Assembly: GCF_003018255.1 (NCBI RefSeq)
Contig: NZ_CP027440.1
Length of the DNA: 64,000 nt
Reading direction: 5' to 3' (one strand)
Origin: Escherichia coli
GTDB lineage: Bacteria; Pseudomonadota; Gammaproteobacteria; Enterobacterales; Enterobacteriaceae
Part shown: piece by piece, positions 1-64,000 of the stretch
How positions within the stretch are numbered: the first letter of the stretch is position 1
Layout of the letters: the number at the start of each line of letters is the position of its first letter
Notes under the pieces: model-generated
Seen by the model: only the letters and a program-made list of their open reading frames with translations
Database searches by the model: none
Told to the model about the DNA's origin: nothing
Program-made: the position numbers and the translations under genes

Positions 1-328
1 GCGCCCAGTGCGCCTCCAGTGGTTTGCCTTGCTCCTGAGCTTCCTTCTCAACCACCTGACGGCAGATAACCAGATCGCCCAGTAGCGACATTTCCATGCC
101 AGGCGGTACTTCAAACGGGAAGGAGAGCACGTTGGTCGGCTTATCCTTACCGCGATAGGTCAGATTCAGACTGTGGCTTTCGGCGGTATCGACCACGCGA
201 ATAGTCACTTCCGATTCTTCCTGAAACTGCGGGATCACCGCATTCAGCCATGTCTGAAACTGGCTCTCTTCCGGTAACCCGGAATTATCTTCACATGCCA
301 GTTGTAAATCGAGGATCACCTGACTCAT
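1..328 (-). CDS. ybeY: Endoribonuclease YbeY, N-terminal 109 codons (gene runs off the window start)
   Basis: Minus-strand ATG at 328..326; reverse-complement translation reads [27 protein letters not shown]..., matching YbeY. Start overlaps the ybeZ stop (ATGA). Confidence 0.85.
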
Positions 329-1365
329 TTTTGTTCCTGTTCTTCGCGCTTGCGTTCTGCTGCCAGCGCCGCTTTACGTTTTTGTTCGGCTTCTTCCCAG
401 GCTTCATAGGCGTTAACGATACGCGCCACCACCGGGTGACGAACCACGTCTTCGCTGTGGAAGAAGTTAAAGCTGATCTCTTCGACATCAGCCAGTACTT
501 CGATGGCATGACGCAAACCAGACTTGGTATTACGCGGCAGGTCGATCTGTGTGACGTCGCCGGTGATAACCGCTTTTGAGTTAAAACCGATACGGGTCAG
601 GAACATCTTCATCTGTTCGATGGTGGTGTTCTGGCTCTCATCAAGAATGATAAACGCGTCGTTCAGCGTACGACCACGCATATAGGCCAGCGGTGCGACT
701 TCAATAACGTTGCGCTCAATCAGTTTCTCGACTTTCTCAAAGCCCAGCATTTCAAACAGCGCGTCGTACAGCGGGCGCAGATACGGGTCTACTTTCTGGC
801 TTAAATCGCCAGGCAGGAAGCCCAGTTTCTCACCGGCTTCTACTGCCGGACGAGTCAGCAGAATACGGCGAATTTCCTGACGCTCCAGGGCATCAACTGC
901 CGCAGCCACTGCCAGGTAGGTTTTACCCGTACCCGCCGGGCCAACGCCGAAGGTAATGTCATGGTCGAGAATATTGGCGATGTACTGCGCCTGGTTTGGC
1001 GTGCGCGGCTTAATTACGCCGCGTTTGGTTTTGATATTGACCGCTTTGCCGTACTCCGGCACGCTCTCCGCGCTTTGCTCCAGTACCCGCGCTTCTTTAA
1101 TCGCAAGGTGGATCTGTTCCGGTTCGATATCCTGAATCTGACCGCGCATCGGGGCAGTATCGACATACAGGCTACGCAGAATGTCTGCCGCAGCGGTGAC
1201 GCAAATCGGACGGCCGGTCAGTTTAAAGTGGTTATCGCGGCGATTGATTTCGATGCCGAGACGGCGTTCGAGTTGTTTGATGTTGTCATCAAACGGGCCG
1301 CACAGGCTCAACAGACGCGCATTGTCTGCTGGCTCCAGGGTGATTTCGCGAGTGTCTATGTTCAA
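325..1365 (-). CDS. ybeZ: PhoH-like ATPase YbeZ
   Basis: Track ORF 325..1404; Walker A motif GPAGTGKT. Start placed at TTG 1365 ([11 protein letters not shown]...) preceded by AGAGGA; the longer ORF start at 1404 is the alternative. Confidence 0.85.
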
Positions 1366-1517
1366 ACCGTTCCTCTTATCTGTATGCCGCCGGAAGCTGA
1401 ACATTCACCGGCCTATAAGGAAATTATTCACGCCACAGGAAAAAGGCGCAAGCATTGCGATAAAGATGGGGATAAAGAGAGAAAAAACAAGGCCCACCGG
1501 AACGGCGGGCCTGAGAA

Positions 1518-2942
1518 TTACGGCTGATAATAACCCACGCCAAGGTCGTTTTCTTTGCGGGTACGGGCAATCACCGATTCCGGTGTTTCTGCCACGCGCA
1601 GACCCATTTCATCTTCAGTTCGCACCACTTTACCGCGCAGAGAGTTCGGGTAGACGTCGGTAATTTCTACATCGACGAATTTACCGATCATATCCGGCGT
1701 ACCTTCGAAGTTGACGACGCGGTTATTTTCAGTACGGCCGGAAAGCTCCATGATGCTCTTACGCGATGTACCTTCTACCAGAATACGCTGGGTGGTACCG
1801 AGCATCCGGCGGCTCCATGCCATTGCTTGCTGATTGATACGTTCTTGTAGAATATACAGGCGCTGCTTCTTCTCTTCTTCCGGAACATCATCAACCATAT
1901 CGGCGGCTGGTGTACCTGGACGAGCGGAGAAGATAAAGCTGTAGCTCATGTCGAAATTGACGTCGGCAATCAGCTTCATCGTTTTCTCGAAGTCTTCGGT
2001 GGTTTCGCCAGGGAAGCCAACGATGAAGTCAGAACTGATCTGAATATCCGGACGCGCCGCACGCAGCTTACGGATGATCGCTTTGTACTCCAGCGCTGTA
2101 TGGGTACGTCCCATCAGGTTCAGAATGCGATCGGAACCGCTCTGTACCGGCAGATGCAGGAAGCTCACCAGCTCCGGCGTGTCGCGGTACACTTCGATGA
2201 TATCGTCGGTGAATTCGATCGGATGGCTGGTGGTAAAGCGAATACGATCGATCCCGTCGATCGCCGCAACCAGACGCAGCAGATCGGCAAACGATCCGGT
2301 GGTGCCGTCGTAGTTCTCACCGCGCCAGGCGTTCACGTTCTGGCCGAGCAGGTTAACTTCACGCACGCCCTGAGCAGCAAGCTGGGCAATCTCAAACAGA
2401 ATATCGTCGGACGGACGGCTTACCTCTTCACCACGGGTGTAAGGCACTACGCAGTAGGTGCAATATTTATTGCAGCCTTCCATGATGGAGACAAACGCGG
2501 TCGGCCCTTCGGCGCGCGGTTCCGGCAGACGGTCAAACTTCTCGATTTCCGGGAAGCTGATATCTACAACCGGGCTGCGGTCGCCGCGCACGGAGTTGAT
2601 CATCTCCGGCAGACGGTGCAGCGTTTGCGGCCCAAAAATAATATCGACATAGTGGGCGCGCTGGCGAATGTGCTCGCCTTCTTGCGATGCCACGCAGCCG
2701 CCGACGCCGATAATCAGGTCTGGATTCTTCTCTTTTAACAGTTTCCAGCGACCCAACTGATGGAAGACTTTTTCCTGAGCCTTCTCGCGGATTGAGCAGG
2801 TGTTCAGCAGCAGCACATCCGCTTCTTCCGCCACGTCGGTCAGTTGATAGCCGTGGGTGGCATCCAGCAGATCGGCCATCTTCGATGAATCGTACTCGTT
2901 CATCTGACAGCCCCAGGTTTTAATATGGAGTTTTTTGGTCAT
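1518..2942 (-). CDS. miaB: tRNA-i6A37 methylthiotransferase MiaB
   Basis: 474-aa ORF beginning [19 protein letters not shown], radical-SAM family, ATG confirmed at 2942. Confidence 0.95.
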
Positions 2943-3087
2943 CGACTTGCTCTTGCGAAATAGTAGCCAGGAATGCAGGGCGCATAGTGTAATGCTTTGC
3001 TGCCGTTGTGACCAGTATGAGCGTTATCAGCCCTTGGGGGTAAAAATCCTGTAAACTTAAAGCATATTGCTAACAGGATGATTGACC

Positions 3088-4263
3088 ATGACAAATCAAC
3101 CAACGGAAATTGCCATTGTCGGCGGAGGAATGGTCGGCGGCGCACTGGCGCTGGGACTGGCTCAGCACGGATTTTCGGTAATGGTTATCGAACATGCCCA
3201 ACCTGCACCGTTTGTCGCTGACAGCCAGCCGGACGTGCGGATCTCGGCGATTAGTGCGGCTTCGGTATCATTGCTTAAAGGGTTAGGGGTCTGGGATGCA
3301 GTACAGGCTATGCGTTGCCATCCTTACCGCAGACTGGAAACGTGGGAGTGGGAAACGGCGCATGTGGTGTTTGACGCCGCTGAACTTAAGCTACCGTTGC
3401 TTGGCTACATGGTGGAAAACACTGTCCTGCAACAGGCGTTGTGGCAGGCGCTGGAAGCGCATCCGAAAGTAACGTTACGTGTGCCAACCTCGCTGATTGC
3501 ACTGCATCGCCATAATGATCTTCAGGAGCTGGAACTGAAGGGCGGTGAAACGATCCTCGCGAAGCTGGTGATTGGTGCCGACGGCGCAAATTCGCAGGTG
3601 CGACAGATGGCGGGAATTGGCGTTCATGCCTGGCAGTATGCGCAGTCGTGTATGTTGATTAGCGTACAGTGTGAGAACGATCCCGGCGACAGCACCTGGC
3701 AGCAATTTACCCCGGACGGACCGCGTGCGTTTCTGCCGTTGTTTGATAACTGGGCATCGCTGGTGTGGTATGACTCTCCGGCGCGCATTCGCCAGTTGCA
3801 GAATATGAATATGGCGCAGCTACAGGCGGAAATCGCGAAGCATTTCCCGTCGCGTCTGGGTTACGTGACACCGCTTGCCGCTGGTGCGTTTCCGCTGATA
3901 CGTCGCCATGCGTTGCAGTATGTGCAACCAGGGCTTGCTCTGGTGGGCGATGCCGCGCATACCATCCATCCGCTGGCGGGGCAGGGGGTGAATCTTGGTT
4001 ATCGTGATGTCGATGCCCTGATTGACGTTCTGGTGAACGCCCGCAGCTACGGCGAAGCGTGGGCCAGTTATCCTGTGCTCAAGCGTTACCAGATGCGGCG
4101 TATGGCGGATAACTTTATGATGCAAAGTGGTATGGATCTGTTTTATGCCGGATTCAGCAATAATCTGCCACCGCTGCGTTTTGTGCGTAATCTTGGTTTG
4201 ATGGCGGCGGAGCGTGCTGGCGTGTTGAAACGTAAGGCGCTGAAATATGCGTTAGGGTTGTAG
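3088..4263 (+). CDS. ubiF: FAD-dependent ubiquinone biosynthesis hydroxylase UbiF
   Basis: ORF with MTNQPTEIAIVGGGMVGG dinucleotide-binding N-terminus; ATG at 3088 (the track begins 2 codons earlier at TTG). Confidence 0.92.
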   Translation: MTNQPTEIAIVGGGMVGGALALGLAQHGFSVMVIEHAQPAPFVADSQPDVRISAISAASVSLLKGLGVWDAVQAMRCHPYRRLETWEWETAHVVFDAAELKLPLLGYMVENTVLQQALWQALEAHPKVTLRVPTSLIALHRHNDLQELELKGGETILAKLVIGADGANSQVRQMAGIGVHAWQYAQSCMLISVQCENDPGDSTWQQFTPDGPRAFLPLFDNWASLVWYDSPARIRQLQNMNMAQLQAEIAKHFPSRLGYVTPLAAGAFPLIRRHALQYVQPGLALVGDAAHTIHPLAGQGVNLGYRDVDALIDVLVNARSYGEAWASYPVLKRYQMRRMADNFMMQSGMDLFYAGFSNNLPPLRFVRNLGLMAAERAGVLKRKALKYALGL

Positions 4264-4293
4264 CCTCACAACATTGCTGGATGCATGCCAACC

Positions 4294-4365
4294 GTAGGTC
4301 GGATAAGACGCGGCAGCGTCGCATCCGACTTTGAAGGATAAGACGAGTCAACATCGCATTCGGCA
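4294..4365. repeat. REP-like palindromic unit(s) downstream of ubiF
   Basis: gtaggtcggataagacgcggcagcgtcgcatccgac resembles the REP consensus, followed by a partial second unit. Confidence 0.5.
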
Positions 4366-4385
4366 TTGAATATACGCAGAAAAGC

Positions 4386-4412
4386 AAAAAGCTCGCCGAG
4401 GCGAGCTTTTTT
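4386..4412. terminator. Bidirectional rho-independent terminator (ubiF on +, tRNA operon on -)
   Basis: A-run, GCTCGCC-ga-GGCGAGC hairpin, then T-run; it reads as a terminator on both strands. Confidence 0.65.
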
Positions 4413-4416
4413 AATG

Positions 4417-4491
4417 TGGCTGGGGTACGAGGATTCGAACCTCGGAATGCCGGAATCAGAATCCGGTGCCTTACCGCTTGGCGATACCCCA
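4417..4491 (-). tRNA. glnX: tRNA-Gln (anticodon CUG)
   Basis: 75-nt reverse complement matches the E. coli tRNA-Gln sequence ending CCA; anticodon loop UUCUGAU; ends verified against overlapping ORF codons. Confidence 0.95.
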
Positions 4492-4528
4492 ACTGGGTGC
4501 ACTTACAAGGTAAGCGTCTTGAATAAAT

Positions 4529-4603
4529 TGGCTGGGGTACGAGGATTCGAACCTCGGAATGCCGGAATCAGAATCCGGTGCCTTACCGCTTGGCGATACC
4601 CCA
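4529..4603 (-). tRNA. glnV: tRNA-Gln (anticodon CUG)
   Basis: Identical 75-nt copy of the CUG isoacceptor. Confidence 0.95.
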
Positions 4604-4651
4604 ACAAATTGGTTTTTGAATTTGCCGAACATATTCGACACATTCAGAATT

Positions 4652-4728
4652 TGGTGGCTACGACGGGATTCGAACCTGTGACCCCATCATTATGAGTGAT
4701 GTGCTCTAACCAACTGAGCTACGTAGCC
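4652..4728 (-). tRNA. metU: Elongator tRNA-Met (CAU)
   Basis: 77-nt reverse complement GGCTACGTAGCTCAGTTGGTTAGAGCACATCACTCATAATGATGGGGTCACAGGTTCGAATCCCGTCGTAGCCACCA. Confidence 0.95.
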
Positions 4729-4743
4729 AGATTGTTTCTTCGA

Positions 4744-4818
4744 TGGCTGGGGTACCTGGATTCGAACCAGGGAATGCCGGTATCAAAAACCGGTGCCTTA
4801 CCGCTTGGCGATACCCCA
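4744..4818 (-). tRNA. glnW: tRNA-Gln (anticodon UUG)
   Basis: 75-nt tRNA-Gln with anticodon loop UUUUGAU. Confidence 0.95.
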
Positions 4819-4852
4819 ATAACCGGGCGGTGAACCGCTTATTCGAAGAATA

Positions 4853-4927
4853 TGGCTGGGGTACCTGGATTCGAACCAGGGAATGCCGGTATCAAAAACC
4901 GGTGCCTTACCGCTTGGCGATACCCCA
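4853..4927 (-). tRNA. glnU: tRNA-Gln (anticodon UUG)
   Basis: Second copy of the UUG isoacceptor. Confidence 0.95.
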
Positions 4928-4950
4928 TCCGTACAACGCTTTCTGGTGAA

Positions 4951-5035
4951 TGGTGCGGGAGGCGAGACTTGAACTCGCACACCTTGCGGCGCCAGAACCT
5001 AAATCTGGTGCGTCTACCAATTTCGCCACTCCCGC
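4951..5035 (-). tRNA. leuW: tRNA-Leu (anticodon UAG), long variable arm
   Basis: 85-nt reverse complement GCGGGAGTGGCGAAATTGGTAGACGCACCAGATTTAGGTTCTGG...CACCA. Confidence 0.93.
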
Positions 5036-5043
5036 AAAAAAGA

Positions 5044-5120
5044 TGGTGGCTACGACGGGATTCGAACCTGTGACCCCATCATTATGAGTGATGTGCTCTA
5101 ACCAACTGAGCTACGTAGCC
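5044..5120 (-). tRNA. metT: Elongator tRNA-Met (CAU)
   Basis: 77-nt copy of the metU sequence; first gene of the operon. Confidence 0.95.
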
Positions 5121-5160
5121 ATCTTTTTTTTCGCGATACCTTATCGGCGTTGCGGGGCGC

Positions 5161-5189
5161 ATTATGCGTATAGAGCCTTGCAGCGTCAA
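5161..5189 (-). promoter_or_regulatory. Candidate sigma70 promoter of the metT-leuW-glnUW-metU-glnVX tRNA operon
   Basis: Minus strand reads TTGACG-N17-CATAAT followed by a GC-rich discriminator (GCGCCCCGC), about 35 nt upstream of the mature metT 5' end. Confidence 0.45.
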
Positions 5190-5464
5190 CCTCTTTTTCA
5201 AGGAAAATTGCTCGAAAGTGACTGTTTGGTTAGGTTGCGAACAGCATGGCGCTATATTCGTCAATTATTGTTTACTTTGTGTTTTTTCCCCACCCTACAG
5301 CCATTCTTTTGTCATACAGGATGAAATTCGGAATTCAACAATAGTGGTGGGAAATTAATCTATGAAATACTGGCCTACAGTAATGAGTTGTCAAACAGCG
5401 ATGTGGCAAACCCGGAACATTTCCTTACTGCATATCAGAATCAACAAGCGCCCCAGTAACTGAA

Positions 5465-5490
5465 ATTGCCCCGGATTTCTCCGGGGCAAT
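5465..5490 (-). terminator. Putative terminator hairpin downstream of asnB
   Basis: ATTGCCCCGGA-tttc-TCCGGGGCAAT stem-loop just after the asnB stop; the trailing U-tract is weak. Confidence 0.35.
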
Positions 5491-5500
5491 ATTACACGTC

Positions 5501-7165
5501 TTATTTATATGCCGACTGGTGAACGCCAACCGCGCGACCAGACGGATCGTCCATTTTCTTGAACGCTTCATCCCACTCAATCGCTTTAGCGGAAGAACAA
5601 GCGACGGAAGGACCGCCCGGCACGCACTCAGCGGCGCTCGGAAGCGGGAACAATTCTTCAAAGATCTCCCGGTACAGATACGCTTCTTTTGAGGTCGGCG
5701 TGTTGTACGGGAAGCGGAAGCGGGCAGTTTCCAGCTGTTGATCAGACACCTGCTGCGCTGCCACTTCTTTCAGGGTGTCGATCCAACTGTAACCGACGCC
5801 ATCGGAGAACTGCTCTTTTTGCCGCCAGGCCACGCTTGCAGGCAGATACGCTTCAAAACATTCACGCAGGATGTGTTTTTCCATTTTGCCGTTACCGCAC
5901 ATTTTATCCTGTGGGTTAATGCGCATCGCCACATCAAGGAATTTTTTGTCGAGGAACGGAACGCGTGCTTCCACGCCCCAGGCTGACATCGCTTTGTTGG
6001 CACGCGCGCAGTCATACATATGCAGGGCCAGCAGTTTACGCACCGTCTCTTCATGCAACTCTTTAGCGTTCGGCGCTTTGTGGAAGTATAGATAACCGCC
6101 AAACACTTCGTCAGAACCTTCACCGGACAGCACCATTTTAATGCCCATCGCCTTGATCTTACGCGACATTAAATACATCGGTGTTGAAGCGCGAATAGTG
6201 GTCACATCATAAGTTTCGATGTGGTAAATCACGTCGCGGATGGCATCCAGACCTTCCTGTACAGTGAAGTGAATTTCGTGATGCACCGTGCCCAGATGGT
6301 TTGCCACTTCCTGGGCTGCTTTCAGATCCGGTGAGCCCGGCAGACCTACAGCAAAGGAGTGCAACTGCGGCCACCAGGCTTCAGAGCGTTCCTGATCTTC
6401 CACGCGACGGGCGGCGTATTTCTTGGTGATAGCGGAAATAATTGAGGAATCCAGACCACCAGAAAGCAGCACACCGTAAGGCACATCAGACATCAGATGG
6501 CTTTTAACGGAATCTTCCAGTGCCTGACGCAGCTCGTTTTTGTCGGTCACGTTATCTTTCACCGCATCGTAGTCGAACCAGTCGCGATGATAATAAGAAC
6601 GGATTTCGCCGTCCTGACTCCACAAATAGCTCCCCGCCGGAAACTCTTTAATCGTGCGGCAAACTGGCACGAGGGCTTTCATTTCTGAGGCCACATACAG
6701 CTGACCGTGTTCGTCATAGCCCATATACAGTGGGATGATCCCCAGATGGTCGCGACCAATCAGATATGCATCTTTTTCGCTGTCGTACAGGGCAAAGGCA
6801 AACATGCCCTGCAAGTCGTCGAGAAATTCCGGCCCTTTTTCCTGATACAGCGCGAGGATCACTTCACAGTCAGACCCGGTCTGGAACTGGTAACGATCGC
6901 CATATTCAGCGCGCAATGCCTGGTGGTTGTAGATTTCACCGTTTACTGCCAGCACATGAGTTTTTTGTTGGTTGTAGAGAGGTTGCGCCCCCGCGTTAAC
7001 GTCAACAATTGACAGACGTTCGTGGGCGAGGATGGCGTTATCGCTGGCATAAATACCGGACCAGTCCGGGCCACGATGACGCATCAGGCGTGACAGCTCG
7101 AGTGCTTTCTTACGCAGCTCAACTGCGTCTGTTTTGATATCGAATACGCCAAAAATTGAACACAT
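5501..7165 (-). CDS. asnB: Asparagine synthetase B (glutamine-hydrolysing)
   Basis: 554-aa ORF, MCSIFGVFDIKTDAVELRKKALELSRLMRHRGPDWSGIY N-terminus (Ntn amidotransferase Cys2). Confidence 0.95.
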   Translation of the reverse strand: MCSIFGVFDIKTDAVELRKKALELSRLMRHRGPDWSGIYASDNAILAHERLSIVDVNAGAQPLYNQQKTHVLAVNGEIYNHQALRAEYGDRYQFQTGSDCEVILALYQEKGPEFLDDLQGMFAFALYDSEKDAYLIGRDHLGIIPLYMGYDEHGQLYVASEMKALVPVCRTIKEFPAGSYLWSQDGEIRSYYHRDWFDYDAVKDNVTDKNELRQALEDSVKSHLMSDVPYGVLLSGGLDSSIISAITKKYAARRVEDQERSEAWWPQLHSFAVGLPGSPDLKAAQEVANHLGTVHHEIHFTVQEGLDAIRDVIYHIETYDVTTIRASTPMYLMSRKIKAMGIKMVLSGEGSDEVFGGYLYFHKAPNAKELHEETVRKLLALHMYDCARANKAMSAWGVEARVPFLDKKFLDVAMRINPQDKMCGNGKMEKHILRECFEAYLPASVAWRQKEQFSDGVGYSWIDTLKEVAAQQVSDQQLETARFRFPYNTPTSKEAYLYREIFEELFPLPSAAECVPGGPSVACSSAKAIEWDEAFKKMDDPSGRAVGVHQSAYK

Positions 7166-7420
7166 AACCTTCTCCGTTAACCTGGTGTTTACTGCGTGTT
7201 GTGTTTACTTGTTAAAAAAATGCCGCAAAGCAGCACGGTGCGCAAGCGATTTGGCAGTGGAAAAATAAAAAACGTAATGGCGATTGCTGATTGATGAAAA
7301 AGGGGAGGGCTTTTGGGTATATTTATTGATGGATCGATAATTTTTGACGGGTTTTATTGAATGGGGTGATTTTAATGATGGGTAAAAATAAGAAACCACG
7401 CCCTGAGGCGTGGTTGCTAT

Positions 7421-8173
7421 TCAGATAACGTCGATTTCAGCGACCGATGGGTAAATCCAACTTGGGCGGAACGGCATACTGTCGATATCGTCGAGTGACG
7501 AAACACCAGAAAGCACCAGAATCGTCTCCAGACCGGCCTGGAAGCCCGCCAGAATATCGGTACGCAAGTTATCGCCGACAATCACCGTTTCTTCCGAATG
7601 CGCCTGCATTTTGTTTAATGCCGCGCGGATGATCCACGGACTCGGCTTTCCAACATAGAACGGTTTGCGCCCGGAGATTTTCTCGATCCCTGCACACAAC
7701 GCGCCACAGGCGGGATAAAAACCGCGCCCGTGGGTGTCCGGGTTGGTGGCGATAAAGCGTGCGCCGTTAGCGACGAAATAGGCTGCTTTATGCATCATGT
7801 CCCAGTTGTAGGAACGCGTTTCGCCAACAATCACAAAATCAGGGTTCACATCGGTAATAGTGAAACCGGCTTTGTACAGTTCATGAATCAGTGCGCCTTC
7901 GCCCACCACATACGCTTTCTTGCCTTCCTGGCGACGCAGGAAATCGGCGGTCGCCATCGCGGAGGTATAAAACACGCTATCCGGTACATCGACACCGGCA
8001 GTGGCAAAGCGATTCGCCAGATCTTGCCCGGTCTGCGAAGGATAGTTGGTCAGCAACACCAGCGGCAGGCCTTTATCCATAATCCCGTGCAAAAATTCCG
8101 CTGCACCCGGTACGGCGACGTTATCGTGCATCAGCACGCCGTCGATATCGCAAATTACATTTTTAATGGTCAT
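7421..8173 (-). CDS. umpH: UMP phosphatase (HAD family, NagD)
   Basis: 250-aa ORF MTIKNVICDIDGVLMHDN... with the HAD DxDGV motif. Confidence 0.93.
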   Translation of the reverse strand: MTIKNVICDIDGVLMHDNVAVPGAAEFLHGIMDKGLPLVLLTNYPSQTGQDLANRFATAGVDVPDSVFYTSAMATADFLRRQEGKKAYVVGEGALIHELYKAGFTITDVNPDFVIVGETRSYNWDMMHKAAYFVANGARFIATNPDTHGRGFYPACGALCAGIEKISGRKPFYVGKPSPWIIRAALNKMQAHSEETVIVGDNLRTDILAGFQAGLETILVLSGVSSLDDIDSMPFRPSWIYPSVAEIDVI

Positions 8174-8220
8174 GGACTACCCAGAATATTGACAACAATA
8201 AGCGCCACTATAAAAGCACA

Positions 8221-9441
8221 TTAATTTTCCAGCAAATGCTGGAGCAAAATACCGTTGAGCATGGCGCGTTTTACCAGCGCAAAAGCGCCGATTGCTGAGC
8301 GGTGATCCAACTCAGAACGTACCACCGGTAGATTAGTACGAAACGCCTTCAGCGCCTGGGTATTAATGCAGCTTTCAATAGCAGGGAGCAGCACTTTATC
8401 GGCTTCGGTGATTTCTCCAGCAATAACAATTTTTTGCGGATTAAATAAGTTGATAGCAATGGCGATGGTTTTACCCAGATGACGACCGACATATTCAATC
8501 ACTTCCGAGGCCAGGCTATCGCCTTTGTTCGCGGCTTTGCAGATAGTTTTGATGGTGCAGTCGTCCAGTGGCACACGGCTCTGGTAGCCCTGCTTTAACA
8601 GATTCAACACCCGTTGTTCAATGGCAGCATTGGCGGCGATAGTTTCCAGGCAGCCAAAGTTGCCGCAGTGGCAGCGTTCACCCAGCGGTTCGACCTGAAT
8701 ATGGCCAATTTCACCGACGTTGCCGTTGCGCCCGATAAAAATTCGCCCGTTAGAGATAATCCCGGCCCCGGTTCCGCGATGGACACGCACCAGAATGGAG
8801 TCTTCGCAATCCTGACTTGCACCGAAGTAGTGCTCTGCCAGCGCCAGACTGCGGATATCGTGGCCGACAAAACAGGTCACTTTAAAACGCTCTTCCAGTG
8901 CTTCAACCAGCCCCCAGTTTTCTACCTGAATATGCGGCATGTAATGAATTTTGCCGCTGTCCGGGTCTACAAGCCCTGGCAGGATCACCGAAATCGCGAT
9001 CAGCTCGCGTAGCTTGCGCTGGTAGCTATCAATAAACTGAGCAATGGCATTCAGCAGGGCATGTTCCAGCGTCTGCTGGGTACGTTCCGGCAGCGGGTAA
9101 TGTTCTTCTGCCAGCACTTTGCTGCTGAGATCAAACAAGGTGATGGTGGCGTCGTGACGACCAAGCCGTACGCCGATTGCGTGGAAATTGCGGGTTTCGG
9201 TGACGATGGAGATAGCGCGGCGGCCCCCGGTGGAGGCCTGCTGATCAACTTCTTTGATCAGCCCGCGTTCGATAAGCTGACGCGTAATTTTGGTTACGCT
9301 GGCGGGGGCAAGCTGACTTTGCTCGGCAATCTGAATCCGCGAGATTGGCCCGTACTGGTCAATCAGGCGATAAACCGCCGCGCTGTTAAGCTGTTTTACG
9401 AGATCAACATTACCTATCTGAGCTTGTCCGCCTGGTGTCAT
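8221..9441 (-). CDS. nagC: N-acetylglucosamine repressor NagC (ROK family)
   Basis: 406-aa ORF MTPGGQAQIGNVDLVKQLNSAAVYRLIDQYGPISRIQIAEQS... Confidence 0.95.
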   Translation of the reverse strand: MTPGGQAQIGNVDLVKQLNSAAVYRLIDQYGPISRIQIAEQSQLAPASVTKITRQLIERGLIKEVDQQASTGGRRAISIVTETRNFHAIGVRLGRHDATITLFDLSSKVLAEEHYPLPERTQQTLEHALLNAIAQFIDSYQRKLRELIAISVILPGLVDPDSGKIHYMPHIQVENWGLVEALEERFKVTCFVGHDIRSLALAEHYFGASQDCEDSILVRVHRGTGAGIISNGRIFIGRNGNVGEIGHIQVEPLGERCHCGNFGCLETIAANAAIEQRVLNLLKQGYQSRVPLDDCTIKTICKAANKGDSLASEVIEYVGRHLGKTIAIAINLFNPQKIVIAGEITEADKVLLPAIESCINTQALKAFRTNLPVVRSELDHRSAIGAFALVKRAMLNGILLQHLLEN

Positions 9442-9449
9442 ACTTTCTC

Positions 9450-11458
<2,009 letters not shown>

Positions 11459-11614
11459 TATTCACCTCAATAAGTAAAATGTAAGCCGTTGGCGGATTAG
11501 GCATCTTTAAGCGTAACCTGGATTTGCGCAGACAGGCGTCAATCCGACCTGATTTTTTGAATGATAAAATAAGTTTTCTGGTTTAGCCAGTAAAAGGGAG
11601 TGATGATAACGATA

Positions 11615-11671
11615 TTTGGTGACAAAACTCACAAAAGACACGCGTTTAATTTGCGATACGAATTAAATTTT
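11615..11671. promoter_or_regulatory. nagE-nagBACD divergent control region: CRP-like site and NagC operator palindrome
   Basis: GGTGAcaaaacTCACA (about 11618..11633) fits TGTGA-N6-TCACA; TTTAATTTGCGATACGAATTAAATT (about 11645..11671) is a near-perfect palindrome of the kind NagC binds. Confidence 0.5.
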
Positions 11672-11790
11672 CACACACTCTGTAGCAGATGATCTAACAA
11701 TCTGATTACAGAACATCGGCAGTACAATTTGCAGCAAAATAAAAATACGGCTTTAAACGAGCCAAATAGGGTTCTCGTAGGGGGAATAAG

Positions 11791-13737
11791 ATGAATATTT
11801 TAGGTTTTTTCCAGCGACTAGGTAGGGCGTTACAGCTCCCTATCGCGGTGCTGCCGGTGGCGGCGCTGTTGCTGCGATTCGGTCAGCCAGATTTACTTAA
11901 CGTTGCGTTTATTGCCCAGGCGGGCGGTGCGATTTTTGATAACCTCGCATTAATCTTCGCCATCGGCGTGGCATCCAGCTGGTCGAAAGACAGCGCAGGT
12001 GCGGCGGCACTGGCGGGTGCGGTAGGTTACTTTGTGTTAACCAAAGCGATGGTGACCATCAACCCAGAAATTAACATGGGTGTACTGGCGGGTATCATTA
12101 CCGGTCTGGTCGGTGGTGCAGCCTATAACCGTTGGTCCGATATTAAACTGCCGGACTTCCTGAGCTTCTTCGGCGGCAAACGCTTTGTGCCGATTGCCAC
12201 CGGCTTCTTCTGCCTGGTGCTGGCGGCCATTTTTGGTTACGTCTGGCCGCCGGTACAGCACGCTATCCATGCAGGCGGCGAGTGGATCGTTTCTGCGGGC
12301 GCGCTGGGTTCCGGTATCTTTGGTTTCATCAACCGTCTGCTGATCCCAACCGGTCTGCATCAGGTACTGAACACCATCGCCTGGTTCCAGATTGGTGAAT
12401 TCACCAACGCGGCGGGTACGGTTTTCCACGGCGACATTAACCGCTTCTATGCCGGTGACGGCACCGCGGGGATGTTCATGTCCGGCTTCTTCCCGATCAT
12501 GATGTTCGGTCTGCCGGGTGCGGCGCTGGCGATGTACTTTGCAGCACCGAAAGAGCGTCGTCCGATGGTTGGCGGTATGCTGCTTTCTGTTGCTGTTACT
12601 GCGTTCCTGACCGGTGTGACTGAGCCGCTGGAATTCCTGTTCATGTTCCTTGCGCCGCTGCTGTACCTCCTGCACGCACTGCTGACCGGTATCAGCCTGT
12701 TTGTGGCAACGCTGCTGGGTATCCACGCGGGCTTCTCCTTCTCTGCGGGGGCTATCGACTACGCGTTGATGTATAACCTGCCGGCCGCCAGCCAGAACGT
12801 CTGGATGCTGCTGGTGATGGGTGTTGTCTTCTTCGCTATCTACTTCGTGGTGTTCAGTTTGGTTATCCGCATGTTCAACCTGAAAACGCCGGGCCGTGAA
12901 GATAAAGAAGACGAGATCGTTACTGAAGAAGCCAACAGCAACACGGAAGAAGGTCTCAATCAACTGGCAACCAACTATATTGCTGCGGTTGGCGGTACTG
13001 ACAACCTGAAAGCCATTGACGCCTGTATTACTCGTCTGCGCCTTACCGTGGTTGACTCAGCTCGCGTCAACGATGTGATGTGTAAACGTCTGGGGGCTTC
13101 TGGGGTAGTAAAACTGAACAAACAGACTATTCAGGTGATTGTGGGCGCGAAAGCAGAATCCATCGGCGATGCGATGAAGAAAGTCGTTGCCCGTGGTCCG
13201 GTAGCCGCTGCGTCAGCTGAAACTGCGCCTGCAACTGCCGCGCCTGTAGCAAAACCGCAGGCTGTACCAAACGCGGTGTCTATCGCGGAGCTGGTATCGC
13301 CGATTACCGGTGATGTTGTGGCACTGGATCAGGTTCCTGACGAAGCATTCGCCAGCAAAGCGGTGGGTGACGGTGTGGCGGTGAAACCGACAGATAAAAT
13401 CGTCGTATCACCAGCCGCAGGGACAATCGTGAAAATCTTCAACACCAACCACGCGTTCTGTCTGGAAACCGAAAAAGGCGCGGAGATCGTCGTCCATATG
13501 GGTATCGACACCGTAGCGCTGGAAGGTAAAGGCTTTAAACGTCTGGTGGAAGAGGGCGCGCAGGTAAGCGCAGGACAACCGATTCTGGAAATGGATCTGG
13601 ATTACCTGAACGCTAACGCCCGCTCGATGATTAGCCCGGTGGTTTGCAGCAATATCGACGATTTCAGCGGCCTGATCATTAAAGCTCAGGGCCATGTTGT
13701 GGCGGGTCAAACACCGCTGTATGAAATCAAAAAGTAA
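11791..13737 (+). CDS. nagE: PTS N-acetylglucosamine-specific EIICBA component
   Basis: 648-aa ORF, hydrophobic N-terminal EIIC region, then EIIB and EIIA (glucose-family) domains. Confidence 0.95.
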   Translation: MNILGFFQRLGRALQLPIAVLPVAALLLRFGQPDLLNVAFIAQAGGAIFDNLALIFAIGVASSWSKDSAGAAALAGAVGYFVLTKAMVTINPEINMGVLAGIITGLVGGAAYNRWSDIKLPDFLSFFGGKRFVPIATGFFCLVLAAIFGYVWPPVQHAIHAGGEWIVSAGALGSGIFGFINRLLIPTGLHQVLNTIAWFQIGEFTNAAGTVFHGDINRFYAGDGTAGMFMSGFFPIMMFGLPGAALAMYFAAPKERRPMVGGMLLSVAVTAFLTGVTEPLEFLFMFLAPLLYLLHALLTGISLFVATLLGIHAGFSFSAGAIDYALMYNLPAASQNVWMLLVMGVVFFAIYFVVFSLVIRMFNLKTPGREDKEDEIVTEEANSNTEEGLNQLATNYIAAVGGTDNLKAIDACITRLRLTVVDSARVNDVMCKRLGASGVVKLNKQTIQVIVGAKAESIGDAMKKVVARGPVAAASAETAPATAAPVAKPQAVPNAVSIAELVSPITGDVVALDQVPDEAFASKAVGDGVAVKPTDKIVVSPAAGTIVKIFNTNHAFCLETEKGAEIVVHMGIDTVALEGKGFKRLVEEGAQVSAGQPILEMDLDYLNANARSMISPVVCSNIDDFSGLIIKAQGHVVAGQTPLYEIKK

Positions 13738-13747
13738 TCTGCTTTAT

Positions 13748-13776
13748 GCCTGATGCGACGCTTGAGCGTCGCATCC
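13748..13776. repeat. REP-derived hairpin downstream of nagE
   Basis: gcctGATGCGACGCttgaGCGTCGCATC, a 10-bp stem whose left half matches the REP consensus start; a weak T-run follows near 13803..13811. Confidence 0.4.
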
Positions 13777-13939
13777 AACAATGACAAGCGGTGGAGATCT
13801 TCTCTGCCGCTTTTTTTTTCATCAATCATCCCCATAATCTCAGTGAGATTTTCGATTTTCACTAACTAACAGTTGTCAGCCTGTCCCGCTTATAAGATCA
13901 TACGCCGTTATACGTTGTTTACGCTTTGAGGAATCCACG

Positions 13940-15604
13940 ATGAGTGAGGCAGAAGCCCGCCCGACTAACTTTATTCGTCAGATCATCGATGAAGATCTGG
14001 CCAGTGGTAAGCACACCACAGTACACACCCGTTTCCCGCCGGAGCCGAATGGCTATCTGCATATTGGCCATGCGAAATCTATCTGCCTGAACTTCGGGAT
14101 CGCCCAGGACTATAAAGGCCAGTGCAACCTGCGTTTCGACGACACTAACCCGGTAAAAGAAGATATCGAGTATGTTGAGTCGATCAAAAACGACGTTGAG
14201 TGGTTAGGTTTTCACTGGTCTGGTAACGTCCGTTACTCCTCCGATTATTTTGATCAGCTCCACGCCTATGCGATCGAACTGATCAATAAAGGCCTGGCGT
14301 ACGTTGATGAACTGACACCGGAACAGATCCGCGAATACCGCGGCACCCTGACGCAGCCGGGTAAAAACAGCCCGTACCGCGACCGCAGCGTTGAAGAGAA
14401 CCTGGCGCTGTTCGAAAAAATGCGTACCGGTAGTTTTGAAGAAGGTAAAGCCTGCCTGCGTGCGAAAATCGACATGGCGTCGCCATTTATCGTAATGCGC
14501 GATCCGGTGCTGTACCGCATTAAATTTGCTGAACACCACCAGACTGGCAACAAGTGGTGCATCTACCCGATGTACGACTTCACCCACTGCATCAGCGATG
14601 CGCTGGAAGGTATTACGCACTCTCTGTGTACGCTTGAGTTCCAGGACAACCGCCGTCTGTACGACTGGGTACTGGACAACATCACCATTCCTGTTCACCC
14701 GCGCCAGTACGAATTCTCGCGCCTGAATCTGGAATACACTGTGATGTCCAAGCGTAAGCTGAACCTGCTGGTGACCGATAAGCACGTTGAAGGCTGGGAT
14801 GACCCGCGTATGCCGACCATTTCTGGTCTGCGTCGTCGTGGTTACACTGCGGCTTCTATTCGTGAGTTCTGCAAACGCATTGGTGTGACCAAGCAGGACA
14901 ACACCATTGAGATGGCGTCACTGGAATCCTGCATCCGTGAAGATCTCAACGAAAATGCCCCGCGCGCAATGGCGGTTATCGATCCGGTGAAACTGGTTAT
15001 CGAAAACTACCAGGGCGAAGGCGAAATGGTCACCATGCCGAACCATCCGAACAAACCGGAAATGGGTAGCCGTCAGGTGCCGTTTAGCTGTGAGATTTGG
15101 ATCGATCGCGCCGATTTCCGCGAAGAAGCTAACAAGCAGTACAAACGTCTGGTGTTGGGTAAAGAAGTGCGTCTGCGTAATGCTTACGTGATTAAGGCAG
15201 AACGCGTCGAGAAAGATGCCGAAGGTAATATCACCACCATCTTCTGTACTTATGACGCCGACACCTTAAGCAAAGATCCGGCAGATGGTCGTAAAGTGAA
15301 AGGTGTTATTCACTGGGTGAGCGCGGCACATGCGCTGCCGGTTGAAATCCGTTTGTATGACCGTCTGTTCAGCGTGCCTAACCCAGGTGCTGCGGATGAT
15401 TTCCTGTCGGTGATTAACCCGGAATCGCTGGTGATCAAACAGGGTTTCGCTGAACCGTCGCTGAAAGACGCGGTAGCGGGTAAAGCATTCCAGTTTGAGC
15501 GTGAAGGTTATTTCTGCCTCGACAGCCGCCATTCCACTGCCGAAAAACCGGTATTTAACCGCACCGTAGGGCTGCGTGATACCTGGGCGAAAGTAGGCGA
15601 GTAG
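13940..15604 (+). CDS. glnS: Glutaminyl-tRNA synthetase
   Basis: 554-aa [50 protein letters not shown] (HIGH motif). Confidence 0.96.
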
Positions 15605-15672
15605 TTTTAAGTTCTACCAGGCCGGGTGAGGCATTTACGCCACATCCGGCAAGAAATATGCAAACAATCCCA

Positions 15673-15700
15673 AACGCCGCGCTCTGCGGCGTTTTTTTTC
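15673..15700 (+). terminator. glnS rho-independent terminator
   Basis: CGCCGC-gctct-GCGGCG hairpin followed by T8. Confidence 0.65.
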
Positions 15701-16053
15701 TGCTTTTCTTCGCGAATTAATTCCGCTTCGCAATTTATCCATAAAACAAATTTAAAATCACAAACCATAATTAAATAAAATGTAACCGTTTTCATCTTAC
15801 TGGAAATTCACGCTTTTATTCTTCTGCAAGCCTTTCAACTGCAAACTTAAGCCTTGTAACAAAAATCATCAAAATATGTGCGGTTGCTCATGTTCTTACA
15901 TTCTGGTTACAGAAAGAGATTGATAATTCGCGTCGCGAAAAATAGTCTGTTCCTGTAGTCAGCGAGACTTTTCTCAACGCTACTTTTTTAATTTTTATTT
16001 TTTTCGCTGTTCACCTTTGGTGCAGCAATTTATACGTCAAAGAGGATTAACCC

Positions 16054-17460
16054 ATGCGTACGTTTAGTGGCAAACGTAGTACGCTGGCGCTGGCTATCGC
16101 CGGTGTTACAGCAATGTCGGGCTTTATGGCAATGCCGGAGGCTCGCGCCGAAGGATTCATCGACGATTCAACCTTAACCGGCGGTATCTATTACTGGCAG
16201 CGTGAACGCGACCGTAAAGATGTTACCGACGGCGACAAATACAAAACCAACCTTTCTCACTCCACCTGGAATGCCAACCTCGATTTTCAGTCCGGTTATG
16301 CTGCTGATATGTTCGGCCTTGATATTGCTGCGTTTACGGCGATTGAAATGGCGGAAAACGGTGACAGCTCTCACCCGAACGAAATCGCGTTTTCAAAAAG
16401 CAATAAAGCCTATGACGAAGACTGGTCCGGCGACAAAAGCGGTATAAGCCTGTATAAAGCAGCGGCCAAATTTAAATACGGTCCGGTGTGGGCGAGGGCA
16501 GGTTACATTCAGCCAACTGGTCAGACGCTGTTAGCGCCGCACTGGAGCTTTATGCCGGGTACTTATCAGGGGGCGGAAGCCGGGGCGAATTTTGATTACG
16601 GCGATGCTGGTGCGTTGAGTTTCTCCTACATGTGGACCAACGAATACAAAGCACCGTGGCATCTCGAAATGGATGAGTTTTATCAGAACGATAAAACTAC
16701 CAAAGTTGATTATCTGCACTCCATCGGTGCGAAGTACGACTTCAAAAATAACTTTGTACTGGAAGCGGCATTTGGTCAGGCGGAAGGGTATATAGATCAA
16801 TATTTTGCCAAAGCCAGCTACAAATTTGATATCGCCGGTAGCCCGTTAACCACCAGCTACCAGTTCTACGGTACGCGCGATAAAGTTGACGATCGCAGCG
16901 TCAACGACATTTACGACGGCACTGCCTGGCTGCAAGCGTTGACCTTTGGTTACCGGGCGGCTGATGTAGTGGATTTGCGTCTGGAAGGCACCTGGGTTAA
17001 AGCCGACGGTCAGCAGGGATACTTCCTGCAACGTATGACTCCAACCTACGCTTCCTCGAACGGTCGCCTGGATATCTGGTGGGATAACCGTTCTGACTTC
17101 AACGCCAACGGCGAAAAAGCGGTCTTCTTCGGTGCGATGTATGACCTGAAAAACTGGAATCTTCCAGGCTTCGCCATCGGCGCTTCCTACGTTTACGCAT
17201 GGGATGCTAAACCTGCGACCTGGCAGAGCAATCCGGATGCGTACTACGACAAAAACCGGACTATTGAAGAGTCTGCCTACAGCCTGGATGCGGTGTACAC
17301 CATTCAGGACGGTCGCGCCAAAGGCACGATGTTCAAACTGCACTTCACCGAATACGACAACCACTCCGACATCCCAAGCTGGGGCGGCGGTTACGGTAAC
17401 ATCTTCCAGGATGAGCGCGACGTGAAATTTATGGTAATCGCACCATTCACCATCTTCTGA
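16054..17460 (+). CDS. chiP: Chitoporin (OprD-family outer membrane porin)
   Basis: 468-aa ORF with signal peptide [32 protein letters not shown] and C-terminal aromatic residue. Confidence 0.93.
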
Positions 17461-17509
17461 TGCCCGACGCGGCAGGTTTTGTGCCTGCCGCACATTTGAG
17501 GAATTTGCT

Positions 17510-17836
17510 ATGAAAAAACTGATTCTCATCGCCATGATGGCATCGGGGCTGGTAGCTTGTGCGCAATCAACCGCACCGCAGGAAGACAGTCGTCTGAAAG
17601 AGGCTTACAGCGCCTGTATCAACACCGCGCAAGGTTCGCCGGAAAAAATTGAAGCCTGCCAGAGCGTGTTAAACGTGCTGAAGAAAGAGAAACAACATCA
17701 GCAGTTTGCCGAGCAGGAAAGTGTCCGCGTACTGGATTATCAGCAGTGTATTCAGGCAACGCAAACCGGAAATGATCAGGCGGTGAAAGCCGATTGTGAT
17801 AAGGTCTGGCAGGAAATTCGCAGTAATAACAAATAA
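17510..17836 (+). CDS. chiQ: Lipoprotein ChiQ
   Basis: 108-aa ORF with lipobox LVAC (MKKLILIAMMASGLVACAQ), co-oriented 49 bp after chiP. Confidence 0.88.
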   Translation: MKKLILIAMMASGLVACAQSTAPQEDSRLKEAYSACINTAQGSPEKIEACQSVLNVLKKEKQHQQFAEQESVRVLDYQQCIQATQTGNDQAVKADCDKVWQEIRSNNK

Positions 17837-17876
17837 GTGAGAGCTGTAACTCTCGCTTTTCTTATTTCCCTTGTAT

Positions 17877-17906
17877 AAAAAAGCCAACCTGCAGGTTGGC
17901 TTTTCT
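17877..17906. terminator. Bidirectional terminator between chiQ (+) and fur (-)
   Basis: A6, GCCAACC-tgca-GGTTGGC hairpin, then T4. Confidence 0.7.
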
Positions 17907-17919
17907 CGTTCAGGCTGGC

Positions 17920-18366
17920 TTATTTGCCTTCGTGCGCGTGCTCATCTTCGCGGCAATCGCCTTCGGCACAGTGACCGTAAAGATAGAGACTGTGGTTAGT
18001 CAGGCGAATGCCATGTTTTGCGGCGATTTCACGCTGACGCGCTTCGATGGAATCATCACTAAATTCGATAACCTTGCCGCAGTCGAGGCAGATCAGGTGA
18101 TCGTGGTGATGTTGCTGTGTCAGTTCAAATACGGATTTACCGCCTTCAAAATTGTGGCGGGTGACGATACCAGCATCGTCAAACTGGTTCAGTACGCGAT
18201 ATACCGTAGCCAGACCAATTTCTTCACCCATATCGATCAGACGTTTGTATAAATCTTCCGCACTGACGTGATGGTTGTCCGGCTCCTGAAGAACTTCCAG
18301 GATTTTTAAACGAGGAAGCGTTACTTTCAGGCCAGCTTTCTTTAGGGCGGTATTGTTATCAGTCAT
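17920..18366 (-). CDS. fur: Ferric uptake regulator Fur
   Basis: 148-aa ORF MTDNNTALKKAGLKVTLPRLKILEVLQEPDNHHVSAEDLYKRL...HHHDHLICLDCGKV. Confidence 0.97.
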   Translation of the reverse strand: MTDNNTALKKAGLKVTLPRLKILEVLQEPDNHHVSAEDLYKRLIDMGEEIGLATVYRVLNQFDDAGIVTRHNFEGGKSVFELTQQHHHDHLICLDCGKVIEFSDDSIEARQREIAAKHGIRLTNHSLYLYGHCAEGDCREDEHAHEGK

Positions 18367-18445
18367 GCGGAATCTGTCCTGTTACTAAGCGGTTCACTTC
18401 ATTAGGAGAAGTGACAGAATTTGCTCTTGAGATAATGCGTATCAT
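18359..18445 (-). CDS. uof: fur leader peptide Uof (28 aa), translationally coupled to fur
   Basis: Internal ATG at 18445 of track ORF 18359..18595 gives MIRIISRANSVTSPNEVNRLVTGQIPHD; its stop overlaps the first fur codons by 8 nt. Confidence 0.7.
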   Translation of the reverse strand: MIRIISRANSVTSPNEVNRLVTGQIPHD

Positions 18446-18654
18446 TATAGAATTGCCACGCCTAAATGAAAACCACAAGTCCCTGGCAAATATTGTTAAT
18501 AAAAACGTGGCACAGCTTACATTTACAACGGCAAGGCCACTTGAACACCGGGACATTGTACAGGTACAACAGCAAAAGTTACAAATTTGTAGCAATTATT
18601 TTGATTGGCATTATCTATTAATACGGCGTAGACATGAGTCTACGCCGCATCACA

Positions 18655-19185
18655 TCAGGCATTGAGAATTTCGTCGAGATGCAGCTCTTCAGAAATTTGT
18701 TTAACCCATTTTTCTACACGTTCAGCAGTCAGTTCCGGCTGACGATCTTCGTCGATAGCCAGACCGACAAAGTGGTCATCATCAGCCAGACCTTTTGACG
18801 CTTCGAAGTGGTAGCCCGCGGTTGGCCAGTGACCAACGATAGTTGCGCCGCGCGGTTCAATGATGTCGCGGATGGTGCCTAATGCATCGCAGAAGTATTC
18901 TGCGTAATCTTCCTGGTCGCCACAACCAAACAGCGCAACCAGTTTACCATTGAAATCAATCTCTTCGAGAGTCGGGAAGAAGTCATCCCAGTCACACTGC
19001 GCTTCGCCGTAATACCAGGTTGGGATGCCCAGCAGCAGAATGTCATATGCTTCCAGATCTTCTTTGCTGCTTTTTGCAATGTCATGGACATCGGCAACGT
19101 CTTTACCAAGCTGTTTTTGAATCATTTTTGCGATATTTTCGGTATTACCGGTGTCGCTGCCGAAAAAGATGCCAGTGATAGCCAT
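18655..19185 (-). CDS. fldA: Flavodoxin 1
   Basis: Track ORF 18655..19302 trimmed to the ATG at 19185: [29 protein letters not shown]..., 176 aa. Confidence 0.93.
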
Positions 19186-19324
19186 GAGTGAAATAACCTC
19201 TTGAAACTTATTGAAATGGGGGTGGAAAATTGCCCACGGATAAAGGCAATCATAGCAGAACAGGCAGTCTTGCGGAATCAGCAAACGAGCAGGACTGCAC
19301 ACTGTGCTACATGAAAGTGGAAAT

Positions 19325-19618
19325 TTAAACGATGCCCTGACTACGCAGCGCCGCCAGTTGCTGCATTAACATCTCTTCGATCAGCTCGCTACGGCTCATA
19401 TTGCGCGATTCCGCCAGCTCGTTCAGTGCCTCGACAGCTTCCGCGTTCAGCTTCAGTTCGACACGCTTAAGGCCACGTACTTTGTCGCGTTTTAGTTGGT
19501 TGCGTTTATTAATACGCAGCTGCTCATCGCGCGAAAGCGGATTAGTTTTCGGTCGTCCCGGTCGACGCTCGTGCGCGAACAGATCTAATGTCGTACGGTC
19601 CGTTTGTTCTTTGGCCAT
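19325..19618 (-). CDS. ybfE: Small ribbon-helix-helix-like protein YbfE
   Basis: Track ORF 19325..19687 trimmed to the ATG at 19618: [33 protein letters not shown]..., 97 aa. Confidence 0.75.
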
Positions 19619-19757
19619 GATCTTGGTGACTTCGGGGGAAACAATCAGCCAGGCGCCTGCCCGGATGGATAGCGCGCCATAATACATCAGCGCGATGAGT
19701 CACGCCAACGTCCACGCGCGGAAAGCGACGCGGACGCTGGGTTTTTAATCAGTTGCG

Positions 19758-20522
19758 TTAATCATTGAGATAGCGACGGATAGCGCGTAATACCGCATCC
19801 GGTTTTTCAGCATGGACCCAGTGACCCGCGCCTGCAATCACATGCGCCCGAGCCTGTGGAAATTGTGCCAGTAAATCATCACGGTACTGCTCGCTAACAT
19901 ACGGAGAATTGCCGCCAGGGATAAACAGGGTAGGATGATCCCATGCCGGGATTTTCTCCCAACCCACAATATGCGGATACTGATCCCACAATACTGGCAC
20001 GTTAAAGCGCCACTCCCCGTCAACAAAAGATTTCAACAGAAACTGAATCACCCCTTCTTCATTAAGATGCTGGCGCATTATTGCCGCTGCTTGCTGGCGT
20101 GTTTGTGCGTCTGATTCACTGACTGCGTTGATGGCCGCGAAAATCTCATCATGACGGCGAACGTGATAATCGACCGGCGCAATATCAATCGCCACCAGCT
20201 TGTCAATGCGATCGGGGGCTAGTGCAGTAAGAGCCATTACCGCTTTACCGCCCATGGAGTGACCGATAAATGTTGCTTTGTCGATCTGCTGTGCATCCAG
20301 GGTATCAACAAGATCCTGCGCCATCGCCGGGTAATTCATTACCGGATCTCTCGGTGAAAGACCGTGGTTACGCATATCAACCTGGATGATATTGTGATCG
20401 TTTACCAGATCGCGAGCCAGTACGCCAAGGTTGTCGAGGCTGCCAAACAGACCATGGACAAGAACGATGGGAGAATTATTGTGCTGGTTTTGTGCAGTTT
20501 GCGCGCGGATATTCAATTTCAT
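19758..20522 (-). CDS. ybfF: Alpha/beta-hydrolase esterase YbfF
   Basis: 254-aa ORF with the GHSMGG nucleophile elbow. Confidence 0.92.
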   Translation of the reverse strand: MKLNIRAQTAQNQHNNSPIVLVHGLFGSLDNLGVLARDLVNDHNIIQVDMRNHGLSPRDPVMNYPAMAQDLVDTLDAQQIDKATFIGHSMGGKAVMALTALAPDRIDKLVAIDIAPVDYHVRRHDEIFAAINAVSESDAQTRQQAAAIMRQHLNEEGVIQFLLKSFVDGEWRFNVPVLWDQYPHIVGWEKIPAWDHPTLFIPGGNSPYVSEQYRDDLLAQFPQARAHVIAGAGHWVHAEKPDAVLRAIRRYLND

Positions 20523-20706
20523 GGCAAAGTTCTTTTTTTCGCGTTGTCGGGTTAGGGTATTATGTTGACCATTGTGCCACAGGGCTGCAACAAATAAGGT
20601 TTATTCCGAGTTTTTCTGCAAGCCAGGCTTGACGCTATCCGCTGCCGGGATTTATTCATATACTCCTGGCGACTTGTATTCAGCTAAGACACTGCACTGG
20701 ATTAAG

Positions 20707-21252
20707 ATGAAAACGATTGAAGTTGATGATGAACTCTACAGCTATATTGCCAGCCACACTAAGCATATCGGCGAGAGCGCATCCGACATTTTACGGCGTA
20801 TGTTGAAATTTTCCGCCGCATCACAGCCTGCTGCTCCGGTGACGAAAGAGGTTCGCGTTGCGTCACCTGCTATCGTCGAAGCGAAGCCGGTCAAAACGAT
20901 TAAAGACAAGGTTCGCGCAATGCGTGAACTTCTGCTTTCGGACGAATACGCAGAGCAAAAGCGAGCGGTCAATCGCTTTATGCTGCTGTTGTCTACACTA
21001 TATTCTCTTGACGCCCAGGCGTTTGCCGAAGCAACGGAATCGTTGCACGGTCGTACACGCGTTTACTTTGCGGCAGATGAACAAACGCTGCTGAAAAATG
21101 GTAATCAGACCAAGCCGAAACATGTGCCTGGTACGCCGTATTGGGTGATCACCAACACCAACACCGGCCGTAAATGCAGCATGATCGAACACATCATGCA
21201 GTCGATGCAATTCCCGGCGGAATTGATTGAGAAGGTTTGCGGAACTATCTAA
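20707..21252 (+). CDS. seqA: Replication initiation negative regulator SeqA
   Basis: Track ORF 20572..21252 trimmed to the ATG at 20707: [35 protein letters not shown], 181 aa. Confidence 0.93.
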
Positions 21253-21277
21253 AACGTTGCAGACAAAGGACAAAGCA

Positions 21278-22918
21278 ATGGCAATCCACAATCGTGCAGG
21301 CCAACCTGCACAACAGAGTGATTTGATTAACGTCGCCCAACTGACGGCGCAATATTATGTACTGAAACCAGAAGCAGGGAATGCGGAGCACGCGGTGAAA
21401 TTCGGTACTTCCGGTCACCGTGGCAGTGCAGCGCGCCACAGCTTTAACGAGCCGCACATTCTGGCGATCGCTCAGGCAATTGCTGAAGAACGTGCGAAAA
21501 ACGGCATCACTGGCCCTTGCTATGTGGGTAAAGATACTCACGCCCTGTCCGAGCCTGCGTTCATTTCCGTACTGGAAGTGCTGGCAGCGAACGGCGTTGA
21601 TGTCATTGTGCAGGAAAACAATGGCTTCACTCCGACACCTGCCATTTCCAATGCCATTCTGGTTCACAATAAAAAAGGTGGCCCACTGGCAGACGGTATC
21701 GTGATTACACCGTCCCATAACCCGCCGGAAGATGGTGGTATCAAGTACAATCCGCCAAATGGTGGCCCGGCTGATACCAACGTCACTAAAGTGGTGGAAG
21801 ACAGAGCCAACGCACTGCTGGCTGATGGCCTGAAAGGCGTGAAGCGTATCTCCCTCGACGAAGCGATGGCATCCGGTCATGTGAAAGAGCAGGATCTGGT
21901 GCAGCCGTTTGTGGAAGGGCTGGCCGATATCGTTGATATGGCGGCGATTCAGAAAGCGGGCCTGACGCTGGGCGTTGATCCGCTGGGTGGTTCCGGTATC
22001 GAATACTGGAAGCGCATTGGCGAGTATTACAACCTCAACCTGACCATCGTTAACGATCAGGTCGATCAAACCTTCCGCTTTATGCACCTCGATAAAGACG
22101 GTGCGATCCGTATGGACTGCTCCTCCGAGTGTGCGATGGCGGGCCTGCTGGCACTGCGTGATAAGTTCGATCTGGCGTTTGCTAACGACCCGGATTATGA
22201 CCGTCACGGTATCGTCACTCCGGCAGGTTTGATGAATCCGAACCACTACCTGGCGGTGGCGATCAACTACCTGTTCCAGCATCGTCCGCAGTGGGGCAAA
22301 GATGTTGCTGTCGGTAAAACGCTGGTTTCATCTGCGATGATCGACCGTGTGGTCAATGATTTGGGCCGTAAGCTGGTAGAAGTACCGGTAGGTTTCAAAT
22401 GGTTTGTTGATGGTTTGTTCGATGGCAGCTTCGGCTTTGGCGGCGAAGAGAGTGCAGGCGCTTCCTTCCTGCGTTTCGACGGCACGCCGTGGTCCACCGA
22501 TAAAGACGGTATCATTATGTGTCTGCTGGCGGCGGAAATCACCGCTGTCACCGGTAAGAACCCGCAGGAACACTATAACGAACTGGCAAAACGCTTTGGT
22601 GCGCCGAGCTATAACCGTTTGCAGGCAGCAGCGACTTCCGCACAAAAAGCGGCGTTGTCTAAGCTGTCTCCGGAAATGGTGAGCGCCAGCACCCTGGCAG
22701 GTGACCCGATCACCGCGCGTCTGACGGCGGCACCGGGTAATGGCGCTTCTATCGGCGGTCTGAAAGTGATGACTGACAACGGCTGGTTCGCCGCGCGTCC
22801 GTCAGGCACGGAAGACGCATATAAGATCTACTGCGAAAGCTTCCTTGGTGAAGAACATCGCAAGCAGATTGAGAAAGAAGCGGTTGAGATTGTTAGCGAA
22901 GTTCTGAAAAACGCGTAA
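21278..22918 (+). CDS. pgm: Phosphoglucomutase
   Basis: Track ORF 21227..22918 trimmed to the ATG at 21278: [27 protein letters not shown]...; TPSHNP active-site motif present. Confidence 0.93.
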
Positions 22919-22931
22919 ACATATCAAATAA

Positions 22932-22965
22932 GAAAAAGGGCGGTCGGAAGATCGCCCTTTTTTGC
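22932..22965. terminator. Bidirectional terminator between pgm (+) and potE (-)
   Basis: A5, GGGCG-gtcggaagat-CGCCC hairpin, then T7; it is the only element in the 56-bp pgm-potE spacer. Confidence 0.7.
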
Positions 22966-22974
22966 TTTGCTTAA

Positions 22975-24294
22975 TTAACCGTGTTTATTTTTCAGTTCAA
23001 AGCGTGGTGAGACCAGACCATACAGTGTCCAACCGAGGAAGGTCACGATGGAACCGTATAGCATGGCTTCTTCCCCGGATGAGTACAGCGCATAAAAGCT
23101 GTACATCGCGCCAACAAAAGCAACAAAGTTTGCAACTTTCGCTTTTGAGGGGGGCACATTAGCGACCTTCTGAATAATGACTAATGCCGCCATTGACAGA
23201 ATATACGGAATGATATTGGTCACCACGGCCAGGTTAACCAGCACGTTGAACTGACTGTTCAGCGACGGGCTAATGGTCATCAGTGATAATCCGCTCTGGA
23301 TGATGACAATGGTCAGCATTCCCTGTACTGGTGCATCGACTTTGCTCACACGGGAGAAAATTTTCGGGAAGTACCCTTCATCGGCAGAAGATTTAAACAC
23401 CTGGGCAATGGTGAACTGCCAGCCAAGCAGCGAACCGCAGCAGGACATCACCATCAGCGCCATAATGACTTTACCCACTTCCGGCGTGAACATCTGCGCG
23501 AAGGCCAGACCAAATGGTGCCGTTGAATTTGCCAGCTCCATATTTGGCACAATCCCGGCAATCACGTTGGTGGAGACGATATAAATCACCGCCGCACCTA
23601 ACGTACCGCCAAGAACTGCAATCGGCACGTTACGTTCCGGGTTTTCAACTACTTCGGCGTTGGCACAGGCTGACTCCAGACCGAGGAAAGCCCACAACGT
23701 CATGGCGATGGAAGAACCTACAGCGCTAAAGAACGGCACATGGTGCGGGTTCCATGAGTTAGCGTATAGCGTCGGGCTAAACCAGAACCAGCCGATAATG
23801 CACAGACCGACGACCGGAATAATGACCCCCCACACAGTAATGCTACTGATTTGCCCGGTAATGCGCGCACCACCAAAGTTAGCCACGGTACAAATCCACA
23901 GCACTCCGATGGTCGCAAGACCAATCTGCACTGGCGACAAACTCGCGCCGAGCAGTTCGGTGCCGTAACCAACCGCCGAAATAGCAATCGCGACGTTAGC
24001 AATCAGCAGCGAGACACCGTAGGTGTAGTTCGCCATAAAGTTCCCGGATTTACCGAAAGCATACTCCGCATAACCGCCCATACCGCCTGATTTACGGCTG
24101 AACATACCGCATTTTGCGAATGCCCATGCCAGTGCCATTGAGCCTACGGCTGTCACCAGCCAGGAGATAATTGAGATTGTCCCAACTTCGGCAAGCTTTG
24201 TCGGCAGCATGATGATACCGGAGCCCATCATGTTGACCATCGTCAGTATGGTTAACTGAACGACGCCCATCTTATTCGATTTAGCCTGACTCAT
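22975..24294 (-). CDS. potE: Putrescine/ornithine antiporter
   Basis: 439-aa APC-family transporter ORF MSQAKSNKMGVVQLTILTMVNMMGSGIIMLPTKLAEVG... Confidence 0.95.
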   Translation of the reverse strand: MSQAKSNKMGVVQLTILTMVNMMGSGIIMLPTKLAEVGTISIISWLVTAVGSMALAWAFAKCGMFSRKSGGMGGYAEYAFGKSGNFMANYTYGVSLLIANVAIAISAVGYGTELLGASLSPVQIGLATIGVLWICTVANFGGARITGQISSITVWGVIIPVVGLCIIGWFWFSPTLYANSWNPHHVPFFSAVGSSIAMTLWAFLGLESACANAEVVENPERNVPIAVLGGTLGAAVIYIVSTNVIAGIVPNMELANSTAPFGLAFAQMFTPEVGKVIMALMVMSCCGSLLGWQFTIAQVFKSSADEGYFPKIFSRVSKVDAPVQGMLTIVIIQSGLSLMTISPSLNSQFNVLVNLAVVTNIIPYILSMAALVIIQKVANVPPSKAKVANFVAFVGAMYSFYALYSSGEEAMLYGSIVTFLGWTLYGLVSPRFELKNKHG

Positions 24295-26489
24295 AATTTT
24301 TCCCCTTTCAACAGGGTGCTTTGCGCATCACGAGGCTTGATGACATAGCACCAAACTTGCTTACGACCATCATGTTCTTCGATATAGACACCCTGCAGCT
24401 CTGGTGCAAAACCTGGCAGCAGGTTGATCCCTTCTTCCAGAGCGCTGAAGTAACGCAGAACAGCACCACCCCAGATTTCACCCGGAACAACACACAGCAC
24501 ACCCGGAGGATAAGGAAGCGCACCTTCGGCAGCGATACGGCCTTCTGCATCCGGCAGACGAACCAGCTCCACTTCATCGCGTAAATAGGCGTAGTTGGCT
24601 TCTTGTGGATTCATGCTTACGCGTGGGAAGTGTTCCTTACGGAACATCTCTTTTTGCAGTTGTTTCACGTTGTGACGGGCATACAAATCATGCATTTCCT
24701 GACACAACTGACGCAGGGTATAACCGGTGTAGCGCTCTTCATGCTGTTTGTAGATGGAAGGCAGTACTTCTGATAATGGCGCGTCGGACTCAAGCAGTTT
24801 TTCGAAGCGTACCAGCAGAGCAACAAGTTGCTGAAGTTTGGCCATATCTTCTGCCGGAGTCAGCAGAAAGAGGATGGAGTTAAGATCGCATTTTTCCGGC
24901 ACTACGCCATTTTCGCGCAGGAAGTTAGCAAGAATCGTCGCGGGTACACCGAACGCTTCATATTCGCCGTTACGTGCATCAATACCTGGGGTTGTCAGCA
25001 ACAGTTTGCACGGATCGACAAAGTATTGATTCTCTGCATAGCCTTCAAAAGAATGCCAGTGCTCACCTGGTACAAACTGGAAGAAGCGCAGATCAACCGC
25101 AATTTGCGCCGTTTCATACGACTGCCAGGGTTTACCATCCACCAGTTCAGGTACGAATGGACGAATATGCTGACAGTTATCGAGGATTAGTTTGCGGGCA
25201 TTAATGCCATTTACCACACAATCCATCCACATATTACGACCGCTGACACCTTCATGCATTTTGGCGTTGATATCCAGTGCGGCAAACAGCGGATAGAACG
25301 GGCTGGTGGAGGCATGCATCATAAAGGCGTTGTTCATGCGTTTGTGCGGTACATAACGCTGTTGCCCTTTGATATGGCTGTCTTTTTTATGGATTTGTGA
25401 AGTCTGGGAAAAACCAGCCTGCTGTTTATGCACAGATTGCGTAACCAGAATACCCGGATCGTTCTCATTAAGATCCAGCAACAGTGGTGAACAGTCCGCC
25501 ATCATCGGGATAAACTGCTCATAGCCGACCCATGCGGAGTCAAAGAGGATGTAGTCACACAGATGACCAATTTTATCCACCACCTGACGGGCGTTATAAA
25601 TCGTACCGTCGTAAGTGCCTAGCTGAATAACGGCGAGGCGGAAAGGACGAGCCTCTTTTGCCCGCTGCGGTGCGAATTCCGCGATCAGTTCACGCAGGTA
25701 ACTTTCTTCAAAACAGTGAGCGTCAATACCACCGATAAAACCATACGGGTTACGTGCGGTTTCCAGATAAACCGGTGTCGCGCCAGCCTGTAGCAACGCT
25801 CCGTGGTGGTTAGATTTGTGGTTATTGCGGTCAAACAGCACCAGATCACCCGGTGTCAGCAGGGCGTTTAAAACCACTTTGTTAGAAGATGAAGTGCCAT
25901 TTAAAACGAAGTATGTTTTATCGGCATTAAACACTTTTGCCGCATGTTGCTGTGCAATGCATGGCGCGCCTTCGTGAATCAGCAGATCGCCCATCGCTAC
26001 GTCGGCGTTGCACAAGTCAGCACGGAACAGCGCCTCACCAAAGTATTCCACAAACTGATTCCCCGCGGGATGGCGACGGAAAAATTCGCCGCCCTGATGA
26101 CCGGGGCAATCAAACGCGCTGTTACCCTGATTGACATAATCGACCAGTGCGCGGAAGAAGGGCGGGCGCAGTTGCGTTTCATAATGGCTGGCTGCGGTTT
26201 CTAACTGACGACCATAAAATTCTCGTCGCGATTCGCAATTCTCAAAGACACCCGAAATACGGGGCAAATACTCTGCGGGTACACGTTCTTGATTTTCAGT
26301 AGCAATAAATACCGGGATGCCATAACCCGTGGCATCGATTTCATCGAGTTTTCCGCGTGTAACATCGTTGAGCGATAAAACTATTGCCGCCACATCGATA
26401 TTACTGTTTTCATTAATATAGATACATTCTCGCTGCGTGGTAAAACAGTCCGGGCAAGAATCACTAACCGCAATTTTTAATTTTGACAT
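24291..26489 (-). CDS. speF: Inducible ornithine decarboxylase
   Basis: Track ORF 24291..26567 trimmed to the ATG at 26489: MSKLKIAVSDSCPDCFTTQRECIYINENSNIDVAAIV..., 732 aa; its stop overlaps the potE start (ATGA). Confidence 0.93.
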   Translation of the reverse strand: MSKLKIAVSDSCPDCFTTQRECIYINENSNIDVAAIVLSLNDVTRGKLDEIDATGYGIPVFIATENQERVPAEYLPRISGVFENCESRREFYGRQLETAASHYETQLRPPFFRALVDYVNQGNSAFDCPGHQGGEFFRRHPAGNQFVEYFGEALFRADLCNADVAMGDLLIHEGAPCIAQQHAAKVFNADKTYFVLNGTSSSNKVVLNALLTPGDLVLFDRNNHKSNHHGALLQAGATPVYLETARNPYGFIGGIDAHCFEESYLRELIAEFAPQRAKEARPFRLAVIQLGTYDGTIYNARQVVDKIGHLCDYILFDSAWVGYEQFIPMMADCSPLLLDLNENDPGILVTQSVHKQQAGFSQTSQIHKKDSHIKGQQRYVPHKRMNNAFMMHASTSPFYPLFAALDINAKMHEGVSGRNMWMDCVVNGINARKLILDNCQHIRPFVPELVDGKPWQSYETAQIAVDLRFFQFVPGEHWHSFEGYAENQYFVDPCKLLLTTPGIDARNGEYEAFGVPATILANFLRENGVVPEKCDLNSILFLLTPAEDMAKLQQLVALLVRFEKLLESDAPLSEVLPSIYKQHEERYTGYTLRQLCQEMHDLYARHNVKQLQKEMFRKEHFPRVSMNPQEANYAYLRDEVELVRLPDAEGRIAAEGALPYPPGVLCVVPGEIWGGAVLRYFSALEEGINLLPGFAPELQGVYIEEHDGRKQVWCYVIKPRDAQSTLLKGEKL

Positions 26490-26746
26490 TTTCCATCTCT
26501 TTATTTTGGGTAATAGCAGGTCCTCAATTTCTCGAATGAGAAATCGATCGTGCCGGAAAAAAAGCAAAGTTACCCCGCTGATAAATTAATCAGAAGTTTG
26601 CTTTTTTCAGAATGCAGAAACCCTTATCAGTCCGGTGGCTGATAATACAAGGGTTAACAGAGAATGAGCACTGCGGAATACAGGCATATGCCTGTAATAC
26701 AGAGAGTCAGGAAGACCTGTACGCTGAAGTGCCCTTAGTCGGTAGA

Positions 26747-26851
26747 CTAACGGGCATTGAAGAAGTGAAAGTCGAAGCTATTGCGATGAGCAAACTTCAT
26801 AATATGAGTTGTCCGCCTTATATGGGGCATAGTGCGGCTGTTATTTTCCAT
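26747..26851 (-). CDS. speFL: speF leader peptide SpeFL (34 aa, ornithine-sensing arrest peptide)
   Basis: Hand translation of the minus strand from ATG 26851 gives MENNSRTMPHIRRTTHIMKFAHRNSFDFHFFNAR followed by TAG, about 260 nt upstream of speF and absent from the ORF track because it is under 60 aa. Confidence 0.8.
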   Translation of the reverse strand: MENNSRTMPHIRRTTHIMKFAHRNSFDFHFFNAR

Positions 26852-27021
26852 TTAATTTACCTTTCCTGATGTGAATGAAGGTGAAGGTATTCTATCCAGG
26901 AAATACGGTTGAACTGTGAAGGTGATCAATAAAAAATGATCAATCTTAATTTATTTAATGATGAGCTTTTTACTCAGTAATATAAAATATTGAATTGTTA
27001 TTTTTGTGTGTTGTTTAAGAT

Positions 27022-27050
27022 AAAAAGCCGTATTTATTATTACGGCTTTA
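27022..27050. terminator. Terminator downstream of kdpE (end of the kdpFABCDE operon)
   Basis: A5, GCCGTA-tttattat-TACGGC hairpin, then TTTA; it sits 35 bp after the kdpE stop. Confidence 0.6.
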
Positions 27051-27084
27051 ATTAATAAAAGGCAGGATGTATTGAAATTAATAT

Positions 27085-27762
27085 TCAAAGCATAAACCGA
27101 TACCCAATACCGGTTTCAGTAATGAAATGGCGAGGCCGGGCCGGGTCCTGTTCCAGTTTTTGTCGCAGATGCCCCATATAAATACGCAAATAATGACTGT
27201 GTTCGACCGCGTTTGGCCCCCACACCTGGTTAAGGAGCTGGCGCTGGGTGAGCACTTTTCCCGCATTATTAAGCAACACTGCCAGCAGGCGGAACTCAAT
27301 CGGGGTGAGATGCACCTCTTCCTCGCCCCGATGGATCACACGAGCTGCTAAATCGACGGTAACATCGGAAAATTTCACCAGCGGATCGGGCGCGGCGGTG
27401 GCGGAGTGGCGACGTAAAGCGACGCGCAGACGGGCCTGCAATTCGCCAATGCCAAACGGCTTACTCAGATAATCATCCGCTCCGGCATCCAGCGCGGCGA
27501 TTTTGTCGCTCTCTTCGCTACGTGCGGAAAGCACAATCACCGGCACCGCGCTCCACTGGCGCAGGTCGCGGATAAACTCAATCCCATCACCATCGGGCAG
27601 GCCGAGATCGAGAATAATCAAATCTGGCTTACGGGTAGCCGCTTCCAGCAAGCCGCGTTGCAGCGTTTCGGCCTCAAAGACGCGCATACCGTCGCCTTCC
27701 AGCGCCGTGCGCAGAAAGCGACGAATAGCCTGTTCATCTTCAACAATCAGAACGTTTGTCAC
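27085..27762 (-). CDS. kdpE: Two-component response regulator KdpE (OmpR family)
   Basis: 225-aa ORF (M)[30 protein letters not shown]...; the start is GTG at 27762, overlapping the kdpD stop (GTGA). Confidence 0.93.
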   Translation of the reverse strand: MTNVLIVEDEQAIRRFLRTALEGDGMRVFEAETLQRGLLEAATRKPDLIILDLGLPDGDGIEFIRDLRQWSAVPVIVLSARSEESDKIAALDAGADDYLSKPFGIGELQARLRVALRRHSATAAPDPLVKFSDVTVDLAARVIHRGEEEVHLTPIEFRLLAVLLNNAGKVLTQRQLLNQVWGPNAVEHSHYLRIYMGHLRQKLEQDPARPRHFITETGIGYRFML

Positions 27763-30443
27763 ATATCCTCATGAAATTCTTCAAGTTCAGGAGCGGTTTG
27801 CTGGGGAAGTGTAACACGAAAACAGGCACCACCTTCCGGTCGGTTGAACGCGGTAATGGTGCCGCCGTGTACATCCACAATCGCCCGACAAATTGCCAGC
27901 CCAAGCCCTACACCCGGTACCGCCGACTCTTTATTCCCGCGAGCAAACTTATCAAATATCGTCTGCTCCTGGCCTGGCGGAAGACCGGGGCCGTTATCCC
28001 AGACATCCAGTTGTAGCTTCTCGCCCTCAACGTGGGCATCGATACCAATTTCGGCCTGCGCACCCGCGTATTTCACCGCGTTCTCCAGCAGATTAATCAG
28101 CACCCGTTCAAAGAGCGGCCCGTCAACGTGGATTAAGGTCAGCGGTTCTGGCAGAGAAAGATTGATAGGCGACGATAAACCCGGTTCCAGCATTTGCAGC
28201 GCGCTGCCGACCACTTCTTCCAGCGTTAACCACTCTTTCTTCAAATTAAAGCCGCCGGACTGAATTCGCGCCATATCGAGCAGATTATTCACCAGTCGGG
28301 TCGTGTTCAGCACATGCTGACGAATCTCGCTGGCCTGGCGGGCGTGGGGCGATCCTTCGCTTGCCAGATCGAGCGTTAAGATTTCTGCCTGACCGAACAG
28401 CACCGTGAGCGGCGTGCGTAAATCATGCGAAAGCGCCGCCAGCAGAGCGTTGCGGATCTGTTCACGTTCGCTTGCCATCCGCGCCTGTTCTTCGCTGGCG
28501 GTCAGCGTCAGCCGCTCAAGCGCATTGGCGACTAACAGCGTAAACGTCTCCAGCAGGCGCTGCTGTTCCGGGATCATCAACTGGCGCAGATTCCCCGGTT
28601 CCACCACCACCAGTCCGTAGGTTTTCTCGCCGCTTTTTAGCGGCAAAATCTGGTACGGTACACCGGGTAACGTGTCGGTGCCCGCGCCCGCAGGCAGACC
28701 TTTATCAAAACTCCACTGCGCGATGGCATCGTCCCACGGCGTCATTCCTTGCGGATGTGTTAACGGCTGCAATTTACCGTTGTCATCAGGCAGCAACACC
28801 TGGCTACGGGCATGAAACGTGGAGGCAATAAACTGTTCGCTGGTGGCGGCGATATCCTGCGAACTGCGGCCCACAGCCAGAGCTTTGGACATTTCATATA
28901 AGTGCCGTGTGCGTTGTTCGCGGTAACGGGCTACCCGCGCCTGATAACGCACGCCAGCAGTAAGGTTCCCGATCACCAGCCCGACGGTTAACATCACCGC
29001 GAAGGTCAGCAGATATTGCACATCAGAGACGGCGAGCGTGCCGCGTGGGGCGATAAAAAAGAGATCGAAACTCACCACATTAATGACGGTAGCAACCACC
29101 GAAGGCCAGCGTCCATAAAATAGCGCCACCACCACCACGCCAAGTAGATACAGCATCACCAGGTTGGCGGCATCAAACGCCATCAGCCACTGCATGGCAA
29201 TTAAGGTGATAACGGCGCATAACGCGGCGGCAACCACGCATCCCTGAATCTGTACCCGCCACTTGTCTTTAAAAGAGCGGCTATCCGGCGCGTTGTTAAT
29301 CGTGCGGGCGGGTGGTTCATCAAGCGCGACCAGCACCTGATCGAGATCGGGGGCGATGCGCGCCAGTCGGTCAGCAAACGTTTCCCGACGCCACCAGCGG
29401 CGCGAGGCTGGGCGACCGAGAATAATCTTGCCGAGATTATGCTCACGGGCGTAACGCACTACCGCTTTCTCTTCCGCTGGATTAGAAAGTGTTGCCGTCT
29501 CCGCGCCCAGCTCCTGCGCCAGACGTAAGGCGCTGAGAATTGCCCGACGTTTTTTCTCCGGTAAGCGATGCAGGGCAGGGGTTTCAACATACACCGCGTG
29601 CCAGACGCTACCCAGCCGTGACGCCAGCCGCGCCGCCGCGCGGACCAGTTTCTCACTACCAGTGTTATGGCCGATGCATAAAAGGATCGCGTCGCGCGTG
29701 TGCCAGACTTTCTCTTCGCCAGGATGCCCCCGCCAGGCGCGCATTTGCTCATCTACGCGATCGGCAGTACGGCGCAGTGCCAGTTCGCGCAGGGCGATCA
29801 GATTGCCTTTGCGGAAAAAATGTTCAATGGCGCGCTCCGCCTGCCCGGCAATATAGACTTTGCCTTCTTTCAGTCGCTGGCGCAGATCGTCCGGGGGCAA
29901 GTCCACCAGCACTACGTCGTCGGCGGCATCAAAAAAAGGATCGGGCACGGTTTCCCGAACCTGAATTCCGGTGACGCCGCTGACCACATCATTCAGGCTT
30001 TCCAGATGTTGAACGTTGACGGTAGTGAAAACATCAATGCCAGCTTCCAGCAGCTCTTCGATGTCCTGCCAGCGTTTGGGATGACGAGAACCTGGCGCAT
30101 TACTGTGCGCCAGTTCGTCCATTAAGATCAGTGCCGGACGGCGGGCGAGGGCGGCATCGAGATCAAACTCGCTGATGTGCCGCCCACGGTACGCCTGGCG
30201 TTTTAACGGCAGAACAGCCAGCCCTTCCAGCATTGCGGCGGTATCTTTCCGCCCGTGGGTTTCTACCACGCCAACCACAATATCCAGCCCTTGCGCCCGC
30301 AGTCGCTGGGCTTCTGCCAGCATTGCCCAGGTCTTGCCGACGCCTGCGCAGGCACCGAAGAAAACTTTCAGCTTCCCCCGATGCGGCGCGGCAGTTTGTT
30401 CCAGCAGACGATCGGGGTCGGGACGTAAGGGTTCGTTATTCAT
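27759..30443 (-). CDS. kdpD: Sensor histidine kinase KdpD
   Basis: Track ORF 27759..30476 trimmed to the ATG at 30443: [38 protein letters not shown]..., 894 aa. Confidence 0.93.
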
Positions 30444-31008
30444 CAAGCTTATCCAGCGCCAGATTGAGTTCGACAATGTTGACGACCGGCTGGCCGATAT
30501 ATTTCACCAGCGGTTGTTGGCTATATTTTGCGATCAGCTGCGTGAGCTGTTCAACGCTGAGATTACGCGCTTTCGCCACGCGTGGGATCTGCCAGGCCGC
30601 CGCTTGCGGGGTGATGTTATTGTCCAGCCCGCTTGCCGACGCCGTCACCAGTTCAACCGGAACGTTCGCGCTGGCATCCGGGTTAGCGGCCCGTAATGCG
30701 GCAACGCGTGCAGCGATTTGTTTATCCAGCTCCGGGTTACTAACCGCCAGATTGCTCCCGCCAGAAGCCTGTGGATTATAGGGCATTTCTGCCGTTGCCG
30801 ACGGGCGACCATGAAAATAGCCGTTGCCAGTAAAATTCTGCCCGATCAATGCCGAGCCGCGCACCGTATCACCTTCGCGAATCAACGAACCGTTGGCCTG
30901 CCAGGGAAACCACCATTGCCCCAGCGCGGTGGTCAGCAGCGGGTAAACACCGCCAGTAATCAGTAACAAAAAGAGAAATGTTGATAATGCCGGACGTAAT
31001 CCACGCAT
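30436..31008 (-). CDS. kdpC: Potassium-transporting ATPase subunit KdpC
   Basis: Track ORF 30436..31032 trimmed to the ATG at 31008 (GAGG 8 nt upstream): [27 protein letters not shown]..., 190 aa. Confidence 0.88.
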
Positions 31009-31016
31009 GGTAAACC

Positions 31017-33065
31017 TCACACCAGACCGCAAACGGTCAGCAGTAAATCAATGACTTTGATACCAATAAACGGCACCAGCAGCCCACCCAGACCGTAAAT
31101 CCATAAGTTACGGCGCAACATGGCAGAAGCGGTAAGCGGTTTATAACTCACGCCTTTTAACGCCAGGGGAATCAAAAAGACGATAATCAAGGCGTTGAAA
31201 ATGACCGCACTGAGAATGGCGGAGTCGGGCGAATGCAGGCGCATGATGTTCAGCGCATTTAACTGCGGATACGTTGCCGCGAACGCCGCCGGAATAATGG
31301 CGAAGTATTTCGCCACATCGTTGGCAATGCTGAAGGTGGTCAGCGAGCCACGGGTCATCAGCATCTGTTTGCCAATATGCACCACCTCGATCAACTTGGT
31401 CGGGTTAGAGTCGAGATCCACCATATTGCCCGCTTCTTTCGCCGCCTGAGTACCGGAGTTCATCGCTACCGCGACATCTGCCTGCGCCAGCGCCGGAGCA
31501 TCATTGGTGCCGTCGCCGGTCATCGCCACCAAACGGCCTTCCGCCTGATACTGACGAATTAACGCCAGCTTGGCCTCCGGTGTCGCTTCGGCGAGAAAAT
31601 CATCGACACCCGCTTCCGCAGCAATGGCGGCGGCAGTCAGACGGTTATCGCCGGTAATCATCACCGTTTTAATGCCCATTTTGCGCAGCTGGGCGAAGCG
31701 CTCTTTAATACCGCCTTTGACGATATCTTTCAGCGCAATAACGCCCAGCACACGAGAACCTTCCACCACCACCAGCGGCGTGGCCCCCTGACGCGCAACC
31801 TGATCGACTTTTTGATCAACATCGACAGGGAAGTGACCACCGTTAGCCTCAACATGGCGGCGAATGGCATCGACAGAACCTTTACGGATCATGCGGTTGT
31901 CGATATTGATCCCGCTCATTCGACTTTGCGCAGTAAACGGTACAAAAGTGGCGTGAAGCGACTGCACATCGCGCTCGCGCAGGTTAAAGCGCTGCTTGGC
32001 GAGGATCACAATACTGCGGCCTTCCGGCGTTTCGTCGGCCAGCGAAGCCAGTTGTGCTGCGTCGGCCAGCGTTTTTTCCTCTACGCCCTGCGCAGGGATA
32101 AACTCTGATGCCTGACGGTTACCGAGGGTGATGGTGCCAGTTTTATCCAGCAGCAGGACGTCCACGTCGCCCGCCGCTTCAACTGCACGCCCGCTGGTGG
32201 CAATCACATTCGCGCCCAACATCCGGCTCATCCCGGCGACGCCGATCGCTGACAACAGGCCGCCAATAGTGGTTGGGATCAGACAGACCAACAGCGCCAC
32301 CAGTACCGTTACGCTGACTGCATTACCACCCCATGCGGAAAACGGCCACAGCGTGGCGGTTGCCAGTAAAAAGACGATAGTCAGGGCAATCAGCAGGATG
32401 GTCAGGGCAATCTCGTTCGGCGTTTTGCGTCGCTGCGCGCCTTCCACCATCGCGATCATCCGATCCAGAAATGTCTCGCCGGGGTTAACGCTGCACTCAA
32501 TCACCAGCCAGTCAGAAAGAATACGCGTGCCGCCAGTGACGGAGGCAAAATCGCCGCCGGATTCACGGATCACCGGAGCCGATTCCCCGGTGATGGCGCT
32601 TTCATCGACCGATGCGCCGCCTTCAATGACTTCACCATCGCAGGGGATAATATCGCCAGCTTCTACCAGTACGATATCGCCTTTACGCAGTTGATCTGCG
32701 GGAACTTTGTCCGCCGCAGCGCCATATTTCGGCTCACGCAGCTTGCGGGCAAAGGCAGTTTTTTTCACCCCTTTCAGACTATTGGCTTGCGCTTTACTGC
32801 GGCCTTCTGCCAGCGCCTCGGCGAAATTAGCGAACAGTACGGTGACCCACAGCCAGCCGCTAATTGCCGCGCTAAACAGCGCATTGCCAGGCATCGCGCC
32901 GCTTGCCATTGCAATGCTAATAAAGGTGGTTAACAGACTGCCGATCCAGACGATAAACATCACTGGATTACGCCATTGCGCCTGCGGGTTTAATTTTTTC
33001 ACCGCTTCTTTCAGCGCCTGAACGACAAGTGTTGGTTCGAATAGCGCCAGTTGTTTACGACTCAT
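31017..33065 (-). CDS. kdpB: Potassium-transporting P-type ATPase subunit KdpB
   Basis: 682-aa ORF with DKTGT phosphorylation motif and TGDGTND hinge motif. Confidence 0.95.
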
Positions 33066-33087
33066 ATTCAGTGCTCACTCAATATCA

Positions 33088-34761
33088 TCAGGAGAGATAT
33101 TCCGCCACCGGACCAAGCGCCAGGGCAGGGATAAAGGTCAGTGCGCCAACCAGCAACACGGTGCCGATTAACAGGCCAACAAACAGCGGGCCGTGCGTTG
33201 GCAGCGTGCCGGAGCTGGCGGGCTGGCTCTTTTTACTCACCAGCGAACCGGCAATTGCCATCACCGGGATAATTACCCCGAAGCGACCGACAAACATGCA
33301 GAACGCCAGCAAACAGTTCCAGAATGGAGAGTTGGCGCTTAATCCGGCAAAGGCGCTGCCGTTGTTGTTAGCGGCGGATGACACGGCGTACAGCACTTCG
33401 CTAAAACCATGCGGGCCAGGGTTGAGCATGGCGCTACGTCCGGCGTCGGTCATCATTGCCAGCGCCGCGCCCATCAGCGCCAGCGTTGGGGTGACCAGAA
33501 TCGCCAGCGCGGTCAGTTTCATCTCGCGTACGTCGATTTTTTTACCCAGATATTCCGGTGTACGACCAATCATCAGCCCAGCAATAAACACCGCCAGCAG
33601 GACAAACAGCATCATGCCGTAAAGACCAGAACCGACACCGCCGAACACCACTTCACCAATTTGCATCAGCCACATCGGCACCATGCCACCAAGAGCGGTA
33701 AACGAATCATGCATCGCAATCACCGCGCCACAGGAAGCCGCCGTAGTCACGACCGCAAACAGGCTACTGACCAGCACGCCGAAACGACTCTCTTTACCTT
33801 CCATATTGATGCTGCTGTCCGCGCCCAGTGCCAGCAGATGCGGATTACCCTGAACTTCTGCCCACATCACCACGCCTGTGCAGATGATAAAAATCACTGA
33901 CATCGCCCACAGCAACATGCGCCCCTGACGGCGATCGCCCGCCACTTCGCCAAAGGCAAAGCACAGCGCTGTTGGGATCAAGAAGATCGCCAGCATCTGC
34001 ACGAAGTTGGTCAGTGCGGTTGGGTTTTCAAACGGATGCGACGAGTTGGCATTAAAGAAGCCACCGCCGTTAGTGCCGAGCATCTTGATCGCTTCCTGAG
34101 AAGCTACAGGCCCCATGGGTAACAGCTGTTGCGCTCCTTCAACGGTATTCACCGCCTGATAGGGCAGAAAGTTTTGCAGCGCACCTTGTTGAATAAAAAA
34201 CAATGCGATCAACAACGCCACAGGGACTAGCACCCATAACGTGATGCGTAGCAGATCGACCCAGGCATTCCCGAGTGTGCTCATGCTCTGGCGGGTAAAT
34301 GCACGTATGAGGGCAAAAATCACCGCAATCCCGCTGGCGGCAGAAAGAAAGTTTTGCACCGTTAAGCCCGCCATCTGGCTGAAATAGCTCAACGTGGTTT
34401 CACCGCTGTAAGATTGCCAGTTGGTATTTGTGACAAAGCTGACGGCGGTATTCAGCGCCAGATCCCACGACAGTCCTGGCAACTGCTGTGGATTAAGCGG
34501 CAGATAGTGCTGACCGAGCAACATAAAAAACAGCACCGCCAGCCCCAGTATATTCAGGCCAAGAATGGCTGAGAGATACTGCTTCCAGTTCATCTCGCGG
34601 TCAGAGACGCCAAGCGCGCGAAAAAGTACGCGCTCAACGCCCGTCGTACCGGGAAGAGGAATGTCATTAATCAGCCGCGCCAGCCCGCTGCCTAAAGGAC
34701 GCGCCAGCACCATTAACACCAGTAAAAACGTGGCAATCAGTAAGAACCCTTGCGCAGCCAT
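33088..34761 (-). CDS. kdpA: Potassium-transporting ATPase channel subunit KdpA
   Basis: Track ORF 33088..34905 trimmed to the ATG at 34761: [32 protein letters not shown]..., 557 aa. Confidence 0.92.
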
Positions 34762-34850
34762 CAGAACGCCTCCGCATTGATCAGGGCATAAACCAGATAA
34801 CCCAGTAATAAAAACACCAGCAACACGCCGGCTATCACGCCTGCACTCAC
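34761..34850 (-). CDS. kdpF: Small membrane subunit KdpF (29 aa)
   Basis: GTG at 34850 gives (M)[28 protein letters not shown]; its stop overlaps the kdpA ATG by 1 nt. Confidence 0.65.
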
Positions 34851-34923
34851 AGTGCACCTCCAGTGGCCTAAAAGTGATACCGGAAGAGTAGAATTCTGGC
34901 TGCAAAGATTTCGCAAAAATCTG

Positions 34924-34953
34924 CGGGCGGGGTGTAAAAAAAGTATAAAAATG
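34924..34953 (-). promoter_or_regulatory. KdpE binding site of the kdpFABC promoter
   Basis: Minus strand reads CATTTTTATACTTTTTTTACACCCCGCCCG, which I recall as the KdpE-protected sequence, about 75-105 bp upstream of the kdpF start. Confidence 0.55.
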
Positions 34954-35162
34954 GCAAAAGCCATGATTTAACTAATGTTTAGTATTAATTTAACCTTTGT
35001 GTAACTTAATTACGGTATGAATGTAAATAAACCATCAATAAGCAAAAATAAGTGGTCGGATGAGTAGTAAAATTACACAAAAGGCGGTACTATTTTCATC
35101 AGATAAACAAATTCATTTTTCCGGTGCTATTCACCGGGTAGATACAAAAGGGGGAGAAAAGT

Positions 35163-35369
35163 ATGGAACTCTACAGAGAATATCCTGCATGGCTTATCTT
35201 TTTACGCCGTACTTATGCGGTTGCAGCGGGCGTTCTGGCGCTGCCTTTCATGCTTTTCTGGAAAGACCGCGCCCGCTTTTACAGCTACCTGCACCGCGTC
35301 TGGTCGAAAACCAGCGATAAACCGGTGTGGATGGATCAGGCCGAAAAGGCGACTGGTGATTTTTACTGA
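35163..35369 (+). CDS. ybfA: Small conserved protein YbfA (DUF2517)
   Basis: 68-aa [71 protein letters not shown]. Confidence 0.85.
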
Positions 35370-35391
35370 TTGCTGAGTTCTGAATACATTG

Positions 35392-35427
35392 AAAACCGCC
35401 AGCGGAAACGCTGGCGGTTTTTTTTGT
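35392..35427 (+). terminator. ybfA rho-independent terminator
   Basis: AACCGCCAGCG-gaaa-CGCTGGCGGTT hairpin followed by T9. Confidence 0.7.
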
Positions 35428-35613
35428 ATCAGGAAGATGTTCAGAGGAATATTTAGACACCGTTATACCAATCGAAACATATATTCATGAAATATATATA
35501 AATATTTTCCTAATTGTTCTTATCTGACAGATATCTCACTTAAGGCTTTCTTATAAATCTGTAGGGTTTCGCCTGTCAGCAGACAAATAACCCGATAAAA
35601 CAAGGATGAGCAG

Positions 35614-38600
35614 ATGAGCGGAAAACCGGCGGCGCGTCAGGGCGACATGACGCAGTATGGCGGTAGCATTGTTCAGGATTCAGCCGGGGTACGTATTGGT
35701 GCCCCCACCGGCGTGGCCTGTTCGGTGTGCCCCGGCGGGGTGACGTCCGGCCATCCGGTCAATCCGCTGCTCGGTGCGAAGGTCCTTCCCGGCGAAACCG
35801 ACCTTGCCCTGCCCGGCCCGCTGCCGTTCATCCTCTCCCGCACCTACAGCAGTTACCGGACAAAAACGCCCGCGCCGGTGGGGAGCCTCGGCCCCGGCTG
35901 GAAAATGCCTGCGGATATCCGCTTACAGCTGCGCGATAACACACTGATACTCAGTGATAACGGCGGCAGAAGCCTGTATTTTGAGCACCTGTTTCCCGGT
36001 GAGGACGGTTACAGCCGCAGCGAGTCACTCTGGCTGGTGCGCGGCGGCGTGGCGAAACTGGATGAAGGTCACCGGCTGGCCGCACTCTGGCAGGCGCTGC
36101 CGGAAGAGCTTCGCCTGAGTCCGCATCGTTATCTGGCGAAGAACAGTCCGCAGGGGCCGTGGTGGGTATTCGGCTGGTGTGAGCGGGTGCCGGAGGCGGA
36201 TGAGGTGCTGCCTGCGCCGCTGCCGCCGTACCGGATACTGACCGGGCTGGTGGACCGCTTCGGGCGCACACAGACGTTTCACCGTGAGGCTGGCGGCGAA
36301 TTCAGCGGCGAAATCACCGGCGTGACCGACGGCGCAGGCCGTCACTTCCGGCTGGTACTGACCACGCAGGCGCTGCGGGCAGAAGAGGCCCGGCAGAAGG
36401 CCACTTCCGGCGGGACGGAACCGTCCGCTTTTCCTGATACCCAGCCGGACTACACGGAATATGGCCGGGACAACGGTATCCGTCTGTCTGCCGTGTGGCT
36501 GACGCACGACCCGGAATACCCGGAGAATTTACCTGCCGCGCCGCTGGTACGCTATGGCTGGACGCCGCGCGGCGAACTGGCGGCGGTGTATGACCGCAGC
36601 AATACACAGGTGCGCAGCTTTACTTACGATGATAAATACCGGGGCCGGATGGTGGCGCACCGTCACACGGGCCGGCCGGAAATCCGTTACCGTTACGACA
36701 GTGACGGGCGGGTGACAGAACAGCTAAACCCGGCAGGCTTAAGCTACACGTATCAGTATGAGAAAGACCACATCACCATCACCGACAGCCTGGACCGCCG
36801 TGAAGTGCTGCACACGCAGGGCGAAGGCGGGCTGAAGCGGGTGGTGAAAAAGGAACACGCGGACGGCAGCGTCACGCAGAGTCAGTTTGACGCGGTGGGC
36901 AGGCTTAAGGCACAGACGGATGCCGCAGGCCGGACGACTGAGTACAGCCCGGATGTGGTGACCGGACTCATCACGCGCATCACCACGCCGGATGGCAGGG
37001 CATCGGCGTTTTACTATAACCACCACAGCCAGTTAACGTCAGCCACCGGGACTGACGGGCTGGAGTTGCGCAGGGAATATGATGAATCCGGCCGTCTGAT
37101 TCAGGAAACTGCCCCTGACGGCGATATCACCCGCTACCGTTATGATAATCTACACAGTGAATTACCCTGCGCAACGGAAGATGCCACCGGCAGCCGGAAA
37201 ACCATGACATGGAGCCGTTACGGTCAGTTGCTGACCGTCACTGACTGTTCCGGTTATGTAACCCGTTATGACCATGACCGTTTTGGTCAGATGACGGCGG
37301 CGCACCGCGAGGAAGGGCTGAGTCAGTATCGCGCATACGACAGCCGTGGACAGTTAATTGCGGTGAAAGACATGCAGGGCCATGAAACGCGGTATGAATA
37401 CAACGCCGCCGGTGACCTGACCGCCGTCATTGCCCCGGACGGCAGCAGAAACGGGACACAGTACGATACGTGGGGAAAGGCCATCCGTACCACGCAGGGT
37501 GGTCTGACGCGCAGTATGGAATACGATGCTGCCGGACGGGTCATCCGCCTGACCAGTGAAAACGGCAGCCACACCACCTTCCGTTACGATGTACTCGACC
37601 GGCTGATACAGGAAACCGGCTTTGACGGCCGCACACAGCGTTATCATCACGACCTGACCGGTAAACTTATCCGCAGCGAGGATGAGGGGCTGGTCACCCA
37701 CTGGCACTATGACGAAGCAGACCGCATCACGCACCGCACCGTGAAGGGTGAAACCGCAGAACAGTGGCGGTACGACGAACGCGGCTGGCTGACACAAATC
37801 AGCCATCTCAGCGAAGGCCACCGGGTGACGGTGCATTACGGGTATGATGAGAAAGGCCGCCTGACCGGTGAGCGCCAGACGGTACATCACCCGCAGACGG
37901 AAGCACTGCTCTGGCAGCATGAGACCAGACATGCGTACAACGCGCAGGGGCTGGCGAACCGCTGTATACCGGACAGCCTGCCCGCCGTGGAATGGCTGAC
38001 TTACGGCAGCGGCTGGCTGGCAGGCATGAAACTCGGCGACACACCGCTGGTGGATTTCACCCGTGACCGCCTGCACCGGGAAACGCTGCGCAGCTTCGGC
38101 CGTTATGAACTCACCACCGCTTATACCTCTGCCGGGCAGTTACAGAGCCAGCACCTGAACAGCCTGCAGTATGACCGCGATTACACCTGGAACGACAACG
38201 GCGAACTCATCCGCATCAGCAGCCCGCGACAGACCCGGAGTTACAGCTACAGCGACTCCGGCAGGCTGACCGGCGTCCACACCACCACCTCAAATCTGGA
38301 TATCCGCATCCCGTATGCCACGGACCCGGCAGGTAACCGCCTGCCCGACCCGGAGCTGCACCCGGACAGCACCCTCAGCATGTGGCCGGATAACCGTATC
38401 GCCCGTGACGCGCACTATCTTTACCAGTATGACCGTCACGGCAGGCTGACAGAGAAAACCGACCTCATCCCGGAAGGGGTTATCCGCACGGATGATGAGC
38501 GGACTCACCGGTACCATTACGACAGCCGGCACCGGCTGGTGCACTACACGCGGACACAATATGCAGAGCCGCTGGTCGAAAGTCGCTATCTTTACGACCC

Positions 38601-39300
38601 GCTGGGGCGCAGGGTGGCAAAACGGGTATGGCGGCGTGAACGGGACCTGACGGGCTGGATGTCGCTGTCACGGAAACCGGAAGTGACCTGGTACGGCTGG
38701 GACGGCGACCGGCTGACCACAATACAGAACGACAGAACCCGCATCCAGACGGTTTATCAGCCGGGGAGCTTCACGCCACTCATCAGGGTCGAAACTGCCA
38801 CCGGTGAGCTGGCGAAAACGCAGCGCCGCAGCCTGGCGGATGCGCTTCAGCAGTCCGGCGGTGAAGACGGTGGCAGTGTGGTGTTCCCGCCGGTGCTGGT
38901 GCAGATGCTCGACCGGCTGGAAAGTGAAATCCTGGCTGACCGGGTGAGTGAGGAAAGCCGCCGCTGGCTGGCATCGTGCGGCCTGACGGTGGAGCAGATA
39001 CAAAACCAGATGGACCCGGTGTACACGCCGGCGCGAAAAATCCACCTGTACCACTGCGACCATCGCGGCCTGCCGCTGGCGCTTGTCAGCACGGAAGGGG
39101 CAACAGAATGGTGCGCAGAATACGATGAATGGGGCAACCTGCTGAATGAAGAGAACCCGCACCAGCTGCAGCAGCTCATCCGCCTGCCGGGTCAGCAGTA
39201 TGATGAGGAGTCCGGCCTGTATTACAACCGCCACCGCTATTATGACCCGCTGCAGGGGCCAGGGAAAGATCACGTAACGCTGCTTTTTTGTACTAAATAA
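35614..39300 (+). CDS. rhsC: Rhs-family protein (RhsC-like core), C-terminally truncated: no DPxGL cleavage motif and no toxin domain
   Basis: 1228-aa GC-rich ORF with a PAAR-like N-terminal motif (KPAARQGD) and many YD repeats; it ends ...[11 protein letters not shown] plus 13 unrelated residues ([13 protein letters not shown]) and a stop. Confidence 0.85.
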
Positions 39301-40312
39301 TTCGCATTTTATGTTTAAAAATTGAGATATTCCTCATTACCTAAAGCTGTTTTTCATTGCTTATACATGATCAAATACTCCTTACATAATTAAGGAGAAC
39401 AAAATGGAACTTAAAAAATTGATGGAGCATATTTCTATTATCCCAGATTACAGACAAGCCTGGAAAGTGGAACATAAATTGTCTGATATTCTACTGTTGA
39501 CTATTTGTGACGTTATTTCTGGTGCAGAAGGTTGGGAAGATATAGAGGATTTTGGGGAAACACATCTCGATTTTTTAAAACAATATGGTGATTTTGAAAA
39601 TGGTATTCCTGTTCACGATACCATTGCCAGAGTTGTATCCTGTATCAGTCCTGCAAAATTTCACGAGTGCTTTATTAACTGGATGCGTGACTGCCATTCT
39701 TCAGATGATAAAGACGTCATTGCAATTGATGGAAAAACGCTCCGGCACTCTTATGACAAGAGTCGCCGCAAGGGAGCGATTCATGTCATTAGTGCGTTCT
39801 CAACAATGCACAGTCTGGTCATCGGACAGATCAAGACGGATGAGAAATCCAATGAGATCACAGCTATCCCGGAACTTCTTAACATGCTGAATATTAAAGG
39901 AAAAATAATCACAACTGATGCGATGGGTTGCCAGAAAGATATTGCAGAGAAGATACAAAAACAGGGCGGTGATTATTTATTCGCTGTAAAAGGAAACCAG
40001 GGGCGGCTAAATAAAGCCTTCGAGGAAAAATTTCCGCTGAAAGAATTAAATAATCCAGAGCATGGCAGTTACGCAATGAGTGAAAAGAGTCACGGCAGAG
40101 AAGAAATCCGTCTTCATATTGTTTGCGATGTCCCTGATGAACTTATTGATTTCACGTTTGAATGGAAAGGGCAGCCATGGACAGAAAATATCTGGCGTCA
40201 GTCCTTGCGGGGAGCGTGCTTTCGTAATTTTGCCCTGCTACAACAGGATTAACTTCACAAACATCATTTGCCAACGTCTACACTTACTCCTGTTAATATC
40301 TCAGGAGCAGTA
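39301..40312 (+). mobile_element. H-repeat (ISAs1-family) element remnant with an internal deletion
   Basis: AT-rich left end, then an ISAs1-like transposase ORF; the expected C-terminus ([18 protein letters not shown]) is present but in the +1 frame near 40171..40230, implying an internal deletion of roughly 0.3 kb. Confidence 0.65.
39404..40252 (+). pseudogene. ybfD: H-repeat-associated (ISAs1-family) transposase, frameshifted by an internal deletion (YbfD-like)
   Basis: 282-aa [35 protein letters not shown]...; about 250 aa are transposase-like, then an out-of-frame tail [26 protein letters not shown]. Confidence 0.7.
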
Positions 40313-40822
40313 ATGAATCAGCAACGATTTGATGAAAGCACTCTAATCCGTATCTTCGCGCTTTATGAGTTACATCGACTGAAAGAACATGGCTTAACGC
40401 GCGGGGCACTCAACGATTATCACAGCCGCTATAAACTCGTCTTTCTGGCCCATTCCCAGCCCGAGTACCGCAAACTTGGCCCGTTCGTGGCTGATATTCA
40501 CCAGTGGCAAAATCTGGATGACTATTACAACCAGTACCGCCAACGCGTAGTTGTTTTGCTTTCTCACCCCGCCAACCGACGTGACCACACCAATGTTTTG
40601 ATGCACGTTCAGGGTTATTTTCGCCCTCATATTGATTCCACAGAACGCCAGCAGCTGGCGGCGCTTATCGACAGTTATCGCGGTGGCGAGCAACCGCTTC
40701 TTGCGCCGCTGATGCGTATCAAACACTATATGGCGCTTTATCCTGACGCCTGGCTTTCAGGGCAGCGTTATTTCGAACTTTGGCCGCGTGTGATTAACTT
40801 GCGCCATTCAGGAGTTTTATGA
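40313..40822 (+). CDS. ybgA: DUF1722 protein YbgA (cotranscribed with photolyase)
   Basis: Track ORF 40268..40822 trimmed to the ATG at 40313 (CAGGAG RBS): MNQQRFDESTLIRIFALYELHRLKEHG..., 169 aa. Confidence 0.88.
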   Translation: MNQQRFDESTLIRIFALYELHRLKEHGLTRGALNDYHSRYKLVFLAHSQPEYRKLGPFVADIHQWQNLDDYYNQYRQRVVVLLSHPANRRDHTNVLMHVQGYFRPHIDSTERQQLAALIDSYRGGEQPLLAPLMRIKHYMALYPDAWLSGQRYFELWPRVINLRHSGVL

Positions 40823-42237
40823 CTACCCATCTGGTCTGGTTTCGCCAGGATTTACGTCAGCATGATAATCTCGCGCTGGCTGCCGCCTGCCGCAATTCGT
40901 CTGCAAGCGTGCTGGCGTTGTATATCGCTACACCACGCCAGTGGGCGGCGCATAATATGTCGCCGCGTCAGGCTGAATTTATCAATGCACAACTGAACGG
41001 GCTACAAATCGCGCTGGCGGAAAAAGGCATTCCTTTGCTGTTTCATGAAGTGGATGACTTTGCCGCCAGCGTCGAAATAGTTAAACAGGTGTGCGCGGAA
41101 AATCGTGTTACCCATCTGTTTTATAACTATCAGTATGAGGTGAATGAGCGGGCGCGGGATGTGCAGGCTGAGAGGGCGCTGCGTAACGTGGTGTGTGAAG
41201 GATTTGACGACGGCGTGATCCTGCCGCCGGGGGCGGTGATGACTGGCAATCATGAGATGTACAAAGTCTTTACGCCATTTAAAAACGCCTGGCTTAAACG
41301 GCTGCGAGAAGGGATGCCGGAGTGCGTCGCTGCGCCAAAAGTACGTAGTAGCGGATCGATAGATCCCGCGCCATCCATTACGCTGAATTATCCTCGTCAG
41401 CCTTTCGATACTGCGCATTTCCCGGTGGAAGAGAAAGCGGCGATTGCGCAATTACGCCAGTTTTGCCAGAACGGTGCCGGAGAGTATGAGCAACAGCGAG
41501 ATTTCCCTGCGGTAGAAGGCACCAGCCGTTTGTCCGCCAGCCTGGCAACGGGCGGGTTATCGCCTCGCCAGTGTTTGCATCGCCTGTTGGCGGAACAGCC
41601 GCAGGCGCTGGACGGTGGGGCCGGTAGTATCTGGCTTAATGAGCTGATCTGGCGCGAGTTTTACCGTCATCTGATAACGTATTACCCCTCGCTGTGTAAA
41701 CATCGTCCGTTTATTGTCTGGACCGACCGCGTGCAGTGGCAGAGCAATTCCGCGCATTTAAAGGCCTGGCAGGAAGGCAAAACGGGATACCCGATTGTTG
41801 ATGCTGCCATGCGTCAGCTTAACAGCACCGGCTGGATGCATAACCGGCTACGGATGATTACAGCCAGTTTTTTGGTGAAAGATTTATTGATCGACTGGCG
41901 CGAAGGTGAGCGATATTTCATGTCGCAGCTGATTGATGGTGATTTGGCAGCCAATAACGGTGGCTGGCAGTGGGCCGCTTCAACCGGAACCGATGCAGCG
42001 CCGTATTTTCGTATTTTTAACCCGACAACCCAGGGCGAGAAATTTGACCGTGAGGGCGAGTTTATCCGCCAGTGGCTACCGGAACTGCGCGATGTGCCAG
42101 GGAAAGTGGTGCATGAGCCGTGGAAGTGGGCGCAGAAAGCAGGTGTGACGCTGGATTATCCGCAACCGATAGTTGATCACAAAGAGGCAAGGCTGCGAAC
42201 GCTGGCAGCGTACGAAGAAGCGAGGAAAGGAGCCTGA
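40819..42237 (+). CDS. phr: Deoxyribodipyrimidine photolyase
   Basis: 472-aa ORF MTTHLVWFRQDLRQHDNLALAAA...; overlaps the ybgA stop (ATGA). Confidence 0.95.
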   Translation: MTTHLVWFRQDLRQHDNLALAAACRNSSASVLALYIATPRQWAAHNMSPRQAEFINAQLNGLQIALAEKGIPLLFHEVDDFAASVEIVKQVCAENRVTHLFYNYQYEVNERARDVQAERALRNVVCEGFDDGVILPPGAVMTGNHEMYKVFTPFKNAWLKRLREGMPECVAAPKVRSSGSIDPAPSITLNYPRQPFDTAHFPVEEKAAIAQLRQFCQNGAGEYEQQRDFPAVEGTSRLSASLATGGLSPRQCLHRLLAEQPQALDGGAGSIWLNELIWREFYRHLITYYPSLCKHRPFIVWTDRVQWQSNSAHLKAWQEGKTGYPIVDAAMRQLNSTGWMHNRLRMITASFLVKDLLIDWREGERYFMSQLIDGDLAANNGGWQWAASTGTDAAPYFRIFNPTTQGEKFDREGEFIRQWLPELRDVPGKVVHEPWKWAQKAGVTLDYPQPIVDHKEARLRTLAAYEEARKGA

Positions 42238-42279
42238 TAAAACGCAGCGAGCGTCTTATCAGGCATCGGTGCTGGCCTG

Positions 42280-43944
<1,665 letters not shown>

Positions 43945-44031
43945 TTAATATGTCAAAAGATTGGCTATCGACGAACAGGCGAGGTAACGCTATGTTAACG
44001 GTGTAGCTATCAGAATACGGAAGGCGCGAAG

Positions 44032-44775
44032 ATGAAAAACACCGAACTGGAACAACTGATTAACGAAAAACTGAACAGCGCGGCGATTAGTGATTACGCG
44101 CCGAATGGTTTGCAGGTGGAAGGCAAAGAGACGGTGCAAAAAATTGTTACCGGTGTCACCGCCAGCCAGGCTTTGCTCGATGAAGCGGTGCGTCTGGGCG
44201 CGGATGCGGTCATTGTGCATCATGGCTACTTCTGGAAAGGTGAATCTCCGGTCATTCGCGGAATGAAGCGTAACCGTTTAAAAACGTTGCTGGCGAATGA
44301 TATCAACCTGTATGGCTGGCATCTGCCCCTGGACGCGCATCCGGAGCTGGGTAATAACGCACAACTGGCGGCGTTACTGGGGATCACGGTCATGGGCGAA
44401 ATTGAGCCGTTGGTGCCGTGGGGCGAACTGACCATGCCTGTGCCGGGACTGGAACTGGCCTCCTGGATTGAAGCGCGTCTGGGACGTAAGCCGTTATGGT
44501 GTGGCGATACCGGACCTGAGGTGGTCCAGCGCGTCGCCTGGTGCACGGGCGGCGGGCAAAGTTTTATCGATAGCGCCGCGCGTTTTGGCGTGGATGCTTT
44601 TATTACTGGCGAAGTTTCTGAACAGACCATTCATTCAGCCCGCGAGCAGGGATTGCATTTTTATGCTGCGGGTCACCATGCCACTGAACGCGGTGGTATT
44701 CGCGCGTTGAGCGAGTGGCTGAATGAAAATACCGATCTTGATGTGACCTTTATTGATATTCCTAATCCTGCATAA
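44032..44775 (+). CDS. ybgI: NIF3-family metal-binding protein YbgI
   Basis: 247-aa ORF MKNTELEQLINEKLNSAAISDYAPNGLQVEGKETVQKIVTGVTAS... Confidence 0.92.
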   Translation: MKNTELEQLINEKLNSAAISDYAPNGLQVEGKETVQKIVTGVTASQALLDEAVRLGADAVIVHHGYFWKGESPVIRGMKRNRLKTLLANDINLYGWHLPLDAHPELGNNAQLAALLGITVMGEIEPLVPWGELTMPVPGLELASWIEARLGRKPLWCGDTGPEVVQRVAWCTGGGQSFIDSAARFGVDAFITGEVSEQTIHSAREQGLHFYAAGHHATERGGIRALSEWLNENTDLDVTFIDIPNPA

Positions 44776-44797
44776 CGAATAATCAGAGGGATCGAAA

Positions 44798-45454
44798 GTG
44801 CAACGAGCGCGTTGTTATCTGATAGGTGAAACGGCGGTAGTGCTGGAGCTGGAACCGCCGGTGACGCTGGCTAGCCAGAAACGGATCTGGCGACTGGCGC
44901 AGCGTCTGGTGGATATGCCGAATGTGGTTGAAGCCATTCCCGGCATGAACAATATCACGGTGATTTTACGTAATCCTGAGTCGCTGGCGCTGGATGCCAT
45001 AGAGCGTTTGCAACGCTGGTGGGAGGAGAGTGAGGCGCTGGAGCCGGAGTCTCGCTTTATTGAAATTCCGGTGGTTTACGGTGGCGCAGCCGGACCGGAT
45101 TTGGCGGTGGTCGCGGCGCATTGTGGATTGAGCGAAAAACAGGTTGTTGAATTGCACTCCTCCGTGGAATACGTGGTCTGGTTTTTAGGTTTTCAACCGG
45201 GCTTCCCGTATCTCGGGAGTTTGCCGGAACAACTACACACGCCACGGCGCGCTGAACCGCGCTTGCTCGTTCCGGCAGGTTCTGTCGGGATCGGCGGGCC
45301 GCAGACTGGTATTTATCCGTTGGCAACGCCGGGTGGCTGGCAGTTGATTGGTCATACCTCACTCAGCCTGTTTGATCCGGCGCGTGACGAACCCATCTTA
45401 TTACGTCCGGGAGACAGCGTGCGCTTTGTACCGCAGAAGGAGGGAGTATGCTGA
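44798..45454 (+). CDS. pxpB: 5-oxoprolinase subunit B (YbgJ)
   Basis: 218-aa ORF starting at GTG: (M)[36 protein letters not shown]... Confidence 0.9.
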
Positions 45455-46380
45455 AGATTATTCGTGCGGGTATGTATACCACTGTGCAGGATGGCGGTCG
45501 TCACGGTTTTCGCCAGTCGGGTATCAGCCACTGCGGCGCACTGGATATGCCTGCGCTGCGCATTGCTAACCTACTGGTGGGTAATGACGCCAATGCCCCC
45601 GCGCTGGAGATCACGCTCGGTCAGTTAACGGTTGAGTTCGAAACTGATGGGTGGTTTGCTCTGACGGGGGCCGGTTGCGAAGCGCGGCTGGATGATAACG
45701 CCGTCTGGACCGGCTGGCGATTGCCGATGAAAGCAGGCCAGCGTTTAACGCTTAAACGCCCGCAGCACGGGATGCGCAGTTATCTGGCGGTCGCGGGTGG
45801 TATTGATGTTCCGCCGGTAATGGGGTCATGCAGCACCGATCTCAAAGTGGGGATTGGCGGGCTGGAAGGCCGTTTACTGAAGGATGGTGACCGACTCCCG
45901 ATTGGCAAATCGAAGCGTGATTTTATGGAAGCGCAGGGCGTTAAACAGCTGCTGTGGGGCAACCGCATTCGCGCCTTGCCGGGGCCGGAATATCATGAGT
46001 TCGATCGCGCCTCGCAGGATGCATTCTGGCGTTCGCCCTGGCAGCTTAGCTCGCAAAGTAACCGAATGGGCTATCGCTTACAGGGGCAAATTTTAAAACG
46101 CACCACCGATCGCGAACTGTTATCTCACGGTTTGTTACCGGGCGTGGTGCAGGTGCCACATAACGGGCAGCCGATTGTGTTGATGAACGACGCACAGACC
46201 ACCGGTGGTTATCCGCGTATTGCCTGTATCATTGAGGCTGATATGTACCATCTGGCGCAAATTCCGCTCGGTCAGCCGATTCATTTTGTCCAGTGTTCAC
46301 TGGAAGAGGCACTGAAAGCACGGCAAGATCAACAACGTTATTTCGAACAATTAGCGTGGCGGCTGCACAATGAAAATTGA
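45448..46380 (+). CDS. pxpC: 5-oxoprolinase subunit C (YbgK)
   Basis: 310-aa [36 protein letters not shown]...; overlaps pxpB by 7 nt. Confidence 0.9.
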
Positions 46381-47104
46381 CCTGAACGCCGATCTGGGCG
46401 AAGGCTGCGCCAGCGACGCAGAGCTATTAACGCTGGTTTCCTCTGCCAATATTGCCTGTGGATTTCATGCAGGCGATGCGCAAACCATGCAGGCTTGCGT
46501 GCGTGAAGCCATAAAAAATGGTGTTGCGATTGGCGCTCACCCGAGTTTTCCCGACAGGGAAAATTTTGGGCGCAGCGTCATGCAGCTGCCGCCAGAAACC
46601 ATTTACGCCCAGACGCTGTATCAAATTGGCGCGCTGGCAACGATTGCCCGTGCGCAAGGCGGTGTTATGCGTCATGTCAAACCTCACGGCATGTTATACA
46701 ACCAGGCAGTGAAAGAGGCACAACTGGCAGACGCCATCGCCAGAGCGGTATACGCTTGCGATCCGGCATTGATTCTCGTCGGACTGGCGGGAAGCGAGCT
46801 GATTCGTGCAGGCAAGCAATATGGCCTGACAACGCGCGAGGAAGTGTTTGCCGATCGCGGTTACCAGGCTGACGGCTCGCTGGTGCCGCGAAGCCAGCCA
46901 GGCGCGTTGATTGAAGACGAAGAACAGGCGCTGGCGCAAACGTTGGAGATGGTGCAACACGGCAGAGTCAAAAGTATCACCGGCGAATGGGCAACGGTCA
47001 CGGCGCAAACGGTCTGCCTGCATGGCGACGGCGAGCACGCACTGGCATTCGCCCGCCGACTACGCTCTACATTTGCCGAAAAGGGGATTGTTGTCGCAGC
47101 ATAA
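46370..47104 (+). CDS. pxpA: 5-oxoprolinase subunit A (LamB/YcsF family, YbgL)
   Basis: 244-aa [39 protein letters not shown]...; overlaps pxpC by 11 nt. Confidence 0.9.
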
Positions 47105-47139
47105 CCCCGTTTAATAAAGAATGAAAAAAGGATATCACC

Positions 47140-47931
47140 ATGCCTGAAGGCCCGGAGATCCGCCGTGCAGCGGATAACCTGGAGGCGGCGATCAAAGGCA
47201 AACCACTAACTGATGTCTGGTTTGCCTTCCCGCAGTTAAAACCTTATCAATCACAACTTATCGGTCAACACGTTACCCATGTGGAAACGCGTGGTAAGGC
47301 GTTGTTAACTCATTTTTCCAACGACTTAACGCTCTACAGCCATAATCAGCTTTACGGCGTCTGGCGCGTGGTTGATACCGGCGAAGAGCCGCAGACTACG
47401 CGAGTATTGCGGGTAAAACTGCAAACGGTTGACAAAACCATTCTGCTTTATAGCGCCTCGGATATTGAGATGTTGACGCCGGAACAACTGATCACGCATC
47501 CGTTTTTACAACGAGTCGGCCCCGATGTGCTGGATCCGAATCTGACGCCGGAGGTGGTAAAGGAACGGTTATTGTCGCCGCGCTTTCGTAACCGTCAGTT
47601 TGCTGGATTACTGCTCGATCAGGCGTTTCTGGCTGGGCTTGGCAATTATTTGCGGGTGGAGATCCTCTGGCAGGTTGGGTTGACTGGAAATCATAAAGCG
47701 AAAGATCTCAGTGCGGCGCAACTGGATGCACTCGCACACGCGTTACTGGATATTCCTCGATTTTCCTACGCTACGCGGGGGCAGGTGGATGAGAATAAGC
47801 ATCATGGGGCGCTGTTTCGCTTTAAGGTTTTTCATCGTGATGGCGAACTGTGCGAACGCTGTGGCGGCATCATTGAGAAAACCACGCTGTCATCTCGCCC
47901 GTTTTACTGGTGCCCTGGCTGTCAGCACTAG
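47140..47931 (+). CDS. nei: Endonuclease VIII (DNA glycosylase/AP lyase)
   Basis: 263-aa [31 protein letters not shown]... (N-terminal PEGPE catalytic motif), C-terminal zinc finger CERCG...CPGCQ. Confidence 0.95.
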
Positions 47932-48974
47932 GCCGTACGTTTCGGCGCATAGGTTGAAATAAACCGCGCAATGGCAGGTCCCGTCAGCAAAATACTGAAC
48001 AGGCGCAGGGTTTGCATCGCCATGATGAGCGCCATATCGGCATTGCTCCCTGCGGCGATGACCGCCACGGTATCAAGCCCGCCGGGGCTGGTGGCGAGGT
48101 AGGCGGTCATAAAATCAATATGCATAAACCGGGTCAGCCCCCACGCCATACCCGCACAAATAGCCAGCAGAGCAAAAATCGACAGCAGGATTTGCGGTAG
48201 CGGGCGCAATGCCCGCAGTAAGATTTGTTTATCGAAACCAAGACCAATCCGCCAACCAATTGCCATATACGCCATCGCAAGCAGCCATTCCGGTAGTTCG
48301 ATGGTGATGAGCTGACCAGACTGGAGCACTGCGCCCGCCAGCATCGGGATGAGCATCGTGCCGGAAGGAAGACGTAGCAAGCATCCCACTGTACCGGCAA
48401 CGACCGCGAGCAAAATCGTAAGCAGGAGATTAATGCTCACTGGCGGAAACCAGACGATCTGCTGGTTAACCGCTTCAGCGTTATCGCCCAGCATCATGCG
48501 GGTGACCAGAACAGCGGCCCCTGCGACGAACAGCACTCGCAGATATTGCATAAACGCCACCAGGCGAATATCTGCGCCGTAATCTTGCGCCATAGCGACC
48601 ATTGCCGCCGCGCCGCCAGGAGAAGAACCCCAGGCACCGGTATTTCCAGGCAGTGAGCTATAGCGCACCAATAACCAACCCACGATGGCGCTGGAAAGTA
48701 ACGTCACCAGTAAAATAGCTAACACAATCGGCCAGTTCACCGCTAGCGTGGTCAGGATCGAACCGGTCAGGTTTTGCGCAATCATGCAGCCAAGAATGGC
48801 CTGGGCGGCGAGAAAAGCGGAGCGGGGAAGTTGCAGAGTAATTCCGCGCATACTAAAGATGATCCCGGCGATCATCGGCCCAAGTAATAGCGCCGCCGGG
48901 AGATGAACCGCGAGGAAACCAATTGAAAGGAGAAGTGAGAGCACACATAACATTCCCCACTGCAAAACTGGCAT
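47928..48974 (-). CDS. abrB: AbrB-family inner membrane protein (regulator of aidB)
   Basis: Track ORF 47928..49052 trimmed to the ATG at 48974: [37 protein letters not shown]..., 348 aa; its 3' end overlaps the nei stop by 4 nt (convergent). Confidence 0.85.
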
Positions 48975-49089
48975 CCTTCGTTCCCTCATTATTTTTTCTT
49001 TGGTGTATCGATACAGCATAAAGAAAGCCGGGCCAGGAAAAAATAACAGCAATCAAGGAAAAGGGGAAAATCAGCAATTTTCTGAAAGA

Positions 49090-49118
49090 GAGGCCCTTTA
49101 CTAACTGCAAAGGGCATC
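49090..49118 (-). terminator. Putative terminator hairpin downstream of ybgO
   Basis: GCCCTTT-actaactgc-AAAGGGC stem-loop just after the ybgO stop; the U-tract is weak. Confidence 0.35.
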
Positions 49119-49126
49119 ATGATAAA

Positions 49127-50188
49127 TTAGTTATAGTTAATCTTAAAAAGCACCACTGTATCGAAGGGACCCGCTTCGATGGGGGTGCCGGGAATGGACG
49201 AAAGTTCAGCCGTATAGGTTTTTTCGTAGATCAGCATATCGCTGGTGAAATCAGCATATTCGCTGTATTTGTTGAAAGTATAGGGTGAAGAATTTTCATC
49301 CAGCAAACGTAGCTTCAGTCCATTACCAATCAGCAGTGCTTTATCCTCTTCAATCAATGTTTCTTCGGTATAAAACGAAGAGCTGACCTTAAATCCGTCG
49401 GTGCACTGGTCATTTTGTGATTTTGTCGTCTTAATACTGAATGTTTTCGACATTGTGTGGCGGCGAATATCCAGCAGGTTAAATTTACCAAAATCAATCA
49501 CCTGTGTTTCTGGTGAAATAGAAAAATTGACGCTGCAATCCAGTACACGAATGTTTTCCAGACCAGTAATATGGTATTTCAGGTTTTGGGCGGTAGGGTC
49601 TTCGTTAACGCTACCGGCACCATCAAATTGCACGACGATGTAGTCGCTAAGCGAACTTTGATAATCATGCGGCGGTATTTCGCGAATCTTAACGTATAAC
49701 CGCATACGAGCAAGAAAGGTTCGCGACATGTGAATATTAGCGGGGTCACCCGAGCATATTTTGTTCTGCCAGCCCATCGCGATAATCTGCTCAGGGGTAT
49801 AAATGTTAATGTTCTTACTGTCGATACACTGGTTGGTGTCGATGCGGCTTTTCCCCAGACTGGCATCGTAATCGACACCATTGTATGTCACGCCGAGTTG
49901 ATAATAACGATCCTGTACCCCCGGGTAGGGGTTTACCCATGCGTAGACATGTTCGCTTTCAAAGTTGCCGTTGGTATTGTTGTCACAATAGACGGGAATT
50001 TTAATATCGTCAGATTCCCAGATCTTATCGCCGGGTTTGGCATTACCTGGCACAGCAAAGGGTTGAATCGCTTCCGATTTTTCTACCGTTCCGCCGGAAG
50101 TACCAAAATAGCAGTTCAGCGCTAGCGCAGACTTCAATGGCAGAAATACCAGACAGATGACGAGCAACACTCCCTTGCCAGCACTCAT
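49127..50188 (-). CDS. ybgO: Putative fimbrial adhesin-like protein (tip subunit of the ybgD operon)
   Basis: Track ORF 49127..50218 trimmed to the ATG at 50188: [23 protein letters not shown]... (signal peptide), 353 aa; last gene of the chaperone-usher operon. Confidence 0.8.
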
Positions 50189-50916
50189 TTCTTCGCCTCC
50201 ACTGCTTGTAAACGGCATTGTCCGCTGCAGTTGAGCGTCGTCATGCGTAACGCGCCGTAATCATCCATATAACCGAGATAAAACTGACTGCCGCTATAAC
50301 TTCCGGTGTTTGTAATTACTGTACTAAAAGGCGCAACCATCACGGTTTTGAAGCCGGGAAGAACGCCTTTTTCATTTCTCCCCAGATAGGCAATGGTCAG
50401 ATAATACGCGGTAGGATTTTTCAGTGTCAGTTGGTTGCCCTGCTGGCTGACCTGTAACTGCAGTTCGACCTTTTCTCCTGCTTTCTTGCGTAATGCAGCC
50501 GGTCGCCAGAATACCTTGATACGACTCTGAATGGCGACTTGCAGAACGGCATGGCCGCTGTTTTTTTCTGGGGAGGGAGGAATTTCACGCATATTGTAGA
50601 AAAATAGCGTTTCGCGATCGCCCGGTAATTTTGTGGTCGAGGCTTGCTTTACTATCCGTACCTGCGTTGTTGCTTTCGGTTCCAGACGTTGTATCGGTGG
50701 CAGGGCAACCAGAAGATCATCGCTTTTCTCCCCTTTTTCATTTTCGAGCCAGGAATAAGCGAGGTAGGGGAGTTTATCGCTACGATTATCCACGCGCAGA
50801 CTGGTAGCTTTATCATTAGCGTTAAACACAATACGAGTGCGATCGGGTTGTAGTGCAGCGTGGCTGCACAGACTGGCAACCAACAACAAAAGGGGTAGTC
50901 CTTTCATAAATGTCAT
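50185..50916 (-). CDS. ybgP: Periplasmic fimbrial chaperone (PapD-like)
   Basis: Track ORF 50185..50940 (TTG start); ATG at 50916 has the best-spaced AAGGA: [20 protein letters not shown].... The exact start is uncertain (50922 and 50907 are alternatives). Confidence 0.8.
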
Positions 50917-50930
50917 TTTCATTTCCTTAA

Positions 50931-53390
50931 TTAATGACAAGGTAAAATCAGGCGATTTGCGGTGTCTTCCATATGTTCAGGAAGATGGAGCGAGCAACGC
51001 TGGCTATCACCCCAGATCACGGTAAATTGTTGATTTTCAGCGACTCCGCTTAACCAGGCATGTCCTTCCTCGCCAACCATCCCCACGCTAATGCCGCTGT
51101 TATCCTGGCGGATATCCGCACCGAGGGGAGGGAACTGACCGCTGGCGTTGCGAATGATGACGTTAACGTCTTTACCGGAACGGGAAGCCAGCGATTTGTA
51201 ACCTATCGCGCCTTCAATCCACGTTTCTTTGATAACGTTTTCTGCCACTGTTACGCCGTCGGGTAAGTCATTCATGTTCACCGCCACGGTGGAAGGCTGA
51301 TAACTGGAAATCAACGGCACCACCGCAATGCCAAAATGGTTGGTGTAGTCGAGATTGCCCTGAACCGGAATATCTGCCACGCCATCGGTACTGACCATCA
51401 GACGTGGTTCATTGGTGGAGCTGCGACGATGGAACGCCGCACCATATTGAGTTGCCGTGAAAGAACCGCTCCAGCTGCTGCTGACGGAACTGTAATCATT
51501 GGCGGCATAGGTACCAGAAATATCCCACTCACCCGCTGAACTCAGGTGCTGATAGTTACCGCTCACCTGGGCTCCATTATCCGGACGGTCGGATTGCAGT
51601 CCGGTAGACATGCCCCAGCTATTACGTTCATCTAACGTATCATTCCACGACATGCGGTGCGTGGTGCTGTGACTACTGTTTTGCATGTCATAACCGACCC
51701 GCCCCCCGTTACCGAAGGGGAGCGAAATCGACAGGTAAATCTGATTGTCGCGATCTTTATCTTCGTAATGGGTTGTATTGAATGACGTCGAGATCGAGAT
51801 ATCTCTCCAGTTACCAATATCAACATTAAAACCCGCCGTGATGTTGGCGGTCGTGGAGGCGTCTGCATTCCACCAGGTTTGATGCAGCAGGTTGGCGTAC
51901 AGATTGAGGTTCAGTGGGGTAATCGGTTGGCCCACGGATAAGCTGATCGTCTGTTTTTCGTCCTGCGCATCGCTGTTGTTGTATTTGTGATCCAGATAGT
52001 TGGCGTAGCTGTGAAAATGACGATCGGAGAAACGATAAGCGGCGAGCGAAATCGTGCTGTCGGTGGCATCCACTTGTTTGCTGTAATTAAAGCGGTAACT
52101 TAAGCCCCGCTCGTCCTGCTGAGTATCAAACTGACTACTGGCCCACGTGACATCAAACGACAATGCACCAAGCCACAGCATATTTTGCCCGATACCCATT
52201 GCGGCAGAATGGTAGTCGTCACCCGAAATCAGCAGGCCGCCGTACAGTGAGGTATTTGACAGCATCCCCCAGGAAACTTCATTGCTAAAAAAGGTTTCAT
52301 TTTCAGTTTGATGAGACATAGATGTTCGCGGCTGACCGGCAGCAAGTTTATAGCGAACCTGCCCCTGGCGCGTAAGGAAAGGCGTCGATGCTGCCGAAAC
52401 CTGGAAATTGTTCGCCCGACCATCTTCTTCCGTCACTTTGACATCTAACGTACCCTGGACGGACTGATTAAGGTCATCAATGATAAACGGACCTGGTGGG
52501 ACTTTCTTCTGGTAAATAACTCGCCCTGAGTGACTCACGGTGACGGTGGCGTTGGTTTGTGCAATGCCGCTGATTTGTGGGGCGTAGCCGCGTAGCTCCC
52601 ACGGTAACATCCGATCGTCACTTGCCAGTGCCGCGCCGGTATAAGAAAAGCCGTCGAAAATATTGGAACTGAAATCCGTTTCACCAAGGGTTAATTTTGA
52701 ACCTAATTGCGGTAATGGACGAAAAAGATAGGTGCGTGATATTTCGCCTGACTGTTCATGGTTATCATCGCTATCGGTCTGATTCAATTGGTAATCACTG
52801 CGTAAACGCCATGCTCCCGCGTTAATTCCGGCTGTTCCATAGGCGTTCAGGTTAGTGCTGTTGCTACCATCCTGTGGGCGGTAGCTGCTTGCAAACAGGT
52901 TGTAGTCCATCAGGACGCCGGCGACACCTTCTTTCCATGTTGAGGGGGGAGTCCAGTTATCTGAGTGCCACGCCAGCCAGGCTTGTGGAATAGTGATATT
53001 CAGTTGCTGGCTAGCCTGATCAAAAATGAAGAGAATTTCAGGCCGGGAGCTAAAATCGACGCACTGGTTTAACCGTGGTAACGACTGACGAACTTCAGGT
53101 TTTAAACCAAATTTATCTACCAGTAAATCATTAATACACGGAATGGTTTGGTCACCGTTCTTTTTCCAGTCAATTTTTTGTCCGTTACTGATTTGGTTGT
53201 TATTTACTGCAACGCTAACAAAATATTCACCGGGAACAATGACCCCTTTTCCCTTTAATAATGAAATATCAATGCGATCTCGCATCGATTTATCGAGGAC
53301 ATTCAGGTTGAATTCGACCGCCAATGCGCAAGGCATCGCCATGACCAGACAGGATATAAAAGAGAGTCGATAAATATTCACGGTGTCCAT
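50931..53390 (-). CDS. ybgQ: Outer membrane fimbrial usher
   Basis: About 820-aa ORF; the first ATG at 53390 gives MDTVNIYRLSFISCLVMAMPCALA...; large beta-barrel usher architecture. Confidence 0.85.
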   Translation of the reverse strand: MDTVNIYRLSFISCLVMAMPCALAVEFNLNVLDKSMRDRIDISLLKGKGVIVPGEYFVSVAVNNNQISNGQKIDWKKNGDQTIPCINDLLVDKFGLKPEVRQSLPRLNQCVDFSSRPEILFIFDQASQQLNITIPQAWLAWHSDNWTPPSTWKEGVAGVLMDYNLFASSYRPQDGSNSTNLNAYGTAGINAGAWRLRSDYQLNQTDSDDNHEQSGEISRTYLFRPLPQLGSKLTLGETDFSSNIFDGFSYTGAALASDDRMLPWELRGYAPQISGIAQTNATVTVSHSGRVIYQKKVPPGPFIIDDLNQSVQGTLDVKVTEEDGRANNFQVSAASTPFLTRQGQVRYKLAAGQPRTSMSHQTENETFFSNEVSWGMLSNTSLYGGLLISGDDYHSAAMGIGQNMLWLGALSFDVTWASSQFDTQQDERGLSYRFNYSKQVDATDSTISLAAYRFSDRHFHSYANYLDHKYNNSDAQDEKQTISLSVGQPITPLNLNLYANLLHQTWWNADASTTANITAGFNVDIGNWRDISISTSFNTTHYEDKDRDNQIYLSISLPFGNGGRVGYDMQNSSHSTTHRMSWNDTLDERNSWGMSTGLQSDRPDNGAQVSGNYQHLSSAGEWDISGTYAANDYSSVSSSWSGSFTATQYGAAFHRRSSTNEPRLMVSTDGVADIPVQGNLDYTNHFGIAVVPLISSYQPSTVAVNMNDLPDGVTVAENVIKETWIEGAIGYKSLASRSGKDVNVIIRNASGQFPPLGADIRQDNSGISVGMVGEEGHAWLSGVAENQQFTVIWGDSQRCSLHLPEHMEDTANRLILPCH

Positions 53391-53440
53391 ACCTGATAAA
53401 TATTTGAAGAAAGGCAGCGATAGCGCCGCCAAAGTGATAC

Positions 53441-54007
53441 TTATTTATAATCCAGCACGTAGGTTGCATTCGCCGTAACTGCACCTGGCGTTACAGGTGT
53501 TGCCTGATCAATTTGTTCCATCCAGGCAAAGAAATTCAGCGTTTGCTCGCTGGAGGTCGGAGCCAGGTCGATATCTGGAGTCGCGGTGCCTAAAACGATA
53601 TTGCTTTGATCTTTATTCATTAAACGCACGCCGACACCGGTGGCTTCACCCGTGCTGGTGTTGTTGAGAATCGGATCTGCGCCGGTGGTTTTCGCTGAGC
53701 TGTCAAAGGTGACTGCAACTTTAGAAATCTTGCCGCCGGAACCGTTGTTGGAGTTTTCCAAATCGCAGTTGACTAAGCGCAGGTCGACAGCAACGGCATC
53801 GCTGTGATGTGACTGATTAATGTGGCTGGTGGTCACCTGACCGAGTTCAACCTCTTTATCAATATCATCCTGATGTATTTCACACGGTGCTTCAATAACT
53901 TCACCTTTAAAGTGAATTTCACCGGATCCTTCATCAGCCGCATAAACAGGTGCTGTGAATAGCAGAGATATGGCCAGTGCGGCCAATGTTTTTTGTCCTT
54001 TAAACAT
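53441..54007 (-). CDS. ybgD: Fimbrial major subunit (FimA-like pilin)
   Basis: Track ORF 53441..54094 trimmed to the ATG at 54007: MFKGQKTLAALAISLLFTAPVYA (signal peptide), 188 aa, C-terminal ...ATYVLDYK donor-strand-type tail. Confidence 0.85.
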   Translation of the reverse strand: MFKGQKTLAALAISLLFTAPVYAADEGSGEIHFKGEVIEAPCEIHQDDIDKEVELGQVTTSHINQSHHSDAVAVDLRLVNCDLENSNNGSGGKISKVAVTFDSSAKTTGADPILNNTSTGEATGVGVRLMNKDQSNIVLGTATPDIDLAPTSSEQTLNFFAWMEQIDQATPVTPGAVTANATYVLDYK

Positions 54008-54334
54008 AGCTGAGTCCTTTAAATAATGAGATAGAGTGTTGCGAGGCAAGAATATATTAACTGACAGTTGAATGTATTTGGTTTTATTTAACAATATTAA
54101 AAAGCTTGTTATATAAAGAATGGAATAATTGAGTGCATAAATTTATTGTTTAATGAGATGAAAGATGGGGTGGGATGGATATGCATAATTTTCATTGGGT
54201 TAACAATGCTACCGGCAGGAAAGTAAAAAAATAAACTTATCATTCTGCTCAGTATGTGGCTTGTCACATTTTTTCACCTTATTAATGGGTATTTGCATCT
54301 GGTTTAATTTTTACAATTTATTATGTTCAGCCAT

Positions 54335-54368
54335 ATAAAAAAGAACCCGCTCTATTAAAGGCGGGTCC
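54335..54368 (-). terminator. gltA rho-independent terminator
   Basis: Minus strand reads GGACCCGC-ctttaataga-GCGGGTTC followed by T6, 30 bp after the gltA stop. Confidence 0.6.
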
Positions 54369-54396
54369 GGAAAGTAAACGGCTTAGCAATCAACCA

Positions 54397-55680
54397 TTAA
54401 CGCTTGATGTCGCTTTTAAAGTCGCGTTTTTCATATCCTGTATACAGTTGACGCGGACGGGCAATCTTCATACCGTCACTGTGCATTTCGCTCCAGTGGG
54501 CGATCCAGCCAACGGTGCGTGCCATAGCGAAGATCACGGTGAACATAGAAGACGGAATACCCATCGCTTTCAGGATGATACCAGAGTAGAAATCGACGTT
54601 CGGATAGAGTTTCTTCTCGATAAAGTACGGGTCGTTCAGCGCGATGTTTTCCAGCTCCATAGCCACTTCCAGCAGGTCATCTTTGGTACCCAGCTCTTTC
54701 AGCACTTCATGGCAGGTTTCACGCATTACGGTGGCGCGCGGGTCGTAATTTTTGTACACGCGGTGACCGAAGCCCATCAGGCGGAAAGAATCATTTTTAT
54801 CTTTCGCACGACGAACAAATTCCGGAATGTGTTTAACGGAGCTGATTTCTTCCAGCATTTTCAGCGCCGCTTCGTTAGCACCACCGTGCGCAGGTCCCCA
54901 CAGTGAAGCAATACCTGCTGCGATACAGGCAAACGGGTTCGCCCCCGAAGAGCCAGCGGTACGCACGGTGGAGGTGGAGGCGTTCTGTTCATGGTCAGCG
55001 TGCAGGATCAGAATACGGTCCATAGCACGTTCCAGAATCGGATTAACTTCATACGGTTCGCACGGCGTAGAGAACATCATATTCAGGAAGTTACCGGCGT
55101 AGGAGAGATCGTTGCGCGGGTAAACAAATGGCTGACCAATGGAATACTTGTAACACATCGCGGCCATGGTCGGCATTTTCGACAGCAGGCGGAACGCGGC
55201 AATTTCACGGTGACGAGGATTGTTAACATCCAGCGAGTCGTGATAGAACGCCGCCAGCGCGCCGGTAATACCACACATGACTGCCATTGGATGCGAGTCG
55301 CGACGGAAAGCATGGAACAGACGGGTAATCTGCTCGTGGATCATGGTATGACGGGTCACCGTAGTTTTAAATTCGTCATACTGTTCCTGAGTCGGTTTTT
55401 CACCATTCAGCAGGATGTAACAAACTTCCAGGTAGTTAGAATCGGTCGCCAGCTGATCGATCGGGAAACCGCGGTGCAGCAAAATACCTTCATCACCATC
55501 AATAAAAGTAATTTTAGATTCGCAGGATGCGGTTGAAGTGAAGCCTGGGTCAAAGGTGAATACACCTTTTGAACCGAGAGTACGGATATCAATAACATCT
55601 TGACCCAGCGTGCCTTTCAGCACATCCAGTTCAACAGCTGTATCCCCGTTGAGGGTGAGTTTTGCTTTTGTATCAGCCAT
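54397..55680 (-). CDS. gltA: Citrate synthase
   Basis: 427-aa [50 protein letters not shown]... Confidence 0.97.
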
Positions 55681-56388
55681 TTAAGGTCTCCTTAGCGCCT
55701 TATTGCGTAAGACTGCCGGAACTTAAATTTGCCTTCGCACATCAACCTGGCTTTACCCGTTTGTTATTTGGCTCGCCGCTCTGTGAAAGAGGGGAAAACC
55801 TGGGTACAGAGCTCTGGGCGCTTGCAGGTAAAGGATCCATTGATGACGAATAAATGGCGAATCAAGTACTTAGCAATCCGAATTATTAAACTTGTCTACC
55901 ACTAATAACTGTCCCGAATGAATTGGTCAATACTTCCACACTGTTACATAAGTTAATCTTAGGTGAAATACCGACTTCATAACTTTTACGCATTATATGC
56001 TTTTCCTGGTAATGTTTGTAACAACTTTGTTGAATGATTGTCAAATTAGATGATTAAAAATTAAATAAATGTTGTTATCGTGACCTGGATCACTGTTCAG
56101 GATAAAACCCGACAAACTATATGTAGGTTAATTGTAATGATTTTGTGAACGGCCTATACTGCCGCCAGGTCTCCGGAACACCCTGCAATCCCGAGCCACC
56201 CAGCGTTGTAACGTGTCGTTTTCGCATCTGGAAGCAGTGTTTTGCATGACGCGCAGTTATAGAAAGGACGCTGTCTGACCCGCAAGCAGACCGGAGGAAG
56301 GAAATCCCGACGTCTCCAGGTAACAGAAAGTTAACCTCTGTGCCCGTAGTCCCCAGGGAATAATAAGAACAGCATGTGGGCGTTATTC
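55681..56388. promoter_or_regulatory. gltA-sdhC divergent intergenic control region
   Basis: 708-bp AT-rich spacer between divergent TCA-cycle operons; it holds the divergent promoters and, from the literature, the sdhC leader targeted by small RNAs. Individual sites were not resolved. Confidence 0.5.
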
Positions 56389-56778
56389 ATGATAAGAAAT
56401 GTGAAAAAACAAAGACCTGTTAATCTGGACCTACAGACCATCCGGTTCCCCATCACGGCGATAGCGTCCATTCTCCATCGCGTTTCCGGTGTGATCACCT
56501 TTGTTGCAGTGGGCATCCTGCTGTGGCTTCTGGGTACCAGCCTCTCTTCCCCTGAAGGTTTCGAGCAAGCTTCCGCGATTATGGGCAGCTTCTTCGTCAA
56601 ATTTATCATGTGGGGCATCCTTACCGCTCTGGCGTATCACGTCGTCGTAGGTATTCGCCACATGATGATGGATTTTGGCTATCTGGAAGAAACATTCGAA
56701 GCGGGTAAACGCTCCGCCAAAATATCCTTTGTTATTACTGTCGTGCTTTCACTTCTCGCAGGAGTCCTCGTATGGTAA
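56389..56778 (+). CDS. sdhC: Succinate dehydrogenase cytochrome b556 subunit
   Basis: Track ORF 56374..56778 trimmed to the ATG at 56389: [34 protein letters not shown]..., 129 aa. Confidence 0.92.
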
Positions 56779-57119
56779 GCAACGCCTCCGCATTAGGACG
56801 CAATGGCGTACATGATTTCATCCTCGTTCGCGCTACCGCTATCGTCCTGACGCTCTACATCATTTATATGGTCGGTTTTTTCGCTACCAGTGGCGAGCTG
56901 ACATATGAAGTCTGGATCGGTTTTTTCGCCTCTGCGTTCACCAAAGTGTTCACCCTGCTGGCGCTGTTTTCTATCTTGATCCATGCCTGGATCGGCATGT
57001 GGCAGGTGTTGACCGACTACGTTAAACCGCTGGCCTTGCGCCTGATGCTGCAACTGGTGATTGTCGTTGCTCTGGTGGTTTACGTGATTTATGGATTCGT
57101 TGTGGTGTGGGGTGTGTGA
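56772..57119 (+). CDS. sdhD: Succinate dehydrogenase hydrophobic membrane anchor subunit
   Basis: 115-aa [40 protein letters not shown]... Confidence 0.95.
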
Positions 57120-58885
57120 TGAAATTGCCAGTCAGAGAATTTGATGCAGTTGTGATTGGTGCCGGTGGCGCAGGTATGCGCGCGGCGCTGCAAATTTCCC
57201 AGAGCGGCCAGACCTGTGCGCTGCTCTCTAAAGTCTTCCCGACCCGTTCCCATACCGTTTCTGCGCAAGGCGGCATTACCGTTGCGCTGGGTAATACCCA
57301 TGAAGATAACTGGGAATGGCATATGTACGACACCGTAAAAGGGTCGGACTATATCGGTGACCAGGACGCGATTGAATATATGTGTAAAACCGGGCCGGAA
57401 GCGATTCTGGAACTGGAACATATGGGCCTGCCGTTCTCGCGTCTTGATGATGGTCGTATCTATCAACGTCCGTTTGGCGGTCAGTCGAAAAACTTCGGCG
57501 GCGAGCAGGCGGCACGTACTGCGGCGGCAGCTGACCGTACCGGTCACGCACTGTTGCACACCCTTTATCAGCAGAACCTGAAAAACCACACCACCATTTT
57601 CTCCGAGTGGTATGCGCTGGATCTGGTGAAAAACCAGGATGGCGCGGTGGTCGGTTGTACCGCACTGTGCATCGAAACTGGTGAAGTGGTTTACTTCAAA
57701 GCTCGCGCTACCGTGCTGGCGACTGGCGGGGCAGGGCGTATTTATCAGTCCACTACCAACGCCCACATTAACACTGGCGACGGCGTCGGCATGGCTATCC
57801 GTGCAGGCGTACCAGTGCAGGATATGGAAATGTGGCAGTTCCACCCGACCGGTATTGCCGGTGCGGGCGTACTGGTCACCGAAGGTTGCCGTGGTGAAGG
57901 CGGTTATCTGCTGAACAAACATGGCGAACGCTTTATGGAGCGTTATGCGCCGAACGCCAAAGACCTGGCGGGCCGTGACGTGGTGGCGCGTTCCATCATG
58001 ATCGAAATCCGTGAAGGCCGCGGCTGTGATGGTCCGTGGGGGCCACACGCAAAACTGAAACTTGACCATCTGGGGAAAGAAGTTCTCGAATCCCGTCTGC
58101 CGGGTATTCTGGAACTCTCCCGCACCTTCGCTCACGTTGATCCGGTGAAAGAGCCGATTCCGGTAATTCCAACCTGTCACTACATGATGGGCGGTATTCC
58201 GACCAAAGTGACCGGTCAGGCGCTGACTGTGAATGAGAAAGGCGAAGATGTGGTTGTTCCGGGGCTGTTTGCCGTTGGTGAAATCGCTTGTGTATCGGTA
58301 CATGGCGCTAACCGTCTGGGCGGCAACTCGCTGCTGGACCTGGTCGTATTTGGTCGTGCGGCAGGTCTGCATCTGCAAGAGTCTATTGCCGAGCAGGGCG
58401 CACTGCGCGATGCCAGCGAGTCTGATGTAGAAGCGTCTCTGGATCGCCTGAACCGCTGGAACAATAACCGTAACGGTGAAGATCCGGTGGCGATCCGTAA
58501 AGCACTGCAAGAATGTATGCAGCATAACTTCTCGGTCTTCCGTGAAGGTGATGCGATGGCGAAAGGGCTTGAGCAGTTGAAAGTTATCCGCGAGCGTCTG
58601 AAAAATGCCCGTCTGGATGACACTTCCAGCGAGTTCAACACCCAGCGCGTTGAGTGCCTGGAACTGGATAACCTGATGGAAACGGCGTATGCAACGGCTG
58701 TTTCTGCCAACTTCCGTACCGAAAGCCGTGGCGCGCATAGCCGCTTCGACTTCCCGGATCGCGATGATGAAAACTGGCTGTGCCACTCCCTGTATCTGCC
58801 AGAGTCGGAATCCATGACGCGCCGAAGCGTCAACATGGAACCGAAACTGCGCCCGGCATTCCCGCCGAAGATTCGTACTTACTAA
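57119..58885 (+). CDS. sdhA: Succinate dehydrogenase flavoprotein subunit
   Basis: Track ORF 57107..58885 trimmed to the ATG at 57119 (overlapping the sdhD stop): [25 protein letters not shown]..., 588 aa. Confidence 0.95.
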
Positions 58886-58900
58886 TGCGGAGACAGGAAA

Positions 58901-59617
58901 ATGAGACTCGAGTTTTCAATTTATCGCTATAACCCGGATGTTGATGATGCTCCGCGTATGCAGGATTACACCCTGGAAGCGGAAGAAGGTCGTGACATGA
59001 TGCTGCTGGATGCGCTTATCCAGCTGAAAGAGAAAGATCCCAGCCTGTCGTTCCGTCGCTCCTGCCGTGAAGGTGTGTGCGGTTCCGACGGTCTGAACAT
59101 GAACGGCAAGAATGGTCTGGCCTGTATTACCCCGATTTCGGCACTCAACCAGCCGGGCAAGAAGATTGTGATTCGCCCGCTGCCAGGTTTACCGGTGATC
59201 CGCGATTTGGTGGTAGACATGGGACAATTCTATGCGCAATATGAGAAAATTAAGCCTTACCTGTTGAATAATGGACAAAATCCGCCAGCTCGCGAGCATT
59301 TACAGATGCCAGAGCAGCGCGAAAAACTCGACGGGTTGTATGAATGTATTCTCTGCGCATGTTGTTCAACCTCTTGTCCGTCTTTCTGGTGGAATCCCGA
59401 TAAGTTTATCGGCCCGGCAGGCTTGTTAGCGGCATATCGTTTCCTGATCGATAGCCGTGATACCGAGACTGACAGCCGCCTCGACGGTTTGAGCGATGCA
59501 TTCAGTGTATTCCGCTGTCACAGCATCATGAACTGCGTCAGTGTATGTCCGAAGGGGCTGAACCCGACGCGCGCCATCGGCCATATCAAGTCGATGTTGT
59601 TGCAACGTAATGCGTAA
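58901..59617 (+). CDS. sdhB: Succinate dehydrogenase iron-sulfur subunit
   Basis: 238-aa ORF with Cys clusters CREGVCGSDGLNMNG and CILCACCSTSCP. Confidence 0.96.
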   Translation: MRLEFSIYRYNPDVDDAPRMQDYTLEAEEGRDMMLLDALIQLKEKDPSLSFRRSCREGVCGSDGLNMNGKNGLACITPISALNQPGKKIVIRPLPGLPVIRDLVVDMGQFYAQYEKIKPYLLNNGQNPPAREHLQMPEQREKLDGLYECILCACCSTSCPSFWWNPDKFIGPAGLLAAYRFLIDSRDTETDSRLDGLSDAFSVFRCHSIMNCVSVCPKGLNPTRAIGHIKSMLLQRNA

Positions 59618-59620
59618 ACC

Positions 59621-59738
59621 GTAGGCCTGAGAAGACGCGCAAGCGTCGCATCAGGCAACCAGTGCCGGATGCGGCGTGAACGCCTTATCCGGCCTACAAG
59701 TCATTACCCGTAGGCCTGATAAGCGCAGCGCATCAGGC
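59621..59738. repeat. Cluster of three REP units (BIME) in the sdhB-sucA spacer
   Basis: gtaggcctgagaagacgcgcaagcgtcgcatcaggc / gccggatgcggcgtgaacgccttatccggcctac / gtaggcctgataagcgcagcgcatcaggc, alternating orientation. Confidence 0.75.
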
Positions 59739-59760
59739 GTAACAAAGAAATGCAGGAAAT

Positions 59761-59799
59761 CTTTAAAAACTGCCCCTGACACTAAGACAGTTTTTAAAG
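59761..59799 (+). other. Perfect 12-bp-stem hairpin in the sdhB-sucA spacer
   Basis: CTTTAAAAACTG-cccctgacactaaga-CAGTTTTTAAAG; two further inverted repeats follow before the sucA start codon. Confidence 0.5.
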
Positions 59800-59917
59800 G
59801 TTCCTTCGCGAGCCACTACGTAGACAAGAGCTCGCAAGTGAACCCCGGCACGCACATCACTGTGCGTGGTAGTATCCACGGCGAAGTAAGCATAAAAAAG
59901 ATGCTTAAGGGATCACG

Positions 59918-62719
59918 ATGCAGAACAGCGCTTTGAAAGCCTGGTTGGACTCTTCTTACCTCTCTGGCGCAAACCAGAGCTGGATAGAACAGCTCTATGA
60001 AGACTTCTTAACCGATCCTGACTCGGTTGACGCTAACTGGCGTTCGACGTTCCAGCAGTTACCTGGTACGGGAGTCAAACCGGATCAATTCCACTCTCAA
60101 ACGCGTGAATATTTCCGCCGCCTGGCGAAAGACGCTTCACGTTACTCTTCAACGATCTCCGACCCTGACACCAATGTGAAGCAGGTTAAAGTCCTGCAGC
60201 TCATTAACGCATACCGCTTCCGTGGTCACCAGCATGCGAATCTCGATCCGCTGGGACTGTGGCAGCAAGATAAAGTGGCCGATCTGGATCCGTCTTTCCA
60301 CGATCTGACCGAAGCAGACTTCCAGGAGACCTTCAACGTCGGTTCATTTGCCAGCGGCAAAGAAACCATGAAACTCGGCGAGCTGCTGGAAGCCCTCAAG
60401 CAAACCTACTGCGGCCCGATTGGTGCCGAGTATATGCACATTACCAGCACTGAAGAAAAACGCTGGATCCAACAGCGTATCGAGTCTGGTCGCGCGACTT
60501 TCAATAGCGAAGAGAAAAAACGCTTCTTAAGCGAACTGACCGCCGCTGAAGGCCTTGAACGTTACCTCGGCGCAAAATTCCCTGGCGCAAAACGCTTCTC
60601 GCTGGAAGGTGGTGACGCGTTAATCCCGATGCTTAAAGAGATGATCCGCCACGCTGGCAACAGCGGCACCCGCGAAGTGGTTCTCGGGATGGCGCACCGT
60701 GGTCGTCTGAACGTGCTGGTGAACGTGCTGGGTAAAAAACCGCAAGACTTGTTCGACGAGTTTGCCGGTAAACATAAAGAACACCTCGGCACGGGCGACG
60801 TGAAATACCACATGGGCTTCTCGTCTGACTTCCAGACCGATGGCGGCCTGGTGCACCTGGCGCTGGCGTTTAACCCGTCTCACCTTGAGATTGTAAGCCC
60901 GGTCGTTATCGGTTCTGTTCGTGCCCGTCTGGACAGACTTGATGAGCCGAGCAGCAACAAAGTGCTGCCAATCACCATTCATGGTGACGCCGCAGTGACC
61001 GGGCAGGGCGTGGTTCAGGAAACCCTGAACATGTCGAAAGCGCGTGGTTATGAAGTTGGCGGTACGGTACGTATCGTTATCAACAACCAGGTTGGCTTCA
61101 CCACCTCTAACCCGCTGGATGCCCGTTCGACGCCGTACTGTACTGATATCGGCAAGATGGTACAGGCACCGATTTTCCACGTTAATGCGGATGATCCGGA
61201 AGCCGTTGCTTTTGTGACCCGTCTGGCGCTCGATTTCCGTAACACCTTTAAACGTGATGTCTTCATCGACCTGGTGTGCTACCGCCGTCACGGCCACAAC
61301 GAAGCCGACGAGCCGAGCGCAACCCAGCCGCTGATGTATCAGAAAATCAAAAAACATCCGACGCCGCGCAAAATCTATGCTGACAAGCTGGAGCAGGAAA
61401 AAGTCGCGACGCTGGAAGATGCCACCGAGATGGTTAACCTGTACCGCGATGCGCTGGATGCTGGCGATTGCGTTGTAGCAGAGTGGCGTCCGATGAACAT
61501 GCACTCTTTCACCTGGTCGCCGTACCTCAACCACGAATGGGACGAAGAGTACCCGAACAAAGTTGAGATGAAGCGCCTGCAGGAACTGGCTAAACGCATC
61601 AGCACGGTGCCGGAAGCAGTTGAAATGCAGTCTCGCGTTGCCAAGATTTATGGCGATCGCCAGGCGATGGCTGCTGGTGAGAAACTGTTCGACTGGGGCG
61701 GCGCGGAAAACCTCGCTTACGCCACGCTGGTTGATGAAGGCATTCCGGTTCGCCTGTCGGGTGAAGACTCCGGTCGCGGTACCTTCTTCCACCGCCACGC
61801 GGTGATCCACAACCAGTCTAACGGTTCCACTTACACGCCGCTGCAACATATCCATAACGGTCAGGGCGCGTTCCGTGTCTGGGACTCCGTACTGTCAGAA
61901 GAAGCCGTGCTGGCGTTTGAATACGGTTATGCCACCGCAGAACCACGCACTCTGACCATCTGGGAAGCGCAGTTCGGTGACTTCGCCAACGGTGCGCAGG
62001 TGGTTATCGACCAGTTCATCTCCTCTGGCGAACAGAAATGGGGCCGGATGTGTGGCCTGGTGATGTTGCTGCCGCACGGTTACGAAGGGCAGGGGCCGGA
62101 GCACTCCTCCGCGCGTCTGGAACGTTATCTGCAACTTTGCGCTGAGCAAAACATGCAGGTGTGCGTACCTTCTACCCCGGCACAGGTTTACCACATGCTG
62201 CGTCGTCAGGCGTTGCGCGGGATGCGTCGTCCACTGGTCGTGATGTCGCCGAAATCCCTGCTGCGTCATCCGCTGGCGGTATCCAGCCTCGAAGAACTGG
62301 CGAACGGCACCTTCCTGCCAGCCATCGGTGAAATCGACGAGCTTGATCCGAAGGGCGTGAAGCGCGTAGTGATGTGTTCTGGTAAGGTTTATTACGACCT
62401 GCTGGAACAACGTCGTAAGAACAATCAACACGATGTCGCCATTGTGCGTATCGAGCAACTCTACCCGTTCCCGCATAAAGCGATGCAGGAAGTGTTGCAG
62501 CAGTTTGCTCACGTCAAGGATTTTGTCTGGTGCCAGGAAGAGCCGCTCAATCAGGGCGCATGGTACTGCAGCCAGCATCATTTCCGTGAAGTGATTCCGT
62601 TTGGGGCTTCTCTGCGTTATGCAGGCCGCCCGGCCTCCGCCTCTCCGGCGGTAGGGTATATGTCCGTTCACCAGAAACAGCAACAAGATCTGGTTAATGA
62701 CGCGCTGAACGTCGAATAA
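59918..62719 (+). CDS. sucA: 2-oxoglutarate dehydrogenase E1 component
   Basis: 933-aa [51 protein letters not shown]... Confidence 0.97.
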
Positions 62720-62733
62720 ATAAAGGATACACA

Positions 62734-63951
62734 ATGAGTAGCGTAGATATTCTGGTCCCTGACCTGCCTGAATCCGTAGCCGATGCCACCGTCGCAACCT
62801 GGCATAAAAAACCCGGCGACGCAGTCGTACGTGATGAAGTGCTGGTAGAAATCGAAACTGACAAAGTGGTACTGGAAGTACCGGCATCAGCAGACGGCAT
62901 TCTGGATGCGGTTCTGGAAGATGAAGGTACAACGGTAACGTCTCGTCAGATCCTTGGTCGCCTGCGTGAAGGCAACAGCGCGGGTAAAGAAACCAGCGCC
63001 AAATCTGAAGAGAAAGCGTCCACTCCGGCGCAACGCCAGCAGGCGTCTCTGGAAGAGCAAAACAACGATGCGTTAAGCCCGGCGATCCGTCGCCTGCTGG
63101 CTGAACATAACCTCGACGCCAGCGCCATTAAAGGCACCGGTGTGGGTGGTCGTCTGACCCGTGAAGATGTGGAAAAACATCTGGCGAAAGCCCCGGCGAA
63201 AGAGTCTGCACCGGCAGCGGCTGCTCCGGCGGCGCAACCGGCTCTGGCTGCACGTAGCGAAAAACGTGTCCCGATGACTCGCCTGCGTAAGCGTGTGGCA
63301 GAGCGTCTGCTGGAAGCGAAAAACTCCACCGCCATGCTGACCACGTTCAACGAAGTCAACATGAAGCCGATTATGGATCTGCGTAAGCAGTACGGTGAAG
63401 CGTTTGAAAAACGCCACGGCATCCGTCTGGGCTTTATGTCCTTCTACGTGAAAGCGGTGGTTGAAGCTCTGAAACGTTACCCGGAAGTGAACGCGTCTAT
63501 CGACGGCGATGACGTGGTTTACCACAACTATTTCGACGTCAGCATGGCGGTTTCTACGCCGCGCGGCCTGGTGACGCCGGTACTGCGTGATGTCGATACC
63601 CTCGGTATGGCAGACATTGAGAAGAAAATTAAAGAGCTGGCTGTTAAAGGTCGTGACGGCAAGCTGACGGTTGAAGATCTGACCGGTGGCAACTTCACCA
63701 TCACCAACGGTGGTGTGTTCGGTTCCCTGATGTCTACGCCTATCATCAACCCGCCGCAGAGCGCAATTTTGGGTATGCACGCTATCAAAGATCGTCCGAT
63801 GGCGGTGAATGGTCAGGTTGAGATCCTGCCGATGATGTACCTGGCGCTGTCCTACGATCACCGTCTGATCGATGGTCGCGAATCCGTGGGCTTCCTGGTA
63901 ACGATCAAAGAGTTGCTGGAAGATCCGACGCGTCTGCTGCTGGACGTGTAG
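62734..63951 (+). CDS. sucB: Dihydrolipoyllysine-residue succinyltransferase (2-oxoglutarate dehydrogenase E2)
   Basis: 405-aa [54 protein letters not shown] (lipoyl domain), Ala/Pro-rich linker, C-terminal catalytic domain with DHRLIDG. Confidence 0.97.
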
Positions 63952-64000
63952 TAGTTTAAGTTTCACCTGCACTGTAGACCGACGTGGATAGGGTGTCGGT

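Follow-up and report, generated by a model that had tools for sequence, protein, structure and literature searches.

The window analysed here, a stretch of 64,000 nucleotides, is a segment of the Escherichia coli chromosome that extends from ybeY to sucC. It contains an rhs gene flanked by kdpFABC-ybfA on one side and ybgA-phr-dtpD on the other, which is the site of rhsC in K-12. The upstream neighbour of the rhs ORF is ybfA, and no vgrG gene is adjacent. GC content is 57-67% across positions 35500-38999 and about 41-46% in the flanks (41.8% at 35000-35499 and 40.6-46.2% at 39000-40499), as a first-pass annotation of this DNA had noted when it called the core richer in GC than its surroundings. 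The features of the locus are listed in Table 1.

Table 1. Features of the rhs locus, in window coordinates.
Feature	Position	Strand	Remarks
ybfA, left flank	35163..35369	+	
Truncated rhs gene at the ybfA-ybgA (K-12 rhsC) site	35614..39300	+	1215 codons of core, then 13 from the IS and a stop
Gene-conversion tract in the core	36072..37072	+	29 sites with alleles of the nik-locus paralog
Surviving copy of the 191-bp direct repeat	39069..39259	+	Two copies in the sister genomes: 3' end of the main core and downstream remnant
Crossover interval, 174 bases identical in both copies	39086..39259	+	From a three-way alignment
Foreign tail of 13 residues and stop	39259..39300	+	Read from the left end of the H-repeat; first codon spans the junction
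ISAs1-family H-repeat (ybfD), 3'-truncated	39260..40174	+	Transposase ORF 39404..40252 runs past the end of the remnant
ybgA, right flank	40313..40822	+	

The rhs ORF encodes a protein of 1228 aa that belongs to the RHS_core family, with a score of 2531.4 bits against NCBIfam NF041261 (cut-off 2000) over only positions 1-1229 of the 1261 in the profile. The YD_repeat_2x profile was significant in five stretches (E 9e-41), and a Pfam scan of the first 400 residues detected DUF6531 (residues 46-123, E 3e-18) and RHS_repeat. The 3.6-kb reading frame is unbroken, with neither a frameshift nor an internal stop. The Rhs core and YD repeats described in the first-pass annotation are therefore present. 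The PAAR-like N-terminus that it also proposed corresponds to a weak 19-residue match, in which residues 2-20 align to positions 51-69 of the 70 in the Pfam PAAR_motif model (E = 0.18).

The C-terminal end of the protein is incomplete. The core ends in ...YYDPLQG and is followed by 13 foreign residues. Of TIGR03696, the RHS repeat-associated core domain, the window protein covers positions 1-42 of 76, whereas the protein of a sister genome covers 1-76 and also matches the RHS_core profile completely. In a characterised Rhs protein, the cleavage site follows two DPLGL motifs spaced 17 residues apart, the second of which holds the catalytic aspartate (PMC8636562). The complete two-motif domain with this aspartate is missing from the window, as are the toxin tip, the ORF stopping 13 IS-derived residues past core residue 1215, and an immunity gene downstream. 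No ORF lies between the rhs stop at 39300 and the ISAs1 ORF that begins at 39404, a gap of 103 non-coding bases. Profiles, ORFs and a six-frame scan thus bear out the first-pass description of an Rhs core that is cut before its cleavage motif, lacks a tip and an immunity gene, and abuts an H-repeat. That annotation had allowed for a continuation carrying DPxGL, in frame or restorable by a frameshift; neither a D[PS]xG[LI] motif nor a frameshift-restorable continuation was found in the six frames of 39000-40900.

We then determined where the foreign residues come from. Homology to the core stops at 39259, and homology to the IS (CAGGGAAAGATCA...) begins at 39260. Matches to ISEc1 copies at the unrelated loci ydcC and yhhI start at the equivalent of window positions 39257-39260, and in the nik-locus rhs gene of strain JNE112863 the same IS end (CAGGGAAAGATCA...) is attached to a different position of the core. 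Considering that the left end of the IS recurs at unrelated loci, the 13 tail residues are IS sequence read in the frame of the core. The H-repeat is itself incomplete. Its transposase scores 291.6 bits against NF033564 (ISAs1 transposase, cut-off 70) over only positions 1-229 of the 314-position profile; the left end of the element is present at 39260, and similarity to complete ISEc1 copies stops at about 40170-40174. In the sister genomes, ybfD is annotated as incomplete with a missing C-terminus. That K-12-type loci have the same IS junction was considered and rejected, since the core fragment in strain HS-02 reads on through DPIGL.

To place the locus among its relatives, we compared it with complete E. 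coli genomes. Three of these match the ybgA-phr segment at an identity of at least 99%, and two, JNE112863 and JNE23-011, are near-clonal with the window. Upstream, these two sisters are 100.0% identical to the window over 12.5 kb, with 0 mismatches across 34118-35613. Downstream, 12,169 bp contain 3 mismatches; the diagnostic site of the repeat described below accounts for one of them, leaving 2 true SNPs. DETEC-S792 and 2014C-3075 are more distant relatives; the former, which is the third genome, is 98.7-99.7% identical to the window and collinear with all 64 kb except for a single indel. Compared with most E. coli, ybgA-phr of the window is only 90-95% identical. An origin in a cryptic Escherichia clade, for which this value might speak, was rejected considering that 5,295 genomes share the kdp region at an identity of 95-99%.

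All four of these relatives (JNE112863, JNE23-011, DETEC-S792 and 2014C-3075) carry a longer locus at exactly this site. It starts at ybfA and encodes, in this order, a 1399-aa Rhs, a protein of 189 aa, an NTF2-fold immunity protein and a DUF6258 protein, which are followed by a core remnant, the same truncated ybfD and ybgA. The 1399-aa protein is co-linear with the window protein up to residue 1215, after which it continues with DPIGL, 17 aa, DSMGL and a tip of 152 aa. The continuation past the cut that the first-pass annotation had given was correct, as the same gene in the sister genomes continues in this way. The terminal block before the tip aligns with the C-terminal end of solved Rhs and TcC shells, while the tip had no match among solved structures, and neither the tip nor its 189-aa neighbour matched Pfam or NCBIfam. 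The 189-aa protein, judged by reading its sequence, has an apparent N-terminal hydrophobic signal-like sequence. The immunity proteins are identical across the long-form relatives. The core remnant is a 231-bp ORF annotated as an RHS core fragment without N-terminus, and its 191 bp of core already end at the left end of the H-repeat. A query over the DUF6258 gene, the remnant and ybfD was covered for at least 80% in 218 genomes. The decayed polymorphic-toxin locus proposed in the first pass is thus borne out, as close relatives have cleavage motifs, tip and immunity genes at the very site where the window lacks them.

The difference between the two forms could be located precisely. Window positions 35000-39259 align without gaps to positions 883-5142 of the locus of one relative (L002), and window positions 39069-40900 align to positions 7802-9633. 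The two alignments overlap by 191 bp and switch cleanly, and what the window lacks relative to the long form is exactly 2,850 bp. This is the only structural difference from the relative over all 64 kb. In the relatives, the overlap corresponds to two copies of a repeat (L002 4952-5142 and 7802-7992) in direct orientation, with 190 of 191 bases identical. At the sole diagnostic site, 39085, the window has the allele of the main core, G, and mismatches the remnant copy of the sister. Ahead of the repeat the window tracks the main copy, past 39259 it tracks the remnant copy, and there is no sequence specific to the junction. The direct core repeat that flanks the main tip and immunity gene is thus present in the parental form, and the window keeps one hybrid copy of it. 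The deleted 2.66-kb segment was found nowhere else within the 64-kb window.

The fused junction was absent from all 5,426 complete E. coli genomes, in which full-coverage matches were split into two or three pieces spanning extra DNA. The short-form allele is thus known from one genome only. It is not ancestral, since the long form occupies this site in four other genomes, including the two near-clonal sisters, as the comparison of ybfA-ybgA across strains suggested in the first pass revealed. By parsimony, the long form, shared by the two near-clonal sisters and by two progressively more distant genomes, is ancestral. Conversely, the relatives could have gained the tip and immunity block by integration of a circle into a core already cut by the H-repeat. 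Such an integration is the formal mirror of excision (PMC2935791) and would give an identical 191-bp duplication. However, the same insertion would have had to occur independently several times, unless a single very recent loss is assumed anyway, given that sisters separated by 0-2 SNPs in about 25 kb of flank are long, as are the two more distant genomes, and that no other genome among the complete ones is short. We consider this the most improbable of the alternatives, with hardly any chance of being correct. The locus is very probably an rhs element that has recently, and in this strain only, lost 2,850 bp by deletion between direct repeats.

The core also differs from that of a near-clonal sister, at 35 sites in 3.6 kb. 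At 29 sites in 36072-37072, and at one further site at 37388, the window agrees with the rhs paralog that the sister carries at the nik locus, and not with the copy at the ybfA locus of the sister. Judged from these alleles, this is a conversion tract of about 1 kb. The window also has six private substitutions, five of them nonsynonymous. The stretch with two of the private substitutions had a best match of 98.0% among all complete E. coli genomes. A common paralog was rejected as the source of these two substitutions, since no genome exceeds 98.0% over that stretch.

These features bear on whether the short form is real. If the 191-bp copies had been collapsed, with 2.85 kb dropped by the assembler or during polishing, the strain would really have the long form. 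The breakpoint does fall exactly inside a repeat whose copies share 174 identical bases, none of the 5,426 genomes shares the allele, which is recorded from a single contig, and the conversion tract together with the six private substitutions could mean consensus problems in a multi-copy repeat. A deletion that arose in culture would look the same. On the other hand, the NCBI contig of the exact protein is 4,892,666 bp long, which is chromosome-sized and suggests a finished chromosome, and the remainder of the window is fully collinear with relatives. Any long read and most read pairs span 191 bp, and at such repeats assemblers usually break rather than drop unique sequence. The reading frame is also clean. 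An assembly artefact is therefore unlikely, although it is the least improbable of the alternatives that we weighed.

Another alternative is that the tip-less core is retained for a use of its own, either as an acceptor of new tips or as a structural empty shell. The ORF of 3.6 kb is intact, and full homology for an incoming core-tip circle is retained (PMC2935791). Yet too little time has passed since the deletion for an intact ORF to signal selection, the C-terminal plug is incomplete, and five of the six private substitutions change the protein. In addition, JNE23-011 has a frameshift in its copy of this rhs gene, an indication that this rhs copy is only weakly constrained in the lineage. 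Retention for its own use is very unlikely, nearly as much so as the ancestral short form.

We have thus established the structure of the locus, the repeat, the exact 2,850-bp difference and its polarity, the relatives having the long form. Deletion between the direct repeats would have proceeded from an ancestor with a core, two DPxGL-type motifs and a 152-aa tip, next to a putative immunity gene of 189 aa. Further downstream, this ancestor would have carried two orphan immunity-type genes (NTF2-fold and DUF6258) and then the 191-bp remnant, probably an older core copy cut at codon 1216 by an ISAs1-family H-repeat. The pathway that we infer for the loss of the intervening DNA is a homologous exchange in which the remnant recombined with the main core at its 3' end. 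The exchange may have been intramolecular, releasing a circle, or unequal between sister chromosomes. Either would yield a full-length core that runs directly into the IS end. In its description of a cut before the cleavage motif, the first pass had the position right, but the cut was probably not made in this gene: the deletion would have moved an old junction between remnant and H-repeat onto the full-length core.

The captured fragment leads into the IS end and not into a toxin, so the product would be disarmed. The predicted protein keeps the YD-repeat shell and would have lost the toxin, the cognate immunity gene and the second half of the C-terminal plug and aspartyl-protease domain. It would thus form a shell without half of its C-terminal plug. 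Going by the missing motifs, it has probably lost its function, and the 1228-aa protein is presumably unable to auto-cleave at its C-terminus or to deliver a toxin. The strain would also have lost its immunity to the toxin of its sisters, if that toxin is ever deployed. Three immunity-type genes are lost relative to the closest relatives, and the strain may be sensitive to their toxin if the system is active.

For annotation, this means that the gene is best labelled a tip-less rhs pseudogene and not a toxin, and it has little importance beyond this. It is a clean natural example of the repeat-mediated loss of a tip and its immunity, with near-clonal genomes of the parental type. It also shows how a core remnant at an IS junction can be a trap able to disarm the main gene.

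Inactivated rhs genes are common in E. coli, as exemplified by rhsE in K-12 and the frameshifted rhs genes in strain W, and H-repeats occur at the ends of rhs loci (PMC3032704). While the rhs genes of strain W were inactivated by frameshift, that of the window was inactivated by repeat-mediated loss of the whole tip and immunity block. The K-12-type RhsC element (rhsC-ybfB, a core fragment, H-repeats and ybfD) occupies the same ybfA/ybgA site as the window. Both have kdp-ybfA on the left, ybgA-phr on the right and a ybfD H-repeat remnant at the end. The window core falls in the same clade as the rhsC core of HS-02, with a nucleotide identity of 96.2%. HS-02, whose element is of the K-12 type, has an intact RhsC of 1394 aa and the ybfB immunity gene, whereas the window has neither tip nor immunity gene.

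A parallel is found in Salmonella Typhimurium LT2, where the main rhs gene recombines with a downstream orphan through shared core homology and thereby loses the main tip and its immunity gene (PMC3967940). As in the window, the main core becomes fused to whatever lies past the downstream core-homologous fragment (PMC3967940). The homology is 522 bp at 95% in LT2 and 191 bp at 99.5% (190/191) in the window. The fusion in LT2 activates an orphan toxin, while that in the window reaches the IS end and provides no toxin.

Jackson et al. (2009) proposed that tips are displaced when the core recombines with an unattached core fragment further downstream, with excision of a circle that contains a piece of the core, the tip and the intervening genes (PMC2935791). 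It is possible, though we propose it only tentatively, that the window is the chromosomal scar of the excision step in this model, after loss of a 2.85-kb circle. The proposed circle would have contained 191 bp of core, the tip, its immunity gene and the two orphan immunity genes, and the near-clonal sisters would represent the unexcised state. If so, the strain pair would allow direct detection of this long-proposed circular intermediate, and the cost of losing immunity to the toxin of a sibling would become measurable. The short form and its near-clonal long forms have modest value as a pair for the circular-intermediate model. Under the same displacement model, it is plausible that the locus could capture new tips, as the first pass had suggested. 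Both the element and the mechanism are already known, as this is a known family at a known site with a known recombination route, and decay of this kind is usual for 'rearrangement hot spot' elements. The window resembles the chromosomal product of the excision in that model (PMC2935791), and unequal exchange between sister chromosomes gives the same chromosome.

At 30 sites, the rhs core in the window agrees with the nik-locus rhs paralog of JNE112863, a near-clonal sister genome, and differs from the ybfA-locus rhs copy of that genome. These sites mark a gene-conversion tract of roughly 1 kb between rhs paralogs. Six further substitutions, five of which are nonsynonymous, are private to the window core and lie about 20 times more densely than substitutions in the flanks. 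For the part of the core holding 36140 and 36169, no sequence among 5,426 complete E. coli genomes matched at above 98.0%. Candidate sources of the six substitutions are a private donor paralog, recombination-linked mutation and consensus errors.

Coordinates of the features compared (L003, JNE23-011 locus; L007, JNE112863 nik-locus segment)
Feature	Position	Description
Private substitutions (n = 6)	window 35678, 36140, 36169, 37161, 38426, 38607	in none of five other rhs cores compared
Sites with nik-locus alleles (n = 30)	window 36072-37072 and 37388	
nik-locus rhs paralog	L007 8001..12194	
JNE112863 nikR-yhhJ site	L007 8001..14316	rhs annotated RhsC, with ybfB immunity gene; K-12 rhsB position
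JNE23-011 rhs gene	L003 1492..5696	annotated as frameshifted
ybgA-phr segment	window 40268-42237	

The DNA to the right of the rhs element is unusually divergent. The ybgA-phr segment has at least 99% identity in only three of the 5,426 genomes and 90-95% identity in 4,711 of them; it is a rare haplotype. The kdp-speF region, at a distance of 5-17 kb from this segment, instead shows 95-99% identity to 5,295 genomes. Compared with the more distant relative DETEC-S792, identity is 98.7% across the whole upstream 35 kb (window 1-35311), whereas it reaches 99.9% in the 12.5 kb adjoining the rhs element. This contrast points to a mosaic recombination history around the locus.

A 5-bp length difference was observed in the rhs gene of JNE23-011, another near-clonal sister. 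Its frameshift is an independent, second inactivation of the ybfA-ybgA-site rhs copy within the lineage.

At the nikR-yhhJ site of JNE112863, a 486-bp core fragment follows the rhs gene and ybfB. The H-repeat left end that follows the core in the window also interrupts this fragment, but at a different core position. H-repeats have therefore inserted into rhs cores at multiple sites.

Follow-up and report, generated by a model that had tools for sequence, protein, structure and literature searches.

A 1993 paper by Zhao et al. in J Bacteriol is said to have described the 1291-bp H-rpt and, in RhsC, its defective copies arranged in tandem. It is established that a main rhs gene can recombine with orphan core fragments downstream of it. 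The terminal inverted repeats of the ISAs1 family begin with CAGGG (ISfinder). The H-repeat has been described as an IS-like sequence for which transposition was never observed (PMC3032704), and ybfD and ydcC have been listed as putative transposases with no known function (PMC4032248). Intact ISEc1 copies are yhhI in RhsB and ydcC in RhsE of K-12, both of which are 1291 bp long and have the ends CAGGGAAAGATCA... and ...TCGTAATCTTGCCCTG. The K-12 gene ybfD (b0706, NP_415234.1) is annotated to encode the "H repeat-associated putative transposase YbfD" of 253 aa; it is located immediately upstream of ybgA and, of the defective H-repeats in the RhsC element, is the last one. Orphan modules of the rhs-CT/rhsI type are also known to occur on the downstream side of main rhs genes (Poole et al., 2011; PMC3150448).

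The window, i.e., the whole stretch of 64,000 nt from the Escherichia coli contig NZ_CP027440.1 that was analysed, has the gene order kdpFAB-ybfA-rhsC-(H-repeat)-ybgA-phrB-dtpD. The original prediction had placed an internally deleted H-repeat element of the ISAs1 family between a truncated rhs gene and ybgA. To judge from its sequence, this feature is already known and annotated: it is ybfD, the broken H-repeat copy beside ybgA, with the old 313-bp deletion of K-12. The features of the locus are the following:

35614..39300, plus strand: main rhsC ORF of 1228 aa, with DUF6531, 11 RHS_repeat stretches and the RHS core PF03527
39069..39259, plus strand: 3′ end of the Rhs core, which is doubled in the nearest genomes (end of the main core and a 191-bp orphan fragment)
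39260..40237, plus strand: H-repeat / ISEc1 (ISAs1-family) element of 978 bp, from the alignment to the intact 1291-bp element
39260..39274, plus strand: left terminal inverted repeat CAGGGAAAGATCACG, matching the right end at 12 of 15 positions
39404..40252, plus strand: ybfD ORF of 282 aa, from the ORF list and domain models
40171..40172, plus strand: deletion junction with 2 bp (GC) common to both sides, from BLASTN against intact copies
40171..40227, plus strand: remnant of the C-terminal end of the transposase, in a frame other than that of the ORF, from translation
40223..40237, minus strand: right terminal inverted repeat, reverse complement CAGGGCAAAATTACG, from the comparison of the ends
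40314..40822, plus strand: ybgA (DUF1722), from ORF and domain models
40819..42237, plus strand: phrB, the next gene after ybgA, from ORF and domain models

An alignment with the intact yhhI and ydcC copies, which had been proposed together with the prediction, defined both the terminal repeats and the endpoints of the deletion. Using BLASTN, the intact positions 1-913 were found to correspond to window positions 39260-40172 with 96.4% identity, and the intact positions 1225-1291 to 40171-40237 with 95.5% identity. The intact positions 914-1226 are absent from the window copy, and as these 313 bp are not a multiple of three, a frameshift results. Thus, the predicted internal deletion of about 0.3 kb with a change of frame was verified, and its endpoints could be fixed at 913/1225. 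The 2-bp GC microhomology at the junction sits inside an imperfect GAAA(G/A)GC repeat. The element does not reach the full ISEc1/H-repeat length of 1291 bp, and CAGGG-type terminal inverted repeats, as in yhhI and ydcC, have been kept at both of its ends. The predicted limits of 39301-40312 had to be revised to 39260..40237; the element starts 41 bp further upstream, inside the rhs ORF. In agreement with the predicted position between the truncated rhs gene and ybgA, the latter begins 61 nt past the stop codon of the ybfD ORF, which is 76 nt past the right end of the element. Target-site duplications, which had also been suggested, were not detected: no direct repeat of 4-12 bp abutted the window element or the intact K-12 copies yhhI and ydcC, and the copies in EDL933 and AF40 were likewise devoid of one.

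Apart from the missing positions 914-1226, the window copy differs from yhhI and ydcC in its first 30 bp, which have the variant sequence ATCACGTAACGCTGC. The left end at 39260..39290 (CAGGGAAAGATCACGTAACGCTGCTTTTTTG) deviates from the left ends of the two K-12 copies at nine positions within about 30 bp, and it is identical to the left ends of H-repeats in two metagenome contigs (L022 and L023, see below). As judged from these comparisons, it is a distinct left-end variant that is linked to the junction with the Rhs core. A scan of 34500-42500 against Rfam yielded no match, and a scan of 39150-40450 for sigma-70 promoters and terminators did not yield more sites than were counted in shuffled sequences.

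The ORF at 39404..40252 matched the NCBIfam model of ISAs1 transposases (NF033564) with 291.6 bits and an E-value of 6.8e-87, at a curated cut-off of 70 bits. Together with the nucleotide alignment to yhhI and ydcC, this bore out the predicted assignment to the H-repeat/ISAs1 family. The match covered positions 1-229 of the 314 positions of the profile, compared with 1-314 for the intact YhhI. Two Pfam models were also matched above their gathering thresholds, namely DDE_Tnp_1_assoc by residues 8-94 and DDE_Tnp_1 by residues 102-232; in the case of the latter the window ORF covered profile positions 3-139 of 200, and YhhI covered 3-200 of 200. According to these profile matches, the similarity to the ISAs1 family greatly exceeds what chance would give, and the protein is missing its C-terminal third. 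It had been predicted that the ORF is colinear with full-length H-repeat proteins for about 250 aa and then jumps frame. The jump was verified, and the exact figure turned out to be 256 codons, which are colinear with the intact transposase of 378 aa. Codons 257-282 form an out-of-frame tail that extends beyond the right end of the element. The C-terminal peptide, which had been expected in another frame near 40171..40230, is encoded at 40171..40227.

A search of the PDB sequences with the intact YhhI did not yield a solved relative, and therefore the catalytic triad was taken from an alignment of six full-length ISAs1-family transposases with 26-46% identity, i.e., YhhI, ISKpn31, ISAzs5, ISPa60, ISAeme2 and a copy from Streptomyces. 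In all six of them D109 (in the motif AxDGK), D172 (DA) and E306 (W-x-I/V-E-N) are invariant, and by analogy with the known architecture of IS4-like DDE transposases these residues probably constitute the DDE triad. The window ORF has retained D109 and D172. Codons 257-360 of the intact transposase, including E306, are deleted, and a complete DDE domain is not present. The original prediction of a non-functional transposase is thus in accord with the loss of the invariant E306. From its coding content, the window element encodes no complete DDE transposase, and it would be unable to move on its own. The sequence PW-TEN in the tail of the window ORF came to lie under the W..EN motif in the alignment, which was regarded as a chance alignment without meaning. 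Programmed frameshifting that restores the C-terminus was ruled out, because 104 codons are physically absent.

The junction 913/1225 is identical in the window, in K-12 ybfD, in AF40 and in JNE112863, and from the right end of the element onward the flank of the window is colinear with that of K-12. The K-12 copy shares with the window the locus upstream of ybgA-phr, the 313-bp deletion, a nucleotide identity of about 95-96% and the right junction, at which CCCTG is directly followed by CTACAACAGGATTAACTTC. The two copies differ in several respects. K-12 ybfD has a TAG at codon 254, resulting in the product of 253 aa, whereas the window reads through to 282 aa. Furthermore, the initial 24 bp of the element are missing from the K-12 copy, which is arranged in tandem with ybfL and ybfQ, while the window harbors a single copy whose left end is complete and joined to the Rhs core. 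At least 80% of the window region 39150-40420 was contained in one place in 3,701 of the 5,426 complete genomes of E. coli. A probe of 461 bp, reaching from the deletion junction into the start of ybgA, was matched in a single piece in 35 of 60 records that had been chosen evenly spaced down the ranking. This share corresponds to roughly 55-60% of the E. coli records with the same junction and right flank. In the PGAP annotation, the ybfD copies have the label "ISAs1 family transposase, incomplete, missing C-terminus". A different situation was found in EDL933 (O157:H7; L007 3301..4666) and CT02 (L008 3303..4950), in which a full-length H-repeat, and not the deleted ybfD, is located near ybgA. 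This H-repeat bears a stop or a frameshift, and its right end is separated from the conserved region upstream of ybgA by 75 or 359 extra bp.

The state of the ORF was compared in 11 genomes, which comprised the window, its clade members 2014C-3075 and JNE112863, and eight genomes from outside this clade. The ORF of 282 aa is open only in the three members of the clade. All eight other genomes contain premature stops, and in five of them the first stop is located at codons 18-119, with one of the five also being frameshifted. The first stops in ybfD are the following:

codon 18: E2855 and YSP8-1
codon 25: E166 (by frameshift)
codon 65: GON1437
codon 119: E28
codon 236: AF40
codon 254: K-12 and ATCC 8739

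Because the alleles bear premature stops at so many different positions, ybfD is, in our reading, a decaying remnant and not a retained gene. The opposite possibility is that the truncated YbfD, with the N-terminal DNA-binding domain DDE_Tnp_1_assoc and two thirds of the catalytic domain, is a functional protein that has been retained; like other truncated transposase derivatives, it could act in trans to inhibit or regulate the transposition of H-repeats. The open ORF in the window, 2014C-3075 and JNE112863 fits such a role, as does the presence of a gene for the identical protein on at least 23 contigs. In addition, ybfD probes report transcripts in K-12, and the signals of ybfD and ydcC go up in long-term stationary phase (PMC4032248). 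However, the K-12 expression probes and primers fall into sequence that is common to all H-repeat copies, and the stops in eight of eight genomes outside the clade speak against retention. A hint of constraint might also be seen in the pairwise dN/dS values between the deletion-bearing alleles, which are 0.1-0.24 over codons 1-253 and thus below the expectation for a long-dead pseudogene. Yet these values are confounded by mosaicism with other H-repeat copies, and they are provisionally attributed to imported sequence that had evolved under constraint elsewhere. The mosaicism is visible in several comparisons. K-12 and YSP8-1 do not differ in the tail of the element, ybgA and phrB, yet their leaders and left halves of ybfD diverge by 7-8%; between K-12 and ATCC 8739 the leader diverges by 0.8%, the left half by 4.3% and the right half by 1.4%. 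The left flank varies from a fragment of the Rhs core (window) to a truncated toxin tip (AF40) and a tandem H-repeat (K-12), while the right flank is constant. The mosaic left half, the variable left flank and the missing target-site duplications together point to repeated homologous exchange, affecting the left part, with other H-repeat copies. Retention of a functional YbfD is thus considered highly improbable. A domestication of YbfD, which the low dN/dS had suggested, was set aside in view of the multiple independent stops and the mosaicism.

The truncated rhs gene of the original prediction turned out to be the main rhsC gene. It is cut after ...RYYDPLQG at 39259, and its last 13 codons and the stop codon are supplied by the left end of the H-repeat. 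The window rhsC has neither a DPxGL region nor a toxin tip, and an immunity gene is absent as well. In JNE112863, the closest complete genome, the main core goes on with RYITQDPIGLKGGW..., RYITQDPIGL..., into the tip. The tip is followed by a gene of 189 aa, an NTF2-fold immunity gene (Imm-NTF2), a DUF6258 gene and the 191-bp orphan core fragment, which abuts the H-repeat. In the nearest relatives it is thus only the orphan fragment that adjoins the element. Compared with the window, the nearest genomes (identity of 99.2-99.9%) contain an additional 2,850 bp at the junction of rhsC and H-repeat (L006 7361..10210). Window positions 34900-39259 are 99.2% identical to the main core region of JNE112863, and positions 39069-40900 are 99.9% identical to its orphan fragment, ybfD and ybgA, so that the two matches overlap by 191 bp. 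At 39085 the window has the base of the main copy, and the two copies of JNE112863 are identical over 39086-39259 (174 bp). This indicated that the window equals its relative minus 2,850 bp, with a crossover inside the 174-bp repeat.

The 191-bp fragment of the nearest genomes is homologous to the main gene and resembles the orphan rhs-CT/rhsI modules in this respect. It differs from them in that it has neither a toxin nor an immunity part and is cut by the H-repeat before the DPxGL region. Recombination with this fragment would yield a tipless Rhs protein, unlike the new toxin that is gained from an orphan rhs-CT/rhsI module.

The fusion in the window is likely to be a real and recent recombinational deletion, and this is the preferred explanation of the crossover described above. 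It has to be weighed against the possibility that the assembler skipped the 2.85-kb loop between the copies of the 174-191-bp core repeat. The rarity of the short arrangement makes such an artefact conceivable. The short form was found in none of the complete E. coli genomes, and the longer form was present in five of five near-identical complete genomes as well as at all seven places listed of the 23 contigs that encode the identical 282-aa YbfD (four of them on chromosome-length records of 3.7-5.1 Mb). A look-up of the exact fused product of 1228 aa found nothing on record, and the sequence pattern diagnostic of the fusion occurred in none of the GTDB representative genomes and in none of the 21 loci compared. 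The same pattern was, however, detected in two metagenome contigs, L022 (OLFA01000339.1) and L023 (OLEA01000550.1). In both of them the Rhs core sequence CTGCAGGGGC is directly followed by CAGGGAAAGATCACGTAACG, which is identical to the junction in the window, but the core is joined to a full-length H-repeat of 1291 bp. L022 represents the rhsC locus, with an Rhs ORF of 1228 aa and then a second rhs gene of 1386 aa, while L023 represents the nikR-rhsB locus and contains an intact transposase ORF of 378 aa. Hence, the junction between Rhs core and H-repeat seems to move between Rhs loci, and tipless main Rhs genes ending at this junction seem to exist, although the two contigs are themselves assemblies. 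Recombination between main rhs genes and orphan cores being an established process also argues against an error, and an artefact is regarded as possible, but less likely.

Alternatively, the fused state could be ancestral, and the relatives would have later gained a cassette of core end, tip and immunity genes that, by C-terminal displacement, moved the 191-bp core end and the H-repeat downstream as an orphan. The abrupt start of the orphan in the relatives at 39069 and its identity with the end of the main core from 39086 onward are what a displacement model predicts, and the rhsC gene of L022 is likewise fused to a full-length H-repeat. Nevertheless, the window and JNE112863 are 99.9% identical downstream and 99.2% identical upstream of the junction, and the cassette is present in every close relative. 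To assume that it was lost recently in a single lineage is therefore more parsimonious, and an ancestral fusion is judged to be rather improbable. It is hardly to be expected at all that the open ybfD is a retained trans regulator of the remaining H-repeat copies, or that the recurrent junction of Rhs core and H-repeat represents a specific off-switch for the Rhs toxin.

Taking up the preferred explanation of a recent deletion again, the history of the locus may be pictured as follows. One old deletion of 313 bp joined the element positions 913 and 1225 at the 2-bp GC microhomology, thereby taking out codons 257-360 with the third catalytic residue E306 and shifting the frame. Later on, homologous recombination among H-repeat copies and among Rhs core repeats, and not fresh transposition, would have reshaped the locus repeatedly. 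In the lineage of the window, recombination in the 174-bp core-end repeat would have taken out a 2,850-bp segment that comprised the toxin tip, the spacer and the immunity genes. The rhsC core would have been left fused to the left end of the element, gaining 13 junk codons and a stop codon, and RhsC would be disarmed, with the linked immunity being lost. The account as a whole, with an inactive H-repeat remnant orthologous to K-12 ybfD in a locus reshaped by recombination, is regarded as very probable, and the loss of the tip segment of rhsC in the window, as one part of it, as likely.

As an annotated, decaying insertion-sequence remnant that is common to most E. coli, ybfD is of little weight in itself. 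The analysis gives the exact endpoints of the shared 313-bp deletion, and it suggests that the locus changes through recombination among H-repeat and Rhs-core repeats and not by transposition. On present sequence evidence, the peculiarities of the window are local ones only, namely a 282-aa ORF that this clade still keeps open and a rhsC core that is fused directly with the element. If the assembly is right, the strain is devoid of the RhsC toxin tip and the immunity genes, and how it fares against its closest relatives in contact-dependent competition would be altered.

A further observation concerned the genes downstream of the element. In ybgA and phrB (40314..41900) the nucleotide difference between E. 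coli strains is 4-7% (window versus loci L002, L003 and L016-L021) and follows a mosaic pattern. For chromosomal genes within a single species this divergence is high, and it suggests that recombination is frequent beside the Rhs element. Between 2014C-3075 and the window the difference is 0-0.3% in ybfD, 2.8% in ybgA and 0.8% in phrB.

Follow-up and report, generated by a model that had tools for sequence, protein, structure and literature searches.

We found that the ybgI-pxpB-pxpC-pxpA-nei gene string in a 64,000-nt stretch of Escherichia coli DNA (the window) is an operon already known from this species, and it very probably consists of a ybgI gene at an old chromosomal position joined by a clade-restricted pxp insert, an adjacency that is no proof of a role for YbgI in 5-oxoproline metabolism. 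The window is 95–100% identical to E. coli chromosomes, and at least 80% of a 4.17-kb query running from the intergenic region upstream of ybgI through nei (43762–47931) is present in 5422 of 5426 complete genomes. The locus matches ybgIJKL-nei of E. coli K-12 (b0710–b0714; Gifford and Wallace, 2000) in its five genes, in their order and strand and at every junction, and nothing of substance differs. The features of the locus are as follows.

43762–44031, + strand: 270-nt divergent intergenic region between the starts of dtpD and ybgI, which holds the ybgI operon promoter or promoters.
44032–44775, + strand: ybgI, NIF3/DUF34 dinuclear-metal hexameric protein (PF01784, 225 bits against 23.4, residues 1–246 of 247; TIGR00486, 276.9 bits against 130.55; NF008064, 531.6 bits against 414).
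44776–44797, + strand: 22-nt ybgI-pxpB spacer, which contains the pxpB ribosome-binding site.
44798–45454, + strand: pxpB (ybgJ), 5-oxoprolinase subunit B (PF02682; TIGR00370 equivalog, 355.2 bits against a cut-off of 145.55).
45448–46380, + strand: pxpC (ybgK), 5-oxoprolinase subunit C (PF02626; NF045499, 594 bits against 500).
46370–47104, + strand: pxpA (ybgL), 5-oxoprolinase subunit A of the LamB/YcsF family (PF03746; NF003812, 512 bits against 378; PDB 1XW8 'ybgL').
47140–47931, + strand: nei, endonuclease VIII (Fpg/Nei domains; NF007763, 500 bits).

The first-pass annotation had named four genes, ybgI to pxpA, and these identities are borne out by Pfam, by NCBIfam equivalogs above their cut-offs for PxpA, PxpB and PxpC, and by the RefSeq names given to identical E. 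coli DNA, which are the same in MG1655. Its gene string omitted nei, however, which lies beyond the stretch that it covered, on the same strand and 35 nt past pxpA; nei is convergent with abrB, and the two overlap by 4 nt. There are no Rfam families matching at E ≤ 1 between 43600 and 48100. YbgI matches the toroidal hexamer 'ybgI' of PDB 1NMO/1NMP over residues 1–247 (E = 9.9e-169), and these structures contain Fe or Mg. Among 49 relatives, three residues of its dinuclear metal site (H64, H215 and E219) never vary and three more (H63, H97 and D101) are conserved in at least 90%; the conserved set described for NIF3/DUF34 is five His, one Glu and one Asp (Reed et al., 2021). PxpC matches PDB 5DUD 'YbgK' across all 310 residues (E = 4.2e-215). 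All three 5-oxoprolinase subunit families are thus present above equivalog cut-offs, and their genes are clustered co-directionally. In the published reaction scheme, 5-oxoproline is phosphorylated by PxpB and PxpC, and ring opening by PxpA yields glutamate. The prokaryotic enzyme is described as a three-subunit, ATP-dependent 5-oxoprolinase (PMC13274462, citing Niehaus 2017), for which pxpBCA would be a self-contained cassette.

The junctions between the genes are exactly as the first-pass annotation gave them: the ORF listing and the raw sequence agree to the base on a 22-nt gap between ybgI and pxpB, a 7-nt pxpB/pxpC overlap (ATGCTGA) and an 11-nt pxpC/pxpA overlap. From ybgI to nei the distances are therefore 22, –7, –11 and 35 nt, with all genes co-directional. 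pxpB starts with GTG and has a Shine-Dalgarno sequence, AGAGGGA, 7 nt upstream; the overlap of stop and start codons points to translational coupling of pxpB, pxpC and pxpA. A consensus scan found no promoter-like or terminator-like sites in the gaps, which is weak evidence either way, and folding found no RNA structure in the 22-nt spacer (0 kcal/mol). The same scan found no + strand promoter site in the dtpD-ybgI region (43762–44031), where sigma-70 sites and start sites at 742,030 and 741,874 (older MG1655 coordinates) have been reported for ybgI (PMC3798280). In NC_000913.3, ybgI lies at 742,827. With a shift between the two MG1655 coordinate versions that we take to be about 778 nt, the mapped start sites would precede the ATG by approximately 19 and 175 nt, at about 44013 and 43857 in the window. 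Because the scan missed this experimentally mapped promoter, its negative results are weak evidence.

That ybgI and the pxp genes form one transcript, as the first-pass annotation had proposed, is supported by the short gap with neither signals nor structure and by a published operon of which nei, according to the title of the paper, is the terminal gene (Gifford and Wallace, 2000, NAR 28:762). If nei is terminal, as that title says, the transcription unit is longer than the four genes first listed. From this literature and the absence of intervening signals, we infer that ybgI-pxpBCA-nei is co-transcribed in E. coli; the five genes would be read from the promoter or promoters in the dtpD-ybgI intergenic region. 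We consider it quite unlikely that pxpBCA, with or without nei, owes most of its expression to a promoter in the 3' part of ybgI and is regulated separately from ybgI, in which case the overlaps would be uninformative about ybgI. The scan found no + strand promoter-like site within ybgI or the gap, the 22-nt spacer has room for a ribosome-binding site only, and the title of the nei paper treats the genes as one operon. A separate promoter does gain something from the little weight that a negative scan carries and from sister families, in which hairpins behind ybgI and 100–400-nt spacers point to separate signals.

To test whether the linkage is conserved, we scanned genomes with a 13-sequence YbgI alignment and scored the presence of pxpB-pxpC downstream of ybgI in 80 species-level ybgI loci with YbgI identities from 97% down to 52%. 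We found that pxpB-pxpC is downstream of ybgI in 27 of the 80 loci, and that these belong only to Enterobacteriaceae (13/14), Yersiniaceae (6/6), Erwiniaceae (4/4) and Pectobacteriaceae (4/4). Within these four families the linkage is nearly complete (27/28, at YbgI identities of 97% to 66%); it is absent from the remaining 53 loci, which include the sampled Morganellaceae, Budvicia (Budviciaceae), Pasteurellaceae, Orbaceae, Vibrionaceae, Aeromonadales and Alteromonadales. This sample represents YbgI relatives of at least 52% identity, and we extended it with distant NIF3 proteins taken from 50%-identity representatives; seven were looked up and one, P0169, was left out (1.3-kb contig), and at the six loci that remained there are no pxp genes (0/6). 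Linkage thus reaches beyond Enterobacteriaceae into three further families and stops there among the groups sampled. The adjacency is found in four sister families of Enterobacterales rather than in independent lineages, a pattern that fits one inherited insertion and not repeated association, and some selection could conceivably keep ybgI and pxp together in the four families.

The reverse comparison gave the same picture. At ten diverse pxpA loci, from plasmids and chromids, a NIF3 HMM found no matches within 6 kb of pxpA (0/10); in the literature the enzyme has three subunits, and at these loci NIF3 is not a recurrent fourth component of it. In published neighbourhood data, the lists for Proteobacteria and Gammaproteobacteria rank the pxp COGs next to COG0327, as does the all-Bacteria list, which owes them to these two, and every other class or phylum list is without them (Reed et al., 2021, Data Table S7); our wider claim of no association draws in part on a Gene Context Tool table from 2020. 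In the same study of NIF3/DUF34 neighbourhoods, YbgI is the type member without a PII-like insert, and the recurrent partners of the family are COG1579, a sigma factor, primase and TrmK, not pxp (Reed, Hutinet and de Crécy-Lagard, 2021). Its main text has no mention of pxp or 5-oxoprolinase, which appear only as listed metal-dependent neighbours; the ybgI-pxp association is already tabulated in published supplementary data. The first-pass annotation had reasoned that conserved linkage would suggest a functional tie, and these counts do not support that step, as the linkage is confined to one clade (0/10 pxpA loci, 0/6 distant NIF3 loci). Since ybgI is beside pxp only in four related families, the adjacency is weak evidence for joint function. 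A pathway link would be valuable because NIF3/DUF34 is among the most widespread families without an agreed molecular function; the lineage-restricted ybgI-pxp adjacency, which fits a single insertion, is not a reliable one, and taxonomic breadth should be checked before tight spacing in E. coli is read as functional coupling.

Of the 27 loci with the cluster, 26 keep the 7-nt pxpB/pxpC overlap, and pxpC and pxpA mostly share 11 or 14 nt; the same overlaps recur across species, and these junctions are not chance. The ybgI-pxpB gap is 11–43 nt only in Enterobacteriaceae and 103–418 nt in the other three families; in Rahnella it is about 1.8 kb, with an opposite-strand MFS gene in between. An alignment showed that the pxpB Shine-Dalgarno sequence and GTG/TTG-CAA-CG start are conserved across the four families. 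Alignment and folding also placed a strong, terminator-like hairpin right after ybgI in Serratia plymuthica (–23 kcal/mol, followed by UUUUU), and there are hairpins of this kind at the same place in S. silvae (–16.9 kcal/mol, z = –3.9) and Pantoea stewartii (–17.7 kcal/mol, z = –4.4). The Rosenbergiella and Yersinia spacer hairpins are not significant (z about –1.5), and consensus scans of Yersinia, Pectobacterium, Serratia and Pantoea spacers returned one weak terminator-like site only, in Yersinia. The ybgI-pxpB geometry is therefore not constant: the spacer can be as short as 11 nt or as long as about 1.8 kb, and some lineages have hairpins or an intervening gene there. Because the spacer is short only in Enterobacteriaceae, and consistently so, ybgI and pxpB would be read together there, and co-expression is probably real in that family.

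The genes around ybgI suggest how this arrangement arose. gltA is within the fetched flank of 12 of 13 Vibrionaceae loci, 4 of 4 Morganellaceae loci and Budvicia, as well as 17 of the 27 pxp-bearing loci (17/28 across the four families), and pgm is in the flank of 12 of 13 Vibrionaceae loci. In loci that show both pxp and gltA, the pxp genes sit between ybgI and gltA. ybgI would then be the older resident of a position between seqA-pgm and gltA-sdhCDAB, and the pxp cassette, often with DUF969-DUF979-pcp, occupies the ybgI-to-gltA interval in the four families, which it probably entered in their common ancestor; a local operon fusion of ybgI with pxp, through the short spacer, would have followed in Enterobacteriaceae. 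With ybgI at an old position and the spacer short only in this family, the adjacency reads as shared ancestry plus local operon fusion. In many species a DUF969-DUF979-pyroglutamyl peptidase block lies between pxpA and nei, and with this block beside pxp the insert is a coherent 5-oxoproline module without ybgI. The enterobacterial pxpBCA-DUF969-DUF979-pcp module of Citrobacter, Pseudocitrobacter, Serratia, Yersinia, Erwinia and Pantoea is the same cassette in the same interval downstream of ybgI. In contrast, E. coli is without the DUF969-DUF979-pyroglutamyl peptidase block, and pxpA therefore directly abuts nei.

The same flanks raise the question of whether the meaningful partners of ybgI are the DNA-repair genes phrB (upstream) and nei (downstream), with pxp an interloper and YbgI acting in DNA damage tolerance, for instance as a support for metal-dependent repair enzymes. 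The order phrB-ybgI-nei occurs without pxp in Budvicia and Klebsiella sp. BIGb0407. Of 29 loci from Enterobacteriaceae, Yersiniaceae, Erwiniaceae, Pectobacteriaceae and Budvicia, 28 have phrB upstream of ybgI, and in two Alteromonadales, Lacimicrobium and Bowmanella, phrB is about 700 nt or less from ybgI. RefSeq gives YbgI the product name 'radiation resistance protein YbgI'; photolyase and Fpg/Nei COGs are listed among the gammaproteobacterial neighbours, DNA glycosylase and NUDIX families are among those ranked highest (Reed et al., 2021), and a structure paper has it as 'putatively involved in DNA repair' (Reed et al., 2021, Table 1). However, the same table records that a ybgI mutant survives UV without loss, the phrB/nei linkage is absent in Morganellaceae, Pasteurellaceae, Vibrionaceae and most Alteromonadales, an opposite-strand gene lies between phrB and ybgI in Alteromonadales, and NIF3 contexts overall are very diverse. 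We therefore regard a repair role as unlikely.

Metal is the other possible bond between YbgI and its neighbours. YbgI could act as a metal chaperone or insertase that loads or maintains the divalent metal of 5-oxoprolinase, as the enteric counterpart of an Nramp-type Mn2+ importer, and we judge this very unlikely. It draws on the conserved dinuclear site with Fe or Mg in the YbgI structures, on 27/28 linkage in the four families, on a metal insertase or chaperone role proposed for the NIF3 family (Reed et al., 2021) and on a supplement to that paper in which PxpB, PxpC and PxpA are tabulated with Mg2+ and Mn2+. In B. subtilis, Vibrio fischeri, A. tumefaciens and M. luteus, pxpABC shares an operon with an Nramp gene, and the B. 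subtilis operon member YcsG imports Mn2+ (PMC10448178). Among our ten pxpA loci, Nramp transporter genes adjoin pxpA in two plasmid loci and lie about 4.5 kb off in a third. Set against this, NIF3 and pxp are not associated outside one clade, and the spacers of the sister families are long, with hairpins. 5-Oxoprolinase activity has reportedly been reconstituted from three B. subtilis proteins alone, which also speaks against a need for YbgI. Organisms without a linked NIF3 gene depend on pxpABC for 5-oxoproline use (PMC13274462), the Nramp-like PxpT of C. glutamicum is argued to transport 5-oxoproline and not metal, and the one partner named in an E. coli interactome paper is YqhD, not a Pxp protein. 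In a broader version, the metal-dependent enzymes whose genes adjoin ybgI in enterobacteria, PxpA/5-oxoprolinase foremost, would have in YbgI a dedicated factor for their metal loading or repair; this seems to us just as improbable. If it were true, the operon fusion in Enterobacteriaceae would reflect selection to make chaperone and client together, and PxpA/5-oxoprolinase would be the first bacterial client enzyme for the NIF3 family.

Other PxpABC systems, such as ycsF-kipI-kipA of B. subtilis and pxpTABC of C. glutamicum, share with E. coli the LamB/YcsF, CT_C_D and CT_A_B subunits in clustered, overlapping genes. E. coli differs from them in its B-C-A order and in having ybgI and nei as neighbours, with no adjacent Nramp-type transporter or dedicated regulator; the partners at other PxpABC loci are Nramp transporters, biotin carboxylase/BCCP, TRAP or ABC transporters and GntR regulators. 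We set aside a YbgI-PxpB fusion (P0002) as evidence of coupling, because just one sequence shows it, and the 4.5-kb contig from which this comes has a second internal deletion as well. The eukaryotic 'fusions' in the Reed supplement (Trichuris, Beauveria) seem to be contamination, to judge by their E. coli-style names. Among protein relatives of YbgI, the best 120 listed are all at least 75% identical to it and apparently enterobacterial.

In the E. coli window, ORF calls checked against the raw sequence place ybgI directly ahead of the genes for 5-oxoprolinase subunits B, C and A.

44032-44775, + strand: ybgI
44798-45454, + strand: pxpB (GTG start; Shine-Dalgarno AGAGGGA 7 nt upstream)
45448-46380, + strand: pxpC
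46370-47104, + strand: pxpA
47140-47931, + strand: nei, starting 35 nt after the end of pxpA
47928 onward, - strand: abrB, convergent with nei, the 3' ends of the two genes overlapping by 4 nt

The 22-nt ybgI-pxpB gap and the overlaps of 7 nt (pxpB/pxpC) and 11 nt (pxpC/pxpA) are exactly those claimed in the first-pass annotation; its coordinates ended at pxpA, omitting nei, which completes the gene string. The ybgI, pxpB, pxpC and pxpA products are assigned to PF01784 (NIF3), PF02682, PF02626 and PF03746, and all four pass the cut-offs of the NCBIfam equivalog models for YbgI, PxpB, PxpC and PxpA. The three proteins that we searched against solved E. coli structures all matched: YbgI (1NMO/1NMP), PxpC (YbgK; 5DUD) and PxpA (YbgL; 1XW8). 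E. coli chromosomes match region 43762-47931 at 95-100% identity, and at least 80% of this region is present in 5422 of 5426 complete genomes. RefSeq, MG1655 included, uses the names ybgI, pxpB, pxpC, pxpA and nei, and calls the YbgI product 'radiation resistance protein YbgI'.

The proposal that ybgI and the pxp genes form one transcript is supported, and the operon is already known. A consensus scan of the 22-nt gap found no promoter-like or terminator-like match, no RNA structure was predicted there (0 kcal/mol), and Rfam families gave zero matches in the ybgI-pxp region. An internal promoter belonging to pxpB is unlikely in E. coli. In the Gifford and Wallace operon, ybgI, ybgJ, ybgK and ybgL reportedly lie upstream of nei. 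The title of that paper (Gifford and Wallace, 2000, NAR 28:762) states that nei is transcribed at the end of an operon, and sigma-70 sites and start sites are published for the ybgI promoter (PMC3798280). The ybgI start in NC_000913.3 is 742,827. If, as we assume, the MG1655 version shift is about 778 nt, the reported sites map roughly 19 and 175 nt ahead of the ATG, within the 270 nt that separate dtpD from ybgI.

Taken together, our data indicate that the E. coli region is very probably a known operon in which ybgI is an old neighbour of the 5-oxoprolinase genes, not their partner. NIF3/DUF34 neighbourhoods have been analysed before (Reed, Hutinet and de Crecy-Lagard, 2021; PMC8469502). The pxp families are absent from the top-20 table of co-occurring COGs in that study; in its Data Table S7, the lists for Proteobacteria and for Gammaproteobacteria rank COG2049, COG1984 and COG1540 straight after COG0327, two of the three are also present in the all-Bacteria list, and the pxp COGs are absent from Betaproteobacteria, Deltaproteobacteria, Epsilonproteobacteria, Firmicutes, Actinobacteria, Bacteroidetes and the other phyla shown. 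These rankings therefore already place on record both the NIF3-pxp association and its gammaproteobacterial restriction.

To score this linkage across species, we aligned YbgI representatives of 50%-identity clusters and scanned one genome per GTDB species, which gave 80 loci (L001-L080, each with local coordinates). Each came with flanks of about 8 kb, and YbgI identities ran from 97% to 52%. The presence of pxpB-pxpC downstream of ybgI was scored by tblastn with the E. coli neighbour proteins.

Loci with pxpB-pxpC downstream of ybgI (at pxp-negative L057 and L074 the downstream flank covers only about 1 kb)
Enterobacteriaceae: 13/14
Yersiniaceae: 6/6
Erwiniaceae: 4/4
Pectobacteriaceae: 4/4
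Morganellaceae: 0/4
Budvicia: 0/1
Unplaced MAGs: 0/2
Pasteurellaceae: 0/8
Orbaceae: 0/2
Vibrionaceae: 0/13
Aeromonadales: 0/3
Alteromonadales in the broad sense: 0/19

With pxpB-pxpC found in four families only, the 80-locus scan does not bear out the first-pass suggestion that conserved linkage reflects a functional tie. None of six more distant NIF3 genes (37-53% identity) has pxp families nearby; their neighbours are degS/zapG/zapE/rplM, hisD-hisC and petABC, tolQRAB or other unrelated genes. Conversely, no NIF3 HMM match occurs within 6 kb of pxpA at any of ten diverse plasmid or chromid loci (Burkholderia, Levilactobacillus, Thermus, Pseudoalteromonas, Methylobacterium, Leisingera, a Klebsiella plasmid, Ralstonia, Deinococcus and a Pantoea plasmid), where the genes accompanying pxpA encode Nramp transporters, biotin carboxylase/BCCP, TRAP or ABC transporters and GntR regulators. 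An operon that unites pxpABC with the Nramp gene ycsG is described for B. subtilis, Vibrio fischeri, A. tumefaciens and M. luteus (PMC10448178). In the Vibrionaceae, one species at least therefore has pxp away from ybgI, and H. influenzae has its own pxpABC cluster (PMC11932112).

In the three-subunit enzyme, PxpB/PxpC phosphorylate and PxpA opens the ring (PMC13274462); all three are listed as Mg2+/Mn2+ enzymes in a supplementary table of PMC8469502, a paper in which NIF3 proteins are proposed to act as chaperones or insertases for metals. That YbgI serves PxpA as a metal chaperone is highly unlikely: the idea draws on this family-level hypothesis and on the frequent Nramp partner of pxp genes, but an Nramp-type transporter of C. 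glutamicum is argued to carry 5-oxoproline.

To place ybgI in its chromosomal context, we grouped the ORFs from every locus into clusters and assigned Pfam families to these. The conserved backbone consists of (ybfF)-seqA-pgm upstream and gltA, on the opposite strand, then sdhCDAB downstream, and the pxp genes sit within the ybgI-to-gltA interval. The fetched flank contains gltA in Vibrionaceae (12/13, the same fraction as have pgm near ybgI), Morganellaceae (4/4), Budvicia and 17 of the 27 pxp-bearing loci (17/28 loci of the four families). Budvicia aquatica (L040 6548-9587) and Klebsiella sp. BIGb0407 (L013 6578-9617) have phrB-ybgI-nei without pxp, ybgI and nei being 42-87 nt apart. This arrangement suggests that in Budvicia the adjacency of ybgI and nei is older than the pxp insert, and that the Klebsiella strain has cleanly lost that insert. 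A link of YbgI to DNA repair fits phrB, nei and the RefSeq product name, with slightly wider neighbourhood support than that of pxp; the phrB/nei neighbourhood is also patchy, however, and a UV phenotype is reported as lacking, so this reading is unlikely.

The phrB gene (window 40819-42237) overlaps the upstream ybgA (L001 52-561) by 4 nt, and the pair ybgA-phrB precedes ybgI in most Enterobacterales and also in Lacimicrobium and Bowmanella, two of the Alteromonadales. Between phrB and ybgI, Yersiniaceae carry a class-II cAMP phosphodiesterase gene (PF02112; L015, L023 at 6837-7877, L024, L028, L029), and Escherichia, Citrobacter, Kluyvera, Pseudocitrobacter, Superficieibacter and strain RIT691 carry dtpD; both ybgI flanks therefore take up insertions.

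The junctions within pxpBCA are conserved: of the 27 species, 26 share the 7-nt overlap of pxpB and pxpC, values of -11 or -14 nt predominate between pxpC and pxpA, and the pxpB Shine-Dalgarno and GTG/TTG-CAA-CG start are kept across the species compared, so that pxpBCA behaves like a fixed cassette. The ybgI-pxpB spacer, unlike these junctions, varies from 11-43 nt in Enterobacteriaceae to 103-224 nt in Erwinia, Pantoea, Rosenbergiella, Pectobacterium, Brenneria, Acerihabitans and Serratia, about 417 nt in Yersinia and about 1.8 kb in Rahnella, where an MFS gene on the opposite strand intervenes. Three loci have a strong hairpin directly 3' of the ybgI stop.

L020 8754-8788, Serratia plymuthica: 14-pair GC-rich stem, -23 kcal/mol, then UUUUU
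L015 8748-8781, S. silvae: -16.9 kcal/mol, z = -3.9
L017 8751-8777, Pantoea stewartii: -17.7 kcal/mol, z = -4.4, without a U tract

These predicted structures fit a separate ybgI transcript, ending just after the gene, in the three lineages; simple consensus scans of the spacers for promoters and terminators were otherwise uninformative. The pxp module may have been inserted once, in an ancestor shared by all four families, with the spacer shrinking later in Enterobacteriaceae and occasional pxp losses.

In many species, the pxp genes are followed by DUF969 (PF06149), DUF979 (PF06166), pyroglutamyl peptidase (PF01470) and then nei. This block (L002 11123-13491; also L007, L015, L016, L017, L023, L024, L026, L055) occupies the pxpA-nei or pxpA-gltA interval in many Enterobacterales. 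Pyroglutamyl peptidase frees 5-oxoproline from peptides, so the insert is a coherent 5-oxoproline module that makes sense without ybgI; the DUF969 and DUF979 membrane proteins are a candidate transporter for 5-oxoproline or pyroglutamyl peptides. Unlike many Enterobacterales, E. coli has lost the block at this locus. At five loci, three in Enterobacteriaceae and both Rosenbergiella species (L006, L012, L014, L031, L033), pxpA is missing with pxpB-pxpC intact; in L006, pxpC ends at 10339 and nei starts at 10353.

One protein, P0002 (425 aa), joins YbgI residues 1-243 in frame to PxpB from about residue 22. We discounted it as a sign of coupling; it is a single sequence on a 4467-nt NCBI contig with a second deletion inside PxpB, and is probably a strain-specific deletion or assembly artefact. 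The Trichuris and Beauveria 'fusion' proteins in the Reed supplement look like enterobacterial contamination and were also set aside.

In nine Alteromonadales loci (L054, L056, L057, L058, L066, L067, L073, L075, L080), a same-strand SAM-dependent methyltransferase gene (Methyltransf_11/25) adjoins ybgI downstream (about 8750-9570); in eight of the nine, the two genes are spaced by -65 to +23 nt. The methyltransferase is a tight ybgI partner, other than pxp, that is specific to the Alteromonadales lineage.

Follow-up and report, generated by a model that had tools for sequence, protein, structure and literature searches.

Introduction

There are several descriptions pertinent to Escherichia coli genes that meet tail to tail. 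Lillo and Krakauer (Biol Direct 2007, PMC2174442) found that overlap lengths have a mode at 4 bp, gave CTAA, TTAA, CTAG and TTAG as the convergent tetramers, counted 58 convergent overlaps in E. coli and discussed the terminator problem, 20% of such genes having a predicted rho-independent terminator inside the partner. A later count gave 75 convergent overlapping pairs in E. coli (Huvet and Stumpf 2014, PMC4161906). As to convergent excludons, nei-abrB is among the 165 pairs that ExcludonFinder (NAR 2025, PMC12288877) gives as having overlapping transcripts in 50% or more of the 58 MG1655 RNA-seq samples.

Termination is the other side of such arrangements. Bidirectional intrinsic terminators between convergent genes were reportedly described by Ju, Li and Liu in Nature Microbiology in 2019, and Peters et al. 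are said to have documented in 2012 the Rho-dependent termination of untranslated 3' read-through and of antisense RNA. The mechanism of bidirectional intrinsic terminators between convergent genes has also been studied (bioRxiv 10.1101/2022.10.23.513370).

The overlap of nei with abrB considered here is real, and the arrangement is an ordinary one, already annotated, classed and listed. Very probably it is a tail-to-tail stop overlap that came from loss of a spacer, with read-through being ended by Rho, and neutral or nearly so. The finding in itself matters little, as E. coli annotation has carried the overlap for decades, its class has been described, and the pair stands in a transcriptome-wide list. 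How a convergent pair manages at such a junction nevertheless has practical consequences, which are considered below.

The junction and its two genes

In the window, by which is meant the whole 64,000-nt stretch of E. coli DNA that was analysed, nei occupies 47140..47931 on the + strand (263 aa), and the window sequence and ORF list place its stop, TAG, at 47929..47931; the end of its ORF, + strand 47920..47931, reads TGT CAG CAC TAG. On the − strand abrB occupies 47928..48974 and ends with a TAG that is the reverse complement of CTA at + strand 47928..47930. The 4 nt common to both coding sequences, CTAG at 47928..47931, hold both stop codons, with C47928 being also the third base of the last nei codon (CAC) and G47931 pairing with the third base of the last abrB codon (GCC). 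An earlier note on this DNA had reported convergent nei and abrB coding sequences with a 4-nt overlap; the window sequence, ORF list and RefSeq annotation bear out its coordinates and count, and the gene names and both stop positions that it gave are correct. It was also right, on the evidence of the annotation and a terminator scan, that there is no intergenic space for a terminator.

A single junction is not a matter for estimates of chance; what counts is whether both ORFs are real genes, which they are, and whether relatives share the arrangement, which they do. The nei product matches the NCBIfam equivalog NF007763 with 500 bits (cutoff 252) over positions 1-263 of 263 and carries the Pfam domains Fapy_DNA_glyco, H2TH and zf-FPG, which identifies it as Endonuclease VIII, in keeping with RefSeq. 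Solved structures of E. coli Nei, PDB 1k3w and others, match it with E=2e-175. Their 262-aa chain corresponds to residues 2-263, and the nei stop is thereby experimentally anchored. The gene is the last of the co-oriented string ybgI-pxpB-pxpC-pxpA-nei, and Gifford and Wallace reportedly described it in 2000 as the terminal gene of its operon.

The other protein, 348 aa from the annotated ATG at 48974, matches PF05145 in Pfam (E=1e-98) and, in two stretches, the NCBIfam family TIGR03082, ‘membrane protein AbrB duplication’. Its RefSeq product name, ‘AbrB family transcriptional regulator’, is a misfit with a 348-aa membrane-protein family, and searches of Pfam and NCBIfam gave no match to a DNA-binding domain in it. 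As far as its sequence tells, ‘transcriptional regulator’ seems to be a name inherited from the family rather than a demonstrated function. Identity with the small SpoVT/AbrB-type transition-state regulator of Bacillus was considered and rejected in view of the 348-aa length, the double TIGR03082 match and PF05145.

Could the overlap be an artefact of annotation, with one of the stops not being a real protein end? The earlier note had named a true stop elsewhere as something that would overturn it. Nothing specific speaks for this: a mechanical ORF for abrB is longer by 26 codons at its 5' end, reaching a TTG at 49052, and this difference leaves the 3' end unaffected. The Nei structures end at the nei stop, codon 264 is the end of nei at each of the 80 loci of the comparison given below, and the NCBIfam and Pfam domains run to near the C-termini of both proteins. 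The C-terminal tail of AbrB has the same length in relatives whose abrB does or does not overlap nei, Salmonella enterica arizonae included, and this constancy indicates, by sequence comparison, that the abrB stop is sound. With the Nei structure, the full-length match to NF007763 and the AbrB tails, misannotation is effectively refuted, and that there is no true overlap is scarcely credible.

Among the five convergent junctions in the annotated neighbourhood of the window that of nei and abrB is the sole overlapping one, the spacers at the other four being 42-153 nt.

Avoidance of CTAG is well known in E. coli. The 64-kb window has nine, at 11818, 20219, 25619, 34227, 44871, 47928, 48743, 50122 and 53011, against about 249 expected from base composition, and the one at the nei/abrB junction (47928) is one of these few; CTAA and TTAG are also depleted there, about 3-fold.

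Conservation within E. coli

nei and abrB are contiguous, in one place, in 5423 of 5426 complete E. coli genomes. A 2.1-kb nei-abrB query is 100% identical in strain JNE23-011 and 96.4% identical in the K-12 derivative RP437. The 4-nt overlap is present in the RefSeq annotation of both of these and of MG1655 (nei 745935..746726, abrB 746723..747769), O157:H7 Z910, Nissle 1917 and strain 98194.

In E. coli OkiPb01694 a P2-like prophage, recognizable by tail genes, late control D and ogrK, lies within the 3' end of abrB (locus L084, 2662..3947). The site corresponds to about window 48018-48028, roughly 100 nt from the abrB stop; abrB of this strain is annotated as a pseudogene ‘missing C-terminus’ and is parted from nei by the prophage. 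The 3' end of abrB may be an attachment site for the P2 family.

Comparison with JNE23-011, the closest complete genome, also showed that the window is without about 2.7 kb of a region with an Rhs core tip, an immunity gene and an orphan tip, the junction being at about window 39069..39259 and the absent segment being L087 4410..7068. The 4.4 kb before this gap has 98.9% identity, versus 99.8-99.98% elsewhere. Judged from these alignments, the gap would fit swapping of toxin and immunity cassettes between strains.

Terminators, hairpins and Rho

No intrinsic terminator was found after either the nei or the abrB stop, whether by a consensus scan or by a relaxed scan for a hairpin and T-rich sequence over 600 nt on each side. 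There is no bidirectional intrinsic terminator between the genes either, the spacer being zero and a hairpin with a U-tract being absent, and a search of the whole window with Rfam at gathering thresholds gave no family near the junction. Elsewhere in the window, and unrelated to the overlap, Rfam has naRNA4 (nucleoid-associated ncRNA 4; 82 bits) at 59624..59694 (−), by annotation in the sdhB-sucA interval, and a cluster of seven tRNAs, annotated Gln, Met and Leu, at 4420..5120 (−).

Downstream of the nei stop a single strong hairpin occurs within 600 nt, and it is inside abrB. This GC hairpin, GCGGGC-GCAAT-GCCCGC at 48200..48216 (+), came from the relaxed scan and is made of sequence that on the other strand gives the abrB codons R-A-L-R-P. 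Might it, together with the following AGTAAGATTTGTTTAT, be an intrinsic terminator of the nei operon embedded in abrB, giving the nei transcript a Rho-independent 3' end some 290-300 nt into the partner? Its ΔG is about −13 kcal/mol, it is about 25 nt upstream of a published termination-region coordinate, and Lillo and Krakauer's 20% of convergent-overlap E. coli genes with a predicted rho-independent terminator inside the partner provides precedent. However, the hairpin lacks a proper U-tract: its T-rich run is interrupted and sets in 7 nt past the stem, for which reason the stricter consensus scan does not return it. The published signal, to which we come shortly, is sensitive to bicyclomycin and so is Rho-dependent (PMC7815308). 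Four E. coli strains and Escherichia sp. L003 keep the stability of about −13 kcal/mol, which falls to −11 to −12 in L004 and L007; in E. whittamii, Escherichia sp. L006 and E. albertii the hairpin has decayed, and Citrobacter and Salmonella are without it. An embedded intrinsic terminator is improbable in our estimation. The hairpin may protect a 3' end; its distribution among these sequences does not lead us to regard it as a selected or conserved element.

What, then, ends the RNA that runs on from nei? In K-12, Supplementary file 2 of Adams et al. (2021, PMC7815308) has a Rho termination region, antisense to abrB, at MG1655 747036 (+), with a Rho score of 2.87 (p 7.6e-05) and sensitivity to bicyclomycin. 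The coordinate comes from ratios in 800-nt windows and is of low resolution rather than a precise 3' end (PMC7815308); it is 310 nt past the nei stop and, assuming no indel over these 310 nt, is at about window 48241. Around it is a zone, 48112..48291 (+), with two C-rich and G-poor patches, 48112..48191 and 48212..48291, which together with the K-12 signal is the likely Rho end zone of the read-through RNA of the nei operon. The abrB read-through RNA, antisense to nei, has comparable patches on the − strand within 47628..47867, namely 47748..47867 and 47628..47727, and these are candidate Rho loading sites on the basis of their composition. In both read-through RNAs the C/G ratio reaches 2.0-2.9 in 60-nt windows, a range found in 3-4% of such windows across the whole stretch, and as composition alone does not define a rut site, the patches are to be read as suggestive.

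The tables of PMC7815308 list neither a Rho region nor a Term-seq 3' end for nei as such, nor have they a Term-seq entry for abrB. The 3' ends of the two genes are absent from the TRS supplements, PMC10349824 has only a row for nei of Klebsiella aerogenes, and we found no nucleotide-resolution 3'-end map of either transcript in the literature.

At the other end of abrB there is a consensus match to a terminator-like hairpin at 49115..49093 (−), GCCCTTT...AAAGGGC with a T-rich tail, just after the upstream fimbrial gene ybgO, and a match to a sigma-70-like site at 49146..49119 (−), 145 nt upstream of the abrB start. Such a terminator and promoter within 49093..49146 would make abrB its own transcription unit.

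Comparison across Enterobacteriaceae

A scan for Nei with one genome per species gave 80 loci. A convergent abrB overlapping nei by 4 nt is present at all six Escherichia loci and at eight others labelled Citrobacter or, in one case, as a Raoultella metagenome-assembled genome. The tetramers at the 14 loci are not the same: CTAG is accompanied by CTAA (E. albertii and the loci L015 and L020), TTAG (L009, L011 and L013) and TTAA (L018, L022 and L024), with the overlap being kept throughout. These four are the only tetramers able to hold two opposed stops. On both the nei and the abrB sides the last sense codon always ends in C or T, which the geometry of the overlap requires.

The earlier note had proposed looking for the overlap in other enterics. 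It stands across Escherichia and in several Citrobacter but gives way to spacers in Salmonella and in C. sedlakii. In S. enterica arizonae, with AbrB of the same length, 6 nt separate nei from abrB; the spacer in C. sedlakii is 25 nt and that in S. enterica diarizonae 54 nt (L010, 3793..3846), the latter with a REP-like sequence, …gcctggtggcgctacgcttatcgggcctac…. The repeat element of S. diarizonae occupies the spot where E. coli has zero spacer. At two Citrobacter loci about 0.9 kb lies between the genes.

The remaining 61 of the 80 loci, which include Klebsiella, Enterobacter, Lelliottia, Leclercia, Kluyvera, Raoultella, Buttiauxella and several Citrobacter, have no abrB within 3 kb of nei. 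The terminator scan covered 55 of them, the omitted ones being five Citrobacter with an AraC-type neighbour and one with a short flank. A hairpin and T-run, often with an A-tract in front, is present within 140 nt past the nei stop at 38 of these 55, as against none within that distance at the 14 overlapping loci. In the abrB-less loci the hairpin is mostly between nei and a convergent ORF of 427/428 aa whose C-terminus, ...RDFKNDIAR, reads as GltA; L041, L048 and L050 exemplify the order A-tract, hairpin and T-tract between convergent stops. In the Escherichia-Citrobacter-Salmonella group abrB is between nei and gltA, and in E. coli the ybgOPQD fimbrial operon is there also.

In Citrobacter werkmanii the convergent neighbour is an AraC-type ORF of 282 aa whose end lies 2 nt past the nei stop (L012, 3795..4643, −), and four further Citrobacter loci (L014, L017, L021 and L025) have the same sequence downstream of nei. 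In Enterobacter sp. BIGb0383 a 550-aa MFS-like mechanical ORF overlaps nei by 62 nt (L074, 3731..5383, −). In these other lineages, too, nei adjoins a convergent gene, AraC-type or MFS-like, without a terminator.

Read-through and the question of antisense interference

That transcription of each gene must run into the coding region of the other, as the earlier note had it, follows from the geometry, and K-12 data agree. Read-through into the partner gene is supported there by the Rho region antisense to abrB (PMC7815308) and by the listing of the pair as a convergent excludon (PMC12288877). The former concerns RNA coming from nei; that abrB transcripts enter nei is what the geometry and the lack of a terminator would lead one to expect. 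The note had gone on to say that this allows antisense interference. Does the overlap serve to regulate?

If the pair were a functional convergent excludon, the missing terminator would have been selected, and the pxp-nei operon and abrB would repress each other, giving mutually exclusive expression by collision of RNA polymerases and/or by RNase III cleavage of the sense-antisense duplex. Besides the presence of the pair in the 165-member MG1655 list (PMC12288877), it could be pointed out that Escherichia and several Citrobacter retain the overlap through changes in the stop codons themselves, and that at convergent E. coli genes termination is influenced when RNA polymerases collide head-on (bioRxiv 10.1101/2022.10.23.513370). 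Retention across two genera could indeed reflect selection. However, because the coding sequences overlap, an excludon call is nearly automatic for nei-abrB given that both are detectably transcribed, and close relatives tolerate spacers of 6-54 nt, one of them REP-like, as well as the insertions of about 0.9 kb. A spacer that varies in this way among Salmonella and C. sedlakii does not point to a regulatory device kept by selection. The antisense read-through is cut short by Rho some 300 nt on (PMC7815308), and the sole hairpin in that zone lacks conservation outside E. coli. That nei adjoins unrelated convergent genes elsewhere speaks for compaction rather than for a circuit specific to nei and abrB. 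The literature yielded neither anticorrelation, RNase III or reporter data for the pair nor anything on dependence of nei expression on abrB, or the reverse. A functional excludon is accordingly an unlikely account in our judgement, and regulatory antisense interference at nei/abrB is putative and without specific support.

A related and more elaborate thought is that loss of the terminator is held by selection as a switch by which ybgI-pxp-nei and abrB are reciprocally tuned, with Rho setting the reach of the interference. Induction of ybgI-pxp-nei would then send antisense RNA and polymerases into abrB, and induction of abrB would do the reverse, so that expression of a repair enzyme for oxidative damage and of the AbrB membrane protein would be tuned against each other. 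We think this very unlikely. For the pattern as a whole, general compaction where a weakly expressed operon ends is a better fit than a specific nei-abrB circuit.

An ordinary overlap

The reading that we prefer, spacer loss with Rho-ended read-through, can be put as a sequence of events. From the comparison of the 80 loci, rather than from a formal phylogeny, nei facing gltA across a hairpin/T-tract terminator would be the older arrangement. abrB, accompanied in E. coli by the ybgOPQD fimbrial operon, would then have come between nei and gltA, and in Escherichia and part of Citrobacter the spacer would have shrunk to four bases, the tightest packing that leaves both proteins unchanged. RNA polymerase leaving nei, having met no intrinsic terminator, would continue into abrB and make antisense RNA, and since that RNA is untranslated Rho would end the nei read-through a few hundred nt downstream. 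abrB transcripts would presumably do likewise inside nei. Further shortening would damage a protein, and for this reason the overlap would be held stable once reached. The best reading is that the overlap is the neutral or nearly neutral result of spacer loss rather than a dedicated regulatory device.

Tinkering with such junctions calls for some care. Edits to either stop, be they amber recoding, C-terminal tagging or deletions, touch the partner gene, and amber stops that overlap, like those of nei and abrB, reportedly had to be dealt with in the genome-wide TAG-to-TAA recoding projects. From nature's own variants, CTAG, TTAG, CTAA and TTAA, it can be seen which changes are compatible with the overlap and with two intact stops. 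A clean deletion of abrB or of nei takes away the stretch in which transcription of the partner comes to its end and could give polar or antisense artefacts. More generally, the junction illustrates that a convergent pair can do without the intrinsic terminator that is found at the same position in many relatives.

Comparison with known systems

Bidirectional terminators are present between nei and gltA, as A-tract, hairpin and T-tract, at many Klebsiella, Enterobacter, Lelliottia and Kluyvera loci, whereas E. coli nei/abrB has neither the spacer nor a hairpin with U-tract. With Rho-dependent antisense termination (PMC7815308) E. coli nei/abrB shares the K-12 region 310 nt after the nei stop, with C-rich and G-poor patches around it that are suggestive, a likeness known from K-12, for one strand and at low resolution. 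Among the convergent excludons nei-abrB is listed, and its transcripts must overlap if both genes are transcribed, since its coding sequences do; its intergenic distance is −4 nt, compared with a mean of 95 nt for E. coli excludons (PMC12288877), and as regards the defining outcome of excludons, mutually exclusive expression via interference or RNase III, it is only a putative member. It is with the class of 4-nt convergent stop overlaps (PMC2174442) that the match is complete: the genes are on opposite strands, 3' to 3', the tetramer, CTAG, is one of those listed, both stops are true ends (that of AbrB as judged by comparison of its relatives), and the relatives of E. coli use all four tetramers. 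The geometry is exactly the same, and nei/abrB differs from that class in nothing of substance.

Follow-up and report, generated by a model that had tools for sequence, protein, structure and literature searches.

An intact allele of the four-gene ybgDQPO chaperone-usher operon in Escherichia coli, preceded by an AT-rich and probably H-NS-silenced spacer

The window, a 64,000-nucleotide stretch of Escherichia coli contig NZ_CP027440.1 (assembly GCF_003018255.1), carries the genes ybgD, ybgQ, ybgP and ybgO, flanked by gltA on one side and abrB-nei on the other, the same neighbours as in K-12. Between positions 49000 and 54500, it shows 100% identity to strain JNE23-011, whose annotation names the genes ybgO, ybgP, ybgQ and 'fimbrial protein'. 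A sequence-only reading of this DNA had proposed a fimbrial operon with four uninterrupted reading frames, signal peptides and overlapping or closely spaced junctions. We found no internal stops in any of the four minus-strand genes, and Pfam domains and the JNE23-011 annotation agree with the gene identities and order proposed. The ybgP/ybgO junction is a 4-nt overlap (ATGA), the ybgQ/ybgP gap is 14 nt and the ybgD/ybgQ gap is 50 nt, with a GC-rich hairpin inside. Sec-like signal peptides, with cleavage sites assigned by eye, begin all four proteins (YbgD ...APVYA/ADEG, YbgQ ...PCALA/VEFN, YbgP ...LCSHA/ALQP and YbgO ...KSALA/LNCY). Only the end coordinate given, 54400, needed trimming, as it runs 4 nt into gltA. 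The gltA-abrB/nei position and the ybgQ-type usher correspond to the Ybg type as defined by Wurpel et al. 2013, and the operon is filed in the literature as a pi-class, core-associated chaperone-usher operon. An Rfam scan of positions 48800-56400, with E values up to 1, retrieved zero RNA families.

Table 1. Features of the ybgDQPO locus, in window coordinates. Genes follow the RefSeq annotation of the identical JNE23-011 locus.
Feature	Position	Strand	Description
gltA intrinsic terminator	54337-54368	(-)	GGACCCGCC...GCGGGTTC then TTTTTT; inside the spacer; predicted from sequence
AT-rich gltA-ybgD spacer	54008..54396	(-)	Presumed site of promoter, long leader and H-NS nucleation
ybgD	53441-54007	(-)	Major pilin, 188 aa, signal peptide 1-23
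ybgD-ybgQ hairpin	53413..53430	(-)	GC-rich stem then T-rich tract, directly 3' of the ybgD stop; GGCGGCGCTATCGCTGCC + TTTCTTCAAA
ybgQ	50931-53390	(-)	Outer-membrane usher, 819 aa
ybgP	50185-50916	(-)	Periplasmic PapD-like chaperone, 243 aa
ybgO	49127-50188	(-)	Two-domain tip adhesin, 353 aa
YbgO receptor-binding domain	49538-50119	(-)	~Residues 24-217
YbgO pilin domain	49130-49537	(-)	~Residues 218-353
Operon terminator hairpin	49093..49115	(-)	Downstream of ybgO; GCCCTTTGCAGTTAGTAAAGGGC then CTCTCTTTCA

The closest published counterpart is the K-12 Ybg system (Korea et al. 2010; Wurpel et al. 2013), which has the same genes, order, orientation and gltA-ybgDQPO-abrB site, protein lengths within one residue, an AT-rich spacer and an inter-gene hairpin. 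However, the window carries a different allele: nucleotide identity to K-12 is 87.5% over the operon, compared with 97-100% in the flanks, and ~65% over the spacer. Protein identity is 78.7% for YbgD, 90.1% for YbgP, 93.7% for YbgQ and 96.9% for YbgO. Among the four proteins, YbgD varies most (72.3% identical to its counterpart in an O157-like allele) and YbgO least.

YbgQ contains the complete domain set of an usher, comprising the N-terminal domain (PapC_N, 5e-32), the barrel with its plug (Usher, 6.5e-187, profile positions 2-548 of 549) and the C-terminal domain (PapC_C, 7e-13), and the ybg usher is placed in the pi clade by the literature (Nuccio and Baumler scheme). Its closest solved relative is PapC, matched over its full length (residues 25-818) with 525 bits, followed by FimD with 273 bits. 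YbgP has the two Ig-like domains of a chaperone (PapD_N, 3e-34; PapD_C, 5e-14), with PapD as its closest solved relative (170 bits; FimC, 104 bits). By eye, its mature position 8 is an Arg (ALQPDRTR), which would be paired with the Lys of RIKVFWRP, taken here as the equivalent of Lys112 of PapD. YbgD carries a Fimbrial domain (6e-30), with FimA (7e-17) and PapA (3e-14) as its best solved relatives, and shows the marks of a polymerising pilin: a donor-strand-like GEIHFKGEVI near the mature N-terminus and a penultimate Tyr in the C-terminus ...YVLDYK. P (Pap) fimbriae, the pi-clade prototype, provide the closest solved relatives of both YbgQ and YbgP, and likewise combine a two-domain tip adhesin with a major pilin.

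The C-terminus of YbgO gave a weak match to the Pfam Fimbrial family (5.6e-5, below the Pfam cut-off). Its predicted structure comprises two domains, the nearest folds being the fimbrial receptor-binding domains of LpfD, CupB6, FimH and PapG. The adhesin had been described as uncharacterised, which no longer applies at the structural level: entries 9RX0 (residues 24-222) and 9RWW (residues 24-217) of the PDB sequence file closely match its N-terminal domain, with 8 differences in the printed alignment, and the solved constructs begin at residue 24. This solved domain, together with the two-domain model, is what is expected of a two-domain tip adhesin. A literature search, including 'YbgO' from 2022 on, found no paper on structures 9RX0, 9RWW, 9RWU and 9RWE, and these entries were absent among the matches listed from the Foldseek PDB library (releases to 2026-04-08). 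A comparison among strains had been expected to reveal variation in the receptor-binding domain; none appeared, YbgO being the best conserved of the four proteins. As ybgDQPO had a name, a class and an annotation before this analysis, and the PDB sequence file already includes its adhesin domain, its identification in the window adds little in itself.

Two hairpins accompany the coding sequences. The 62 nt around the ybgD-ybgQ hairpin fold at -14 kcal/mol (z -2.1). When alleles and orthologues were folded separately, a hairpin was present at this position in 8 out of 8, with differing stem sequences. RNAalifold recovered 4 pairs on a MAFFT alignment of this intergenic spacer, a low number because the stems are out of register in the alignment. 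Pap operons also have a stem-loop after the pilin gene, and a hairpin follows the pilin gene in all three of the non-E. coli operons examined from the zupT-ribB site, described below. Position and conservation suggest that the hairpin may be a partial terminator or an mRNA stabiliser setting the pilin:usher ratio. At the end of the operon, the 51 nt around the terminator downstream of ybgO fold at -15.6 kcal/mol (z -2.9).

Upstream of ybgD lies a region that the sequence-only reading described as ~390 bp of strongly AT-rich DNA with A/T tracts, an apt description. The spacer measures 389 bp and has a GC content of 0.324, compared with 0.522 window-wide; only 0.17% of the window's 389-nt stretches reach this AT content, and the lowest value in the window (0.311) comes from a stretch overlapping the spacer region. 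Within the spacer, seven A or T runs are 4 nt or longer, twelve stretches of 8 nt or more consist of A and T alone, and there are two near-matches to TCGATAAATT, with 2 mismatches each. Such AT-rich, tract-rich regulatory DNA is characteristic of H-NS-silenced loci. Nevertheless, the spacer cannot be equated as a whole with a promoter, given that its 5' end is the gltA terminator. The 76 nt surrounding this terminator fold at -23.7 kcal/mol (z -3.6), and both the K-12 and the O157-like allele retain its stem and T-run in an otherwise diverged spacer.

The promoter scan returned a single sigma-70-like match within the spacer, a weak one (GTGACA-17-AATGAT, 54267-54239), and promoter-like matches in the region totalled 6, against 9.1 expected from shuffled sequence. 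On both counts, no promoter can be assigned. The promoter detected by genomic SELEX in K-12 (TAAACA-16-TAAAAT) is not preserved in this haplotype, where it is degraded to TGAACA-16-TTAAAC. Searches of the spacer for tandem, inverted and direct repeats yielded no invertible switch and no repeat array. A fim-type invertible switch was discarded, as there are only weak imperfect inverted repeats (75-85% complementary) and no recombinase gene nearby. A Pap-type Dam/Lrp phase switch was likewise discarded because positions 54008-54396 hold no GATC site, and the gltA-ybgD interval is free of regulator genes. A 52-codon GTG ORF (54109-54267) was dismissed as a by-product of AT-rich sequence, given the low identity of the spacer between alleles (~65%) and the lack of a RefSeq annotation.

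In K-12, the ybgD/gltA spacer figures among 78 'promoter islands' (entry 751980_413) and is H-NS-bound in all the ChIP-chip sets compared, its H-NS column reading 'A', that is, all studies (Panyukov and Ozoline 2013, PMC3661553). According to genomic SELEX, it also holds an H-NS site and an RpoD promoter (PMC3946193), and the chaperone-usher fimbriae of commensal E. coli have been called cryptic and H-NS-repressed (PMC3559732). The window spacer matches this K-12 island in position, length and AT content and differs in haplotype. According to the literature, Ybg is poorly expressed in laboratory K-12, and ybgD rises upon BolA overproduction. In HUS-associated STEC isolates, all four ybg genes are 1.6-2.3 log2 higher. 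The K-12 operon, when expressed, reportedly promotes adhesion, as told in papers that cite Korea et al. 2010.

The proposal that the operon is probably silent through H-NS agrees with the published K-12 data. For the window haplotype, whose spacer differs so much from that of K-12, H-NS silencing is an extrapolation from composition, and we regard it as probable. The AT composition shared with K-12 suggests that the operon is most likely off in standard culture and on under particular conditions or regulators. Routine transcription of ybg in this strain, from a spacer haplotype differing from the silenced K-12 one, is an unlikely alternative. It gains from the low spacer identity, from the circulation of four or more classes of spacer haplotype, among them window-type, K-12, ES8-type and O157-type, which move between strains independently of the pilin gene, and from ybg transcript levels that vary among STEC isolates under identical growth conditions. 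Nonetheless, the window spacer retains the extreme AT content typical of H-NS targets and lacks a good sigma-70 consensus in the promoter scan, both of which argue against routine transcription. The description 'silent in K-12' should not be carried over to strains with other promoter haplotypes.

Taken together, the region is very probably the E. coli ybgDQPO locus at its usual site, a minimal four-gene pi (Pap-like) operon for a fimbria assembled through the Sec, chaperone and usher route, with an AT-rich spacer that most likely keeps it off in standard culture, and not a relic. By analogy with the well-studied pathway, YbgD, YbgO, YbgP and YbgQ would be exported via Sec, and YbgP would cap the periplasmic subunits as a PapD-like chaperone. 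The usher YbgQ would take the two-domain adhesin YbgO first, as the tip, and then build the shaft by polymerising YbgD through donor-strand exchange. Transcription is expected to start within the AT-rich spacer, and the hairpin 3' of ybgD probably leaves more pilin message than usher message. As the K-12 spacer is H-NS-bound and yields little transcript in the laboratory, the same would be expected here from composition.

The operon had also been described as horizontally acquired, a claim that fared less well. In its strongest form, ybg would be a foreign island of recent import, with the AT content of the spacer reflecting nothing more than the composition of foreign DNA. The site does show presence/absence polymorphism, the GC content of ybgO is slightly low (0.449), and GIST and two gene-level predictors classed the K-12 genes as alien (PMC3661553). 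However, the gene bodies have a near-genomic GC content of 0.45-0.50, and the borders are free of mobility genes, tRNA and repeats. Moreover, the same gltA-side site is occupied in organisms in which gltA, nei and pxp are 73-86% identical to E. coli; there, the operon adjoins gltA (85% identical) and nei (73-86%), leaving recent acquisition unsupported. Relatives ~60% identical in Enterobacter, Citrobacter and Kluyvera are also chromosomal, at a conserved zupT-ribB site. These operons, present in some E. coli as well, share the identical four-gene pilin-usher-chaperone-adhesin architecture but are much more divergent and lie at another chromosomal site; their adhesins are 349-357 aa long, and identity to YbgO is 56-62% for those of Enterobacter, Citrobacter and Kluyvera but drops to 37% for those of some E. 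coli. We, thus, consider a recent import very unlikely. The data are consistent with long residence of the locus, its alleles being exchanged by homologous recombination.

Given its poor expression in laboratory K-12, ybg might be taken for a cryptic relic that is turning into a pseudogene, unused and intact by chance. The locus is not intact in many strains (Wurpel et al., PMC3559732), some genomes retain only a ybgO fragment or have another island at the site, and ybgO is a pseudogene in Shigella flexneri 2457T. An operon at least 80% complete was found in 4157 out of 5426 complete genomes; the ~23% of genomes without one, together with the existence of truncated YbgO clusters, indicate that the fimbria is dispensable in some lineages. 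Nevertheless, the four frames have stayed open across alleles whose dS is 0.36-1.9, compared with 0.06-0.2 in the flanks, under strong purifying selection (dN/dS 0.04-0.12), which largely refutes decay. The operon was intact in 9 out of 9 alleles examined, and same-site orthologous operons of more distant organisms are mostly full-length, the usher gene of one of them being called short (773 aa, without a PapC_C match). A relic is, thus, very unlikely: very old alleles, intact and strongly constrained, indicate that ybgDQPO is not decaying. Along with the conserved adhesin and a diversified, reshuffled pilin and spacer, they imply production and use of the fimbria in nature. Known as 'cryptic' from laboratory work, it bears the marks of continued use and is thereby a sensible choice for studying colonisation of the gut or the environment.

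It is possible, and we propose it tentatively, that ybg is a long-lived balanced polymorphism of exchangeable modules, namely the promoter spacer, the pilin, the usher/chaperone and the adhesin. If so, the 'cryptic' fimbria would be expressed in hosts, with immune or phage pressure acting on the shaft, a single conserved receptor and regulation that differs by lineage. Variation is greatest in the pilin and the promoter spacer, which recombine as modules. No segment of the locus is more polymorphic than the spacer, whose mean pairwise difference is 0.27. Between E. coli haplotypes, identity is 71-75% for the pilin and 54-65% for the spacer, near the divergence between genera, whereas divergence in the flanking genes is just 1-3%. 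In strain MB52, the K-12 adhesin and chaperone occur together with the B-type pilin, and strains ES8 and EC19 pair the window-type pilin with another spacer. Of the two pilins, that of the window is more frequent than that of K-12, being present in 2814 out of 4185 carrier genomes.

The operon is the named ybgDQPO of Escherichia coli, an already known feature, and consists of four uninterrupted reading frames between gltA and abrB (see table). Gene coordinates were taken from the RefSeq annotation of strain JNE23-011, which is 100% identical to the window across 49000-54500 and differs from it by one base in 11.5 kb. Gaps of 50 nt and 14 nt separate ybgD from ybgQ and ybgQ from ybgP, respectively, while ybgP and ybgO overlap by 4 nt. 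All four proteins carry at their N-terminus a plausible Sec signal peptide, as read by eye. Every particular of the sequence-only reading (four intact genes, signal peptides, close junctions and an AT-rich upstream region) was borne out. Downstream, nei (+) and abrB (-) are convergent, and their 3' ends share 4 nt (47928-47931).

Features of the ybg locus and of other parts of the window
Feature	Position	Strand	Remarks
ybgD	53441-54007	-	188 aa; Pfam Fimbrial domain
ybgQ	50931-53390	-	819 aa; Pfam PapC_N, Usher, PapC_C
ybgP	50185-50916	-	243 aa; Pfam PapD_N, PapD_C
ybgO	49127-50188	-	353 aa; Pfam Fimbrial domain weak, C-terminal
abrB	47928-48974	-	
gltA	54397-55680	-	
gltA-ybgD spacer	54008-54396		GC 0.324
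Spacer ORF	54109-54267	-	52 codons, GTG start; probably spurious
WP_001305582.1	55886-55993	-	35-codon 'hypothetical protein' (RefSeq)
Rhs region	32759-40171		Annotation from comparison locus L020
AT-rich stretch in Rhs region	39188-39772		GC 0.33
Other AT-rich stretches	26629-27252 and 15605-16133		GC 0.32-0.34

Ybg has been described as a 'core-associated' E. coli chaperone-usher fimbria with a single locus, found mainly in commensal and diarrhoeagenic strains, many strains being without an intact copy (Wurpel et al., PMC3559732); elsewhere in the literature it is classed as a pi-clade system. In agreement with that class, the best solved relative of the usher YbgQ is PapC (525 bits, vs 273 for FimD) and that of the chaperone YbgP is PapD (170 bits, vs 104 for FimC). 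The outer-membrane assembly of YbgQ has been studied experimentally and is TAM-dependent.

The specificity of the adhesin YbgO had been taken as uncharacterised; structures of its receptor-binding domain exist. Two chains in the PDB sequence file (2026), 9RX0 and 9RWW ('Fimbrial protein'), match YbgO residues 24-222 and 24-217, respectively (E ~1e-129), with 8 differences from the window protein in the printed alignment; the same file holds entries for two more distant relatives (9RWU, 9RWV and 9RWE). The solved constructs start at residue 24, in agreement with the predicted cleavage after SALA. A literature search found no paper mentioning 9RX0, 9RWW, 9RWU or 9RWE, and these entries were absent among the matches listed from the Foldseek library (releases to April 2026). 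AlphaFold predicts two beta domains for full-length YbgO (model pLDDT 88.6), and the best Foldseek matches of this model are the full-length tip adhesins LpfD, CupB6, CsuE, FimH, PapG and CfaE. YbgO therefore acts as a tip adhesin, and its receptor-binding domain belongs, though distantly, to the usual fold family. The variation among strains expected in that domain is not concentrated there: YbgO is the most conserved of the four proteins (96.9% identity to K-12), and its variable sites are spread evenly across both domains.

At least 80% of the operon was present in 4,157 out of 5,426 complete genomes, and ybgD in 4,185. The pilin was of the window type (at least 95% identity) in 2,814 genomes and of the K-12 or O157 type (60-80% identity) in 1,335, and in 1,332 most of the spacer length was of the window type. 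Some genomes beyond the set with at least 80% of the operon keep just the 3' part of ybgO. In other E. coli, ybg is replaced between gltA and abrB by a sugar-acid island with genes for GntR, RraA, an alcohol dehydrogenase, an SDR protein, UxaA and a TRAP transporter. These two arrangements were seen in comparison loci at the position corresponding to window 49000-54396 (L005, 1112-8917; L004, 9127-9522).

The window operon is 87.5% identical to the K-12 allele and 77% to the O157-type allele, vs 97-100% for the flanking gltA, sdh, abrB and nei. Synonymous divergence in ybg reaches 0.36-1.4 relative to K-12 and 1.5-1.9 relative to the O157 type, against 0.06-0.2 in gltA and abrB. All four genes have dN/dS values of 0.04-0.12, and the operon was intact in nine out of nine E. 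coli alleles examined. The most variable protein is YbgD (78.7% identity to K-12), and within the locus polymorphism is highest in the spacer (mean pairwise difference 0.27). The locus is a recombination mosaic, as observed when window 49127-54396 was compared with eight other loci (L002, L003 and L013-L018). Strain MB52 combines K-12 YbgO and YbgP proteins with a B-strain YbgD, and ES8 and EC19 carry a window-type ybgD (97.7% identity) behind an unrelated-looking spacer, 64% identical to that of the window. A long-lived, modular balanced polymorphism is a tentative reading that we hold to be somewhat improbable; if true, it would mean that the operon is expressed inside hosts, from promoters that differ by lineage.

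The AT-rich upstream region had also been read as the signature of horizontal acquisition, which these comparisons disfavour as a recent event. In metagenomic contigs the same operon adjoins gltA (85% identical to E. coli) and nei (73%), and in a more distant organism (L012) it adjoins abrB-nei-pxp (84-86%), with GntR/RraA sugar-acid genes upstream. The ybg gene bodies have a GC content of 0.45-0.50, and the RefSeq annotation of the identical locus shows no mobility genes beside the operon. The locus looks long established, with homologous recombination exchanging its alleles, and not recently imported. Adhesins 56-62% identical to YbgO belong to four-gene operons at zupT-ribB (Enterobacter, Citrobacter, Kluyvera), and a 37%-identical relative occupies zupT-ribB in some E. 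coli. The zupT-ribB loci L006, L007, L008 and L019 form a second pilin-usher-chaperone-adhesin operon family.

The gltA-ybgD spacer, whose gltA-proximal end is formed by the gltA terminator, lies in the most AT-rich part of the window (overall GC 0.522). Its K-12 counterpart is one of 78 'promoter islands', a class with very low transcriptional output, was scored as H-NS-bound by all studies compared and was linked to predicted foreign genes (PMC3661553). In genomic SELEX, the K-12 spacer yielded a site for H-NS as well as a promoter for RpoD (TAAACA-16-TAAAAT) (PMC3946193). The window spacer is ~65% identical to it and keeps the AT-rich composition; the SELEX promoter is degraded, and a promoter scan returned a single weak sigma-70 match. 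The window spacer has no GATC sites, and repeat searches found no switch-like repeats in it. The window allele is probably silent through H-NS; this is the best inference, the published data being on the K-12 allele, with a spacer of this limited identity. The earlier interpretation is supported with corrections: the AT-rich composition and the K-12 H-NS records favour silencing, but binding was shown for the K-12 allele only, recent import is disfavoured and the YbgO domain has been solved. Published data report that ybgD is raised by BolA overproduction and that non-O157 STEC isolates associated with HUS show higher expression of all four genes; according to papers citing Korea et al. 2010, the K-12 operon promotes adhesion once expressed. 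The ORF within the spacer is probably spurious, since it is unannotated in RefSeq and its segment is ~65% identical between alleles.

Past the ybgD stop codon lies a GC-rich hairpin that ends in a T-rich tail; another hairpin lies 3' of ybgO. A stable, GC-rich stem-loop no more than ~25 nt past the pilin stop was present in eight out of eight alleles and orthologues folded, with differing stem sequences. By analogy with the hairpins of other fimbrial operons, the post-ybgD hairpin would probably attenuate read-through or stabilise the pilin message, giving an excess of pilin over usher.

Elsewhere in the window, WP_001305582.1 lies in the AT-rich control region between the divergent gltA and sdhC, is identical in K-12 and the O157-type strain and may be the small protein YbgU. 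The Rhs region contains an Rhs element with a core gene annotated as frameshifted. After this element come genes for an NTF2-fold immunity protein and a DUF6258 protein, an orphan C-terminal fragment of Rhs, and ybfD, a truncated ISAs1 transposase; the region includes another very AT-rich stretch. Two further stretches come close to the ybgD spacer in AT content: the first is within kdpD, and the second covers the 5' end of uof and part of fldA together with the spacer between these two genes.

Follow-up and report, generated by a model that had tools for sequence, protein, structure and literature searches.

Limits, identity and composition of the gltA–sdhC spacer

Within the window analysed here, a 64-kb stretch of Escherichia coli DNA (64,000 nucleotides), gltA and the sdhCDAB operon diverge from a spacer that occupies exactly 55681..56388 (708 bp), as delimited by the open reading frame list and the K-12 annotation. 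The gltA start codon lies at 55678-55680, with the ribosome-binding sequence AAGGAG at 55688-55693, and sdhC begins in K-12 (MIRN...) at ATG 56389. The 708-bp gap reported in an earlier interpretation made from the letters of the window (hereafter, the sequence-only reading) therefore holds with the K-12 sdhC start, while the NCBI pipeline PGAP starts sdhC at the in-frame ATG 56374, which shortens the spacer to 693 bp. Compared with the other four divergent gene pairs from roughly the same chromosomal interval of an O157:H7 genome, mapped to the window and 184-332 bp apart, the gltA–sdhC spacer is at least twice as long as any (n = 5, a small sample). In that O157:H7 genome the spacer is 100% identical to that of the window; elsewhere the two are 88-98% identical and not colinear.

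Relative to K-12, 706 of 708 spacer bases are identical, with two single-nucleotide differences (55763 G/T and 56151 G/A, the latter in the last repeat region of a four-repeat ArcA site) and no indels, which allows coordinates published for K-12 to be carried over exactly. Nearly every complete E. coli genome carries the spacer (5425/5426), at 95.6-100% identity.

The features of the two flanks and of the region between the transcripts are as follows.

54397..55680, minus strand: gltA (citrate synthase) coding sequence, from the open reading frame list and annotated gltA in three E. coli records
55681..55979, minus strand: gltA 5' leader from promoter P2, 299 nt, its start site taken from a published ArcA offset
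55992..56021, minus strand: gltA promoter P2, with -10 TATAAT (55997..55992) and -35 TTACAA (56021..56016)
56016..56047, plus strand: ArcA site of three direct repeats (named 'sdhC1' in the publication and assigned there to gltA), a 32/32 match to the PMC3798270 supplement, conservation 0.79
56076..56097, no strand assigned: CRP-like site with core CGTGA-N6-TCACT, 15/22 to consensus and 8/10 in the core, conservation 0.86
56099..56152, plus strand: ArcA site 'sdhC2' of four direct repeats, a 53/54 match to the PMC3798270 supplement, conservation 0.91
56132..56160, plus strand: sdhC promoter, with -35 TTGTAA, a 17-bp spacer and -10 TATACT
56170..56388, plus strand: sdhC 5' leader, 219 nt, its start site taken from a published ArcA offset

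Both start sites follow from the ArcA ChIP-seq supplement, which lists a gltA site at -68 to -37 and an sdhC site at -71 to -18 (PMC3798270): with the former at 56016-56047, gltA P2 starts at 55979, and the latter sets the sdhC start at 56170. On these coordinates, 518 of the 708 bp (~73%) are transcribed leader, and only 190 bp (55980-56169) separate the outermost start sites. The sequence-only reading had called the spacer far longer than needed for two promoters. Its length stands, but the picture of an oversized promoter region does not, because most of the spacer consists of two long 5' leaders. Its description of the spacer as AT-rich was likewise right in part: GC content is 43.5% for the whole spacer against 52.2% for the window, but it drops to 29-35% only over the central ~300 bp (about 55850-56150), with 43-57% in the transcribed flanks.

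Promoters and regulator sites in the core

Promoter scoring of gltA P2 predicted a start near 55985, compared with the published 55979. On the opposite strand, the sdhC promoter was the sole match of the consensus scan and had the best plus-strand promoter score, and the 10-bp bins spanning it (56121-56180) are conserved at 0.93-0.99; the published start at 56170 falls 10 nt past the -10 hexamer, which is slightly far. The four-repeat ArcA site overlaps the sdhC -35 and encloses a Fur-box-like sequence (13/19 match, 56127-56145). Motif scans were run as consensus counts, and the Fur-like and additional ArcA-like matches lie in AT-rich DNA, where matching is easier. Among all positions of the window, the CRP-like site scores within the top 0.005%. 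It is centred at 56086.5, which corresponds to -83.5 relative to the sdhC start site and lies 107.5 bp upstream of that of gltA P2.

These scans, proposed by the sequence-only reading for ArcA, CRP and Fur, agree with its view that several global regulators converge on the region, as does the literature. For ArcA, deletion of arcA derepressed sdhCDAB 133-fold under anaerobic conditions (PMC3798270); for CRP, one site is common to gltA and sdhCDAB (PMC3105977); and Fur has been documented at the gltA–sdhC region (PMC4676285).

Conservation across species

All 79 other usable species, most of them Enterobacteriaceae, likewise have gltA and sdhC in divergent orientation, separated by 637-1159 bp (median, 655). 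Across 75 non-Escherichia species, mean identity of the spacer to E. coli is 0.74, or 0.80 when one lineage-specific insert is left out, and conservation of 95% or more is reached at 44-48% of positions. As a baseline we used four-fold degenerate sites from a protein-guided codon alignment of gltA, which have a mean of 0.55, with 7.7% of sites reaching 95% and a best run of 20 of only 0.75. The sequence-only reading was to be given up if alignments held no conserved blocks beyond the two core promoters. What they hold is many blocks of at least 20 bp with identity of at least 0.85 outside those promoters, including 55681-55716 next to gltA (0.90), and nearly the whole spacer lies above the synonymous baseline. 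Conservation of the leaders probably reflects regulation at the RNA level.

The gltA side of the spacer and its small open reading frames

Three further features lie on the gltA side of the spacer.

55801..55823, minus strand: stretch of the gltA leader complementary to the 5' seed of Spot 42, with 10 contiguous Watson-Crick pairs in 55801-55812
55870..55902, minus strand: ybgV, a small open reading frame of 10 aa with a GTG start (K-12 b4768)
55886..55993, minus strand: ybgU, a small open reading frame of 35 aa (K-12 b4735; 'hypothetical protein' in PGAP)

A second gltA start, P1, reportedly falls within the leader (Wilde & Guest 1986; Park 1994), near 55876 and thus ~196 nt 5' of the ATG. 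Close by, an IHF-like core at 55860-55872 includes the -182 position at which a mutation is reported from the long-term evolution experiment. The Spot 42 complement spans -143 to -121 from the ATG, forms a predicted local duplex of -20.9 kcal/mol and is conserved at 0.90 over 55801-55810. Spot 42 reportedly targets gltA, a finding credited to Beisel and Storz in 2011.

The sequence-only reading had found only short spurious open reading frames in the spacer, and neither ybgU nor ybgV was on its list. This part of it has to be withdrawn: ybgU and ybgV are short overlapping same-strand reading frames upstream of gltA, with ybgV overlapping the 3' end of ybgU, and their translation products have been detected as epitope-tagged proteins (YbgU, PMC6001520; YbgV, bioRxiv 10.1101/511675). 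Both are annotated in K-12 and identical to K-12 in the window, and the ybgU ATG is preceded by AGGAAAA, plausibly a ribosome-binding sequence. It could be argued from this that the spacer is long and conserved as it encodes functional small proteins under coding constraint, an explanation that we consider very unlikely. The two frames together span only 124 of the 708 bp. Across 80 species, the ybgU frame read from the aligned start varies from 9 to 52 aa, its ATG is replaced by ATA, ATT or GTT in 21 species, and ybgV is intact in just 22; ybgU shows neither third-position relaxation nor codon periodicity (0.73/0.79/0.76). Start, frame and periodicity, the marks of a conserved small-protein gene, are therefore not kept by ybgU and ybgV in these 80 species. 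Such conservation as the ybgU ATG (55993..55991) does have is explained by its position inside the -10 hexamer of gltA P2.

Small-RNA pairing and structure in the sdhC leader

The sdhC leader holds four features.

56227..56255, plus strand: small hairpin region and complement of the RyhB core, with 13 contiguous pairs between 56228-56240 and RyhB nt 48-60, at -162 to -134 from the ATG
56305..56361, plus strand: 57-nt imperfect palindrome, a putative internally deleted ERIC/IRU repeat by positional homology and arm similarity
56324..56346, plus strand: Spot 42 pairing site, with 12 contiguous pairs at 56334-56345, at -65 to -43 from the ATG
56355..56392, plus strand: sdhC translation initiation region, from duplex predictions and literature

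Pairing was scored by windowed duplexes together with opening energies; full-length small RNAs against full-length leaders gave long duplexes no better than those of shuffles. In the initiation region, which contains two in-frame ATGs (56374 and 56389) and whose 10-bp bins over 56361-56388 are conserved at 0.85-0.97, duplex prediction identified a complement of the RybB 5' seed at 56355-56380 and a RyhB site at 56360-56392. An AU-rich stretch, AAUAAUAAGAA (56359-56369), is a candidate Hfq site. The sequence-only reading had named the sdhC leader as a target of small RNAs including RyhB and had suggested looking for duplexes near the sdhC start, where these two complements were found. Its proposal is also in line with published work, in which control of sdhC by RyhB, Spot 42 and RybB is documented (PMC6393394, PMC5861419, PMC5861431) and in which RyhB pairs with the sdhC ribosome-binding sequence and Spot 42 brings Hfq near it (PMC5861431).

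Of 12,796 windows scored across the two strands, the Spot 42 site in the sdhC leader comes first, with a duplex energy of -26.9 kcal/mol (-12.4 after opening costs), and its position agrees with the published one, ~50 nt before the start codon (PMC5861419). Lying at -65 to -43, it is too far upstream for a direct block of the ribosome. According to the published mechanism, Hfq at an AU-rich site of the translation start blocks the 30S subunit (PMC5861419, PMC5861431).

For RyhB, the best hybrid on both strands of the 64-kb window is formed with 56227-56255 (-30.1 kcal/mol), and with opening costs the 13-bp core there scores -14.1 compared with -3.0 at the translation-start site. This strongest complementarity to the RyhB core is far upstream of the published RyhB site at the ribosome-binding sequence, and we did not find it in the literature searched. 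The complement is present in 7 of ~25 named genera sampled and absent in Klebsiella, Kluyvera and Raoultella. We also weighed a 10-codon upstream open reading frame in the same leader (56246-56278) but discarded it, since it lacks a ribosome-binding sequence and its frame is broken by indels in other genera.

Another account of the length and conservation, which we regard as quite improbable, would make one long leader a cis-regulatory RNA with a defined structure, for example a riboswitch or thermosensor. Several observations are compatible with it: the sdhC leader bins over 56171-56210 are conserved at 0.93-0.95, RNAalifold predicts long-range helices that join 56170-56176 to about 56291-56297 and 56201-56206 to about 56268-56273 and, in the alignment as read by eye, pairing in the small hairpin near 56228-56240 is preserved where both of its sides have changed in different genera. 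However, the leader folds no better than shuffled sequences (z = +0.63; 147 of 200 shuffles at least as stable), and Rfam gave no match at E<=1 across 54000-58000. The predicted long-range pairs never vary and so offer no support from covariation; the corresponding energy term amounts to just -0.74 kcal/mol, and compensatory changes occur in only 2 of the 28 pairs predicted for the leader from the RNAalifold alignment.

A palindromic insert in the sdhC leader

ERIC/IRU elements are imperfect palindromes of about 127 bp in transcribed intergenic regions. The 57-nt palindrome at 56305-56361 is likewise intergenic and transcribed, being inside the 219-nt sdhC leader, and its 3' arm contains the Spot 42 site. 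Among 80 spacers, the insert is absent with a clean junction in 58; a short form is found in 16, the window included, from Escherichia, Salmonella, some Citrobacter and Intestinirhabdus; and full-length ERIC copies occupy the same insertion point in the remaining 6 species. An ERIC model built solely from other loci matches those six copies (E=7e-18 to 4e-13), and the E. coli ERIC between ydiK and ydiJ, which matches both ERIC PCR primers, aligns to them. The short forms align to both arms of the full-length copies at 55-76% identity (E. coli, 55-60%; Citrobacter, 66-76%).

Assignment of the E. coli insert to the ERIC family by sequence alone was tried and rejected, as profile searches gave no significant match. 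The independent ERIC model had no match on the window spacer at E<=20, and a model that includes the orthologous copies matches only 56340-56365, weakly (E=4.3). The conserved central inverted repeat, with the ERIC1R and ERIC2 primer sites, is missing from the insert; the ERIC2 primer core has no match in the window at <=3 mismatches, and the ERIC primers gave no alignment scoring >=10 against the insert. Its fold as an imperfect hairpin (-14.5 kcal/mol) is not significant (z=-1.2). On the basis of positional homology and 55-60% arm identity, 56305-56361 nevertheless looks like an ERIC repeat that has lost its interior. In the literature searched, we found neither an ERIC-like insert carrying the sdhC Spot 42 site nor any link of ERIC to sdhC or Spot 42.

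Only species with the short form reach Spot 42 duplex energies of -22 kcal/mol or stronger, and in species without it complementarity is weak (-14 to -20 kcal/mol), the window-wide 1st percentile being -18.7 kcal/mol.

That the extra length is merely neutral filler, the spacer being a hotspot for repeat insertions and not a functional unit, can practically be dismissed: lengths do differ between species by discrete insertions of ~24-200 bp at few sites, including ERIC in the sdhC and gltA leaders, and the E. coli spacer itself holds a 57-nt remnant, but that repeat is only 57 of 708 bp, and with insertions removed a ~650-bp core remains in every species and is conserved far above the synonymous baseline.

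Interpretation

We are confident that the window spacer is orthologous to the classical divergent regulatory region between gltA and sdhCDAB of E. coli, and that it owes its length to a compact core and two regulated leaders. Coordinates, conservation, motif matches, complementarities and repeat homology were observed here, and protein binding, regulation and start sites are taken from the literature. The interpretation of the spacer as a regulatory region is supported and was already known.

In this organization, the 190-bp untranscribed core holds both promoters and their shared operators (two ArcA sites, the CRP-like site and the Fur-box-like sequence) and would link the two TCA-cycle operons to the oxygen, carbon and iron status of the cell. 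The P2 leader of gltA (299 nt) and the sdhC leader (219 nt) would serve as platforms for post-transcriptional control. RybB and RyhB would act at the sdhC translation start and Spot 42 ~50 nt upstream together with Hfq, its site there probably supplied by the ERIC-derived 57-nt remnant. The gltA leader would contribute its conserved Spot 42 seed complement, and the gltA side also has the two translated small open reading frames.

More tentatively, and with somewhat less than even confidence, we suggest that the sdhC Spot 42 site was created by an ERIC insertion that was then trimmed to the 57-nt palindrome in the Escherichia–Salmonella–Citrobacter group, that the Spot 42 site of the gltA leader is old and that 56227-56255 is a second, stronger RyhB site ~150 nt upstream of the start codon. 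If true, Spot 42 control of succinate dehydrogenase would be a lineage-specific innovation from a domesticated repeat. Confirmation would make this a case of a dispersed repeat co-opted as a small-RNA docking site in a core metabolic operon, a point of modest weight, and would suggest why a textbook non-canonical small-RNA mechanism may be limited to few genera.

The finding on the spacer as a whole is a rediscovery of a control region that ranks among the best characterised in the central metabolism of E. coli. Its value is a coordinate-level map in which the excess length is two regulated leaders and not extra promoter DNA, and in which real open reading frames are present.

Comparison with known systems

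The closest relative is the K-12 gltA–sdhCDAB region, which has the same flanking genes, 708-bp length, ArcA sites, promoter hexamers and ybgU/ybgV, and which differs only by the two single-nucleotide changes. The K-12 promoter/operator region is said to have been described by Wilde and Guest in 1986, by Park and colleagues in 1994 and 1995 and by Shen and Gunsalus in 1997.

With the translated leader small open reading frames found in the VanOrsdel 2018 and Weaver 2019 screens, ybgU and ybgV share detected products. They differ in that they are not conserved as open reading frames and in that the mapped P2 start site is downstream of the ybgU ATG. Transcription of ybgU would need another promoter, for which TTGACA (56044)-18-TACAAA (56020) on the minus strand is a candidate.

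The insert resembles ERIC/IRU elements in its transcribed intergenic location, in its imperfect palindrome and in the presence of full-length ERIC at the identical insertion point in six other species. Unlike them, the E. coli insert is only 57 nt long, lacks the conserved central core and is not detected by an ERIC profile alone.

Finally, the sdhC leader shares with the non-canonical repression of sdhC by Spot 42 and Hfq (Desnoyers & Masse 2012, per PMC5861419 and PMC5861431) a strong upstream complement and an AU-rich stretch by the translation start. To that system the present analysis adds that the Spot 42 site is in a lineage-specific palindromic insert, absent from 58 of 80 spacers.

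Length and conservation of the gltA–sdhC spacer

The sequence-only reading had described a long, AT-rich control region of 708 bp between the divergent genes gltA and sdhC. The length is exact: gltA occupies 54397..55680 (minus strand) and sdhC starts at 56389 in the K-12 annotation (129-aa SdhC), leaving 55681..56388 between them. PGAP annotations use an in-frame ATG at 56374 (134 aa), and both ATGs lie within strongly conserved sequence. Overall GC content was 43.5% versus 52.2% for the window, but the label 'AT-rich' fits only ~55850–56150 (29–35% GC) and not the outer parts (43–57% GC). The interval 46000–60000 is 100% identical to strain JNE23-011, and the spacer was present at ≥95.6% identity in 5,425 of 5,426 complete E. 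coli genomes. Relative to K-12 MG1655 it carries two differences (55763 and 56151) and zero indels, so K-12 literature coordinates transfer one-to-one to the window.

Four other divergent gene pairs from roughly the same chromosomal interval of an O157:H7 genome, whose record is incompletely colinear with the window, are separated by 184–332 bp; in this small sample, every other gap is at most half the length of the gltA–sdhC spacer. The excess is mainly two transcribed leaders. The length appears unusual because 518 of the 708 bp are leader, with only 190 bp (55980–56169) between the outermost start sites, which is not unusual for divergent promoters. Beside gltA, the ybgOPQD fimbrial operon (42232–54019) is 88.5% identical to O157:H7 compared with 96–98% for its flanks, which suggests a divergent operon allele in this strain's lineage. 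Between ubiF and asnB (~4400–5130) there is a tRNA array (Gln, Met, Leu), placed solely by mapping to the annotated O157 record.

Among sdhC neighbourhoods from 80 species, mostly Enterobacteriaceae, 79 loci were usable, and gltA and sdhC were divergent neighbours in all of them (spacer range 637–1,159 bp; median, 655). In a MAFFT alignment, mean identity of 75 non-Escherichia species to the E. coli spacer was 0.74, rising to 0.80 after removal of one lineage-specific insert, with 44 to 48% of positions at least 95% conserved. Four-fold degenerate sites of gltA in the same species gave a baseline of 0.55, with 7.7% of sites at least 95% conserved and a maximum of 0.75 for any run of 20. Identity far above this baseline places almost the entire spacer under purifying selection. 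Conserved blocks are numerous beyond the two core promoters, contrary to the outcome that the sequence-only reading had named as refuting it.

Promoters and regulator sites

ArcA sites have been published at −68 to −37 of gltA and −71 to −18 of sdhC (ChIP-seq supplement of PMC3798270). Their offsets place start sites at 55979 (gltA P2) and 56170 (sdhC). Anaerobically, an arcA deletion strain derepresses sdhCDAB 133-fold and gltA 7-fold, with two ArcA binding regions (PMC3798270); gltA and sdhCDAB are served by a single common CRP site (PMC3105977); and anaerobic gltA is bound and repressed by Fur (PMC4676285). Integration of several global regulators, as had been proposed, is supported by the literature, by the ArcA sequences themselves and by the CRP-like match.

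Features of the promoter core
55979, minus strand: gltA P2 start site, 299 nt 5' of the ATG, from the ArcA-site offset
55997–55992, minus strand: gltA P2 −10 box, a perfect TATAAT
56016–56047: three-repeat ArcA site, 32 of 32 bases of the published sequence
56076–56097: CRP-like site, 15/22 of consensus, top 0.005% of window positions
56099–56152: four-repeat ArcA site, 53 of 54 bases of the published sequence
56127–56145: Fur-box-like match (13/19), overlapping the sdhC −35
56132–56160: sdhC promoter, TTGTAA-17-TATACT
56170, plus strand: sdhC start site, leader of 219 nt, from the ArcA-site offset

The CRP-like site is centered at −83.5 relative to the sdhC start site. Nam et al. (2005) reportedly gave a CRP position at the gltA–sdhC region. 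A perfect IHF core consensus (AATCAAGTACTTA) at 55860–55872 spans −182 from the gltA ATG and sits downstream of the gltA P1 start (about −196). In a Lenski-line backcross, a point mutation at gltA −182 lowered gltA mRNA about tenfold (PMC4718724).

Small open reading frames

The short ORFs of the spacer had been dismissed as spurious, which needs correcting in part: two are annotated in K-12, with identical copies in the window, and tagged products have been detected, although neither behaves as a conserved gene.

55886..55993, minus strand: ybgU, 35 aa
55870..55902, minus strand: ybgV, 10 aa

Epitope tagging detected both YbgU (PMC6001520) and YbgV (bioRxiv 10.1101/511675). Across species, the ybgU frame runs for 9–52 aa from the aligned start, and 21 of 80 have ATA, ATT or GTT in place of its ATG. 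Just 22 of 80 have an intact ybgV, and small-ORF conservation revealed no codon periodicity. The ybgU ATG (55993–55991) falls inside the P2 −10 box TATAAT, upstream of the P2 start site, so another transcript would be needed for its expression. A candidate promoter for ybgU, possibly an unmapped third promoter, consists of a consensus TTGACA at 56044 and TACAAA at 56020 (minus strand). Within conserved sequence of the sdhC leader, a 10-codon upstream ORF (MTRSYRKDAV, 56246–56278) has no ribosome-binding sequence, is broken by indels in other genera and is probably not translated.

A palindromic insert in the sdhC leader

The spacer alignment revealed that 56305–56361 is an insert, a 57-nt imperfect palindrome, which is missing from 58 of 80 spacers with a clean junction joining AAGGAAAC to AATAAGAAC. 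Palindromes of ~57 nt (short forms) occur in 16 spacers, including the window, from Escherichia, Salmonella, several Citrobacter species and Intestinirhabdus, while six species carry a ~125-nt element (long form) at the identical point. One long form has a median of four matches per E. coli genome, at intergenic sites that lack annotation, and its match between ydiK and ydiJ contains both ERIC PCR primer sequences. A profile built exclusively from ERIC copies at other loci recognized all six long forms (E = 7e-18 to 4e-13). The short forms can be aligned with each terminal arm of the long forms, at identities of 66–76% (Citrobacter), 69% (Salmonella) and 55–60% (E. coli). Since the profile search alone left the E. 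coli short form undetected, we infer the origin of the insert from positional homology, by which it is probably an ERIC remnant.

The gltA leader is likewise an insertion hotspot in other genera, with full ERIC copies in Buttiauxella, three inserts of 120–200 bp in Intestinirhabdus and a 43-bp insert in Salmonella. Locus handles below denote gltA–sdhC loci of other species.

~55720: inserts in L012 and L022
~55725: inserts in L072 and L074
~55743: 43-bp inserts in L021 and L023
~55895: insert in L073
Three inserts: L059

Predicted small RNA pairing

The sdhC leader had also been named as a small RNA target, and published work has RyhB, Spot 42 and RybB acting on sdhC (PMC6393394, PMC5861419, PMC5861431). 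Two of our windowed duplex predictions lie at the translation start.

56355–56380: RybB 5' seed, predicted pairing, covers the upstream ATG 56374
56360–56392: RyhB, weak predicted pairing, covers both ATGs

This weak RyhB duplex is consistent with the published pairing at the ribosome-binding sequence (PMC5861431). Spot 42 nt 4–26 is predicted to pair with 56324–56346, −65 to −43 from the sdhC ATG (−26.9 kcal/mol; 12 contiguous pairs), the strongest Spot 42 duplex on both strands of the 64-kb window and in agreement with the published site '~50 nt upstream' (PMC5861419).

The Spot 42 site falls in the 3' arm of the 57-nt insert. The E. coli Spot 42 sequence was applied to every species, on the assumption that its 5' seed is conserved. 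Of 16 short-form spacers, 15 gave duplexes at or beyond −22 kcal/mol (−22.3 to −29.0); values were weaker in spacers without the insert (−14 to −20) and in those carrying the full-length element (−17 to −19), against a window-wide first percentile of −18.7 kcal/mol. The gltA leader also contains a deeply conserved complement to the Spot 42 seed (55801–55812; 10 Watson–Crick pairs), so one seed may address both divergent operons. The minus-strand complement at 55801–55823 includes a 10-bp perfect seed match (GGGUACAGAG), and positions 55801–55810 are conserved at 0.90.

RyhB core nt 33–61 has a further predicted partner at 56227–56255, −162 to −134 from the sdhC ATG (hybrid energy, −30.1 kcal/mol; 13 contiguous pairs), the top RyhB-core duplex on both window strands (runner-up, −28.4). 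After opening costs, its 13-bp core retains −14.1 versus −3.0 for the translation-start site. Escherichia, Salmonella, Citrobacter, Enterobacter, Lelliottia, Leclercia and Silvania retain the complementary stretch, which is absent from Klebsiella, Kluyvera and Raoultella. The stretch overlaps a small hairpin whose pairing, in the alignment read by eye, is preserved by compensatory changes between genera, so the complementarity could simply reflect that hairpin. On these predictions, a second RyhB site that functions in the cell is conceivable here, if somewhat doubtful.

The sdhC leader had no match in an Rfam search and no excess fold stability over shuffled sequences (z = +0.63), and the long-range helices predicted for it do not vary, which leaves them uninformative. 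The sdhC mRNA 5' end UCUCCGG (56170–56176) is complementary to CCGGAGG(AAGG) (56291–56297), 120 nt downstream; both sides are identical in almost all of the 22 species compared, with one pairing-preserving U-to-C change, so covariation is uninformative here.

Relation to known biology

The literature searched contained no link between ERIC and the sdhC-leader site. The ERIC-remnant and upstream-RyhB observations are modestly interesting hypotheses. The sequence-only observation itself is real and its interpretation correct, and the gltA–sdhC control region is already known, textbook biology.
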